Shown here: piece by piece, positions 1-64,000 of the stretch | Position numbering within the stretch: the first letter of the stretch is position 1 | Layout of the letters: each line of letters begins with the position of its first letter | Origin: Geosiphon pyriformis uo1 | Lineage: Eukaryota > Fungi > Glomeromycota | Direction of reading: 5' to 3' | NCBI GenBank assembly: GCA_016748015.1 | Contig: JAAOMT010000512.1 | Span: 62,001 to 126,000, forward strand | DNA length: 64,000 bases | Notes under the pieces: generated by a model | What the model was told of the DNA's origin: nothing | The model's input: the letters and a program-made list of their open reading frames with translations, nothing else | The model's database searches: none | Position numbers and translations under genes: made by a program

Positions 1-2510
1 TACTCTTTTGATTTTGAATTAGAACCAGAAAATAGCAACAACAGAAAGCAAAAAAAGACACTTTAAGCTAGCCATACAACTCACAACACACCAAAAACAA
101 CTGTTAAACACTTATAAACATCTGAACAAGAAATCAGTGTCAAATTACTACTTTCTATTACACCATTTCCAATTTCACTTGCTTAACCACAAATACCAAA
201 TTCACCATTTATCTATTTTTCAAGACCAAAAAATTTTCAGTTACTTAAAAGTCCTACTAAACAGCAGAAACCAATATTAACCAGCACTAATCTTCTTGAT
301 TACTTATAGGAAAACAAAAATAATTATTCAAGGAACTTGGAAAGTGAAGAAACTAAATCAAAACAAGAAAAAATGACAACTGTTTATATTGCAAAGATCT
401 CAAAATTTACTGGTGAAAATAATAATATCAGCCCTCAAGAATGGCTTGACAAAGTGTCAAAAGCAGAAGATACAAATAGATGGAATACAGCAAGAATGCT
501 CAAAGCAATCTCATACTTTTTTTAAAGAACAGCAGGAGAATAGTTTAAAAACTTAGATGATCCTTCAAAAACTGGTAAGCATTTAAAGATGCTTTCTTAC
601 AACAATTTATTAACAATAACATATCTATTACACTTTAAAACTAATTCCAAAACATTAAACAAGAACCATCTAAATCTGTTATGACCTATTTTGGGAAATT
701 CAACAAACTTCTTCAATGAATTTAACAATTGAAAACCAATAAATACTATTCCAATACTCAGATTCTAGATCAGTTTATTGCAGAATTAAAAGATAAATTA
801 ATTAAAAAAGTTTGTCCACATGCCTCAGCAGACTTAGCAACAGCCATTAAACATACAAAGAACTATAAAATGACAATAAAAGAAGCAAATCATACCAAAC
901 TTGTGAATCTTGCTATTGGAAAAACCAGCTTAGTAGCTGAAGAAAAAATTGACCAACTTACAAAGAAGATTGAAAATTATTTTACCAACTAACAACAACA
1001 GTAACAACCACAAAAATATCAGTCACTTTAACAACAAAATCAAAACAATTACTCTTTATCATCCAACAATCAACCACAAAGCTGTTATTATTGTAAAATT
1101 CTAGAACATTGAAAATGAAATTATAGAAAAATACAAAAAACCAACAAAACAAGAATAATTAACATTATTTCCAACATTAACAGTTGTACTACCAACCTCC
1201 ACCATCAGCATATTACTTATCAAGACCACAGTATTAGAACAACTATTACCAACCAGTTTTACAACCAATACAACAGCAATCTTCACAAATTCAACAATAT
1301 CAGCCACTATTTACACAACAATACTTAATACCTACCCAAAAATTGGTTCAACAAAATCAATTTATCTTTCAAAACAATTTCTCAACAAACAACAACAGAT
1401 TTAACTCTAACAACCAATTAGTTTCCCAAAATCCTGTTCAACAAAGACCCAGTTACTATTATACTCAATCCAGTTATCTTACAATACCAAAAGAATCGAA
1501 TTTTCAACAAACTATACTTTCTGAAGATAAAGCTGTAGTACCAAGATCAAACTCTTTCAACAATACTATTCTACCAACCCAAATTGCTCAAAATGCCAAC
1601 CTTTCAGATATATTTTTATTTGAGTTTGAAGCCAATAAATCACTATTTTTGCTTAACAATGTAGCAGTCAATAAGCAAAAAGCAATCATTGCTATATATA
1701 CTAAAGCTAAAGTAGAAAGAAAACAAATTTACTTGATTCTAAACAGTAGATCCACTAAAAGCATTATCATCTATTAATTAATACAACAGCTAAAAAAAAC
1801 ATTGACAGACCAGCTCAAACTGTAATTGTTATAGCTGATGGTATAAAGAAAATCCCAGTAAAAAAAATTGACAACTTTTCATTTACTATTAATAGAATTA
1901 CCATTTCAGTCAAAGTTTTAGTCATAAATGCACCCTAATACTAAGTTCTTGTTGGAAATAATTGGCTTCTCAAAGCCAATACAAATTTAGATTGGGAAAC
2001 CCAAGAACTAAAGATTTCATACCAAAGACAATACATCTGAGTACTTGCTATATATAATATCTTCAACAAACAATCAGAAAAAGCCCCAGTATTTGAATTT
2101 AAAGAAAAGAAAAAAAAACCAGCAATTAAAACTTTTATGGCTTTTGGATCAACATCTAATTAGACAAAATAAACAGAACAAGAAATCTTTGAGAAAACCA
2201 GAGGATAAAATATTATTTAATACTTTATATCAGAACCACAGAAACAATTATCTTACATTCTACTTAAATACAAAGATTGCAAAAAGAAACTTTTATCAAT
2301 GGAAACATATATTTCTTCAGAAAAGAAATATAAAACTTGCACTTGCTACTTTTGTAAAGCATGTTATAGAGAATAATTTGAATATTCCAAACAAAGTGGA
2401 AAATAGAACAACACTCTTTGTCTTATATGTAAAGACATGCTATTAGAAGAGTGCAACTGAATTAATGTTGCAATGAGAGGAAGAGTATGTGATCAAACTT
2501 GCCAATATGT
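1..2510 (+). pseudogene. B1 gag (capsid, CCHC knuckle), aspartic protease and start of Cys-rich domain, disrupted
   Basis: ORFs 337-525, 729-992 and 1343-1777 match B3/B2 Gag (KFTGE..PQEWLDKV, QILDQFIAELK). Degenerate protease site LILNSRS (family LILDSGS). Confidence 0.9.
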
Positions 2511-3297
2511 TGTTACTCATAGAAAAAGCATACAAAAAAATAGTAAGAAAAACAAATAGATTAATAGAAGAATAAGTAGCTAATACATAAGCACATTGCT
2601 TAAGAAATTATAGCACATTGCTCAAAAATGTGAGTAATCTCATAAAACCCAAATTATGTATATATAGTAAGAGTATTAGAAGCAGAAAAGACAGAATTAA
2701 TACCAAAATTTGACAGAATAAAATCAGCAATATTAATAAAATAACTATTTATCATCTAAATTACTCTTCCCTCTATTAATACTATATGTTGATAATATTT
2801 AATATTTAATTATACTAGAACAATAATTTTTGATCACAGCTATTGATAAGATACTAACTCTTTATTGTTTTGGCTTATTTTTTTATTTTTTTATTTTCTT
2901 TATTTTACTTTTTTTTGTTGTGTTATTAATTGATTAAAGGGATTAAGCACTAAGTTATTGACGTCAAAAATAGCTTAGTAAAAGATCTGTAAAACAAGGG
3001 TAAAGAACTCGGAAATTAAAGATAGCTTACCAGAAGGGCACAATTGCCAAAATAACTTGGCCACTACACTGAAGAAAGAAATTCAATGGAATTGCAATTT
3101 TAGAAGGCTATTAAAACAACTATTGAATCTCTGTTCATTATACAAAAACCATAACCAAAACCTTCAAAAACCAAAATTTTTAGATACTAAAACTTGCAAA
3201 TACCAAAACCTTCAGATATCACCAACTGTATTAGCTATTAAGCACCAAGTTATGGATTTGTTATTTAATTCAAGACCTCAAATAATCATCTGTAACA
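2511..3297 (+). repeat. A1 5' LTR (787 bp)
   Basis: TGTTACTCAT...TGTAACA termini; direct repeat of 42048-42943. Confidence 0.93.
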
Positions 3298-3299
3298 TT

Positions 3300-3312
3300 T
3301 GGTGCTTTCTGT
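3300..3312 (+). promoter_or_regulatory. A1 primer-binding site
   Basis: TGGTGCTTTCTGT starts 2 nt after the LTR and is complementary to a tRNA 3' end ...GCACCA. The same TTTGGTGC follows every 5' LTR here. The tRNA is not identified. Confidence 0.75.
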
Positions 3313-3359
3313 AAGGTATAATTCAACAGAAAACTAACACCAACAACAACTATTCAAAA

Positions 3360-6300
3360 CAGTAGCAGAATTAAAAAAAATAGGAACAAACCATTTAGAA
3401 TTTGTAAAAACCTTATTCCAACATTACAAAAAGCATCTTGGATTGACAAATAATAATTGGCCAGTAGAATCAGCTTTCAATTACTACATTAACAAAAGAA
3501 TTGTATATTATTTGGGAGACCAAGGAAATCCAGAATTTGTCTTCAACAATTTCTTCAGTGAACTGCTCTAAAGCACCATACTGCCACAGAATTATTTATT
3601 CACACCACTAATCACAGAAATAAACAAAAAAATTGAAAAATACATCAAACAAAAATTTTTTATCACTTTTGCTAACAAAGAAAAAAAAAAATTGCAAACA
3701 CCAGCAGAAACCCCAAAGCAAATACAATTACCTACTTAGAAGAAACAGAAAGTTGATTTACCTACTAACTTATTATATTATTACACATCCAAAAACACCA
3801 TTAATATAATAGGTGTGTCCACAGCAAATACAACAATATCACTAAACAAAATTTTATTTCAAAGTAAACAGAAGAAAACAGATTTATTAAGAACATATGG
3901 TGATTATTTTGAAGGATTTAAATTGCAATCCCCAATGTCATCAAAAGTTTGATTATTACCACCACAACCCGATTTTAGAGCTGCTAGTCCTTGGAAAATA
4001 ACCAACTCTAAGAAAGAGAAAAATAGTGATCAGAAAATCAATAATCAAAACTCAATCTTAGAAAACTCAGAAATATTAACTTTGATTGTTCCAACTTAGC
4101 AAAATCAGAACAATTCAAATTCCAATATTACTAATTAGCAAAACTTACCTCCAGTAATTATAATCAATCTATCACCAGTTGTTATACTACTATAACAACC
4201 ATAGCCACAACTTTAACAACAACCACCACCACCACTACAACTTCAACAACAGTTACAACAATCAATGATCTATGCTCCAATTGCAAAACTTGAAAAATTT
4301 ACCAGTAAAGAGGATAATGTCTAAGTCTGATTAAATAATATTGCTAAAGCAATCATGGCAAATAACTGGAATAATGCCAGAGTACTTCAAGCAATTCCAT
4401 ATTTTCTTCAGAATACTGCCAATTCATGGTATTAGAATCTTGTCAACAAATTACTAAACTTTAATGTATTTAAAACTGCATTTCTACAGTATTTTAGTGA
4501 TAATAATAGTATTAATTACCTAACCAATAGTTTCACTACAATTAAACAAGATAATACTAAAGCAGCTACCACTTACTTGGAACATTTCCATAAAAATCTA
4601 TGCCAAATACAAGCCATTAAAGCTGATTACTTTACAGCATCACAGATTCTGAATCAGTTTATCCACAGGTTGTGCAACAGCTTGCTACAGAAAATATGTT
4701 CAATATACCCAAATATACTCTAAAATACAGTCATACACACCCAAGATTTCAAATCAATGGAGTTAGAAGTCAATCACATCCAAGCTATAAATCTAGTAAT
4801 AAACAGATCATCTGAATTGGATTCTAAGCTAAAACAATTCAGTAATTCAATTAATCAAAAACTAAAGGAGTACTTAGCTAATAATAATAGCAATCAAGTC
4901 ATTTATTAGCTGTCACAACATTGTGAAAACCCAGGAAATCCCAATTGACCCCAACATTAGTTATAATATTACTTATAAAGAAAAACAGATATAGAAAAAT
5001 AGTAGACCAATAAGAGAATAATAGTTAACATGTGAGCATATTGTTTAACAATATAGAGCAATATCAGAAATTATAGTATATTGCTTAGCAATGTGAAGCA
5101 ATATTAGAAAATTAGAGCACATTGTTTAGCAATGTGAGCATTGTTCAAGAAATCATAGCACATTGCTCAAGAATATGAGTAATTTCATAGAACATAAATT
5201 AAGTATATATAGCAGTAATATTAGAAGCAAAAAAGACAAATCTCTTAGTTTAGATTTGATCTAAGCAACATTTTACATCACAAATATCAATAAATAATTA
5301 TTCAATATCTCAAATCTACTTTCCATTATCAACACTTCATGTTAATAGTAATTGATACTTAACTACATTAAAACAATAGCTCTTGATCATGGCTATTGAC
5401 AGAATACTAACATTTATTGCCTTGGCTTATTATTTTATTTTATTTTCTTTTATTTTATTTTGTTTGTTATTTCTTGTTATATACTAATTAATTAAAAGAT
5501 TAAAGTGCTGAGTTATTAATGTCAGGATATAGCACTGGTAAAAGACCCAAGAATAAGAATAGACACTTAGATTTGAGGATAGCTTATCAGGAGATTGCCA
5601 GCCACCACATCAAGAAAAAAATTGACAAAATTGCAATTCTGGAAAGTGATAGACAACAACTACTTAACCCATAAGTTGACATTAGAAACACCATTTAAAG
5701 GAAATTACATTGGAATCTCTGTCTATTATACAAAAAACTCAACCAAAACCTTCAGATATCAATGCTATTATATCTATTAAGCACCAAGTTATGGGTTTGT
5801 TATTTGCTTTAAAACTCCAAATAATCACCTATAACAACAATTATCATTATCAAATTAACAATGGCCACAAAAGACACATATTTGTCATTATTGTAGTAAA
5901 CAAAGACATCTAAAAATAGATTGCCAGTTAAAGTTAAATAACCAATGATCAAAAATTCAATATCAAAATTCCAATTGCAGATTTCAAACTCTGAACTATG
6001 CCAATAATCTATCAAATAAACAGTATCAATATCAGCATTATTATTCTTAAATAATGCAGCCAATTTATCAAGCACCAATCTATTAACACTTAGCCTCAGT
6101 AATTTATCAATTATGTCAAACTTAACTAATTTATCAACCCCAACTAATTTTAACATTATTACAGAACTTACTTCAAAATAGAAACCAGAGACCAAAAACT
6201 ATGCAAATCCATCAAAATTGGCAATTGGCAATAGTAATATACTAACTGATTTCTAGTTCAACAGCCCAACAATCTGAATCATGACAGCAAAATTCAGGAA

Positions 6301-9300
6301 CTAGCTATGCCCAACACTATTTAAGTCTCCTGATTACTCTAGAAGACACCCAACTCAATCATCAAGAAACTAACCAAAAGCCACTCATTAATAATATACT
6401 TCCAGCAATTATTATAAACAATGAATCACTAGCTATGATCTTTTTTTTGAACTCAAAGAACCAACAATAACTCTGTTATTCAGTGGAGCCATTCTGAACA
6501 CAAAACTCATTACCATAATATACACTAATGCCAAGATTAATAGTCAGTTCATCAAACTAATCTTAAACAGCAGTTTAGCAAACAGCATTATTATCAAACA
6601 ACTTATGAACCAATTAGGTCACCAAGTTGATTGTGCTGCTAGTGCCAAAATTATTATTACTGATGGAGCCATCAAGACTCCAATTGGCAAAATTAATGAC
6701 TTTCCAATCAAAGTCAATGACATCAATATACTGATTAAAGTTCTTGTTATAGAAGCCATTTAGTATCAAGCTCTGATTGATAATAACTGGTTGTCCAAAA
6801 CAAATGCTGTACTTAATTAGACCACTCAAAAATTGCAATTCAGCCAAAATAGTTAGCACACTTAAGTATAGTCATGTGTGATTATTTCAAACCAACCAAC
6901 ACCATTCAAGCCTCACTAATTAAATTAGAAAAAAAGAAAGAAAGACCTACTTGAAAAGTCTACCAAGTTTTGTGGATTGACAAAGACCACAATAACTTGC
7001 CACCAGTGTCTACATAAAAAGAAAAGGGAAAAAGGAAAGAAAAAGAAAAAGAAAAATACCAAGCAACAATTTCTACTTATATATCATACACTATTACCAC
7101 TCAATCACAGCCAAACTATTGTTGATCCAAGCTAATTTGCATTGATTGTGGCAAGAAATTGTTATCAATGGGCATATGCTGTGGTGACAACAAGGAGTGG
7201 CTGACAGCAACTAAGTATTACTGCCATCCATGTGTTTTCAAGCAATTTGGAAGACCAAAAAGACAAAAAAAATAGAACAACAAACCATGTCTTGCTTGTG
7301 GAAAAACTTTTCTAAATGAAAAAATGTGAAACAACATTTCTGGTCATGGAGGAATGTGTGACAAATCATGTCAATACATGATTCTGATTAGTAATTGGAT
7401 AAGAAAAAGAATGCCTATAGATATTATCTGAAAAAGAGCTGTAAAATAGTTGAATGTTTGTCTACATAACAATGACAAAATATGAAAAATAGCAATCACC
7501 AAAATTAAAAATACAACACCAAAAAAAATCAAAATAATAAAGAACAACTCACCAAAACCAAAAAAAATTATTTAAGTCCCAAATTCAGATATTATTCTCG
7601 ACATAATAGATCCTGAACAATTCTATAAACACTACCAAAAATTAGCACCCACTAGGAAAGAGCAAAAACAATATTTAAAGTAGTTAAATGCTTGACTTTG
7701 TCAATACTGTTTAATATCATGTGATTTTTAATATTGTAATAAGTGTGATTTCATTTACAATCTACCACCACACATAATCTACATGATTTCCAAAGAGGAA
7801 GAACCAATTAACAGCTGTGCTTCAAAATCAGAATTGAAATTTAATTCTGATTCAAACTCTGATGATAATAATAAAAACAATAATTCCAGCTCAGTCCAAA
7901 ATGACAACAATAACAACAATTTAAACTTCAATTATAACTCCAAACAATACATTGTGCTCTTTGATCTTTCCAAAGAGCAGAAACTAAAATGGTTTAGCAA
8001 TAATAATGAAAATATTATGTCAAAATACATGTATGATACTGATACAGAGTTTGATTTGAAATATTCAGGAAAAGATGCCATCAAATTAAAATCATATTTA
8101 TGTACATACATTAATCTAAAAGTAGTACTGAAAATTTTAACAATAACAATGATTCAATTAGCATCTAGACTTAGTTTAGTGAAAAAGAGAATTAACATCA
8201 GAAGAGGAATAATTGATGCAGGATATATGGAAAATATTATTGCAATGCTACAAAATGACTCAGAAAAAGAATATATTATTGAACCAAATAAAAAAATAGC
8301 ACAGGCAATATTTCTATCTCTTGTTAAAATAGCTCAGTTAGTATTAATAGGAAAAAGAGAAAAATTAGGGATAACAGCAAGAAAAATAAGTAGAATTGGA
8401 TCCATGGGTAGAATAAACATACTAATTAATATGGCAGAGAAAAAAGTTATTGACAAGAGAAAAATTATCTCCACTTATTAATTAATTTCCATTCTGCTGT
8501 ATAACCAGTACATATTAGCTATAGAAAAGAAAATAAAGGATCAAGCTCAAATTTTTAAGATAAAAACTCACAATTTGTGAATCAAGAAAAATTGGACTCA
8601 CCAATTTTTACATACCAGCCAAAAGCCTGAAACATATAAAAATTTCCATCCACAACACAACTAGAAACATTATTGAAATATCAAAAAAAAACACCATTGG
8701 ATATTTAAGCACTGAAGTTAAAAACCAACTACCAAACACCATTCCAGATTTTTCACAACTGTGTGAATATGTGGATATTACATCATAAACAATATATGAA
8801 TAAAAAAAATACTATTTGCTTTAACCAAAACAATTAGAACAAATGAACTTGAAAAACTTAGACCCATTCTAACAAATACAACTCAAAATTTTACTTAACA
8901 ATTTCACTAATATCTTTGCCAATAAAAATGAATTTAACCAAACTGATATTATCCAGCATCAGATCAAGACTGGAGACATAATGCCAATCAAACAAAAAAC
9001 ATACAGAGTACCACTAACCAGCCATAAGATTATTCAACAAGAAATCAATTAGATGTTAGATAACAGGTTAATTCAATCATCAATAAGTCCATAGTCATTA
9101 CCAGTAGTATTAGTTCATAAAAAAAATAAAAAAATCTGTTTTTGTGTGGATTACAGAAAACTCAACAGTATTACTCATAAAGACAGCTATCCAATTCTAT
9201 GTATTCAGGAATTATTCAATGCTTTTAGAGGAAAGAAATGGTTCTCAATACTGAATCTAGATAGTAGTTACTGGCAAATAGCCATAAATTTAGCTAACAA

Positions 9301-9561
9301 AGAAAAAACTGCATTTACTATTAAAGAAAAGAATTTCAAATTTGAAGTCATACTATTTGGCTTAACCAATGCTTCAGCCATATTTCAACAATTTATGAAA
9401 ATTGTTTATATTAAACTGCTATGGAAATCAGTAGTTATATATTTAAATAACATCAATGTGTTCTCAAAAACATTTAATAATTATTTGTATTATCTCCAGC
9501 AAGTATTCGAGAAATTAAGAAGAGCAAGATTAAAACTGAATACAATCAAGTGTTTTTTTGG
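3360..9561 (+). pseudogene. A1 gag-PR-Cys-rich domain-dUTPase-RT, disrupted; split by the solo LTR; continues at 39379
   Basis: APIAKLEKFT Gag motif ~4275. dUTPase in ORF 7783-8481 (ASRLSL, IIDAGYMENI, IAQAIF). RT in ORF 9146-9592 (DYRKLN, FGLTNA, YLNN as decayed YLDD). Confidence 0.9.
4967..5836 (+). repeat. Solo LTR of family A inserted in A1 gag
   Basis: Decayed termini TATTACTTAT...TATAACA. Homologous to A LTRs throughout, with no internal region. TSD ATAA (4963-4966) / ACAA (5837-5840). Gag resumes before the zinc knuckle (~5880). Confidence 0.88.
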
Positions 9562-10534
9562 TGTTACCAATAGAATTTTAGCTATTAATTAGCATAAAAT
9601 TACTCTCATAATTCTTATTATTAATTAGCATATATTATTATTATTTCGATTATCACTTATTATTTAATCAAATTATCAAATATTATTACTCAATCAATAA
9701 TCTGATTTGTATCATAAAAATTAAGATGATCAAATTACACAATATCCTGAACCATTTAATATAGTCAAAATTTGTCGAAATTAATAAAAATTGGCCGAAA
9801 TAATTAATAGTTCAGTGAAATAACTTGTAGTTCACCAAAATATATCCTTAGTTTACCAAAATTAAAGCAAAGAGAAAAATACAAGTTCAAAGACTAGTAC
9901 TACAACAAGTTGTATAAAAAAAGAGCTTCTCTTTTCAAAAAATATATCTTCTTATAATATTTTACTATAGTATCTTATTTTAGATATCTTAATTAGAACA
10001 AATTATCTTTTATATATCTTAAATAAAAATTAAATATTTGAAAACCAAATTCTTCAAATTATTATACTTGAAATTCCTTCAAACACAACTAACATTTTGA
10101 AATTGATTAGCTACCAATTTCAGTAAACTGTTAGTGACTCCAGGTCTGGATAGAGAATGTTTTCTTTAATAAAATCCTATTTCTTTTACATTTCTTTTAT
10201 TTTTATTTATTTTTTTATTACAATCATTAGAGTAGTCTACAGACAAGATTCCTGTAGAAGAGTTAACTTTTACAGCAAAGTAACTACACATTTTTAGTGA
10301 GCTTCTAGATGAGCAATTCCTGGGAAAGAGTTGACATTTACTACAATGTAACTACATAAAGTAACTAACAAGAAATTGGCCATTCCACTTATAAGCCCAG
10401 CAGTTCAAATTATAGGAGATAATTTGAAGATAAAATTCAGTTATTGGAGGTTCAATTGCTTCCAGAAAACGTGAAATTAGCAACAGATAAATAGTAACAA
10501 CATTCAAAAAAAAGACCAAAAACCTCCAGTAACA
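9562..10534 (+). repeat. B2 5' LTR (973 bp)
   Basis: TGTTACCAATAG...CTCCAGTAACA followed by the PBS start TTTGGTGC. Confidence 0.94.
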
Positions 10535-10542
10535 TTTGGTGC

Positions 10543-11492
10543 TGTTACTGGAGGTTTTTGGTCTCTTTTCTTAAATGTTGTAACTGTCTGTTGGTTGCAA
10601 ATTCACGTTTTCTAGAAGTAGTTGAACTTCCAATAATTGAATTTCTCTTCAAATTATCTTCTATAATTTGAACTGCTGGGCTTATAAGTAGAATGGCCAA
10701 TTCCATGCCAGTTGCTTTGTGTAGTTATGTTGTAGTAAATGTCAACTCTTTCCCAGGAATTGCTTATCTAGAAGCTCACTAAAAATGTGTAGTTACTTTG
10801 CTGTAAAAGTTAACTCTTCTACAGGAATCTTGTCTGTAGACTACTCTAATGATTGTAATAAAAAAAAAAAAGAAAAATAAAAGAAATGTAAAAGAAATAG
10901 GATTTTATCAAGGGAAACGTTTTCTATTCAGGCCTGGAGTCACTAACAGTTTACTGAAATTTGTAGCTAATCAATTTCAAAACGTTAGTTGGGTTTTGAG
11001 GATTTTCCAAGTGCAATAATTAAAGAATTTGGTTTTTTGAATTTTTTGATATTTATTTCTTTTTGTGTGTGTAGAAATGGTTCTAAGTGATAACTCTAAA
11101 GTAAAATACATTTTCTTGAAAAGAAAAGCTCTTCTTTTATACAACTTGTTGTAGTACTAGTCTATAAACTTGCACTTTTTCTCTTTGCTCAAATTTTGGC
11201 AAACTAAAGATACATTTTAATGAACTACAAGTTATTTCGCTGAACTATTGATTAATTTGGATAAACTATTCATAATTTCGGCGAATTTTAGAATGTTACA
11301 AAGTTCAGGGTATTGTGTAATTTGATCATCTTACTTTCTGTTGTACTAATTGGATTATTAATTAATTCGTGATATGTGATAAATTGATTAAATAATAAGT
11401 GATAATTTGAAATGATATTAATATACTAATTAATTATAGGGATTATAAGGGTAATTTCATGCTAATTACTAACTAAAATTCTACTGGTAACA
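10543..11492 (-). repeat. B3 3' LTR (950 bp)
   Basis: Direct repeat of 19434-20423; preceded on the minus strand by the PPT at 11496-11505. Confidence 0.95.
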
Positions 11493-12179
11493 TAATCTCC
11501 TTCTCAAAACTGAGCTCTATCAAAGTCCAAGCACTATCTGTAATATTGAGATAGTGATCCAAAATAATTGAAGTAATCTGGTCTGAAAATTGTTGAAATT
11601 TCAGTTCTGTGAGTTTGCCAATATATTAGACTTTCATTGGTTGCAGTATTAGATTTTGTAGAACATTTTCACAAGTATTAAACAAATCATAGAGTCTAAA
11701 AGCTGCTCTAAGTTTGTAGTGAGTGTTTATTGATCCAGCTGCTGTTTTAATTCATTGTGGATTTGTTTTTGTATAGTTTCAGGAATGAGATTTGTTGCTT
11801 CAAGTTCCAGTTTTCGTTCATAAAGTGTCTTTCCAATGTGAAAGTATTTATAGATAGGGGTGTGTTTATTGTTCTGTTCATTGAGAAGTAGTAGAAGTTT
11901 TTGTTGCATTGTAGCATTTGGTGAAATATCAATAGGGGCAATTAAAAAATTTTCTTCCAGTACTTGCTTCAAAAGTCTTGGTAACCTATTTTCAGAGTGA
12001 CTTCTTGTTTTTTTTCTATAAGAGTAATAGTTCTGTGAATGATTTGCTACTGGGACTGTGATTTTTTTCTGAATGTAATTAATTTGACTTCCATTAATCA
12101 TTATAAATAAGTCAGAAAGTGTTTTCAAGGCTAACATTAACTTTTGGGATATTTGTTGAATATTTTGGGGAATAATCAT
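11473..12179 (-). pseudogene. B3 accessory ORF3 (~235 aa, unknown function), one frameshift near 11750; runs through the PPT into the LTR
   Basis: ORF 11727-12179 (MIIPQNIQQISQKL...YKYFHIGKTLYERK). The continuation HYKLRAAFRLYDLF...KEIMLPVEF* is recovered by comparison with B2 and B1. Confidence 0.8.
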
Positions 12180-12324
12180 GATAAAATTAACTAATTATGA
12201 AAAGAGAGAATAAAAAAAATTATTTTTGGATATGGAGTTTTTATTTGTTTTTGGGTTTGGGTGTTTTTTGTAATTTATTTACTATTTTTGTCTTTGTGTT
12301 TTTATTAGAAAATTAGTGTAAAAT

Positions 12325-13710
12325 TTAAGTGTTCAAGTTTGGTTGTTGTTCTATTATAATTATTGGTTTTAAATTTTAGAGAATATCTTTAGGATTAATT
12401 AAAGGGGCATGTGTACCAATTTGTGGAATTAATAGTTCAGGATTGTTTCTGGAATGATAGTATTTCAATCTGTCTTCATGTGCAACTTTTGTTAGTATTT
12501 TGTCATCAAGTCTTAACTTGTATAATCTATTGCCTAGAATTTCGTGAATATAAAATGGTTCATCCCATTTGTTTTCAAATTTCCCATTCCATTGTTTTTT
12601 AGTCTTAGTTCTGTGTAAAAGAACTTTATTTCTAACTTTAAATTCGTTGGTAATAGGTGGTAATTTGTTGTTATGTCTTTCTTTTTGTTGAGCTTGGGAA
12701 TGTTCAATATGAGTTGCTGCTATTCTTTTTTTTCCTTCTAGTGTACTAAGAAGAGTGTAGGCTCTTCTTTGGAGTGTTTTTTGAAAGTTTTCTTCATTGA
12801 TTGGTTGCACTAAGTATGTTTCCACTGTGAAATTAATTGGTAATGTTGCTGTTCTTTCATAAATAAGATCAAATAGTGTGTGTTTTATAGTATCTTGTTT
12901 TAGTATTCTGTATGCTAGTAATACTGATGGAATAAAGATATCCCATTTCTGCTCAAAGTCTGTTGAGACTTTGGCTAGAGATTTACACAATGTTCTGTTG
13001 AAATGTTCTATAAGTCCATTTGTTTGAAGGTAATAAGGTAATGATAGAGGTCTTTTGATATTGAACTGTTCACAAATTTCTTGTATCAAGTTGTTTACAA
13101 AATGTGTTCCTTGATCAGATAAGAGTTCAATTGGACATCTATGTCTACAGATAATGTCTTCATAGATGAAATTTGCTACTGATTTTGCATCTGCTCTTTG
13201 GATGGCTCTAGCTTCAGGCCATTTGGTAAGCTAATTTACTGCAACTGCAATATAATGATTTTTTTGGGTTGTGATAGGTAATGGTCCGACTAAATCAATT
13301 CCAACTCTGTCAAAAGGTTGTCCAACTTTGATTGGATTTAAAGGTTCTGTGGGGCAAGTTTCTCCTCTTTTTTAACAACTATCACAAGATTCTACATATT
13401 GTCAAATGTTTTTTTGCATGTGAGGCCAAAAATAATATTCAAGAGTTCTTTGAATTGTTTCATTTCTTCCCAAGTGTGCTGAAAAAGAATCTGTGTGCAT
13501 GTTGTATAGAATTGTTTTTTTTTCATTTTTTTGTACTAATCTGAGTGGTTGGTTTGAGTTTTTACGATTTTTGTAATAGATTTTGTTGTGGTGTATAAAA
13601 TATTGTTTGGATTGGTGTTGTAATCGATGTTTTTCACTTGGAGACTAATTTTCTGGCATGGTGAGAGTTTCCAAATAGTTTTTGATGTTGTTGTAGTTTT
13701 CTGGATCCAT
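12325..13710 (-). pseudogene. B3 integrase as a separate ORF, few stops
   Basis: Starts MDPENYNNIK. Contains PFDRVGIDLVGPL, LLSDQGTHF, QTNGLIEHFNRTL and a C-terminal GPY/F-like KWDEPF..YKL (ORF 12376-13089). Confidence 0.92.
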
Positions 13711-13777
13711 TGTTGTTGATCTTGTTGTTTGTTCTGCTGTTAAGTTTGTTGGTGTTTTGTTGGTATTGATGTTAGTA

Positions 13778-16700
13778 TTAATATTGTCTCATTCTTGAAA
13801 GGCTATTAACATTGGTGTGTAGTTTTCCTGGTTTGTAATGTACAATGTATTTGTAGTCTGCTAGGAAGTCATTCCATTGAGACTGTTTGGCACTTTGTTC
13901 AGTTTTCTTTTTATTAAGCCATTTGAGGCCAATATTGTTAGTTATTATGTCAAATTTTTTTCCATTCTTCAGGTATTGTTGAAAGTGTTTAAAAGCCCAG
14001 ATGACTGCAGCAGCTTTCAATTCAGTTAAGCCATATTTGAGTTCTGTTGACTTGAGTGTTCTACTGGCATAGACAATAACTTGTTCCTGGCCATTTTCAT
14101 CCAATTGTGATAAGATGGCACCAAATGCTATGTGTAAAGCATCAGTGGCTAATTGGAATTATTTGTTAAAGTCTGAGTAAGCAAGAACTGGGGCTGTTGT
14201 CAATTTTGTTTTGAGAGTTTCAAAAGCTTTTTGTTGTTCTTCAGTCTATTTGTATGGTATGTTTTTGTTGGTAAGATAATTAAGTGGTTTGGCAATTTCT
14301 AAGAATCCTTTTATGAATTTTTGATAGTAAGAGGCTAATTCTACAAATCCTCTTAGTTCTATAGTATTTCTGGGGGTTTGAAAGTTTTTGACAGCATTGA
14401 TTGTTCCTGGATTTGGTTTGACTCCATCTTTACTAACTATGTGTCCAAAAAAGATCAAGCTTGTTTTTCCAAAGTAACATTTCTCAATGTTTAATTTTAA
14501 TCCTGCTTTCCGTAATTGTTGAAAAACTTCTTGCAGGTGAATGAGATGGGCTTCAAAGCTTGGTGAGTATACATCAGTATTATCAAGATAGACAACTACT
14601 GATTGCCACAAGAGCCCTTCATATACAACATCTATGAGTCACTGAAATATTGCTGGTGCATTGCAAAGTCCAAAGGGCATAACATTGAACTCATAGTTTC
14701 CTTCTTGGATGGTAAATGCTGTTTTGGATCGGTCTTTTGAGTCCATTTTGACTTGTCAGTATCCACTTTCCAAGTCTAAAGTTGAGAAGAACTTGGCTTT
14801 TCCTAGAGCATCTAGCATGTCATCAATTCTTGGAAGAGAGTAGGCATCTCCAATTGTCACACTGTTCAATTGGCAATAGTCAACACAAAATCTGATTTTT
14901 CCATTTTTTTTTTGACAAAGACTACTGGTGAGGTCCAAGGACTTCTTGATAGTTGAATCAATCTGTTATTGAGCATTCTCTGGACTTCTTCTCTGATGAA
15001 TTGGTGGCTGGCAGGTGGTACTCAATAAGCTTGTTGACATTTTGGTAGAGCATCTCCTGTATAGATCTGATGTTGAACAATATCTATTTTTTCTAAGTCA
15101 TTGTTGTCTTTTGCAAATATATCTGCAAATTCAGCTATCAATTGTTTCAATTGTCTTTGTTGTTGAGGTTCTAAGGGACTCATGTTGATTTGAGAGAGTT
15201 TTTCTTCCAAAAAGTGGTAGTTTTCAGTAGTGGGAATGATATTTGGATTTGGAAGTAGAGTGTGCCTTACAATTTCGATAAAATTAGAAACAATTTGAGG
15301 GTTTTCATCTTGAAAAATATTGCTGTGTATGATTCCAATCTCTAGTTTGTTTAATAAGACAATAGAATAATTATTGGGATTGTAGAATGTAACTCAAAAT
15401 TTTTTCATTCTTTTGGGAATATAAACGTTTGGAATTGTGATTTCATGCTTCAAACAGATTTGTTTATTGGATTCAAAGATTTGTTGTGTAGTGATGAGTT
15501 TTGAGCAAGTGTAAATTTTGTGATGTTCTCCAAAAGGTGAAATGGTAATTGGCTGGAGAAGTTGAAGAATCTGGTAAGATTCATTTTGTGTATTAAAAGC
15601 TATGTTTACTGGAACTGTAAATCGTCCAGTTGAACCAAAACCTTGAGTTCCTCTTTTATTTTTTCCCAATTGTTCTCTGTTGTTTACTGATTGTAAACCC
15701 GAAATGTTGATTAAGGGTAAGTAAATTGCTTGAGCAATTTTTTCAGCATGTTCAATTTTGAATGGTTTGTCTGTTTTATTCTGTAACATGATGGTAATGT
15801 CTCCAGTGTATTCTGCATCTATAACTTCTTCTTTAATATTGATTTTTTTGCTTGCCAATGATGATCTGGAGGCAATTTGCACTATTGCTCCTAGTGGAAT
15901 TTCAAGAGCAATTTTGAGATTAATTTTTGTTAAGGACTTTGGTTGGAGAACCAAAATATCTTTTCCTAGGTATCTTAGGTTATATCCAGCATCAATTTTG
16001 TGTGCTTTTTCTGGTCTGATTCCTTGGCCATGGTTGTCAAAATATTTAAGTTGTAGAAGTGATTGCTTTTCAAGAAGATAGATGAGTGTGGTTGGTAGTT
16101 CTTCTTTTAGTTTAGATACTCCAAATTCGATTTCATTTTCATCATTCTCATCTGGCAGAGGAATGCTAAGAGCATAACATTCTAAACACTATTGGTCATC
16201 ACAAGGCATAACACATTTTTCACACAATTGAATGTTCATTTGCTTTAATCATTAAATTTGAGCTTCTTTGGTTGGATATGTGTGACTTGCAATTTGGTAG
16301 TAAGTTTTTACTTCATCTTTATAATCAAATCCAGTTAATTCCATGGTATACTCAATATATTCAGCTTCTTTCATTTGGTGGACATCTTTTTGGGTGGCTC
16401 TATTGATCAATGTCATTGCTAGGTCAAAAATTATTTCAGCATTATGAGGGTAGTGGTAAAGTTTATTGAGAGCACTGTTGTATGCTACATCAAATGGTGT
16501 TCTTCTTCTGACTTTTTCCGAAATTGATAGAGCATATTGACAGGTTTGATTACATACTCCTCTTCTCATTGCAACATCAATCCAGTTGCATTCTTCTGGT
16601 AGCATATCTCCACATGTAAGACAAGATGTGTTGTCCCATTTTCCACTTCTTTTTGGAGATCCAAATCGTTCTTTATGGCATGCTTTGCAAAAGTAATAGA

Positions 16701-19390
16701 TACGAGTTTCATATTCCTCTTCTGAAGAAATACATGCTCTCATTGATGAAAGCTTTTTTTTGCAATCTTTGCATTTGAGTGGAATATAGAATGGTTGTTT
16801 CTGTGGTTCTGGTGTAGAATATCTAACTTTCTTCCATTCTCTTGATTCTTCAAAAATCTTCTGTTCTGTTTCTTTAGCCCAATTGGATATTGATCCAAGA
16901 GCCATGTAGGTTTCAGTAAATGGCATTTCTTTCTCCTCTTCAAATTCAAATACTGGGACTTTTTCTGATTATTTGTTAAAGATACCACAAGTTGCAGGTA
17001 CTATGATATATTGTCCTTGGTATGAGATTTTAAGTTCTTGAGTTTCCCAGTTCAGGTTTGCATTGGCCTTGAGAAGCCAATCATTTCCGACTAGAGCTTG
17101 GTATTGGGGTGCATCCATAACAGGAACTTTAACTGGAATGGTGATTCTATCAATTGTAAAGGGGAAATTATTAATTTCTCCTACTGGAGTCTTCTTTATA
17201 CCATTAGCTGTGACAATAACTGTTTGAGCTGATCTGTCTACATTTTGTTTGAGTTGTTGCATCAGCTGGTAAGTAATAATACTTCCAGCTGATCCACTAT
17301 TTAAGATTAAGCAAATGGGTTTTCCTTCTACTGTAGCTTCTGTATACATAGCAGTAATTGCTTTCTGTTCATTGATTGCTGCATTACTAAGCAGAAATGG
17401 TGATTCATTTGCTTCAAATTCAAATGGAAATATATTTAACAGATTGGCATTTTGGACAATTTGAGCTGGTGGAATGGTGTGGTTGGAAGGGTTTAATCTT
17501 GGCACTGCAACTTCATCTTCAGAAAGTGCAGTTTGTTGAAAATCCGATTCCTCTGGTATTGTAAGATAATTGGTTGAGTATAATAGTAATTGGGTCTTTG
17601 CTGACCAGAATTTCGGGGAACCAACTGGTTATTTGAATTGATTCTGTTGTTGTTACTCTGCAATTGATTTTGGGGTGTGAATTAGTTATGTTGAACCAAT
17701 CTTCTTGCTGGTACTTGATATTGTTGAGTGGGTGGTGTCTGATATGGCTGAATTGGTAAAGGTTGCTGATATTGTTGCTGTATTGGTTGTAAAGCTGGTG
17801 AATAGTAACTGTTTTGATTTTGTGGTCTTGGTAAATAATAGGTTGGTGGTGGAGATTGGTAATAAGATTGTTGTGGTAAAGAGTAACGTTGATTACTCCT
17901 GTTTTGTTGGTCTCTTTGTAATTTCCTACAATCTCATTTCTAGTGTCCTGAAATTCCACAATAATGACAATTTTGAAGTTGGTTGTTGGATGGTGATCCA
18001 AAATTGTTTTGGTTGCATTGTTGTGGGGGTTGATATCTTTGTGGTTGTTGTTGGTTTGTGAAGTAGCTTTCAACCTTTTTTGTGAGTTGGTCTATCTTCT
18101 CTTCAGCTGCTGAGCTGGTTTCTCCAATTGCAAAGTTTACAAGCTTGGTGTGATTTGCTTCTTCTATTGTCATTTTATAGCTCTTTGCATGTCTAATAGT
18201 AGTTGCTAAGTCTGCTGAAGCATGTGAATGGACTTTCTTAATCAGTTTGTTTTTTAACCCTGCTATAAACTGATCCAGAATTTGAGCATCAGAATAGTAG
18301 TCATTGGTTTCTAATTGTCAGATTCGTCTAAGAAGTTTGTTAAATCTTTCAAGATAGGTCATAACAGTTTCAGATGTTTTTTGTTTGATATTGCAAAAGT
18401 GGTTTCTGAGAGTAATAAAGGTATTGTTGTTGGTGAATTGTTGTAGAAAAGCATCTTTGAATGCTTGCCAGTTTTCAAATAGTTCTTCTAAATTTTCAAA
18501 CCATTCTTCTGCTGTTCTTTGAAGAAAGTAGGAAATTGCTTTAAGCATTCTTGCTGCAATCCAACCATTTGCATCTTCTGCTTTTTGAACTTTGTCAAGC
18601 CATTTTTGAGGACTGGTATTATTGTCTTCACCAGTGAATTCTGGGATTTTTGCAATGTAAGCAGTTGCCATTTTTTCTTCGTTTTCTGTAATTTCTTCTG
18701 GTTTTGATTCAGTTTCTTCACTTTCCAAGCTTTCTGAATGATTACTTTTATTTTCCTGTAAGTAATCAATGATATTGGCACTTGTTGATATTGGTTCCTG
18801 CTGTTGAATAGGGTTTCTAGATGACTGAAAATCTTCTGGTCTGGAGAAGCAGTTAAGTGGTGAATTTGGTGTTTGTGGTTGAATAAGTAAAATTAGAAAT
18901 AGTGTAATAGAAAGTGGTAATTTGATATTGGTTCCTTGTTCAAATATTTGCAAGTGTTTGGCAGTTGTCTTTTGTAGTGTTGGAGTGTTTGGAGTGGTTT
19001 TTGAGTATTGCTTCAATCTTTGTTTGTCTTTGTTGCTTGTTTCTGTCTCTGATTTAAACTCAATAGAGTATTGAGACTGTATTGGGTATTTTTCTTCACA
19101 ATACTCAATAATGTTAAAATTAAGTTCTTAGAAGTAAGTAGCAAGTGTTTTACTGTTCAGGTCTTCTGTTTCTAATTGTGAATAGTGCACTAAATTATTG
19201 TAAAAGTTGCTTCTAACTTCTGAAATGTTGTAGTTTCTAAAAAGATAATTGTTGATGCAGTTTTTAATGTATTGGTATACTGATTTCTTAACAACTTCAA
19301 TTCCGTCTGGAATGTTGAATCTTTGCTTGCAGTAGGTGTAAATTGACTTGTAATACTCTAGAATTGCTGTGTCTGGTGTGGTCACTACTT
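13778..19390 (-). pseudogene. B3 gag-PR-Cys-rich domain-dUTPase-RT-RNaseH polyprotein gene, disrupted
   Basis: ORFs 18318-19016 and 17940-18173 (Gag, CHYCGISGH), 16969-17505 (protease LILNSGSA...LVGNDWL), 16252-16926 (Cys-rich), 15394-15954 (dUTPase, RGTQGFGSTG), 14246-14938 (RT), 13778-14104 (RH). Confidence 0.95.
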
Positions 19391-19433
19391 TAAATTTGTT
19401 GTTGCTGTGTTATTTCTATGGAAGAGCACCAAA

Positions 19434-20423
19434 TGTTACTGGAGATTTTTGGTCTTTTTTCTTGAATGTTGTAACTGTCTGTTGGTTGCAAATTTACATT
19501 TTCTAGAAGTAGTTGAACCTCCAATAACTGAATTTCTCTTCAAATTATCTCCTATAATTTGAACTATTAGGCTTATAAGTGGAATGGCCAATTCCGTGCC
19601 AGTTGCTTTGTGTAGTTATGTTGTAGTAAACATCAACTCTTTCCCAAAAATTGCTTGTCTGGAAGCTTACTAAAAATGTGTAGTTACTTTGCTGTGAAAG
19701 TCAACTCTTCTACAGGAATCTCATCTGTAGGCTACTCTAATGATTGTAATAAGAAAAGAAAAGAAAAATAAAAGAAATGTAAAAAAAATAGGATTTTATC
19801 AAGGAAAACGTTTTCTATCCAGGCCTGGAGTCACTAACAGTTTACTGAAATTTGTAGCTAATCAATTTCAAAACGTTAGTTGGGTTTTAAGGATTTTCCA
19901 AGTGCAATAATTAAAGAATTTGGTTTTTCAAATTATTTGATATTTATTTCTTTTTGTGTATATAGAAATAGTTCTAAGTGATAACTCTAAAGTAAGATAT
20001 ATTTTCTTGAAGAAAAAAGCTTTTTTTTTATACAATTTGTTGTAGTACTAGTCTATAAACTTGCACTTTTTCTCTTTGCTCAAATTTTGGCAAACTAAAG
20101 ATATATTTTGATAAACTACAAGTTATTTCACTGAACTATTGATTAATTTGGATGAACTATTCATAATTTCGGCAAATTTCTATAAATTTCGGCAAATTTC
20201 TGTAAATTTTGGCGAATTTTAGAATGTTACAAAGTTCAGGGTATTGTGTAATTTGATCATCTTACTTTCTGTTGTACTAATTGGATTATTAATTGAATCA
20301 TGATATGTAATAAATTGATTAAATAATAAGTGATAATTTGAAATGATATTAATATACTAATTAATTATAAAGATTATAAGAGTAATTTCATGCTAATTAC
20401 TAGCTAAAATTCTACTGGTAACA
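19434..20423 (-). repeat. B3 5' LTR (990 bp)
   Basis: TGTTAC...TAACA termini; 40 bp longer than the 3' LTR because of two extra ~20-bp repeat units at ~20165-20220. Confidence 0.95.
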
Positions 20424-20459
20424 GTGCTTTCTTATGGAAATAATACAGCAATAACAACT

Positions 20460-23400
20460 TCAAAGTAGTGACCACACCAAACACAACAACTCTAAAGTAT
20501 TATTAGTCAATATCTACCCACTGTAAGCAAAAATTCAACATCCCAGATAGAATTGAAATTTTCAAAAAATCACTATACCAATACATTAAAAACCGCATTA
20601 ACAATTATTTTTTTGGAAATTACAACATTTTAGAAGTTAAAAACAATCTCTACAATAATTTATTACACCATTTATCATTGAGAACTGAAAACCTTAACAG
20701 TGAAACACTTGCCACCTACTTTCAAGAACTCAATTTTAACATTATTTAATACTGTGAAGAAAAATACCCAGTACAGTCCAAATACTTTTTTGACTTTAAA
20801 TCAGAAACAGAAACAATCAACAAAGGCAAACAAAAAGTGAAACAATACTCAAAAACCATTCCAAACACTTCAATACCACCAAAGACAACTGCCAAACACT
20901 TGCAAACACCAGAACAAGGAACCAGTGTTAAATTACTACTTTCTATTACATCATTTTCAATTTTACTTGCTCAACCACAAACACTAAATTTACCACTTAC
21001 CCATTTCTTTAGACCAGAAAATTTTCAGTCACCTAAAAGTCCTACTTAATAGCAGGAACCAATATTAACCAGCACCAATATTATTGATTACTTACAAAAA
21101 AACAAAAGTAATTATTTAGAGAACTTGGAAAGTAAAGAAACTGAATTAAAACAAGAAGAAACCACAGAAAATGAAGAAAAAATGGCAACTGCTTACATTA
21201 CAAAGATTCCAGAATTCATGAATAAAGATAATAATACCAGTTCTCAAGAATGGCTTGACAAAGTTCAGAAAGCAGGAGATGCAAATGGATGAAATACAGC
21301 AAAAATGCTCAAAGCAATCTTATATTTTCTTTAAGTAACTACAAGAAAATGGTTTAAAAACTTAGAAGAATCATTTGAAAATTGGCAAGCATTCAAAGAT
21401 GCTTTTTTACAACAATTCACTAACAACAACATCTCTATTACTCTTAACAATTGCTTTCACAATATCAAACAAAAAACATTTGAAACTGTTATAACTTATC
21501 TTGAAAGATTTAATAATCTTCTTAGACAAATTCAACAATTGAAAACCAATGAATACTATTCCAATGCCCAGATTTTAGATCAGTTTATAGCAGAATTAAA
21601 AGACAAATCGATCAAGAAAGTTTGTCCATATGCCCCAAAAAACTTAGGAACAGTCATTAAACATATAAAAAACTATGAAATGGTAATAAAAGAAGCAAAT
21701 TATATCAAACTTGTGAATTTTGCTATTGAAAAAACCAGTTCAGCAGCTAAAGAAAAAATTGACCAACTTACAAAAAAGGTTGAAAACTATTTTACCAACC
21801 AACAACAGCAACAACAAACACAAAGATATTAGCCACCACAATAACAAAACCAAAACAACTATCTATTATTATTATCCAACAGTCAAAACCAAAGTTGTTA
21901 CTATTGTGGAATTCCAGGACATTGGAAATGAAACTGCAAAAAGCTACAAAGAGACCAATAAAACAGAAGTAATCAATATTACTTTTCAACACAGCAATCT
22001 TATTATTAGCCTCTACTATCAGTCTACTATTTCCCAAGACCTCAATAGTAAAACAGTTGCTATTAATCTTCTTCACAGCAACAATATTAACAACCCCTAC
22101 CAATCTAATAGTATCAACAGCCATCTATACAACAATACTAAGTATCTGCCCAAAAATTGGTTCAGCAAAACCAATTCACATCTCAAAGTCAATTCCAGAA
22201 TAATAACAACAGAATCAACTCAAACAACCAGTTAGTTCTCTGAAATTCTGATCAGCAAAGATCCAATCACTACTACACCCAACCCAGCTATCTTATTATG
22301 CCTAAAAAATCGGATTTTCAACAAACTGCACTTTCTGAAGATAAAGTTACAGCATCAAGATCAAACTCTTTTAACAATACTATTTCACCAGCTCAAATTG
22401 CTCAAAATGCCAATCTCTTAGATATATTTTCATTTGAATTTAAAGCCAATGAATTACCATTTTTGCTTAACAATGCAGCAGTTAATGAGCAAAAAACAAT
22501 TACCACTATGTATACTGAAGCTGAGGTAAAAGAAAAACAAATCTGCTTAATTTTAAACAGTGAATCTGCTGAAAGCATTATTATCTACCAACTAATACAA
22601 CAGCTTGGAAAAAATGTTGACAGACCAGCTCAAACTGTTATTGTTATAGCAGATGAAATGAAAAAGACACCAGTAAGAAAAATTGACAATTTCTTATTTA
22701 TTATTAATGAAATCACCATTCCAGTCAAAGTTCTAGTCATGGATACATTCTAATACTAAGCTTTTATTAGATATGATTGGCTTCTCAAGGCCAATACAAA
22801 TTTAGATTAGAAAACCCAAGAATTAAAGATTTCATACCAAAGATAATACATCAGAGTATCTGCCACTTGTGGTACTTTTAATAAAAAATCTAAGAAAGCT
22901 CCAGTATTCGAATTTGAAAAGATAAAAGAACTACCAGTTACTGAAACCTTTATGGCTCTTGGATTAACATCTAATTGGACTGAAAAAACAGAACAAAAAA
23001 TCTTTGAAAAAACCAGAAAATAAAATGTAGTTAGATATTCTACACCAAAACCACAGAAACAACCACCTTATATCTTACTTAAATGCAAAGACTACAACAA
23101 AAAACTTTATCAATGGAAGCATGTATTTTTCCAGAAAAGAAATATGAAACTTGCATCTGCTACTTTTGCAAAGCATGTTATAGAGAACGATTTGAATATC
23201 CCAAAAGAAATAGAAAATAGAACAACATTTTTTGCTTCACATGTAAAGATATGCTATCAGAAAAATACAACTGGATTGATGTTGCAATAAGAGGAGGAGT
23301 ATGTGATCAAACCTGTCAATATGCTCTATTAATCTTGGAAAAAGTCAAAAGAGAAACACCTTTTGATACAGCATACAACAGTGCTTTCAACAAACTTTAC

Positions 23401-25569
23401 CACTATTCTTATGATGCTAAAATGATCTTTGATTTAGCAATGGCTTTAATCAATAGAACCACACAGGAAGATGTCCAACAAATGAAAAAAGCTGAGTACA
23501 TTAAATATACAATAAAATTAACTGGATTCAACTATGAAGATGAAGTGGAAACATATCACCAAATTACAAGTTATATTTATCCAACCCAAGAAGCTCAAAT
23601 TTAACAATTGAAGTAAATGAATATTCAATTGTGTAAAAAATACATCATGTCTTGTAATAACAAATGGTGTTCAGAATGCTATGTCTTTAGTATCTTCTTG
23701 CTCAGTGAAGATGATCAAGAGGAAATTGAGTTTGGAGAACATAAGCCAAAAGAGAAAATCACAACAACCCCAATTTATCTTACTGAAAACCAGCCTGCTA
23801 TACAACTCAAATACTTTGACAACAATAGAAAAAGAATAAAACCAGAAAAAGCCCATGAAATTAATGCAAGATACAATCTACAATATTCTGACAAAGATAC
23901 TTTGGTTCTTTAACCAAAATTCTTAACCAAAATCAATTTCAAAATTGCTTTTGAAATACCACCAGGAGCAATGATACAAATTGCTTTTTGATTATTATTG
24001 GCAAGTAAAAGAATCAATGTTAGAAAAAGAATCATAGATACAGAATATATTGGAGATATTACTATCATGTTACAGAATGAAACAGACAAACCATTCAGGA
24101 TTGAACATGCTGAAAAAATTGCCCAAGCAATTTATCTACCTTTAATTAATATTTTGGGTTTACAATCAGTTAACAACAGAGAACAATTAGGAAAAAGTGA
24201 AAGAGGAACTCAAGATTTTGGTTCAACTAGACAATTTACAGTTCCAGTAAACATAGTTCTTAATGCACAGAATAAATCTCACCAGATTTTTTAACTTCTT
24301 CAACCAATTACTATTTCATCTTTTGAAGAACATCACGAAATTTATACTTGCTCAAAACCCATCACTACTCAACAAATTTTTGAATTCAATAAACAAATCT
24401 GTTTAAAGCATGAAATATCAATCCCAAACATTTATATTCCCAAAAGAATGAAGAAATTTCAAGTTATATTCTACAACTCCAATAATTATTTTATTGTCTT
24501 ATTAAATAAATTAAAGATTAGAAAACTCTCAAATTGTCTCTAATTTTATTAAAATTATAAGACATACTCTACTTTCAAATCCAAACATCATCTTTACTAT
24601 TAAAAACTACTACCTTTTAGAAGAAAAACTTTCTTAAATCAACATGGGTCTCTTAGAACTCCAACAACAAAAACAATTGAAACAGTTAATAGCTGAATTT
24701 GCAGATATATTTGCAAAAAACCATAATGACCTGAGAAAAACTAATATTATTCAACATCAAATCCATATAGAAGATGTTCTACCAAAATGATAACAAGTCT
24801 ATTAAGTTTTATCTGCTAGCCATCAATTTATTAAAGAAGAAATCCAAAAAATGCTCAATAACGAATTAATTTAACCATCAAGAAGTCCATGGGCCTTACC
24901 AGTAGTTTTGGTTAAAAAGAAAAATAGAAAAATCAGATTTTGTGTTGACTATTGTCAACTGAACAGTGTGACAATTGGAGATGCTTACTCTCTTGCAAAA
25001 ATTGATGACATGCTAGATGCTTTAGGAAAAGCCAAGTTTTTTTCAACTTTAGACTTAGAAAGTGGATGCTAACAAGTCGAAATAGACCCAAAAGACCGAC
25101 CCAAAACAGCATTTACCACCCAGAGAAGAAACTATGAGTTTAATATTATGCCTTTTAGATTCTGCAATGCACCAGCAACATTCCAGCAACTTATGGATGT
25201 TGTATATGAAGGACTTTTATGGCAATCAGTAGTTGTTTATCTTAATAATACTAATGTGTACTTATCAAGCTTTGAAGCCTATCTTATTTACCTGCAAGAA
25301 GTTTTTCAATGATTACAAAAAGCAGAATTGAAGTTGAACATTAAGAAATGTTACTTTGGAAAAACAAGCTTAATTTTTCTGGAACACATAGTTAGTAAAG
25401 ATGGAGTTAAACCAAATCCAGGAACAATCAGTGCTGTCAAAAACTTTCAAACTTCCAAAAATATTACAAAGCTACAAGGATTTGTAAGATTAGCCTCCTA
25501 TTATTGGAAATTCATAAAAGAATTTTTAGAGATTGCCAAACTACTCAACTATCTTATCAACAAAAATGT
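20460..25569 (+). pseudogene. B2 gag-PR-Cys-rich domain-dUTPase-RT, disrupted; continues at 35645
   Basis: ORFs 20837, 21539, 22298, 23251, 23617, 23998 and 25328 are colinear with B3. Confidence 0.92.
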
Positions 25570-26423
25570 TGTTACAGTTGAATTTTTTGGGTCTCAAATT
25601 AACTAACAAACTCATAACTTGGTGCTTAAAACTACTCATGTTGTTGATAATATTTTTAAGTGGTTGGTATCTAAAGGTTTTCCAAATGAGTCCTTTGTAT
25701 AATGGACAGAGATTCAATAGTTGTTTTATCCGTAGCTTCCCAGACTTGCAAGTCTGTCAATTTTTTTCTTGGCTTGGTGGCTGGCAATCCTCTGGTAAGT
25801 AATCCATATCTTCTGTACATGTTCTACTCCCTTGCAGGAGTTTTTTACCAGGCAATCCTTGACGTCAGTAATCAGCACTTTCAATCAATTGGTTAGTGCA
25901 CAATAACAAAATCACAGAAAATAAAGAAAATAAAGAAATCTAAAGAAATAAGCCAAGGTGATTTGCAGATTAGTATCCTGTCAATAGCCATGATCAAAAG
26001 CTATTGTTCCAGTATGGTTAAGTATCAATTACTATCAACATAAAGTGTTGATAGTGGAGAGTGGATTGAGATATGAAATAATTATTTATTTGATGATTGG
26101 GTTTTTAGGCTAAGGATTCTGTGGTATTGATTCCATCTTTTTTGTTTTTAATACTACTGCTATATATACATATTTGAGATTTTTCAATTCCTCAATTCCT
26201 TGCAACAGGAATCTTGAATTTCTTGGAATCCTGCGATTTCTGATGAGAGGAATTCTGGGAATTCTGGAATCCTGTGATTCCTTGTTGGAGAATTCTGAAA
26301 TTCCTGAAATTCTGCAATTCCTCTGAGAGGAATCCTGGAATTCCACATTTACTATGTCTATCTCTGATTGGCTAATATCTACTGACTAATAATACTATAT
26401 TTTCCTATATTCTATAAGTAACA
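25570..26423 (-). repeat. A2 3' LTR (854 bp)
   Basis: Direct repeat of 34788-35640. Confidence 0.95.
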
Positions 26424-26436
26424 TTATTCCCTCCTT

Positions 26437-27096
26437 TTAATATTAAGCTCTGTCAAAATCTAATTCTTTTAATTCTTCCTCTTGAATTATTTTTTGAACT
26501 TCTTTTTTGAGTATTACTTGTGTTATTTAAATTTGTAATTTTTCAAATTGGGCATTGGTCATTTTTCCTAATTGATTACTCGTAACTGTGTCCATTGCTG
26601 TGTTGAATAAGATTTTTGGTCAGTCTTGAAATTCCATATATAGCCAGTAAATGGCTCGAGCTTGTGTGGTTAGATTGTTTTTTCTCACAAATTGTTTCAG
26701 TTGTCTCAGTATTGTTGTGTCGAATAATCGTTTTGTTTTGTTGGTGTACAAATTCTGGATATTTACGTGTTGTCCCAAGTGGAAATAGCAATAGTTTTTC
26801 AGAAATTGTTGTGTTCACCAAGTTCAATTTTCTCTAGTAAGTTTTTGGTGTAGTTCGACTATTTGTTGTTCTTTTATGGCCAATTTTATCTTGGTCATAA
26901 TTTTGTTAACAACATTTTCAAGTCTTTTCTGTACTTTGTATTGTAGTATCTTTGCCGTATTTTTGTAACAAATGGTTTGTTGATTGATTGTAATTTCTAT
27001 TTTCTGGTGTTGAATTAATTGAAAAATTTGTTGAGCTAGTGAATAGATATTGTCCATAATTTCCATTTTTCTGATCTTTTCTGTCGTATTAACTAT
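26437..27096 (-). pseudogene. A2 accessory ORF3 (~219 aa, unknown function)
   Basis: ORF 26824-27066 (MEIMDNIYSLAQQIFQ) plus in-frame continuation NYCYFHLGQ..QARAIY..NQLGKMTNAQF. Homologous to A1 and A3. Confidence 0.8.
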
Positions 27097-27120
27097 GTTT
27101 TTTATATATTCTTTTGTTGA

Positions 27121-28503
27121 TTAATTGGACATGTTGTTGTCAATGATAATTATTGGTTCTAGATCTCATGGAATCTTATCTGGTTGGACTAGTATTTTCT
27201 GTACTTCCAATTGTGAAATATTATTAGTAGATTCTGATACTATCTGGTGATATGGTTTCAGTCGATTATTATGTACTGCTTTGGCTAAGATTCTGTTGTC
27301 CAGTCTTAATTTGTAAGCTCTATTTTCTAGAATTTCTTCTATGTAAAATGGTCCATCCCATTTGGGATCGAATTTTCCACTCCATTGTTTTTCTGCTTTG
27401 GTATGATGTAGTAATACTTTGTCTCCAATCTTGAATTCAACTGGTTTGTCTGGTAGTTAACTATCGTGTCTTTCTTTCTGTTTTTTTTGTGACTTTTGAA
27501 TATTATCAGCTGTTTTTTTTCGTTTGTTTTCTAATGTTTCTATTAAGTTATATGTTCTTCTTAGCAATGTTTCTTGAAAATTTTCTTCTGTTATTGGTTC
27601 AGCTGAATATGTATTAATTTTTCTCTTTACTGGTAATGTTGCTGTTCTCCCATACACTAATTCAAATGGTGTTGCTTGTGTAGTATCTTGTTTCATTGTC
27701 TGATAAGCAAATAGTACTGATAGTATGAACAAATCCCAATTGTTCTGGTTTTCTTGGCTGAGCTTAGCTATTGCTTCACACAATGTTCTATTGAATCTTT
27801 CAACTAATCCATTGGTTTGTGGATGGTATGATAATAATAATGGTCTCTTAATTCCAAATCTTTGGCTCAATTCTGTTAATGTTTTGTTCACAAAATGAGT
27901 TCTTTGGTCTGATAATAATTCTTTTGGACATCTATGTTGACAAATTAAATCTTGATGAATAAATTTGGCAACGGATTCTGCATCTGCTCTTTGAATTGCT
28001 TTTGCTTCTGGCTATTTTGTAAGGTAGTCCATGGCTACTACTATATATCTGTTGCCTCTGCTGGTAATTGTCAATGGTCTGACTAAATTGATTCCAATGC
28101 AGTCAAATGGTTGTCCCACTTTGATTGGTCTTAATAGTTCACTGGGTCTTGTTTCTCTTTTTTGCTGACAAGCATCACAATTTTGAACATATTGAATGAT
28201 GTCTGGGTATATTGATGGCCAATAGTATCTCTTTCTGGTTCTTTCCATGGTTGCTTCTTTGTGAAAATGTCCTGCTGTTGGATTTGAGTACATGTTAAAT
28301 AATATGGTCTCTTTTTTTGGCTCTGTAATTACTCTGGTTGGTTGATTTGGATCCCTTCTATTTTTCCAATAAAGTATATTTTGGTGAGTAATAAAATATT
28401 TTGATTGTTGTTTGATACTCTTTCATTCCATTTGAGATAAATTCTCCTTGAACTGTTGAGTGGTTATATAATGTTAAAGTTGTTAATATTTTTGTATGTT
28501 CAT
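27121..28503 (-). pseudogene. A2 integrase as a separate ORF
   Basis: Starts MNIQKY. ORFs 28012-28293 (GH...YYWP...CDACQ zinc finger) and 27457-27891 (YHPQTNGLVERFNRTL). Confidence 0.92.
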
Positions 28504-28568
28504 CTTTTGTTGTATTTTTCGTTGGTATTGTTCTGGTTTTTGTTATATTTTTGGGTTTTGAAATGTTT

Positions 28569-31500
28569 TTAGATTTGTTTTATTCGTGACAAACTATTAA
28601 CATTTCCATTGTTTTTTCTTTTCTTATAGTGTATAGTATAAGTATATCATGAGAGTGCCATTTTCTATTTGGATTGGTAGTCATCATCACATTCTTGCTT
28701 TTGAAGTGATGTTAATCTTTTATGATCTATGTATATATCAAATTTTTAGCTCAAGTATTCGTTCCACTTCATAACTGCCCAATAGATTGCTAAGTGTTCT
28801 TGTTCTGGTGTTCCATAGTTCTTTTCAGCTGGTGTTAGACTTTGGCTGGTATATGCTACTGGATGTTCTCTGCCGTCTGGTTCTCTTTGAAATAGTACTG
28901 CTCCCAATGCTTGGCTGGATGCATCGGTGGTAATGATGAATAGTTTGCTGTGATCTGGATAGATCAGTACTGGAGCTTGGATGAGCTTTCTTTTTAGAAT
29001 ATCAAAAGCTTTTTGTTGACTTTTTGTCTATTTATATTTTGTATTTTTGTTTTACAATTGGTTAAGTGGCTGTGCTTTTTTGGATAAGTTCTTGATAAAA
29101 CATCAATAGTAGCTGGTGAATCCCAAGAATGATTTCAGTTCTGTCATATTAGTCAGCACTGGAAAGTTCTTTACTATCTCTATTTTCTCTGGATCCGTTT
29201 TGATGCTGTCTTTGCTGACTATGTGTCCCAAGAATTTTAGTTCTGTCTTGTCAAAAAAGCACTTTGTTGCATTTAACTTTAGTCCTGCTCTTCTTAGTCT
29301 TTCGAACACTTGTTGAAGATGATGAAGATGATCATCAAATGTTTTTGAGAATACATTGGTGTCATCCAAGTATACAACTACTGATTTCCACAATAAGCCA
29401 GTATAAACGATTTTCATTAGCTGTTGGAAAGTGGCTGGAGCATTGGTTAAGCCAAATGGCATAACTTCAAACTCAAAGTTTCCCTCTCTTGTGGTGAATG
29501 GTGTTTTTTTTTTGTCGGCTGGATCCATGGCTACTTGCCAGTAACCACTATCTAAGTCTAATGTTGAGAACCATTTGTTTCCACCAAAAGCATCGAATAG
29601 TTCTTGTATCTGTGGAGTTGGATAGCTGTTTTCATGAGTTATACTATTTAGTTTCCTGTTGTCCACACAAAATCAGATCTTTCTATTCTTCTTCTGGACA
29701 AGTACTACTGATGATGACCATAGGCTTATTGATAGCTGAATTAACCTATTGTCAAGCATTTGGTTAATCTCTTGACAGATGATTCTATGGCTGGCTAGTG
29801 GTACTCTGTATGCTTGCTGTTTGATTGGCATTACATCTCCAATCTTGATTTGATGTTGGATGATATCAGTTCTGCCAAATTCATTTTCACTGGCAAAGAT
29901 GTCATTGAAATTATTGAGTAATATCTTGAGCTGCATATGTTGTAGTGGATCTAGATTTCTCATGTTTATTTGTTCTAATTGTTCTGGTTGGAGCAAATAA
30001 CATTCATTTCGTCCATAGATTGTTTGTGATGTAATGTCAACATATCCACAAAGTTGTGGAAAGTCTGGAATGGGGTTTGGTGGTTGATCCTCTATTTCAG
30101 TGTTTAAGTATCCAATGGTGGTTCCGGCTGGTATTACTATAACATTTTCTGTGTTGTTGTAGATGGGAATTTTGATGTGACTATAATCTTTGACTGATAT
30201 GTGGAAATTGATGAGTCTAACCTCTCCTGATTCGCAAAGTGTTGGTTCTGCTTCAAAAATCTGATTTTGTTCTTTTTCCTTCCTTTCTATTGCTAGCATA
30301 TACTGGCTATATGGTGGAATGGAAATAGCTTGACCGGTTGAGATAATTTCTCCTTGGCCAACAATCTTTTCCTCTGCCATATTAACTGGTACATCTATTC
30401 TACCCATTGATCCAAATTCTTGTATTTCTCTTGTTGTTATCCCTAATTCCTCCTTTGTTCTCACTAACACTAAGCTAGCTACTTTGACTAGTGGCAGGAA
30501 TATTGCCTGTGCTATCTTTTCATTTGGCTCAATGGTATAAGCCTTTTCTGAGTCATTTTATAGCATGGCACTGATATTTCCTGTATATTCTGCATCCACT
30601 ATTCCCCCTCTAATGTTAATCCTTTTTTTTGCTAAGCTACTTCTAGATGCTAGTAGAACCATAGTTGTTGTTGGGATCTCTAAAGCTATTCTCAGATCAA
30701 TGCATACTCTCGCGTTTGGTTCCAATTTAATGGCATTTTTTTCTGGATATCTTAGATCAAATCCAGCATCAGTATCATGCACATGTTCTGGCATAATACC
30801 TTCGCCATTGTCACTATACCATTTCAACTCCTGTTCTTTGGAGAGATCTGGTAGGACAATGTATTGTTCATAGTTAGGATTAGAGTTTGCATCGTTGACA
30901 TTTTTGTTGCCACATTGTGTGGAACTGGAACTGGTGTTTTCATCATCATTGTTGTCAGAGTTTGAATTGGGATTGTAAACTAATTCCGATTCCGATGTAC
31001 AGCTGTTGATTGGTTTCTCTTCTTCAGGGATTGTGTAGATCATACATGGTGGTGAATTGTAAATGAGGTCACATGGAATTAAACAGTGGTTACATAACCT
31101 GGTGTTTATTTTTTCTAAGCATTGCTCCTGTTCCTCCCTTGTGGGTGCTAATTCCTGGTAATGTTCATGGAATTGCTCCAGATCTAGAAGATTTATGACT
31201 GGTTCTGGGTCCCAGTCAAGTTCTATGGGCTCTGGAGGATTGTTCTTGATTTTTCTGATCTCTTTGGGTGTTGTTTCTTTTATTTTGGTGATTGTTATTC
31301 TCCAAATTTTATTGTCGTCATGTGGACAACTGTCCAGTCACTGCATGGCTCTTCTCCAGGCTGCTTTTATTAGGGTTTCTTTCCTTACTCAGTCACTTAT
31401 TAGAATCATGTATTGACATGACATATCACATGTTCTTCCATGTCTTGGAATGTCGTTCCACATCCCTTCATCTAGCAGGGTCTCCCCACAAGCAAAACAA

Positions 31501-34500
31501 AGTTGGTTATCCCATTTTTTTTGTCTCTTTGGTCGTCCAAAGTGTTTGAGTAAGCATGGACAACAGTAGAACTTTGTTGCAGTGTGGTATTCCTCATTGT
31601 TGCCACAGCATGCACCTATTGACGACAGTTTCTTGCCGCAATTGACGCATACAAGCCTTGGCCATCGATAATTGGATTGTTGTAGAGTGTGGTGGGTGTA
31701 AGAATTATAAATAGTGACAGTTGGTGGCGTTCCTTTTTCCTTTTCTTTTCTTTTTCCCTTAGGTCCAAGTCAGATTGTTGGTTTCTTAAGTAAGTTCATT
31801 TGTTTGCTTTCCTTTCCTGTTGTCATCTCAAAAGAGTATTGGTGGTACCTCATTGTGCTCTTCATCAGCCCACGACACTTGGTAGACTTCCCAGATAGGT
31901 TTTGGTTTCTCTTCCTTGAAGTTGATTAGTGGTGCCATGGTGTTGGTAGCCTTGAAGTGGCTACACATTGTTAGTACTCACATGTGTTGTCTGTTCTGGC
32001 TGAGTTGAAGCTCTTATGTATTCCAGTCCAGAGTGGTGTTCATCTTAGACAGCCAGTTATTACCAACTAAAGCTTGGTATTGGGTGGCTTTTATGACGAG
32101 TACTTTGATTAGTACTATGATGCTATTAATTTTGATTAGTAAGTCATTGATTTTGCCAATTGGAGTCTTGGTTACTCCATCAGCCATGATGATTCTAGCA
32201 CTAGCAGCTCAATCAACTCGGTGATCTAATTGATCCATGAGTTGTTATGTGATGATGCTGCCTGCTGAACCACTGTCAAGAATTAGTTTGATGGGATGGC
32301 CATCAATTTTCACATCAGTGTACATGGCGGTAATTGGCTTTTCTTCTAGTGTGGTTCCACTGAATAATGACATGGTTGACGGTTTCTCGAGTTTGAATGA
32401 AAAAATGACATCCAGAGATTTGTCTTTCATGATTGTGGCAGGTGGAATGTTGCTGATAAGTATTTGTTTAAGTTCTTGGTTGTTGGGTGTGGCATTTTCT
32501 GGAGTAACCAAGAGACTTAAATAGTTTTGGGAATTCGGGTTTTGGGTGGCGCCTGTACCCAAATTCCGAGAATGGGGTCCTGAGCTTTGGTAAGAGAAGC
32601 TGGAGATCAATTAATGAACAACTATCGCCGATCTCCAATTTTGAGCAATTCTGGGTCTCGGGTTTCTTGATGTTATTATAGCTGAGTTTTGGAGTGATGT
32701 TTGAATTGATGGTTGAGACTGATAAATTATTTGGGGCTGTGGCTGATAAATTACTGGAGGCTGCTGTTGATAAATTGCTGGTGGCTGTGGTTAATAAACT
32801 GGAGGTTAATATACTAGTGGTTGATAGATTGGTTGCTGTGTTCTTGGCAGGTAAGTATTTTGATATTGGTTTTGATCTTGATTTGAATAATAATTTGGAG
32901 TTTAGAACTGGCAATCAGGGTTTTTGTATTGATTTCCCAATCATTGATTGCTATAAGTATGGCAATTAACTCGAATATGGCCTTGTTTACCACAGTTGTG
33001 GCAGACACGCATTTTTGGTTGCCACAGCAGACTAGGTGCTGTTGAGGATGATAGATGTGATTGATTTTGGAAACAATTCACGTTTTCTGAATTATTGCAT
33101 CATTGTGGTGGTTAATATATGGCGTGATTGTCAGCTAAGTATCCCTCTAATTTCTGATTAATTGTTTCGCTGAATTGTTTTAATTTGGAATCCAATTTAG
33201 ATGATCCATTCATTACTAGGTTTACTGCTTGAGTGTGGTTGGCTTTTAACTCAGCTGCTTCAAAATCTCTGGCATGTGTAACTGTGGTAGAGAGGTCAAC
33301 TGGATGCATTGGGTGTACTCGCTAGAGGAGGTTACTGCGCAAACCTCTAATAAATTGGTTCAAAATCTGTGGCACTGTAAAATAGTCAGCTTGAATTGCT
33401 TGGATCTGGCACAGATTTCTATGGAAGCGTTCCAAATAAATAGTAATTGCTTCAGTATCTCCTTGTTTGATGGTGGTAAAGAGGTTGGCTAACTTGTTGA
33501 TGCTCTTATTGTTGCTGAAATATCTTACAAATTCCATCTTGAAGTCATTGAAGGTTTGGGGTTTGACAACTAGACTTTGATACCATGCATCTGCAGTATT
33601 CTTTAGAAAGTATGGAATGGCTTGAAGTGCTTGGGCATTATTTCATCCGTTCGCAGTAATTGCTTTTTCTATGTCATTCAGCTATACTTGCACATCGTTT
33701 TTTTCACTGGTAAAGTTGTCAAGTTTTGCAATTGGTACATAGGCCATTGGATCTAAATTGGGTTGTTGTGGTGGCTGTTAAAGCAGTTGTTGTTGTACTG
33801 GTTGTTGATGTGGTAGTTGAAATGGCTGTTGTATGAGTTTGGCTACTGGATTAATTGGCAGTTGATTAATAATGATTACTGGAGGTAAGTTTTGCTGATT
33901 AATTAATTTGGGGTTTGGATTGTTCTACCTTTGATGATTCGGAGTTTTGATTTCTGAATTTTCTAGATTTAGATTTTGCTGAGCTTAAAGATTTGGGGTT
34001 TCAACTTCTAGGTTTTCAGTGATCAGGTTTTGGTAAGTAAATTCTTGATCTTCTGATTTTTTTTCCTTTTTTTCTTCAGATAGTTCTCACGGGGTAGCAG
34101 TTCCAAAGTCCAGTTAAGGTGGCGATGATCAAATTCCTGATGGAGTTGGTGATCACAATTTAAATCCCTCAAAATATTTGCCATATGGTTCTAATGGATC
34201 TGTTTTTCTTTGTTTACTTTGGAATGGAAATTGTCTGAATGTTGATATCACATTTGATGTGGACACATTTGCTGATGTTATATTGATGGCGCTTTCTGGT
34301 GTGTAGTAATAGGATGAGACAGTTGGTGATTCAACTCTTGTTTTCTTCCAAGTGGATGATTGTATCTTTTTGGGTGTTACCACTGGTGTTTGTAGTTTTT
34401 CTTTGTCTTTACTGGCGTAAGTAATTGGATATCTTTGTTGGGTGTGATGTTCAATTTCTTTGTTGATCTCAGTAATGATGGAGGCAAAATTGTGATTTGT

Positions 34501-34725
34501 TGGCAGGTTGGTATTTTGAATTAATTCTTTGTAGAAAGTTTCCCTGGCTGATTCAGTATTCACTGGTGTTCCTAACAAAGAGGAAATCTTTTTATTGACG
34601 TAGAAATTAAAGGCTGATTCGGCAAATATATGATTGTGGTTTAATTCCAAGTGTTGACAATAGTGTTGAAATAAGGATTTCGCAAATCCTAAATGGTTTG
34701 CTCCTATGTTTTCTGATTCTGCCAC
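28569..34725 (-). pseudogene. A2 gag-PR-Cys-rich domain-dUTPase-RT-RNaseH polyprotein gene, disrupted
   Basis: Protease LILDSGSAG (32245-32610), dUTPase DAGFDL/ASRSSLA/GGIVDAEY (30558-31043), RT MPFGLTNAPATF/YLDD (29103-29666). Confidence 0.95.
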
Positions 34726-34787
34726 TTTTGGTTTGGTGTTGTCAGTGCTGGTTCTTTGTAGGATTATACCTTACAAAAAGCACCAAA

Positions 34788-35640
34788 TGTTATAGTTGAA
34801 TCTTTTGGGTCTCAAATCAACTAACAAACTTGTAACTTGGTGCTCAAAACTACTCATGTTGTTGATAATATCTTTAAATGGTTGGTATCTGAAGGTTTTC
34901 CAAATGAGTTCTTTGTATAATGGACAGAGATTCAATAGTTGTTTTATCCGTAGCTTTCCAGACTTGCAAGTCTGTCAATTTTTTTCTTGGCTTGGTGGCC
35001 AGCAATCCTCTGGTAAGTAATCTGTATCTTCTGTACATGTCCTACTTTTTCGCAGGGGTCTTTTACCAGGCAATCTTTGATGTCAGTAATTAGTGCTTTC
35101 AATTAATTAGTTAGTGCACAATAACAAAATCACAGAAAATAAAGAAAATAAAGAAATCTAAAGAAATAAGCCAAGGCAATTTGCAGATTAGTATCCTGTC
35201 AATAGCCATGATCAAGAGCTATTGTTTCAGTGTAGTTAAGTATCAATTACTATCAACATGAAGTGTTGATAGTGGAGAGTGGATTGAGATATGAAATAAT
35301 TATTTATTTGATGATTGGGTTTCTAGGCTAAGGATTCTGTGGTATTAATTCCATTTTTTCTGTTTCTAATACTACTGCTATATATACATATTTGAGATTC
35401 CTCAATTCCTTAATTTCTTGTGACAGGAATTCTGGAATTCCTGGAATCTTGCAATTCCTAATGAGAAGAATTCTGGAATTCTGGAATCCTGTAATTTCTC
35501 ATTGGGGAATTCTGAAATTCTTGGAATCCTGTAATTCTTCTGAGAAGAATCCTGAAATTTCACATTTACTACATCTACCTCTGATTGGCTAATATCTACT
35601 GACTAATAATACTATATTTTTCTATATTCTATGAGTAACA
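34788..35640 (-). repeat. A2 5' LTR (853 bp)
   Basis: TGTTA...TAACA termini; PBS adjacent at ~34774-34785. Confidence 0.95.
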
Positions 35641-35644
35641 ACGT

Positions 35645-36125
35645 GCTATATTAATGAATTAAAGAACAACAGAAAGTTTTTAACACTCTCAAAACAAAAT
35701 TAACAACAGCTCTAATTCTTGCTTACCCAAACTTCAACAAACAGTTTCAACTAGCCACTAATGTTTTACACACAGCATTTGGTACTATCCTATCACAATT
35801 AGATGAAAATGACCAGGAGCAAGTCATTGTTTATACTAGTAGAACACTTAAACCAACAGAACTCAAAAATAGCTCAACTGAATTAAAAACTGCCACAGTC
35901 ATTTGGGCTTTCAAACATTTTCAACAATACCTAAAAAATGAAAAAGAATTCAACATCATAACTGACAATATTGGCTTCAAATAGCTCAATAAAAAAAAAA
36001 TTGAACAAAATGCCAAACAGTCTTGATAGAATAATTTCTTAGCAGACTACAAATATATTGTACATCATAAACCAAAAAAACTACACACCAATGTTAACAG
36101 CCTTTTAAGAATAAGACAAGAATAA
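35645..36125 (+). pseudogene. B2 RNase H, end of polyprotein
   Basis: Colinear with B3 RH; ends RIRQE-TAA (36123-36125). Confidence 0.88.
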
Positions 36126-36182
36126 TACCAATCACAATTTCACCACAACTTACTAATTTACCAACAAAACAATTAAACAACA

Positions 36183-37566
36183 ATAAATTCCAAAAATTAC
36201 AACAACATTAAAAACTATTTAGAGACTTTTACCATGTCAGAAAATTGGTTTCCAAGTAAAAAACACCGATTACAATACCAATCAAAACAATATTTTATAC
36301 ACCACAACAAAATTTATTATAAAATTTGCAGAAATTTAAACCAACCACTTAAATTAGTACAAAAAAATGAAAAAAAAACAATTTTATATAACATCATACA
36401 GATCCTTCTTTAGCACACTTAAGAAGAGATAGAACAATTTAAAGAATCCTTAAACATTATTTTTTGGCCTCACATGCAAAAAAACAATCGACAATATATA
36501 GAATCCTGTAATAGTTGTCAAAGAAGAGAAGGAACTCACCCTACAGAACCTTTAAATCTAATCAAAGTTGGACAACTTTTTAACAGAGTTGGAATTGATT
36601 TAGTCGGACCATTACTTATTACAACTCAAGGAAATTGTTATATTACAGTTGCAGTAGATTATCTTACCAAATGGCCTGAAGTTAAAGCCATTCAAAAAGC
36701 AGATGCAAAATTAGTAGCAAATTTCATTTATAAAGACATTATTTGTAGACATGGATACCCAATTAAACTTTTATCTGATCAAGGAACACATTTTGTAAAC
36801 AACTTAATACAAAAAATTGTGAACAATTTAATATCAAAAACCTCTATTATTATCTTATTACCCCTAAACAAATGAATTTGTAGAATGTTTCAACAGAACA
36901 TTGTGTGAATTTTTAGCCAAAGTTTCAACAGATTTTGAGCAGAAATGGGATATCTTTATTCCATCAGTGTTATTAATATACAGAACATTAAAACAAGATA
37001 TTATAAAACACATACTATTTGATCTTACTTATGAAAGAACAGCAACATTACCAATTAATTTCACAGTAGAAACATACTCAATACAACCAATCAATGAAAA
37101 AAACTTTTAAGAAACACTTCAAAGAAGAGCCTACATTCTTCTTAATACATTAGAAGGAAAAAGACACATAGTAACCACTCATATTGAACACTTTCAAGTC
37201 TTACAAAAAGAAAGACATAACAACAAACTGCCACCAATTATTAATAAATTTAAAGTTAAAAATAAAGTTCTCTTATACAGAATTAAGGCTAAAAAACAAT
37301 GGAGTAGAAAATTTGAACATAAATAGGATAGACCATTTTATATTTACAAAATTCTAGGCAATAGATTATACAAGTTAAAACTTAATGACAAAGTATTAGC
37401 AAAATTTGCACATGGAGATCAATTAAAATACTATCATTTCAGAAACAATCCTAAACTATTAATTCCACAAATTGGTATATATTCCCCTTTAATTAATCCT
37501 GAAAATATTTTCCGAGATTTAGAATCAATAATTATAATAGAACAACAACCAAACTTGAACACTTAA
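36183..37566 (+). pseudogene. B2 integrase as a separate ORF
   Basis: ORFs 36474-36875 (CNSCQ, GIDLVGPL, DYLTKWPE, SDQGTHF) and 36901-37110. Confidence 0.9.
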
Positions 37567-37727
37567 TTTAATATTTTTTACAATAATTCTTTTAAATACA
37601 CAAAACATAAAACAAAAATAGTAAATAATTACAAGAAACATTCAAACCCAAAAACAAATAAAAACTCTATACCCAAAAATAATTTTCTTTATTCTTTTCA
37701 AATTTATTTATTAATTAGTATTTTGTC

Positions 37728-38431
37728 ATGATTATTCCTTGAAATATTTAACAAATATTCCAAAAATTAATGTTAGCCTTAAAAACACTTCTTGACTTAT
37801 CCATAATGATTAATGGAAGTCAAATTAATTACACACAAAAAGAAACCACAACACCAGTAGTAAACAATTTCCAGAATTATCACTCTTATAGAAAAACAAA
37901 AGATTACTCTGAAAATTAATTACCAGAACTTTTAAAACAAGCACTAAAAAAAAATCTTTTATTTGCTCCTATTAACATTTCACCAAATGCCACAATTCAA
38001 CAAAAACTTTTACAATTTTTAATAAACAAAACAATAAACATACTCTTATACATAAATATTTTTATATTGAAAAAACACTCTATAAACGAAAACTGGAACT
38101 TGCAGCAACCAACATCACCTCTGAAGCTATACAAAAACAAATTCACAATGAATTCAAGACAGCAGCTGGACCAACAAATATCCACTACAAACTTAGAACA
38201 GCATTTAGACTCTATGATTTATTCAACACTTGTGAAAACATCTTACAAAATTCAATACTTCATCCAATGAAGATTTAATATATTGAAAAGCTCACAAAAC
38301 TGAAATTTCAACAATTTTCAGACCAAATCACTTCAATTATTTTGGACCACTATCTTGACATCACAGATAGTGCTTGAACTTTGACAGAGCTCAGTCTTGA
38401 GGAGAAGATTATGTTATCAATAGAATTTTAG
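37728..38431 (+). pseudogene. B2 accessory ORF3
   Basis: ATGATTATTCCT start; colinear with B3 11473-12179. Confidence 0.8.
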
Positions 38432-39374
38432 CTATTAATTAGCATGAAATTACTCTTATAATTCCTATTATTAATTAGCATATATTATTATTATTTCAAT
38501 TATTACTTATTATTTAATCAAATTATCAAATATTATTACTCAATCAATAATCCGATTTGTATCATAAAAATTAAGATAATCAAATTACACAATACCCTAA
38601 ACCATTTAATATAGTCAAAATTTGCCGAAATTAATGAAAATTGGCCGAAATAATCAATAGTTCAATAAAATAACTTGTAGTTTGCCGAAATGTATCCTTA
38701 ATTCACCAAAATTAGAGCAAAGAGAAAAGTGCAAGTTTAAAGATTAGTATTATAACAAGTTTTATAAAAAAAAAGCTTCTCTTTTCAAAAAAATGTATCT
38801 TTTCATAGTATCTTATTTTAAATATCTTAATTAGAACAAATCATCTTTTACATATCTTAAATAAAAATTAAATATTCAAAAACCAAATCCTTCAAATTAT
38901 TATACTTGAAATTCTCTCAAACACAACTAATATTTTGAAATTGATTAGCTACCAATTTCAGTAATCTGTTAGTAATTCCAGGCCTGGATAGAGAACATTT
39001 TTCTTGATAAAATTTTATTTCTTTTACATTTCTTTTATTTTTCTTTTATTTTCTTATCATAATCATTAGGGTAACCTACAGACAAAATTCCTGTAGAAAA
39101 GTTGACTTTTACAGCAAAGTAACTACATATTTTTAGTAAGCTTTCAGACAAACAATTTCTGGAAAAAAGTTAATGTTTACTACAACATAACTAAATAAAA
39201 TAACTGGTAAGAAATTGGCCATTCTACTTATAAGCCCAGTAGTTCAAATTATAGAAGATAATTTGAAGATAAAATTCAGTTATTGGAGGTTCAATTGCTT
39301 CTAGAAAACGTGAAATTAGCAACAGATAAACAGTAACAACATTCAAAAAAAGAGACCAAAAACCTCCAATAATA
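38412..39374 (+). repeat. B2 3' LTR (963 bp)
   Basis: PPT GAGGAGAAGA just upstream; direct repeat of 9562-10534. Confidence 0.93.
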
Positions 39375-39378
39375 TTGG

Positions 39379-40024
39379 CAAAACAGAATTGAAATTTCTA
39401 AAACATATTGTTAGCAAAAATGGTATTAAGACAAATTCAGACAAGATTAAAATTGTCAAAAACTTTCCAGTACCAAAAAATTTGATAAAACTATAAACAT
39501 TCTTAGAATTTGCTGAATATTACCAACACTTTATCCAAAACTTCTTCAAACTGGCTCAACCACTCCACTAGTTTCAAGCCAAGAATGTGAAATATGAATA
39601 GACTAAAGAACAACAAGAAAGCTTATCCAAGCACCAATATTAATTTATCTAGACCACAGCAAGCCATTTATTATTACTACTAATGTATCAAGTCAAACAT
39701 TGAAAGCAGTATTATTGCAGAGAGAACCAGATAGAAGAGAACATCCAGTAGCATATGCCAGCTAAAGTTTAAGTCCAGCTGAAAAAAACTATAGAACACT
39801 TAGCAATCTATTGAGCAGTCATAAAATGGAAAAAATATTTAAGCCAAAAATTCAACATATATACTGATTACAAAGGATTAACATTAACCCAGAAGCAAGA
39901 ATTTGGAGATAACCATCACATTAGATAGAAATTAGAACTATTATTATTTAAATATTCAGTACATTACAAAAAAGGAAAAAAAAACAGAAATGCCAATAGT
40001 TTGTTACAAATAAAACAAATCTAA
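39379..40024 (+). pseudogene. A1 RT end and RNase H
   Basis: KTELKFL..., HPVAYAS; ends IKQI-TAA (40022-40024). Confidence 0.88.
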
Positions 40025-40055
40025 GAACACTTTAATCCAAAAATATAACAAAAAT

Positions 40056-41338
40056 ATGAATATACAAAAATATTAACAACTCCAACACTATATTAATATC
40101 CAGCAGTTCAAAGAGAAATTATTTCAAAAGAAACAAAACACCATTAAACAACAATCAAAATATTTTATAACTTACTAAAATATACTATATTAGAAAACCA
40201 AAGAGGATCCAAATTAACCACTCAAAATAATCACAGAATTAGAAAAAAAAACAATACTATATAATATGTACTCAGATTCAACAGCAGGATATTTTCATAA
40301 AGAAACAACTATAAAAAAAACCAGAAAAAAATATTACTGGCCATTAATGTATTCAGATATCATTCAATATGTTCAAAATTGTGATGTTTGTCAAAGAAGA
40401 GGAGGAACAAAACTCAGTAAACCACTAAGACTAATTAAAGTGAAACAACTATTTGACAGAATTGAAATTGACTTAGTTAGACTATTAACAATAACCAGCA
40501 GAGATAATTGTTATATAACAGTAGCCATAGATTATTTTACAAAATGGCCAGAAACAAAAGCAATTTAAAGAGCAGATACAGAATTCATAGCCAAATTTAT
40601 TTATCAAGATCTAATTTGTCAACACAGATATTCAAAAAAATTACTATCAGATCAAGGAATGCATTTTGTAAACAAAATATTATCAAAATTAGGCCAAAGA
40701 TTTGGAATCAAAAAACTATTATTATTACCATAACATCTACAAACAAACAGTTTAGTAGAAAAATTCAACAGAACATTGTGTAAAGCAATTGCCAAAATCA
40801 GTTAAGAAAACCAAAATAAATAGGATTTGTTTATATCATCAGTATTATTTGCTTATTGAACAATGAAGCAGAATACTATACAAGCAACACCATTTAAATT
40901 TGTTATAGTAGAACAGCAACATTATCAGTTGAGATAAAAGTCAATACATATCCAATAAAACCAATAAACAAAGCCAATTTTCAAAAAACATTGCTAAGAA
41001 AAATGTACAAATTAATAGAAACATTAGAAAACAAAAGATGAAAAACAGCTAATAATATTCAAAAATCACAAAAAAAACAAAAAGAATGACATAATAACCA
41101 ATTATCAAACAAACCAGTTAAATTCAGGATTGGAAACAAAGTACTCTTACATCATACTAAAGTGGAAAAACAATGGGGTGGAAAATTTGACTCCAAATGA
41201 AACAGATTATTTCACATTGAAAAAATTCTAGGAAATAGAACTTATAAACTAAGATGGAACAACAAAATCTTAGCCAAAGCAACACATGATAATTGACTAA
41301 AACCAATTATAATCATTGATTCAAACACATTAAGTTGA
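40056..41338 (+). pseudogene. A1 integrase as a separate ORF
   Basis: Starts MNIQKY; ORF 40266-40568 (YYWP, CDVCQ, DYFTKWPE). Confidence 0.9.
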
Positions 41339-41362
41339 TTGACCAAAAGAGTATATAAAAAT

Positions 41363-42034
41363 ATGATATACATGACAAAAAAACCAAAAAAAATGGAAAT
41401 ACCAGACCATATCTATATCTTACCCCAACAATTATTTCAGACTGTAAACTAATAACAATTGGACATGAAAATTGTTGTCAACCACCAAAAAATCTGCTAT
41501 TAAAACACCAAACAGAAAAAAAAAACAAAGAATATACTATATCAATAACCACAAGACCAAACAAAAAACTGGTCAGATAAAATAGTAGAAAAAGTAAAAA
41601 GCACTTTTGGGAAAATACTCATTATGGTTTTAACTGAAGAACTTACAAAAAAAAATTGGAATCAGTAGATGAAACAACTTCCAATACTATACTGCTATTA
41701 TCAATTAAGACAAAAGTTGGATATTTAAAAGTTATATCTTGATAAAACCAAGAAAATATTCAATTAAGAAATAATATAGAATATTGAAGACATTATTGGA
41801 AAGAAAACAAATTTGACACTACACATTAGAACAATCTATTGACTACACACAATCTTTCAAAATTATGCAAAAATATTGCTACACTCCAATATGGAGACAA
41901 TAACCATCAACCAATAGGAAAGAATGAACAACTCGCAAATCAAAAATATAAGAAACAGAGTTGAACAAACAATACTAAAAAGAAAAATTATAAAACTAAT
42001 TCAAAATGAAGATTTCAACAGAGCTTAATATTAA
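41363..42034 (+). pseudogene. A1 accessory ORF3
   Basis: Diverged homolog of A2/A3 ORF3 (KMEIPDHIYILPQQLFQ, EELTKKNWN.., YYCYYQL); ends just before the PPT. Confidence 0.72.
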
Positions 42035-42047
42035 AAGGAAGAGATAA

Positions 42048-42943
42048 TATTACTTATAAAAAAAGCATACAAAAAAATATTAGGAAAAACAAATAGACCA
42101 ATAGGAGAATAAGTAGCTAACATGTGAACATATTGCTTAGCAATATGGAGCATTGTTAGAAATTATGACATATTGCTCAACAATGTGAAACAATTTCAGA
42201 AAATTATAACACATTGCTCAGCAATATAAGCATTGCTTAAGAAATTATAGCACATCACTTGAGAATGTAAACAATTTTATAGAACCCAAATTATATATAT
42301 ATAATAAGAGCATTAGAAACAGAAAAAACAAAATCAATACCAAGATCTAACAGAATAAAATCAGCAATATCAATAAAATAACTATTTATTATCAAAATTA
42401 CTCTCTCCACTATTAACATTGTATGTTGATAGTATTTAATGCTTTATTATACTGAAATAATAGCTCTTGATTATGGCTATTAACAGAATACTAACTTTTT
42501 ATTATCTTGGCTTATTTTTTTATTTTTTTATTTCTTTTATTTTCTTTATTTTACTTTCTTTTGTTGTGTTACTAACTGATTAAAAGGATTAAGCACTAAA
42601 TTATTGATGTCAAAAATAGCCTAGTAAAAGACCCATGAAACAAGGGTAGAGAATTTGGAAATTAAGGATAGCTTACCAGAAGAGCACAACTGCCAAAATA
42701 ACTTAATAATCATGTTGAAAAAAAAAATTTAATGGAATTGCAATTCCAAGAGATTACTAAAACAACTATTAAATTTCTGTCTATTATACAAAGAACACAA
42801 CCAAAATCTTTAGAAACCAAAACCTTTAGATACCAAAACCTACAGATATTAAAACTTTCAGATATCACCAACTGTATCAGTTATTGAACACCAAGTTACA
42901 GATTTGTTATTTGATTCAAGACCCCAAATAATCACCTGTAACA
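42048..42943 (+). repeat. A1 3' LTR (896 bp)
   Basis: PPT AAAAGGAAGAGA upstream; ends TGTAACA; more U3 tandem units than the 5' LTR. Confidence 0.93.
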
Positions 42944-42947
42944 ATGC

Positions 42948-45698
42948 CCTATTAATTTTGAAAAAAGTCAGAAAAGAAACACCCTTTGATGCAGCCTACA
43001 ATAGTGCTCTCAACAAACTCTATTACTACCCTCATAATGTTAAAATAATCTTTGATTTAATAATAGCTTTAATTAATGGAGCCACACAAAAAAATGTCCA
43101 CCAAATAAAAGAAGCTAAGTATATTAAATACACAATAGAATTAGCTGAATTTGACTATGAAGATGAAGTAAAAACATATCACCAAATTGCAAGCCACATT
43201 TATTCAACCCAAGAAGCTTAAATTCAATAATTAAAGCAAATAAACATTCAATTATGTGAAGAATGCATTATGCTTTATGATGATAAATGGTGTTCAAAAT
43301 GCTATGTCCTTAGCATCTTCTTATCCAGCAAAAATAATCAAAAAAAAATTGAGTTTGGAGAATTTGAGCCAAAAGAAAAAATAGCAACAACTTTAATCTA
43401 TCTTACTGAAAATCAACCAGCTCTACAAATTAAATACTCCAACAACAATGGTCAAGGAATCAAGCCAGAAAAAGCTCATAATATAGATACTAAATATGAT
43501 CTACAATACTCAGGAAAAAATATTTTGGTCTTTTAACCAAAATCTTTAACAAAAATTAATTTTAGAATTGCTCTTAAAATTCTACCTGAAGCAATAATTC
43601 AAATTGCTTTCAGATCATTATTGGCAAGCAAAAAAATCAATGTTAGAGGAGGAGTTATAGATGCAGAATACATTGAAAACATCACTATTATGTTACAAAA
43701 TGAAACTAAAAAACCATTTAGAATAGAACATGCTGAAAAAATTATTCAAGCAATATACCTACTTTTAATTAACATTTTAGAGTTATAATTAGTTAGTAAC
43801 AGAGAACAATTAGGCAAAAGTGAAAGAAAAATACAAGGTTTTGATTCAACTGGATGATTCACAGTTTTAGTAAATATAGCTCTCAATACACAGAATAAAT
43901 CTTATCAGATTCTTTAACTTTCTTAACCCATTACTATTTCACCTTTTAGAAAATATCATAAAATTTACACTTGTTCAAAACCCACTACTACCCAACAAAT
44001 TTTTAAATCTAATGAACAAATCTGTTTAAAACATAAAATTTCAATCCCAAATGTTTATATTCCCAAAAAAATGAAAAAATTTTGAGTTATATTCTATAAT
44101 CTTAACAATTACCTTATTGTTTTATTAAATAAATTAGAAATTGGAATTATACATAACAATATTTTCCAAAATAAAAACCCTCAAATTGTCTTTAATTTTA
44201 TTGAAATTATAAAACATACCTTATTTCCCAACTCAAACATTATTTCTACTACTGAAAACTACCACCTTTTGAAAGAAAAACTCTCTCAAATCAACATGGA
44301 TCTTTTAGAATCCCAACAACAAAGACAATTGAAACAGCTAATAACTGAATTTATTAATATATTTGCAAAAAACAACAATAATTTGGGAAAAACTGATATT
44401 GTTTAACATCAAATCCACACAGAAAATGCTCCACCAAAATAACAACAAACTTATTAAGTTCTATTTGTCAGTTACTAATTTATCAGAGAAAAAGTTCAAA
44501 GAATGTTTAATAATGGATTGATTCAACCATCAAAAAGTCCATGGACCTCAATAGTGATTTTTGTTAAAAAAAATGGAAAAATCAGATTTTGTGTTAATTA
44601 TTGACAATTAAATAGTGTTACAATTAGAGATGTCTACCCTTTTTTAAAAATTGATAACATACTAGATGCTTTGGAAAAAGCCAAGTTCTTCTTAACTTTA
44701 AACTTAGAAAATAGATACTGACAAGTCGAAATAGACCCAGAAAATCACTCCAAAACAGCATTTATTATTTAAGAAGGAAACTATGAATTCAATATTATGT
44801 TTTTTGAACTCTGCAATGCACCAACAACATTCCAGTAACTTATAGATATTGTTTATAAAAGACTCTTATGACAATTAATAATTGTTTATCTTGATAACAT
44901 TAATGTGTACTTATTAAGCTTTAAAGCTTATCTTATCTACTTGTGAAAAGTTTTTTAATAATTACGGAAAGCAGAATTGAAGTTGAACATTGAAAAATGT
45001 CACTTTGAAAAAACAAGTTTAATTTTTCTAAGACACATAGCTAGTAAAGATGGAGTTAAACCAAATCCAGAAACAATTAATGCTGTCAAAAACTTCAAAC
45101 TCCCAAAAATACCACAAAGCTACAAAGATTTGTGAGATTAGTCTTATACTATCAGAAATTCATAAAAAAATTCTCAAAAATTGCCAAACTACTTAATTAT
45201 CTTACCAACAAAAATGTGCCATATTAATGAACTAAAGAACAACAGAAAGTCTTTGAAACTCTCAAAACAAAATTGACAACAGCCCCAATTCTTGCTTACT
45301 CAAACTTCAACAAATAGTTTCAACTAGCCACTGATGCTTCACACATAGCATTTGGTGCCATCTTATCACAATTGGATAAAAATGACCAGAAACAAGTTAT
45401 TGTCTATATCAGTAGAACACTCAAATTAACAGAACTCAAATATGGCTCAATTGAATTAGAAGCTGCTGCAGTTATTTGAGTTCTTAAACATTTTCAACAA
45501 TACCTAAAAAATAGAAAAGAATTTGATATAATAACTGACAATATTGGCTTTAAATGGCTTAATAAAAAGAAATCTGAACAAAGTGCCAAACAATTTTAAT
45601 AGAATGACTTCTTAGCAGACTACAAATATATTGTATATTACAAACCAAGAAAACTACACACCAATATTGACAGTTTCTTAAGAATGAGACAAAAATAA
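42948..45698 (+). pseudogene. B1 rest of Cys-rich domain, dUTPase, RT and RNase H; heavily decayed
   Basis: ORFs 42904-43221 and 43270-43536; GGVIDAEY ~43650; RT region ~44430-45060; ends RMRQK-TAA. Confidence 0.9.
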
Positions 45699-45756
45699 CA
45701 CCAACTGCAATTCCACCACAACTTACTAACCTATCAACAAAAATAACCAAACAACA

Positions 45757-47142
45757 ATAGACTCCAGAAATTACAACAATATTAAAAACTATTTAAAAAT
45801 TCTTACTATGTCAGAAAATTGGTCTCCAAGTAAAAAACATTGATTACAATATTAATCAAAACAATATTTTATACATCATAACAAAATCTATTGTAAAAAT
45901 TACAAAAATTCAAACCAATCATTCAGATTAGTACAAAAAAATAAAAAAGAAACAATCCTATACAACATGCATACAGATCTTTCTTCAGCACATTTAGAAA
46001 GAGATAAAACAATCCAAAAAACTCTTGAACATTATTTTTGATCTTACATGCAAAAAGACATTTGACAATATATAAAATCTTGTGATAGTTGTTAAAAAAG
46101 AAGAAGAACTCACCCCATGGAATCTTTAAATCCAATCAAAGTTGGACAACCTTTTGACAGAGTTAGAATTGATTTAGTCAGACTATTATCTATCACAATC
46201 TAAGGAAATTGTTATATTGCAGTTGTAGTAAATTATTTTACCAAATGACTTGAAGCTAAAGCCATTCAAAGAACAGATGCAAAATTAGTAGCAAATTTCA
46301 TCTATGAAAACATTATTTGTAGACATAGATGCCCAATTAAACTTTTATCTGATCAAAGAACACATTTTGTGAACCACTTGATACAAAAAATTTGTGAATG
46401 ATTCAATGTCAAAAGATTTTTATTATTACCTTATCACTCTTAAACAAATGGACTTGTAGAATGTTTCAATAGAACATTGTGTAAATTCTTAGCCAAAATT
46501 TCAACTGATTTTGAGCAAGAATAAAATATCTTTATTTCATCAGTGTTATTAATATACAGAACACTAAAACAAGATACTATAAAACACACACTATTTGATC
46601 TTACTTATAGAAGAACAACAATATTACCAATTAATTTCACAGTAAAAACATATCTAATACAACCAATCAATAAAGAAAACTTTCAAGAAACACTTCAAAG
46701 AAAAGCCTACACTTTTTTTAGTACACTAGAAAAAAAAAAACAAATAGCAGCCACTTATATTGAATACCCTCAAGCTCAACAAAAAAAAAGGCATAACAAC
46801 AAATTACCACCAATTACCAATGAATTTAAAGTTGAAAATAAAGTTTTTTTATACAAAACTAAGGCTAAAAAACAATGGAATAGAAAATTTAAACATAAAT
46901 AGAATGGACTATTTTATATTTATGAAATTCTAGGCAATAGATTATATAAATTAAGGCTTGATAACAAAGTACTAGCAAAAGTTGTACACAGAGATTAATT
47001 GAAACACTATTATTTCAAAAACAATTCTGAATCATTAATTTTACAAATTAGTATACATTTTCTTTTAATTAATTCGGAAAATATTCCTTGAAATTTAAAA
47101 CCAATAGTTATAATAGAATAACAACCAAACTTGAATACTTAA
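45757..47142 (+). pseudogene. B1 integrase as a separate ORF
   Basis: Colinear with B2/B3 INT; ORF 46543-46902. Confidence 0.88.
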
Positions 47143-47306
47143 TTTAATATTTTTACAATAACCTCTTTAAAATACACAAAACATAAAACAAAAATAGTAA
47201 GTAATTACAAGAAAATCTCAAACCCAAAAACAAATAAAAACTTTATATCTAAAAATAATTTTCTTTATTTTTTTTCAAATTTTACTTATTAATTAGTTAT
47301 TTTATC

Positions 47307-48013
47307 ATAATTATTCCTCGAAATATTCAACAAATATCCCAAAAATTAATGTTAGCTTTAAAAACACTTTTTAACCTATTCATAACAATTAATAAAAGTC
47401 AAATTAATTACACTCAAAAAGAAACCACAACACCAGTAGTAAATAATTTTCAGAATTATTACTCTTATAGAAAAAAACAAAAGGTTACTTTGGAAATCAA
47501 TTACTTAAACTTTTAAAACAAGCCCTAAAAGAAAACATTTTATTTGCCCCTATTAATATTCTATCAAATACCACAATTTAATAAAAACTTCTACTATTTT
47601 TTAATGAACAAAACAATAAACATACTTTTATTTATAGATATTTTCATATTGAAAAAACACTATATGAACAAAAACTGGAGCTTAAAGCAACAAACATTAC
47701 TTCTGAAGCTATACAAAAACAAATTCACAATGAATTCAAGACAGCAGCTAAATCAACAAACATTTACCACAAATTTAGAGCAGCATTTAGACTCTATAAT
47801 TTATTCAACACTTGTAAAAATGTCTTACAAAATTCAATACTTTATTTAATGAAGATTCAATATATTGAAAAGCTTACAGAACTGAAATTTCAACAATTTT
47901 CAGACCAGATTACTTTAATTATTTTGGATCACTATCTTGATATCACAGATTGTGTTTGGACTTTGATAAAGCTTAGTCTTAAAAAAAAAATTATGTTATC
48001 AATAGAATTTTAG
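47307..48013 (+). pseudogene. B1 accessory ORF3
   Basis: Colinear with B2/B3 ORF3; start codon decayed to ATA. Confidence 0.75.
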
Positions 48014-48963
48014 CTATTAATTAACATGAAATTATTTTTATAATTCCTATTATTAATCAGCATATTATTATTGTTTCAATTATTACTTATTATTTAACCA
48101 AATTATCAAATATTATCATTCAATTAATAATTTAATTTGTACTATAGAAATTAAAATGATCAAATTACACAATATTCTGAACCATTTAATATAGTCAAAA
48201 TTTGCTGAAATTGATGAAAATTGGCCAAAATAATCAATAGTTTATAGAAATAACTTGTAGTTTGCCAAAATATATCTTTAGTTTGCTGAAATTAAAGTAA
48301 AAAGAAAAGTACAAGTTCAAGAACTAATACTACAACAAATTGTATAAAAAAAGAGCTTCTCTCTTTAAAAAAATGTATCTTCCCATAGTATCTTATCATA
48401 GTATCTTACTTTAGATATCTTAATTAGAACAAATTACTTTTTACACATTTTAAATAAAAATTAAATATTCAAAAACCAAATTCTTTAAATTATTACACTT
48501 AAAATTCTTTCAACACAACTAATATTTTGAAATTGATTAGCTACCAATTTCAATAATCTGTTAGTGACTTCTGACCTGAATAAAAAACGTTTTCCTTGAC
48601 ACAATTCTATTTTTTTATATTTTTTTTATTTTCTTTTACTTTTCTTATTATAATTATTAAAATAGTCTACAGATGATATTTCTGTAGAAGAATTGACTTT
48701 CACAGCAAAGTAACTACACATTTTAATGAACTTTCAGATGAGCAATTCCAGAGAAAAAGTTGACATTTACTACAATGTAACTACACAAAATAAACTGGCA
48801 CAAAATTGGCCATTTTACTTATAAGTCCAGCAATTCAAATTATAAGAGATAATTTGAAAATAAATTCAGTTATTGGAGATTTAACTACTTCCAGAAAATG
48901 TGAATTAGCAACAGATAAACATTAACAACATTCAAAAAAAGAGACCAAAAACCTTCAATAACA
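47994..48963 (+). repeat. B1 3' LTR (970 bp)
   Basis: TGTTATCAATAG...CAATAACA; homologous to B2 LTRs; PPT decayed to poly-A. Confidence 0.92.
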
Positions 48964-49110
48964 GTATATAGTGCTGTTTTAACTGGCTTGAGTGGCTGGT
49001 TATATATAAAAAAAGCATAAATAATACTTAATTTAGAGTCTTGTTTGAGTTTATGTACTTAAATAATAATTGGACTGCATTTATTAAACTTTTAATAATA
49101 AAAAATATAT
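48964..49110 (+). mobile_element. 3' UTR/tail of a LINE, host of B1
   Basis: Similar to the LINE 3' end at ~62470-62610 (TGAGTGGCTGGT...AAAAA.GCATAA...CATTTATTAAA..TTAATAATAAAAA). Confidence 0.65.
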
Positions 49111-51290
49111 AATTACAATATATTTAATATTAATAATATTAAAAAAAAATTAAAATTTTTGATAATATTTAATATTTTTTAACACAATAAAAAATTATAT
49201 AAAATAATAATTATTTTTATTACAATTTTTTTAAAAATTAATAAATTGTTTAACAAAAAAAATAAAATTATTAACTATAATATTTATTAAAATTATTTTT
49301 AAAAACTTAATTATAATATTATAAAATTATGTAAAAAAAATATTTAGTTAATTAGTTTTTGTTTAAATTAAAATTAAAACCAAAAAATAATAGTAACAAT
49401 AAAAAATAAAAAAATTTAACAATTTGTTTAAATAATACACAATATTTCAAAAATAATAATTAAATATTAAAGCAAAAAACTAGTAATAAATTATTATTTT
49501 TAATTATATTATTTCTAAAATTGCTTATTTAAACTTAAATATTTAATTTATTACTTGTTTGTTTTTAAAATTAGAAGGTTTTACATTATTAAAAAGTTTA
49601 ATTTTATAACAAAAATTAATTTACACTAATATTAACTTTAATTAATTATTAAAAAAAACCAAATTAATTATTTGAAAAACCAAAAAATACTAATATTAAT
49701 TTTTAAAAATGATTTAATAAAATTGTAAAAACAGTAATATTAATGAATAAAATAAGTTTAAATTTTAAAATTGTTTTTTTGTTTTTTTTAAACAAATAGT
49801 AAACTGTTTTTTTAAAAATTAAATAATATTTAAAAGTAATTTTTTAAAATATTTAATATAAATGTTCATAATTTTTTATTTTTTTTAAAAAATATTAAAA
49901 AAAAATATAAGCTCTTTATTAAAATGTTTTTTAAAAGTTTTTTTCTGTAATTAATTGAATTAAATAGGTTTTTACTAAGAAATTAATTAGTAATATTATT
50001 GTTTTTTCATATATTAGATTAAATAATATATGTTTTATTGTATTTTATATATTAAATAAAAACATTTTATTTTTGTTTAAAATCAATTAAAATTTTAACT
50101 AATAATTTACAAAGTATTTTGTTAAAATATTTTACAAATTTATTTGTTTATAAATAATAAAGTAAAGATAAAAGTTTTTTAATGTTAAATTATTTATAAA
50201 ATTTTTATATTAAGTTGTTTATAAAGTGTATTTTTTGATTAAATAAAAATTTAATTAGATATTTGTGTCTATAAATAATGTTTTTATAAATAAAATTATT
50301 ATTAATTTTGTATTTACTTTTTAAATGACTTTTATTTTAAATTATTATTATAAATAATTAATTAAATTGTTATTTTATAAGTTAATACTTTTAGTTTTAA
50401 TTATAATTTAAAGATTTTGATTTATTTAAAAGTATTTAATAATAAAGTTTTTTGTATAATAAACAAAAATTTAATAATAATAATAAATAATACTAAGTAT
50501 TTAACGTTTTTAATATAATAACTAATTTATTTTAGTATTTTTTATTTTTTGGTAAACAATCCTAATTTTTTAATTATGTTTTATGCTATTTTTTGTATTT
50601 TTTACCAATTAATTTGACATGATAATTTTAGTACTTTTTTTTTATCAATTAATAAATAAATATTAGTATTTTGTTAATAATAATAATTAAAAATTATTGT
50701 TTTAATATTGTTAATAATATTATATTAATGCTATCTGTATTAATTTAAGAAGTAATTAAATTTTAAAAAAATAAGTATAAATTAATAAAAGTTGAATATT
50801 AAATAATTTAAATAATAAATTTATTTTAAATAAATATTTTACTTAAAGTACTAAATTTTAATTGTTAATATTATTTAATAAAAAATAAATTGAACTTGTT
50901 TGTTTTTTTTTATAGCTATTACTATTTGTATTAAATTCAAGTAATTAATATTAACTATTATATTATTTTTCGAATTTTGAATTAATTTATTAAAAAATTA
51001 TACATTAATATTTTTTTAAAAATTTACTTATTATATTTAAACAATTTTTAAACAGCAATTATATTAGCCAAAAACTTTAATATATTATAATTAAAAGTAT
51101 AAAAATTATTAATTAAATTAAATAAAATTTTATAAAATCTAAAATTAATTATTATTATTAAAACCAATATGTTATAAAACTAAAAAAAGTATATAAATAC
51201 TATTAAAATATGACAAAATGATCACAAAATAAAAATTACAAATAAAATTTACTTAATTGCTTAATAATTATTTTAAATATTAAAAAATAA
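49110..51290. other. Extremely AT-rich eroded DNA, no ORFs
   Basis: Almost devoid of G/C; part of it is an inverted homolog of 63400-63930. Confidence 0.7.
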
Positions 51291-51393
51291 ATAGATGAAA
51301 CAACATGGTGTTGTAAATTTGATTAGGGACAAAAAACTTAATGTTTCTTGGTATAAAATTAAAAAACATTTGAATGTTTTGGGTAATAAGCAT

Positions 51394-52268
51394 TGTTACA
51401 GATGATTATTTTTGCTGTTGAATTAAATAACAAACCCATAACTTGGTGCTTAAAAGCTACTTCCGTTGATAATGTTCTATAAGTGTTGTATTTGAAGGTT
51501 TTGATGGAGTCTTTTGTATAACAAACAGAGATTCAATAGTGTTGATAGTAGATGTATCTTTCCAAGAGTTTTCTCAATTTTTTTCTCAGCGTGGTGGCTG
51601 GATTTAGTCTGGCAGTCGTGCCCTTTTGGTAAGCTATCTGATAATATATAAAATCCTACCCTTATTTCTGGGTTTTTTACCAGGCTATTCTTGATGTCAA
51701 TAATTCAGCACTTAATCTCTTAATCAATTAGTATATAACAACAAAATCAAAGAAAGAAAGAAAATAAAATAAAATAAAATAAAGAAAATAAAATAAGAAA
51801 ATAGAGAAAATAAGCCAAGGCAATTTGGTATGTTAATATCTCATCAATAGCCATAATCAAGAACTATTGTTCCAGCGTGGTTAAGTATCAATTACTATTA
51901 ACATGAAGTGTTGATAGTGAAGAGTGGTTTTGAGATATGAAACATTTATTTATTTGATGATTTGTGTTTCTGGGCTAAGGATTCTGTTGTATCAATTCTG
52001 TCTTTTCTGTTTCTAACACTACTGCTATATATACATAATTGAGATCCCTCAATTCCTTGATTTTTCACAACAGGAATCTTGGAATTCTTGGAATCCTGCG
52101 ATTCCTATGAGAGGAATTCTGGAATCCTGCAATTCTTCGTCAGAGAATTCTGAAATTCCTGAAATCCTGCAATTCCTGAGAGGAATCCTGGAATTCCACA
52201 TTTACTATATCTACTTCTGATTGGCTAATAATCATGCTAATATATTTCCTATATTTCTATGAGTAATA
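51394..52268 (-). repeat. A3 3' LTR (875 bp)
   Basis: Direct repeat of 60674-61551. Confidence 0.95.
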
Positions 52269-52281
52269 TTATTCCCTCCTT

Positions 52282-52940
52282 TTAATATTGAGCTCCATCA
52301 AAATTCAACTCATTTAATTCCCCCTCTTAAAGTATTTTCTGGATTTCGTTTTTGAGAATTACTTGTGTTATTTGGGTTTATAATTCTTTAAATTGAGCAT
52401 TGGTGATCTTTTCTAATTGATTACTGGTAACCATATCCATTGCTTTGCTACACAATATTTCTGGTCTATTCTGAAATGCTATGTGTATTTGGTATATGGC
52501 TCGGGCCTGTGTGGCTAAGTTGTTCTTTCTCACAAAATGTTCTAATTGTTTTAGTATTCTTTTGTTGAATAATTGCTTTGTTTTATTTGTATATAGATTC
52601 TGGATATTTATGTGTTGCTCTAAGTAAAAGTAACAATAATTTCTTGAAAATTGTTGTATCCACCAATTCCAAGTTTCTTTAGTCAACTCTTGATATAGTG
52701 CCTCTTTTGTTGACTCTTTTATTGCTAATTTTACTTTTACAATGATTTTGTTTACTGTATTTTCAGTTTTTTTTTTGTTCTGAGTTGTAATGTCTTTCTA
52801 GTATCTTGATATCGAATGGTTTGTTGATTGATTGTAATCTCCATTTCCTGGTGTTGGATTAATTGAAAGAGTTGTTGTGCTAGTGAGTGAATATTGTCTG
52901 TAATTTCCATTTTTCTGATATTTTCTATTGCGTCTATCAT
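52282..52940 (-). pseudogene. A3 accessory ORF3
   Basis: ORFs 52752-52940 and 52378-52686 separated by one frameshift. Confidence 0.82.
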
Positions 52941-52964
52941 GTTTTTATATATTCTTTTGCTAAA

Positions 52965-54345
52965 TCAATTTAACGTGTTGTTGCTGATAATAATGATTGG
53001 TTCCAGATCTCATGAAATCTCATCTGGCTGAACTAGTATTCTCTACTCCTAATTGGAGAATATTACTGGTAGATGGTAGTGTGATGTTGTGATATGGTTT
53101 CAGTTGATCTCCATGTGCTGCTTTGGTTAAAATTTTGTTATCCAATCTTAATTTGTAAGCTCCATTTCCTAGAATTTCTTCTATGTGAAATGGTCTGTCC
53201 CATTTGGGGTCAAATTTTCCACTCCATTGTTTTTCCACTTTGGTACAATGTAGTAATACTCTGTCTTCAATCTTGAATTCAACTGGTTTGTCTGGTAGTT
53301 GATTATCATGTCTTTCTTTCTGTTTTTCTTGTGACTTTTAAATATTATCAGCTGCTTTTCTTCATTTGTTTTCTAATGTTTCTATTAAGTCATATGTTCT
53401 TCTCAACAATGTTTCTTGAAAATTTTCTTCTGTTATTGGTTCAGCTGAATATGTATTAATTTCTCTTTCTACTGGTAATATTGCTGTTCTCTCATACACT
53501 AATTCAAATGATGTTGCTTGTGTAGTATCTTGTTTTATTGTTCGATAAGCAAATAGTACTGATGGTATGAACAAATCCCAATCATTCTGGTTTTCTTGGC
53601 TGAGCTTAGCTATTGCTTTACACAATGTTCTGTTGAATCTTTTTACTAATCTGTTGGTTTGTGGATGGTATAGTAATGATAATGGTCTCTTGATTCCGAA
53701 TCTTTGGCTCAATTCTGTTAATGTTCTGTTCACAAAATGAGTTCTTTGGTCTGATAATAGTTCTTTTGGACATCCATGTCGACAAATCAAATCCTGATGA
53801 ATGAATTCGGCAATGGATTTTGCATCCACTCTTTGAATTGCTTTCGCCTTTGGCTATTTAGTGAGATAGTCCATAGCTACTACTATGTATCTGTTTCTTC
53901 TGCTAGTGATTGTTAATGGTCTGACTAAATCAATTCCAATATGGTCAAATGGTTGTCCCACTTTGATTGGTCTTAATGGTTCACTGGGTTTCATACCTTT
54001 TTTTCACTGACAGGCATCACAATTTTAAACATATTGAATAATGTCTGGATACATTGATGGTCAATAGTATCTTTTTCTGGTTCTTTCCATGGTTGCTTCT
54101 TTATGAAAATGTCCTGCTGTTGGATTTGAGTACATGTTGAATAATATTGTCTCTTTTTCTGGCTCTGTAATTACTTTGGTTGGTTAATCTGAATCTTTTC
54201 TATTTTTCTGATAAAGTATATTTTGGTGAGTGATAAAATATTTTGATTGTTGTTTGATACTCTTTTGTTCCGTTTGAGATAAATTCTCCTTGAACTGTTG
54301 AGTGTTTATATAATATTGAAGTTGTTAATATTTTTGTATGTTCAT
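52965..54345 (-). pseudogene. A3 integrase as a separate ORF
   Basis: MNIQKY start; ORFs 53362-53829 (core) and 53020-53238 (KFDPKWDRPFHIEEILGNGAYKL). Confidence 0.92.
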
Positions 54346-54406
54346 CTTTTGTTATATTTTCATTGGTATTGTTCTGGTTTTGTTATATTTTTGTGTTAAA
54401 ATGTTC

Positions 54407-57400
54407 TTAGATTTGTCTCATTTGTGACAAACCGTCAACATTTCCGTTGTCTTTTCTTTTTTTATAGTGTATAGTATAAGTATATCATGATAGTGCCATT
54501 TTCTATCTGGATTGGCAGCTGTCATCAAATTCTTGCTTTTGAAATAATGTTAACTCTTTATGATCCATGTATATATCAAACTTTTGGCTCAAGTATTCAT
54601 TCCACTTTATAACTGTCCAATAGATTGCTAAATGTTCTAATTCGGGTGTTTCATAGTTCTTTTCAGCTAGTGTTAGACCTCAGCTGGCATATGCTACTGG
54701 ATGTTTTCTGCTGTCTGGTTCCTTCTGAGATAGTACTGCTCCCAATGCTTAGCCGGATGCATCAGTGGTGATGATGAATGGTTTGTTATGATCTGAGTAG
54801 ATCAGTACTGGAGCTTGAATGAGCTTTCTTTTCAGAATATCAAAAGCTTCTTGTTGACTTTCTGTCCATTCATATTTGGTATTCTTGGTTTGCAGATTAT
54901 TGAGTGGTTGAGCTATCTTTGAAAAGTTCTTTATAAAGCGTCAATAGTAGCTTGTGAATCCCAAGAATGATTTCAATTCAGTTACATTAGTTAATACTGG
55001 AAAGTTCTTTACTATTTCTATTTTCTCTGGATCCATTTTGATGCTGTCTTTGCTGACTATGTATCCCAAGAATTTTAGTTCTGTCTTGCCAAAGAAGCAC
55101 TTTGTTGCATTTAACTTTAGTCCTGCTCTTCTCAGTCTTTCGAACACTTGTTGAAGATAATGAAGATGATCATCAAATGTTTTTGAGAATACGTTAGTGT
55201 CATCCAAGTATACAACTACTGATTTCTACAATAAGCCAGTATAAACAATTTTCATTAGCCATTAGAAAGTGGCTGGTGCATTGGTTAAACCGAATGGCAT
55301 TATTTCAAATTCAAAATTCCCTTCTCTCGTGGTAAATGCCATCTTCTCTTTGTCGGCTGGATCTATGGCTACTTGCCAGTAACCACTGTTTAAGTCTAAT
55401 GTTGAGAACCATTTGTTCTCACTAAAAACATCGAATAGTTCTTGTATCCGTGGAGTTAGATAGCTGTTTTCATAAGTTACATTATTTAGTTTTCTGTAGT
55501 CCACACAAAATCAGATCTTTCCATTCTTCTTTCAGACAAGTACTACTGGTAATGACCATGGGTTTATTGATGGCTGAATTAACTCATTGTCAAGCATCCA
55601 GTTGATCTCTTGATAGATGATTTCATGACTGGCTGGTGGTACTCTGTATGCTCGCTGTTTGATGAGCATTGCATTTCCAGTATTGATCTGATGCTGGATG
55701 ATGTCAGTTCGGCCAAATTTATTTTCACTGGCAAAAATGTCATTGAACTGGTTGAGCAACATCTTGAGTTGCATACATTGGAGTGGATCTAAGTTTTCCA
55801 TGTTCATTTGGTCCAATTGTTCTGGTTGGAGCAAATAACATTCACTTCGTCCATATATTGTTTGTGATATGATATCAACATATTCACAAAGTTGTGGAAA
55901 GTCTGGAATGGGGTTTGGTGGTTGATCCTCCATTTCAGTGTTTAAGTATCCAATAATAGTTCTGGCTGGTATTTCTATAACATTTTCTGTATTGTTGTAG
56001 ATGGGAATTTTGATATGGCTATAATCTTTGGCTGGTATGTGGAGATTGATAAGTCCAATTTCTCCTGATTCACAAAGACTGGCTTCTGCTTCAAAAATTT
56101 GTGCTTGGTCTTTTTCCTTCCTTTCTATTGCTAGCATGTACTGGTTATATAGTGAAATGGAAATAGCTTGACCGGTTGAGATAATTTTTCCTTGGCCAAC
56201 AATTTTTTCCTCTGCCATATTAACTGGTATATCTATTCTACCCATTGATCCGAATTCCTGTATTCTTTTTGCTGTTATTCCTAATTCCTCCCTCTTTCCT
56301 ACTGATACTAACTGAGCTATTCTAACCAGAGGCAGGAATATTGCCTGTGCTATTTTTTTGTTGGGCTCTATTATATAGACTTTTTCTGAGTCATTTTGTA
56401 GCATAGTAATGATATTTCCTACATATTCTGTGTCAATTATTCCTCCTCTTATATTAATCCCTCTTTTTGCTAAACTACTCCTGGATGCTAATTGAACCAT
56501 TGTTGTTGCCGGAATTTCTAGTGCTATTTTCAGATCAATGCAAATGTGTGAATGTGATTCCAATTTGATGGCTTCTGTTCCCAGATATTTCAGATCAAAT
56601 CCTGCATCCATATTGTGTACGCATTCTGGCCTAATACCTTCATTATTATCACTAAACTATTTCAGTTCTTGTTCCTTGGTGAGGTCAGGAAGCACGATAT
56701 ATTGTTCATAACTTGAGTCAGAGTTTGAATCTGAATTGATATTGTTGTCATTGTCATTGCTGTTTTGAATGGAACTGGAACCATTATTCTCATCATCATT
56801 GTTGTCAGAGTTTGAATCAGGATTGAGCAGCAATTCCAACTCTGATGTGCAGCTGCTGATTGATTCTTCCTCTTCGGGGATCGTGTAGATCATGCATGGT
56901 GGTGGATTGTAAATGAGGTCACAATTGTCACAATATTCAAAGTTACTGAGAATTAAACAATGGCAACACAGTCTTGTATTCAATTGTGCTAGCCATTGTT
57001 CTTGTTTTTTTCTAGTGAGTGCCAAGTTTTGGTAGTGTTCATGGAACTCTTCTGGTTCCAGAAAATTTATGACTGGTTCTGCATCCCAGTCAAGCCCAAT
57101 GGGTTCTGGTGGGTTGTTTTTAATTGTCCTAATTTCTTCTGATGACGCGCCTTCAATTTTGGCGGTTGCCATCTGCCATAATTCATTGTCATCATGTGGA
57201 CAACTGTTCAATTGCTGTATAGCTCTTCTCCAGGCGGCTTCTATGGGTGTTCTTTTTTCGATCCAGTTGCTGATAAGGATCGTGTATTGGCAGGACACAT
57301 TGTACGTTCCTCCTCTTTCCAGAATGTTGTTCCATATTTCTTTATCTAGCAGGATCTTGTTACAAGCAAAACAAGGTTGGCTATCCCATTTTCCTTGCCT

Positions 57401-60400
57401 CTTTGGTCATCCAAAGTGTTCGAGTAAGCATAAATAACAGTAAAACTTTGTTGCGGTGTGGTATTTCTCATTGTTGCCACAGCATGTGCCCATTGATGAC
57501 AGTTTCTTGCCACAATTGATGCACACAAGCCTTGGCCGTCAATAATTGGATTGTTGTGGAGTGTGGTGGGTGTAGGAATTATAAATGGCGGTGGTTGGTG
57601 GTGTTCTTTCTTTCTTTTCTTTTCCTTTTCCTTTATCTTCATTCCATTCTCAACTGGAGGCTTCTTCTTGTTCATTGTCAGTTCAAGTCAGATTGTCGGT
57701 TTCCCAGATAAGTTCGTTTGTCTGCTTTCTTTTCCCATTGTCATCCCAAGAGAGTATTGGTGGCAGCTTGTTGTGTTCTTTGTCAGCCCACAACACTTGG
57801 TAGGCTTCCCAAATAGGTTTTGGTTTTTCTTCCTTGAAGTTGATTAGTGGTGCCATGGTGTTGGTAACCTTGAAGTGGTCATACATTGCTAGTATGCATG
57901 TGTGTCGCCCATTCTGGCTGAGTTGAAGCTCTTGTGTATTCCAGTCCAGAATAGTGTTTGTCTTGGACAGCCAGTCATTACCAATTAGAGCTTGGTATTG
58001 GGTGGCTTCCATAACAAGTACTTTGATTGGTACTATGATGCCGTTAATTTTGATTAGTAAGTTATCGATTTCACCGATTGGAGTTTTGGTCGCTCCATTA
58101 GCCGTAATGATTCTGGCACTAGCAGCTCGATCAACTTGGCAACTTAATTGATCCATAAGTTGTCATGTGATGATGCTGTCTGCTAAACCACTGTCAAAAA
58201 TTAGTTTGATGTGATGACCATCAATTTTTGCATCAGTGTACATGGCAGTAATTGGCTTTTTTTTCAGTGCGGCTCCACTAAATAATGGCATGTTTGACAG
58301 TTCCTCGAGTTTGAATGGAAAAATAGCATCCAGTGATTCATTGTTAGTGACTGTTGCTGGCAGAATATTGCTAGTACATGTTTGTTGTTTTTGGGTGGGT
58401 TCTTGGTTGCTGGGTGAGGCATCTTCTGGGGTAACCAGGAGACTTAAATAGTTCTGGAAATTTGGGTTTTGGGGATTCCCAGCATCTGAATTCCATTGAT
58501 GAGATCCTGTTTGACTGAAAGGGCTGGGGATTGGCTGATAAACTACTATCGACAATCTCCAGTTTTGCTGTGTGATTCTCGGCCTTTGGATTCCACTGGC
58601 CAGTAAGTTTTGTGGTGGGGTCTGAATTGTTTGGGGTTGATAGATTGTTGGCGGTTGTGGTTGATACATTACCTGTGGCTGTTGCTGATAAATTGGGGCT
58701 GTTGGTTGATAAATTGGCACTTGATATACTGGTGGTTGATAAATCAATTGTTGTGTCATTGGCAGGTAAGTAGTTTGATATTGTGTTGAGTTTGATTGAT
58801 GATTCAGAGTTGAGAACTGGCAATCGGGGTTTTGATATTGATTCCCCAATCATTGGTTATTTAAACACTGGCAGCAGTCGATTTGAATATGTTCTTGTTT
58901 ACCACAATAGTGGCAAATACATGTTTTCTGTTGCTATTGTTGATTGGTTGATGAAGATAGACGTAATTGATTTTGGCCACAAGTAGAGTTTCCTTGATTG
59001 TTGTGTCATTGTGGAGACTGATAAATGGTGTGATTGTCAGCTAAATATCCTTCTAATCTCTTATTAATTGTTTCACTGAACTTCTCTAATTTGGAATCCA
59101 ATTCAGACAATCCATTCATTACTAGATTAATGGCTTGGGCATGATTGGCCTCTGACTCAGCAGATTCAAAATCTCTGGCATGTGTGACTACATCTTGAAG
59201 TGTGCCTGGATGCAATGGATGTACATGTTGCAAGATGCTGCTGTACAGACCATGGATAAACTGGTTGAGGATCTGTGGTGCTGTGAAATAGTTAACGTCA
59301 ATTGCTTGAATTTGGTGCAGATTTTGATAAAAGCATCTTAGGTAAATGGTGACTGCTTTAGTTTCTCTTTGTTTTATGGTGGTGAACGTGTTGATTAGGT
59401 GATTGATGCTGTTATTGTTGCTGAAGTATCTTAGGAATTCCACTTTGAAGGCATCAAAATCTTGTGATTTATTAATCAAGCTCTGGTACCATGAATTGGT
59501 GGTATCTTTAAGAAAGTAGAGAATGGCTTGCATTGCTCGGGTGTCATTCCATCCATTAGCTGCAATGGCTTTTTCTATATCATTTAGCCATACTTGAACA
59601 TTGTCCTCTTCGCTGGTAAAGTTGTCAAGTTTTGCGATTGGTGTGTAGGTCATTGGATCTAAGTTGAGTGGTTGTGGTGGCTGTTGCTAGAGTTGTTGAA
59701 GAGGTAACAGTTGTTGGGGTGGTACTTGAGATAGTTGAATTGGCTCACCAATAGGCTCAATTAGTGGTTGATTGATAACAATAACTGGAGGTAGGTTTTG
59801 CTGATGAATTAACTCAGGGTTTTGATTTCTTTGATTTGGCGGGGTTTGAATATTCGGCATTTTGATTTCCAAATTTTCTAAATGTTGCTGAGTTTGAATG
59901 TTCGGGTTTTCTAGGATTGGGTTTTGGTAATTAAATTCCTGATTTTTTTTTTTTTTTTCTTCTGATTCAGTAATTTTCTAGGGACTGATGGTTCTGAAAT
60001 CTGGCTGATGAGGCAGGGATCGAAATCCTGATGGTGTTGGCAATCTTGATTTAAATCCTTCAAAATAATCACCATATGCTTCTAATAGTTCATTTTTTTT
60101 TGTTTACTCTAAAATGCGATTCTTGCTAGTGGCGTCTTTGTACTAGTGAACGCATCTGCTGATGTGATGTTGATGGTACTTCTGGGCGTGTAATAGTATG
60201 ATAAATATATCAGAGATTCGATTCTTTGTTTCTTCCAGTTAGGAATTTGTATTCCTTTAGATGTTACTGCTGGTGTCTGTAGTCTTTCTTTGCCTTGTCC
60301 TGATAAGTAATAGAGAATGTTCTTTGTGTATATCTTTCAATTTCTTGGTTGATTTCTCTGATGATGGGTGCAAAGCTGTGATTTCTTGGTAAGTTGGTGT

Positions 60401-60611
60401 GTTGGATTAGTTCCAAATAGAAATTTTCTCTTGCTGATTCAATGTCAACTGGTCTTCTTAGAAAATTGGTGATTTTTTTGTTGATGTAGAAGTTGAAAGC
60501 TGATTCTGCTGGGTAATGGTTGTTGTTTAGGCCTAGCTGCTGGCTGTACTGTTAAAATAAAGATTTCATGAATCCTAAATGGTTTGTCCCTATTATTTCT
60601 GATTCTGCCAT
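54407..60611 (-). pseudogene. A3 gag-PR-Cys-rich domain-dUTPase-RT-RNaseH polyprotein gene, disrupted
   Basis: Gag 59006-59653, PR 57683-58849, Cys-rich 56657-57540, dUTPase and RT start in the 359-aa ORF 55532-56611, RT 54941-55504 with YLDD. Confidence 0.95.
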
Positions 60612-60673
60612 TTTTGGTTTGGTGTTGTCGGTGCTGGTTCTTTGTAAGATTATACTTTACAGGAAGCACCAAA

Positions 60674-61551
60674 TGTTACAGGTAATTATTTCTGCTGTTG
60701 AATTAAATAACAAACCCATAACTTGGTGCTCAAAAGCTATTTCCATTGATGATGTTCTGTAAGTGTTGTATCTGAAGGTTTTGATGGAGTCCTTTGTATA
60801 ACGAACAGAGATTCAATAGTGTTGATAATAGATGTATCTTTCCAAAAGTTTTCCCAATTTCTTTCTCAGCGTGATGGCCAGATTTAGTCTGGCAGTTGTG
60901 CCCTTCTGGTAAGCTATCCGATAATATATAAAATCCTACTCTTATTTCTGAGTCTTTTACCAGGCTATCCTTGACATCAATAACTCAGTGCTTAATCTCT
61001 TAATCAATTAGTATACAACAACAAAATCAAAGAAAGAAAAAAAATAAAATAAAATAAAGAAAATAAAATAAGAAAATAGAGAAAATAAGCCAAGATAATT
61101 TGGTACATTAATATCTTGTCAATAGCCATGATCAAGAGCTATTGTTCCAGCATGGTTAAGTATCAATTACTATTAACATGAAATGTTGATAGTGAAGAGT
61201 GGTTTTGAGATATGAAATATTTATTTATTTAATAATTTGTGTTTCTGGGCTAAGGATTCTGTTGTATCAATTCTGTCTTTTCTGTTTCTAACACTACTGT
61301 TATATATACATAATTGAGATTTCTCAATTCCTCAATTCTTCATGACAGGAATCCTGGAATTCTTGGAATCCTGCGATTCCTATGAGAGGAATCCTGGAAT
61401 TCTGGAATCCTGCAATTTCTTGTCGGAGAATCCTGAAATTCCTGGAATCTTGCAATTCCTGAGAGAAATTCTGGAATTTCACATTTACTATGCCTACTTC
61501 TGATTGGCTAATAATTATGCTAATATATTTTCTATATTTCTATGAATAACA
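60674..61551 (-). repeat. A3 5' LTR (878 bp)
   Basis: TGTTA...TAACA termini; PBS adjacent at ~60660-60671. Confidence 0.95.
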
Positions 61552-62619
61552 GCATGCTAATATGTTGGCCAATTCAGCTACAAGTTCGAATGTGGTGCTT
61601 TCTGTTTTGGTTAAAGAAATGTTTGTTAAGACTGGTAGAGTGGCAGTCTCTAATAATGTTTAGCATTTTGCTTGGGATGTTTTTAGGACTGTGAATCATG
61701 CTTGCTGGGAGGTTGGACCTGGTTCTGCTGTTATTGACAAAAATATGATTAGTAATGTGAATTGGGTTTATACTGCTTCAGTCTGACACTTGAACTTACA
61801 CATAGTAACTGGTTTTACCAGCAAGTCTACTGCTGATCTGTGCTTGTATTTTTTGAAAGCTCTGTATTGTCACCTGCCAGTTGCTGTGTAGAAGTGCTTG
61901 TATAACAGAGATTATCCGAATGTTTTGTGTCTTTATTGTGGAGAGGTGGAGAGCTCTAATCACTCCTTTGTGTGTGCATTTGACTCTGAAGTCTGTAAGA
62001 ATCTACTTGTCTCTCATCTGGCTAAGTGGTATGCTGTATTTGGTTTGGGTTTCTTTTTGTCTTAGATTTCACAAGTGCTTTCTTTGTGTACATCTGATGA
62101 TGTATTATACACTATTTTGAACAAAGGCTTTTTGTTTAGAAATTGGTAATTAGAGGCTGTTTCTGTTTTAGATGATGCAAAATTTGCAAAAAGGGTTATT
62201 ATTGACTTTGTTTGGGGTTTTTGTACTACTTATCATGTTAACATATGATTAGTTAGAGCCAAATATAAAGTCTTTATGGAGAAAGGTGGTTTAGTTTCTT
62301 ATGATGATACTGTTTTTCTTGTAACTTGAGGTCTGTCATCTTTGCTCTTGACTGGAATAGTTAGGTTGTTTGGAGTTGCTGAGGTTCTTGGCATTTGTTT
62401 TGGTTTTTGTAAACCATGCTGTTTTTTTTCTGGTGTTGATAATGTAGTGTCTGTTATAATAGATTTGTAATATTGCTCTGATCAGTTTGAGTGGCTGGTC
62501 ATGTGTAAAAAATGCATAATTTGTGTCTAGTTTAGATCACTTAGTTTGATGTATTGTGTTAGATAACATTTGGGCCTCATTTATTAAATGTTAATAATAA
62601 AAAATAAAAAATAAAAAAT

Positions 62620-64000
62620 TGAACATAAAAATAACTCAAAAAATAATAATAATTTAAATAACTTTATAAAATAAATTATAATATAATTAAATAATTATAT
62701 AAAAAAATTATTAAAGTTTTTTAATTTAAAAAATTAATTAAAAATGGCTAAAAAAGTTAGAAAAAACAATTTCTAATAACATATTATTTTTATTACTTAA
62801 GACAACAATTAAATATCCAAAAAATATTTAAAAAAATAATAATACAATAAATAAAACATATTATTAGAAAAAACAACTTAATAATTTACTTAAAAATAAT
62901 ATACTAAATATATTTAATATTTTACAAATACAATAAAATATTATTACATTTAATTATAAAAATATTAACAATAAACCAACTGAAAAAAATAATTAATTTA
63001 TAATTTAAAAAACTGAAAACAGAAAATTTTAATATTATAATAAAAAAAAGTACTTAAATTTATTTATTTAAAAATCTAATAAATTTTGTTAAAACTTAAT
63101 ATTAAAAAAAATTTATTATTACTTATAAAATAAAACAAAAAAATAATAATAAATAAAAACATAATATATTTAACTAATAATATAGTATAAATTATTTAAG
63201 TAAATAATATTAACAATTTCAAGAATATTAACAAAAATACTAAAAAATTTAGCAATAATTTAAGAAAAATTTAAAAATTACTAAAAATTCCAGGTATTTT
63301 TTTTTATAAAAATTTATGTATTTATAATAATAACTGTAAAAACAAAAAAAAACAAACAATTTTAATTCAACTTTTATTAAGTAATTTTAATAGTTAACAA
63401 TCTAATATTTAAAATAAATACTTATTTAAATTAATTTTATTATTTAAATTATTTAATATTTTATATTTATAAATTTATATTTATCTTGTTAAAATTTCAA
63501 GTTAATACTAATAGTATTAATACAATATTATTAACAATATTAAAACAAATACTCTTAATTATTATTATTAATAAAATATTAATTTCTATTTTTATTATTT
63601 TTAATTTTTTAAGTTTTGTTTTTTGTTTATTAATTGGTTAAAAAAAAGTACTAAAATTATAATATCAAAAATTATCTAATAAAAAATACAAAAAATAATA
63701 TAAAAATAATCAAAAAACTAAAATTTTTTATTAAAAAGATAAAAAACATTAGAATAAACTAATTACTATATTAAAAAAATTAATTAAATATTATTTACTA
63801 TTATTATTAAATTTTTGTTTATTATACAAAAAACTCAATTATAAAAATTTTTAAATATTCCAAAACTTTCAGATTATAATTAAAATTAAAAAGACTAACT
63901 TATAGAATAATATACTAATTCATAATTTATAATAACATAAAACTGGTTTAATTTTTTACTTAATTTGTTTTAGTTATAAATTTAATATTAATACAATATT
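62620..64000. other. Extremely AT-rich eroded DNA
   Basis: No ORFs; contains an inverted homolog of ~50350-50850. Confidence 0.7.

Follow-up and report, generated by a model that had tools for sequence, protein, structure and literature searches.

Likely Ty3/Gypsy-derived LTR retrotransposons of Geosiphon pyriformis with integrase in an open reading frame of its own

Introduction

In LTR retrotransposons and retroviruses, integrase (INT) normally travels to the particle within Pol. In Gmr1-like elements the integrase is located upstream of the reverse transcriptase (RT), and Ginger/GIN elements are integrase-only DNA transposons that have terminal inverted repeats and lack RT. In the passages of the cited sources that deal with these groups, Ty3/Gypsy elements generally encode one or two proteins, with integrase inside Pol, and Troyka elements have CG..CG termini, a 3-bp duplication, no GPF/Y motif and usually a single Gag-Pol (PMC12440569). 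A dUTPase between protease (PR) and RT is described there for PosPlaTy3-5 of Postia, for Phanerochaete and Tuber elements and for the planarian Burro (PMC2864245, PMC6431247), and a dUTPase is also described in bdelloid clades (PMC5408684); the passages on dUTPase-bearing LTR elements in these three sources make no mention of a separate integrase. In G. pyriformis, LTR elements make up 41.2% of the genome (PMC11952901).

Results

Six nested elements in two families

The window analysed here was 64,000 nt of G. pyriformis DNA (contig JAAOMT010000512.1, positions 62,001 to 126,000; coordinates below count from its first letter). It contains six nested LTR elements of two families (A and B), eroded by C>T/G>A changes, and no intact copy was found among the six. 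B3 (10543-20423), A2 (25570..35640) and A3 (51394..61551), all on the minus strand, are uninterrupted. The plus-strand copies are split by insertions: B2 (9562..39376) by B3 and A2, A1 (2511..42943) by B2 and, at about 4963-5836, by an LTR-like insert, and B1 (1..48963, with its 5' LTR beyond the window) by A1. RT-RNase H (RH) and LTRs were found in all six copies, the RH of A1 being recognisable only in part, and the closest named homologues were G. pyriformis proteins. The initial annotation had described six elements of two families with one shared layout, LTRs that could not be aligned between families, and B3, A2 and A3 as uninterrupted examples of about 10 kb. This description held: the domain order was identical in 6/6 elements, A and B LTRs gave no blastn match of at least 200 nt at E<=1e-10, and B3, A2 and A3 are uninterrupted. 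The window elements are defunct members of a Ty3/Gypsy-derived lineage of LTR retrotransposons, one that likely belongs to glomeromycotan fungi.

B3 was used as the reference copy, and all its parts are on the minus strand. The 5' LTR (19434..20423, TG..CA) is 90% identical to the 3' LTR (10543..11492). The primer binding site (PBS, 19420..19431) starts with TGGTGC, 2 nt past the LTR (TT-TGGTGC), and a polypurine tract lies ahead of the 3' LTR. The 4-bp target-site duplication is GTGC (10539..10542 and 20424-20427, no strand), and the insertion lies in the PBS of B2.

ORF1 of B3 (Gag-PR-Cys domain-dUTPase-RT-RH, 13778..19400; the 5' start is approximate in family B) carries point stops and two frameshifts of 1 nt each; the one at Gag/PR comes from a 1-nt deletion private to B3, which B1 and B2 do not carry. 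A3 has a single Gag-to-RH frame of 1,751 codons with point stops only. The Pfam matches in B3 followed the order Retrotrans_gag, aspartic protease, dUTPase, RVT_1, RT_RNaseH, rve. ORF1 includes the Gag capsid core (18321..18677, PF03732, E 2e-10) followed by a CCHC knuckle (near 17950), the aspartic protease (16972..17400, NSG; DSG in A2 and A3), a Cys-rich insert with several CxxC pairs (16192..16800, conserved across families A and B), dUTPase (15619..16023, PF00692, E 1e-19), RT (14261..14920, YLDN; YLDD in A2 and A3) and RH (13778..14239). ORF2 (12376..13710, rve in Pfam) is a stand-alone integrase with its own Met. ORF3 (11473..12179, frameshifted once near 11746) encodes about 235 aa. 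It follows after a gap of about 200 nt, extends across the purine tract and ends just inside the 3' LTR.

Integrase is split from Pol in window copies and relatives

RH ends with TAA in 6/6 copies, and the integrase starts 31-67 nt downstream. In B3 the stop (13780-13778) is followed by a 67 nt A/C-rich spacer (13711..13777). RH stop and integrase start lie at 28569 and 28503 in A2, 54407 and 54345 in A3, 36125 and 36183 in B2, 40024 and 40056 in A1, and 45698 and 45757 in B1; ORF3 lies at about 27096-26497 in A2 and about 52940-52300 in A3. The start codon is ATG in four of the six copies and ATA in B1 and B2, a sequence pattern consistent with G>A decay. The integrase is built of an N-terminal extension, HHCC, a DDE core and a GPF/Y-SH3 end; integrases of this type stop shortly past this module, and Pfam gave no match to a chromodomain. 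No structure was predicted in the B3 and A3 spacers, the two that were folded.

Such a split could arise by decay, through C>T stops and indels, or if an integrase-only element had come to nest behind an RT by chance: all window copies are heavily mutated, CAA becomes TAA in one C>T step, and the 398 differences between five LTR pairs are nearly all transitions. The RH stop was, however, kept across copies in run X1, where the B junction was covered by 1,573 contigs and none of three stop positions varied at 10% of depth or more. Among 81 related loci from metagenomes, 15 span the RH stop and a separate integrase ORF. In all 15, RH is closed by a stop and integrase opens at a conserved Met, and the split is therefore not decay. 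The same stop and Met are present in open, unmutated relatives such as L005, which has an open Gag-RH ORF of at least 1,479 aa, a 422 aa integrase and a 163 aa ORF3, then a purine tract and LTR; the PBS start of B3 recurs in L005 and L001. Split elements grouped together, with moderate support, in both an RT-RH tree and an integrase tree, built from the fetched loci only and not from GyDB, Repbase or REXdb references. Decay and chance nesting are thus largely refuted and very improbable, and the three-ORF layout is almost certainly real.

Integrase might still be joined to Pol by programmed frameshifting, by readthrough or by an intron over the junction. The frame offset is +1 in 4/6 window copies, with a short open-frame overlap in B3 and A1, and a +1 frameshift is geometrically possible in these two and in three loci with stop/start overlaps (L004, L013, L027), as is readthrough in L002. 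In 11 of the 15 relatives, however, the integrase frame is closed past the RH stop or a second in-frame stop is present, so no single frameshift or readthrough joins RH and INT there, and offsets 0, 1 and 2 occur in 3, 6 and 6 relatives. Integrase position 1 is a conserved Met: the same aligned Met opens 60 of the 80 listed homologues of 380-445 aa (counted by eye). No donor/acceptor pair shared across junctions was found. Fusion to Pol is accordingly improbable.

Gaps, start contexts and a hairpin

RH-INT gaps in the 15 relatives measure -11, -8, -8, 27, 30, 37, 62, 63, 74, 89, 110, 163, 278, 365 and 727 nt. Stop/start overlaps recur at the INT-ORF3 junction in L003 (-8) and L006 (-4), and the INT-ORF3 gap of L013 exceeds 1.3 kb. 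Of 25 integrase starts, 21 have a purine at -3 and 21 a G at +4; these starts were picked for matches beginning at Met, and the ATG count itself is not independent.

One relative sub-clade carries a covarying hairpin just upstream of the integrase AUG, ending 3-15 nt ahead of it in nine loci, with double changes in 7 of 11 pairs. A search with the hairpin model recovered a tenth, variant copy at the same position in L009, and the window copies do not have it. The hairpin is a candidate translation-control element.

The Cys-rich insert and dUTPase

Relative to the loci that share the split integrase, the Cys domain and dUTPase were seen in the Geosiphon families only. The Cys-rich insert, predicted to bind zinc, had no family match; a search with it gave 245 matches, and the 120 matches listed were all from G. 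pyriformis. Five trimeric-dUTPase motifs, as commonly defined, were recognisable across the window copies. The Geosiphon families may have gained both parts later, and the dUTPase would reduce the uracil built into cDNA.

ORF3

ORF3 is predicted to be a basic, helical protein, with an all-helical and soluble structure model. None of 213 ORF3 sequences had a membrane segment above the hydropathy cut-off, and an Env identity was ruled out by this lack of hydrophobic segments and by the model. ORF3 had no Pfam match (esterase, exonuclease or other) and no fold match; at the sequence-to-profile level no Pfam family, DUF1016_N included, matched more than 2/137 members at E<=0.1. A search with ORF3 gave 278 matches, and the 120 listed were all from G. 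pyriformis.

On sequence comparison the window ORF3 probably belongs, as a diverged member, to a family of 527 clusters in which every named member comes from Glomeromycota, and it shares position and motif order with the metagenomic ORF3 family. Compared with the alignment of that family (A5), the B type reached an hhalign probability of 57% over 102 columns and the A type 6%, the A type being linked only via the B type (82%). The family HMM scored a median of 10.6 bits on 63 Geosiphon ORF3 proteins, against -0.4 for reversed sequences.

Discussion

Split integrase and ORF3 are marks of a wide glomeromycotan lineage. The initial annotation had taken the full gene set as the mark: integrase and ORF3 kept this standing, and the Cys domain and dUTPase lost it to the Geosiphon families. 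Its discontinuous RH-INT frame was borne out by intact relatives, which also have no continuous frame, and its suggestion of a distinct, possibly undescribed lineage was supported, as a search of the literature turned up no account of a clade built this way (the repeat libraries Repbase, GyDB and REXdb lay outside the search). Its 'virus-like gene complement' was overstated: ORF3 lacks a membrane segment and does not resemble Env, and the order PR-dUTPase-RT is already known in fungal and animal elements.

We propose, with a probability of about 0.5, that ribosomes start integrase at its own AUG on the full-length RNA, by restart or internal entry near the RH stop. In LINE-1, ORF2 is reached by reinitiation over about 60 nt of spacer, and in SART1 and in some fungal RNA viruses the stop and start codons overlap; to our knowledge stop-restart has no precedent for an LTR-element integrase. 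The tight overlaps at RH-INT and INT-ORF3 and the unstructured B3 and A3 spacers argue for restart. Output would be low, and restart may be aided by the short, unstructured, A-rich spacer in the window families and by the hairpin in the one sub-clade. Ribosomes normally reinitiate poorly behind an ORF of 1,700 codons unless a tethering element is present, and the calicivirus-type TGGGA was missing from the last 90 nt of RH in 18/18 junctions; this, the lack of a hairpin in the window copies and the long INT-ORF3 gaps count against restart.

Alternatively, integrase and ORF3 could each come first on a subgenomic mRNA, produced by splicing from near the 5' LTR or by transcription from internal promoters, like the env-type ORF3s. 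Such mRNAs tolerate any gap length or frame, including gaps with many upstream ATGs that fit simple restart badly (7 in 365 nt in L007, 12 in 727 nt in L019), and agree with the strong start contexts. The B3 spacer contains two YAGs and a branch-like TACTAAC that is followed by a YAG, compatible with splicing, and LTR-element ORF3s are typically expressed via spliced messages (PMC5408684). A YAG acceptor is, however, missing from the gap in 10/18 junctions (three of them overlaps without a gap), though an acceptor could sit within RH; the recurrent tight overlaps would be unnecessary; and a hairpin 3 nt upstream of the AUG would impede scanning on a capped mRNA. On these sequence features restart or internal initiation is favoured, and subgenomic mRNAs are a plausible but less probable source.

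As it lies outside the polyprotein, integrase would have to bind RNA, Gag or a helper, through which it would reach the particle or cDNA. The best helper candidate is ORF3, which might be a basic nucleic-acid-binding accessory protein translated like integrase, a doubtful assignment. More broadly, we tentatively envisage an old, phylum-wide LTR clade of Glomeromycota with a tricistronic RNA, its integrase made cap-independently or by restart via lineage-specific cis-elements, including the hairpin (absent from Rfam), and delivered outside the polyprotein with the help of the unmatched-fold ORF3.

A successful lineage that cut the link between integrase and Pol must have other solutions for translation and packaging, both open to direct tests on short junction sequences and two small proteins. 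The tricistronic reading, if true, would be a way of expression and assembly new to reverse-transcribing elements, and would contribute polycistronic expression in a eukaryote, a hairpin as candidate for translation control, and a protein family whose confidently predicted fold has no match. For annotation, hundreds of G. pyriformis 'hypothetical proteins' are pieces of such elements.

Among known systems, the extra ORF between integrase and 3' LTR resembles that of the bdelloid Vesta, Juno and TelKA (non-env ORF3) and of errantiviruses, but ORF3 here has no membrane segment, esterase or exonuclease; errantivirus-type env-bearing elements were ruled out, ORF3 being no membrane glycoprotein. 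The dUTPase position is that of other dUTPase-bearing LTR elements, with an extra Cys-rich insert preceding it here. As is generally known of LINE-1, SART1, caliciviruses and fungal RNA viruses, an ORF begins at or soon after the upstream stop, with a spacer of ~60 nt or an overlap, but the TGGGA tether is lacking here and the parallel is a proposed one. Ginger/GIN elements share the free-standing Gypsy-like integrase with HHCC, DDE and GPF/Y, and were set apart, by description, since the integrase lies within an LTR element behind RT-RH in 6/6 copies. Troyka was ruled out by the TG..CA ends and 4-bp duplication, chromoviruses by the integrase C-terminus without chromodomain, and Gmr1-like elements by the domain order; L071 and L077, loci in which INT comes first, are placed elsewhere in both trees. 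In a small PDB reference set Ty3 was the best match for the integrase profile (E 1e-49) and for the L013 RT-RH (2e-93, against 5e-61 for 8r0s and about 1e-28 for Pr125Pol/foamy entries). The window elements share with Ty3/Gypsy the direct TG..CA LTRs, tRNA-type PBS, polypurine tract, 4-bp duplication (within the 4-6 bp of that group), PR-RT-RH-INT order and GPF/Y integrase end. Unlike canonical members they have a third ORF of no known family and an integrase outside the Pol polyprotein with its own Met, and for the latter reason they are filed as a Gypsy-derived variant.

The window elements and their decay

Six LTR elements of two families (A1-A3 and B1-B3) are nested inside one another in the window. 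B3 (10543-20423, minus strand) has LTRs that are 90% identical and bounded by TG..CA, is flanked by a GTGC target duplication, carries a purine tract and a PBS beginning TGGTGC, and interrupts the PBS of B2. With Pfam, its domain order was Gag, protease, dUTPase, RT, RNase H (RH) and integrase. The same order, together with the Cys insert and ORF3 (the 3' ORF, matching no known family), was recovered by tblastn in 6/6 copies, which bears out the common layout described in the initial annotation. Gag through RH is one frame of 1,751 codons in A3, and the Gag/protease shift of B3 is a 1-nt deletion that B1 and B2 do not carry; ORF1 is therefore a single Gag-PR-Cys-dUTPase-RT-RH frame.

Every window copy is dead. 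Transitions make up 384 of the 399 differences (96%) between the members of five LTR pairs. Most fall in CA, CT and CC context, since little CpG is left (0.10 of expectation in B3); a mechanism of RIP type or driven by methylation, working outside CpG, is proposed. The low-G+C block at 48970-51390 (11% G+C) is an end-stage of the same process and holds a family B integrase remnant, degraded chiefly through G>A and C>T substitutions; a second block lies at 61560-64000 (20% G+C). The A-type LTR-like insert between Gag and protease of A1 (4963-5836) is probably a solo LTR. Four 4-bp target duplications (GTGC at 10539, ATGT/ACGT at 25566, GCAT at 51390 and ATGT/ATGC at 2507) suggest a preference for alternating purine-pyrimidine targets. 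LTR sequence is given as 41.2% of the Geosiphon pyriformis genome in PMC11952901.

A separate integrase ORF

RH ends with TAA in 6/6 window copies, and the integrase starts 31-67 nt downstream. Among 1,573 contigs covering the family B junction in one sequence run, no stop base varied at 10% or more; the G of the integrase ATG was changed in 37% of depth, comparable to adjacent positions. The same aligned Met starts 60 of 80 integrase homologues of 380-445 aa (judged by eye, in a search that could not return fused forms).

The separate integrase was settled by the DNA context of relatives. Among 81 metagenomic loci fetched with the integrase alignment, 15 had an RH stop followed by the integrase as its own ORF, 21 had a fused RH-INT frame and two had the integrase before RT; the remainder were too short or broken. 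L005 carries the complete intact layout, on to purine tract, LTR and PBS. The split noted initially thus holds in intact relatives, and that it is a product of decay is considered extremely improbable. Joining of the integrase to Pol by frameshift or readthrough is also improbable, if somewhat less so: the RH-integrase gaps of the split loci range from -11 to +727 nt, offsets 0/1/2 all occur (3/6/6), and in 11/15 the frames could not be joined by any single such event.

Putative translation of the integrase

The integrase start context is strong (purine at -3 and G at +4, each in 21/25), stop/start overlaps recur at both the RH-INT and INT-ORF3 junctions, and the two window spacers folded were A-rich and without structure. 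In nine loci of one integrase sub-clade, a bulged hairpin ends 3-15 nt before the AUG (L003:295-331, L005:4464-4500, L006:186-222, L011:586-622, L014:491-527, L017:176-212, L022:9-45, L030:493-529 and L037:20-56), and a variant at the same place in L009 (24-60) was matched by the model (E 0.012). The loop is an invariant CAnnGUGA, 97% of cells pair and both sides changed in 7/11 pairs. The covariation score, for a structure read from the same nine sequences, was matched by 0/500 shuffles, with slid controls far lower; RNAalifold returned the same stems. The model found no hairpin in the window, and no Rfam match was obtained in the seven of these loci scanned. In the hairpin sub-clade RH is also prolonged at its C-terminus by a long, acidic segment, in which a Cys/His cluster precedes the stop (L005:3506-4441 and L019:4945-6705, with related pieces in L003, L011, L014 and L030). 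In L016 (1-1500), the Gag N-terminus is a long run of Cys-rich repeats.

Because of the strong contexts, the overlaps, the unstructured spacers and the sub-clade hairpin, we favour, with a probability of about one in two, that the integrase would be translated from full-length RNA by ribosome restart or internal entry. Long gaps with many ATGs in L007 and L019, the absence of a TGGGA tether from 18/18 junctions and splice-like motifs in B3 leave a subgenomic mRNA as a possible though less probable source. As a guess, ORF3 might help the free integrase to reach the particle.

ORF3

A related ORF follows the integrase in 14 of 82 loci (the 13 that formed the seed, plus L024); no fused locus has one. 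No relative was found in L021, L031 or L038, which carry other downstream ORFs. Since split elements have other or extended downstream ORFs (L021:2942-5367, L036:1108-1974, L031:3859-4378), the third ORF is exchangeable; those of L021 encode 198 and 612 aa.

The ORF3 profile gathered 527 clusters (E<=0.001), and the predicted structure is all-helical (pLDDT 95). The members, basic proteins with a median pI of about 9, conserve several Arg/Lys and Tyr positions and contain no membrane segment; ORF3 is therefore not Env, and is plausibly a nucleic-acid binder. The virus-like gene complement first proposed thus goes too far. Geosiphon has many open copies of 221-239 aa, so the window ORF3 is a real coding frame. 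A-type and B-type ORF3 are homologous (probability 82%, 186 columns). Against the wider family, the window ORF3 gave probabilities of 57% (B) and 6% (A); scores of the family HMM were well above reversed controls, with position and motif order in agreement, and the tie is moderate. ORF3-family domains also occur within longer annotated proteins of Gigaspora margarita (P0165) and Cetraspora pellucida (P0204, P0230), one of which has two copies; these were possibly captured by the host or other elements.

Lineage and known elements

In the RT-RH tree (44 rows, 18 of them split, including all six window copies), 17 of the 18 split rows, the window copies among them, grouped with one fused row, L053 (support 89/89). 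L053 sits at the unresolved base of this group, and the split locus L038 lies outside. By the AU test, monophyly was rejected neither for the 17 (p 0.43) nor for all 18 (p 0.21), which is not proof. In the integrase-core FastTree, L038 aside, no fused row fell among the split rows and L053 was placed with the fused elements. For the integrase (10 clusters examined), named members belong to Rhizophagus irregularis, R. clarus and Entrophospora; for ORF3 (20 clusters examined), they belong to R. irregularis, Gigaspora margarita, Cetraspora pellucida, Acaulospora morrowiae and Glomus cerebriforme.

The split-integrase elements are a real, lineage-wide variant of Ty3/Gypsy elements, with a putative expression mechanism. 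No LTR lineage with a separate integrase ORF was described in the passages of papers and preprints searched, in keeping with the distinct, possibly undescribed lineage proposed at the outset. Troyka was ruled out by termini and target-duplication length.

The best matches of the integrase are proteins of Geosiphon pyriformis, a glomeromycotan fungus (70-88% identity, top nine), as are all 120 listed matches of the Cys insert and all 120 of ORF3; going by these species labels, it is the likely host. Neither the Cys insert nor dUTPase was found in any of 81 loci searched, including six spanning PR to RT, so both were apparently gained in the Geosiphon families. The inserts of A and B are about 30% identical and have several CxxC pairs in common, and zinc binding is predicted. 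Among solved structures, Ty3 is the nearest relative for RT-RH as well as for integrase, and the position of dUTPase between PR and RT is shared with Postia and planarian elements, as described in PMC2864245 and PMC6431247.

Follow-up and report, generated by a model that had tools for sequence, protein, structure and literature searches.

The 64-kb window of Geosiphon pyriformis DNA analysed here is a nest of decayed LTR retrotransposons, and at 11473–12179 (−), between the integrase and the 3′ LTR of one of them (B1), lies a further reading frame, ORF3. What kind of gene this is, and what it did for its element, is the question raised by the locus. Pfam domains in the window elements comprise Retrotrans_gag, an aspartyl protease, a dUTPase, RT, and an integrase core with a Tf2-1-like SH3 region. 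As the domain order is gag-PR-dUTPase-RT-INT, with the integrase last, the carriers are dUTPase-bearing Ty3/gypsy LTR retrotransposons. Both LTRs (TG...CA), a TGGTGC-type primer site (PBS) and the polypurine tract (PPT) are kept in B1, A1 and A2, and the 4 bp target duplications of B1 and A2 are matched in A1 by one with a single mismatch. The 3′ LTR of B1 (10543–11492 (−), TG...CA) shares 94% identity with the 5′ LTR at 19434–20423 and is associated with the target duplication GCAC. The B1 integrase (12376–13449 (−)) comprises an rve core and a Tf2-1-like SH3 region. The LTR pairs within elements are 91–94% identical. Transitions account for 199 of the 202 LTR-LTR differences and the CpG observed/expected ratio is 0.17, a signature expected when methylated cytosine is deaminated. 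Transposons of the related fungus Rhizophagus are described as subject to CG methylation and to small RNAs (bioRxiv 10.1101/2021.03.30.436303).

Several other features of the nest were observed. The dUTPase lies between protease and RT at 15394–16188 (−), 30558–31337 (−), 55532–56656 (−) and 7732–8481 (+). A Cys-rich insert of ~240 aa, for which Pfam gives no credible family, occupies the protease-dUTPase interval of pol in families B and A (16252–16968 (−) and 56657–57406 (−)). A B-type solo LTR at 9562–10546 (+) splits the RT of a C-like element and adjoins the B1 3′ LTR in opposite orientation, creating a 2-kb inverted repeat. TGTAAG/GTATAATT-like text, which resembles a splice donor by its letters, is found directly 3′ of the primer site in A and C elements (34787 and 60673 (−), 3298 (+)) and is absent in B. 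Two stretches of ~16% GC (48980–51390 and 62480–64000) are retroelement relics eroded far beyond their neighbours, with traces of integrase (49907–50297), gag (50917–51078) and ORF3. A decayed fragment at 61552–62480 contains a + strand CxxC...H motif, which we take to resemble the zinc-binding end of a non-LTR retroelement.

A homologous gene of 210–240 codons is located between the integrase and the 3′ LTR in all six window elements that retain the integrase end. The sequence-only reading of this DNA had described a ~220–235 aa ORF at this position in six copies; the location and the homology hold, but the frame is open in none. The B1 gene has 235 codons, with a frameshift near codon 145 and a premature stop at codon 185, and therefore 11473–12179 read in one frame yields only ~145 homologous residues. 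B2 (37728–38431 (+)) has five stops and one frameshift near codon 101, and B3 (47307–48013 (+)) a mutated start codon, two stops and one frameshift near codon 60. A1 (26437–27096 (−)) is a single frame with five stops, A2 (52282–52940 (−)) has two stops and one frameshift near codon 49, and the copy at 41363–42034 (+) is a single frame with eight stops. Premature stops thus number one to eight per copy in all six, with a frameshift in addition in B1, B2, B3 and A2. A seventh, strongly A+T-eroded relic (62617–63063 (+), E 6e-16) is followed by an LTR-start-like stretch (63095–63166; 79% to the C LTR start). The window's ORF3 copies are all dead pseudogenes, and the pol of the six ORF3-bearing copies is likewise broken. 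The motifs quoted in the sequence-only reading exist, those of B in B1 but spread over two frames and those of A as a composite of A1 and A2. Its two families do have the gene in common, but the third supposed A copy, at 41363–42034, represents a separate family, C, with 38% identity to A.

The 3′ end of the gene differs between families. In the B branch, the frame crosses the polypurine tract (in B1 at 11496–11505 (−), in frame within ORF3) and closes with a stop codon whose last base is exactly 20 nt inside the LTR, as had been claimed; in B1 the LTR starts at 11492 and the ORF3 stop ends at 11473. In A and C, the stop codon lies just short of the polypurine tract, so that the run into the LTR is confined to the B branch. 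The 5′ ends also differ. A T-rich tract ending in AG lies just upstream of the B1 start (12180–12225 (−)) and precedes the ORF3 start in all three B copies with a T content of 60–64%, against no more than 47% in the richest 45-nt segment of two pol stretches scanned. Judged by composition, it is a possible splice acceptor or internal promoter element. No such acceptor-like tract precedes ORF3 in A1, A2 or C (T 18–27%), and in A and C ORF3 starts ~25 nt after the integrase stop. The expression route may therefore differ between families.

Homology between A and B ORF3 extends beyond chance, with 26% identity over 99 aa by blastp (E 5e-8) and, at the profile level, 78.5% probability over 184 columns by hhalign (E 1.7e-5). 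Database searches with B and A returned 109 and 92 matches, all of them G. pyriformis hypothetical proteins (best 83–87% identity). Judged on their length and terminal motifs, 33 of the 109 B matches look full-length, among them P0002 (235 aa); a full-length representative of the A type is P0111 (209 aa). When 1.84 billion representatives were searched with a profile, 113 matched, and among these names were checked for 10 divergent ones and for those already named in the A and B searches; eight of the 10 are from Geosiphon and define further families, and two are metagenome proteins (P0236 and P0240). A broader profile found 60 matches among 2600 candidates, 58 of them from Geosiphon; this search needs shared 5-residue words and covers 51–427 aa only, so that distant or fused relatives may be missed. 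Every named ORF3 homolog is a G. pyriformis protein. Many Geosiphon gene models (P0217, P0238, P0246 and others) join parts of ORF3 to integrase, to gag or to unrelated sequence, and look like gene-calling artefacts across nested elements.

Of 592 pattern matches in metagenome contigs, two encode a relative. In the first, L001, RT-RNase H-integrase is separated by ~310 nt from an ORF3 that is intact and 230 aa long, and the PPT/LTR junction that follows matches that of B2 at 29 of 30 bases. The second, L002, has the integrase end, an extra ORF and then ORF3. This extra sense ORF of 128 aa (L002:425–808), which has no Pfam match and no match to the ORF3 profile, means that some relatives carry two accessory genes. 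By integrase transversion distances, A1, A2 and C (0.01–0.035) stand apart from B (0.16–0.18), and the L001 integrase is slightly closer to B (0.16–0.17) than to A/C (0.19–0.20). A tree of 18 ORF3 proteins joined P0240 with B, a placement flagged for long-branch attraction. The elements are grouped in the same way by ORF3 as by integrase, which fits vertical inheritance of ORF3 with its element. ORF3 is an old, lineage-wide gene, inherited across the whole element lineage.

ORF3 is under purifying selection, as had been suggested. Pairwise dN/dS is 0.22, 0.28 and 0.36 among B copies and 0.17, 0.14 and 0.17 among A1, A2 and C, compared with 0.43, 0.52 and 0.64 for the integrase of the same B pairs and 0.38, 0.30 and 0.38 for that of the same A1/A2/C pairs. 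Stop codons were excluded, as were codons whose local identity to the reference was below 30%, which left 138–140 of about 204 codons in the pairs with C, so that the filter may favour conserved parts. Because transitions dominate, a mutation-matched null was also used, in which the observed base changes were re-placed randomly among sites with the same base. Amino-acid changes fell below this null in all six pairs, which are non-independent (z −3.3, −2.6, −1.9, −4.1, −4.1 and −4.0), and z was negative in 12 of 12 tests on half genes. Four indels (6, 18, 3 and 15 nt) separate A1/A2 from C, and all keep the frame. Neither a dN/dS near 1 nor a non-significant A-versus-B profile alignment, the two outcomes set in advance against the claim, occurred. 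ORF3 was almost certainly functional once.

These results bear on the possibility that ORF3 encodes a membrane protein, Env-like or otherwise, or is a passenger frame without function, as its env position and the broken state of all window copies might suggest. In nine relatives, a simple hydropathy scan detected no hydrophobic segment (19-residue Kyte-Doolittle maximum 0.27–1.33), no protein has an RxKR/RxRR furin-type motif, and all have 0–2 Cys. With no transmembrane segment, in agreement with the sequence-only reading, ORF3 is therefore not Env. Selection in six of six pairs and the intact ORF3 of L001 argue against a passenger frame, and the damage to window copies is shared by pol in the same elements. 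This explanation is largely refuted and extremely unlikely to be correct.

ORF3 nevertheless diverges faster than pol, and so does the LTR. Between A1 and A2, transversions are mostly 1% or less in pol, 5–8% in ORF3 and 2–17% in the LTR; between A and C, the integrases are ~3% transversions apart and the ORF3s 38% identical. Such fast divergence under purifying selection, together with the strong deamination signature in the window, could indicate an antagonist of host defence that acts on an RNAi, methylation or restriction factor through protein-protein contact, without binding nucleic acid. However, several deeply diverged families with different variable residues coexist in one host, which element-specific targets fit better than one shared host target, and Pfam and Foldseek searches found no similarity to known suppressors. 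We regard a host-defence antagonist as unlikely. ORF3 could also be a separate integration-targeting or particle-associated factor that replaces a chromodomain. It follows the integrase in six of six elements, the elements are densely nested in one another, and no chromodomain match was found in the B1 integrase (284-aa C-terminal frame scanned). Nesting is, however, expected where LTR sequence is reported to make up 41.2% of the genome (PMC11952901), the integrase that ORF3 would need to bind evolves far more slowly, and ORF3 has no reader-domain match. A targeting factor is very unlikely.

A structure was predicted with AlphaFold (AF2) from a 24-sequence alignment, with the relative P0236 as the folded sequence. 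The model has a mean pLDDT of 77.8 and a pTM of 0.63, with pLDDT of 88–95 over residues 81–170, and thus agrees with the earlier description of the protein as helical. An N-terminal module is predicted at residues 11–42 (helix 11–24, hairpin 29–42), followed by a low-confidence basic linker and a helix at 60–72. The core helices are 88–96, 105–122, 129–144 and 149–163, followed by short helices and a long helix at 188–223. The predicted layout is thus a helix-hairpin module, a flexible basic linker (P-Y-x-R-x-x-K), a confidently modelled helical core at ~85–205 and an acidic tail. Residues Y107, N148, F163, L170 and I198 are invariant in nine family representatives. A conserved G-x-T/N-N turn (N148 in 9/9) is followed by variable residues 149–153 and then by conserved L159, Y160 and F163. 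A basic patch covers residues about 35–70, and the last 35 residues have a net charge of −4 to −7 in seven of nine proteins. P0236, P0240 and P0299 are acidic overall (pI 5.2–5.9).

Sequence searches of Pfam, PHROGs, NCBIfam and the PDB returned no credible family for ORF3, and Foldseek against the PDB and BFVD found nothing at E 0.001 or better, with no helix-turn-helix standing out. The weak Pfam lead DUF1016_N (PF17761), with E 0.04–0.12 in 3 of 24 members, was rejected, as its 12.9–14.6 bits are far under the 32.8-bit cut-off, and hhalign of the ORF3 profile against an 11-sequence alignment of that family fails (probability 0.5% and 0.8%). DUF1016_N, the YhcG N-terminal domain, is like ORF3 in its Y..IG and R..Y..F spacing over about 56 residues. 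Their profile alignment scores 31 against 17.5 ± 3.2 and beats 150 of 150 column shuffles in a lenient test, a weak result because shuffling destroys helical periodicity and the family was a top match picked among 24,736. Atlas leads include the small helical bacterial families DUF6192 (0.90), DUF3102 (0.87) and HTH_3 (0.87), and the best two named Atlas matches are RNA-binding proteins, a closterovirus coat protein (0.93) and a phage translation repressor (0.91); the first family of such matches was flagged as probably wrong. DUF3102 and DUF6192 resemble ParB-type helix-turn-helix domains.

The sequence-only reading had ventured a regulator, targeting factor or anti-silencing factor. Such roles may be inferred, the family and fold results themselves assigning none. 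We tentatively propose, as a plausible if still doubtful reading, that ORF3 acts in the nucleus as a regulator, with a helix-turn-helix-like core that contacts the DNA of its own LTR, and sustains transcription despite host methylation. The proposal draws on the basic linker, the three-helix core with family-specific residues after the turn and the acidic tail in seven of nine proteins, as well as on the joint divergence of ORF3 and LTR and the heavy deamination of the elements by the host. The protein would be expressed from a separate spliced or internally promoted transcript. Its basic linker would serve as a nuclear signal or a nucleic-acid grip, helices 129–144 and 149–163 of the predicted model would form the helix-turn-helix, and the family-specific residues 149–153 would read family-specific LTR sequence. 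The acidic tail would recruit host factors, and LTR-bound ORF3 would thereby keep the element transcribed despite host methylation. On the other side, the variability of residues that open a helix may reflect no more than exposure to solvent, and relaxed constraint or recombination at the 3′ end would likewise make ORF3 and LTR diverge fast together. The structure search without a match, the RNA-binding Atlas matches and the acidic relatives also count against binding to LTR DNA, and no conserved LTR binding motif was identified.

Several of the same features would suit a Rev/CERV-like factor that binds the genomic RNA of the element and exports, protects or packages the unspliced transcript. 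Ty3/gypsy elements offer a precedent in CERV of C. elegans Cer1, described as translated from a spliced mRNA and as required for the export of genomic RNA (PMC10309623). The acceptor-like T-rich tract and AG ahead of the B start in three of three copies, the basic linker and the RNA binders among the best named Atlas matches all point in this direction. Yet A1, A2 and C lack the acceptor-like tract, the Atlas matches share only 127–143 of 256 features, and CERV, by its published description, is a protein of 517 aa with a Cys-rich region (PMC10309623), compared with 0–2 Cys in ORF3. We consider an RNA-binding factor unlikely, though less so than a host-defence antagonist. The five readings together leave a remainder for unforeseen explanations. 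The LTR-regulator reading can be extended to a sequence-specific anti-silencing transactivator, a member of a new family of helical DNA-binding proteins in which the recognition residues and the LTR of each retrotransposon family would evolve in concert. The gypsy families would then escape CpG methylation in parallel, which would help explain the 41% LTR cover of the Geosiphon genome; this extended version is, in our estimation, improbable.

Non-Env third ORFs are already known in LTR elements of rotifers, nematodes and plants. ORF3 stands as an ORF of its own between pol and 3′ LTR in six of six window elements with a retained integrase-to-LTR end and in L001 (with an extra ORF between in L002) and is kept by selection, which are the properties of a non-Env additional ORF. 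It is thus a new protein family within this known class. The bdelloid elements Juno, Vesta and TelKA, as presented in PMC5408684, likewise carry a non-Env sense ORF between pol and 3′ LTR in dUTPase-bearing Ty3/gypsy elements, and some of these ORF3s are of similar size (210–230 aa). They differ in being GDSL esterases, DEDDy exonucleases, or coiled-coil or transmembrane proteins that are family-specific (PMC5408684), whereas Geosiphon ORF3 matches none of these types and is inherited lineage-wide. CERV resembles ORF3 in being a non-Env orphan encoded where a Ty3/gypsy element would have env, and it is a nuclear regulator acting for its own element, a role that ORF3 may share. Its description sets it apart, with 517 aa, several spliced exons, a Cys-rich character and demonstrated RNA export (PMC10309623). 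In plants, TRP28 of Retand is presented as a lineage-wide ORF between pol and 3′ LTR and a proposed DNA-binding element regulator (PMC11963269). The Retand ORFs are reported there as antisense and as members of Pfam PF04195, in contrast to the sense-oriented, fungal ORF3 without a Pfam family.

Other systems are comparable by analogy of position or logic only. Foamy virus Tas/Bel1 is a transactivator that binds DNA and whose gene adjoins the 3′ LTR, the lentiviral Nef frame crosses the PPT into U3, and VANC of the Arabidopsis VANDAL transposons is a fast-evolving, element-specific anti-silencing protein.

Among the papers listed by a literature search, none describes this ORF3 family or such a gene in Glomeromycota; an earlier mention in supplements, repeat libraries or the Geosiphon genome papers is possible. 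With intact natural copies and a confident model, the function of ORF3 is directly testable. Approximately 200 Geosiphon "hypothetical proteins" (the 109 and 92 matches) are, by their similarity to ORF3, likely transposon genes or fragments and not host genes. Should ORF3 turn out to act specifically on LTRs, as an activator or by countering silencing, it would give fungi an equivalent of the regulatory genes of retroviruses, and LTR expansion in Archaeosporales would gain a candidate cause.
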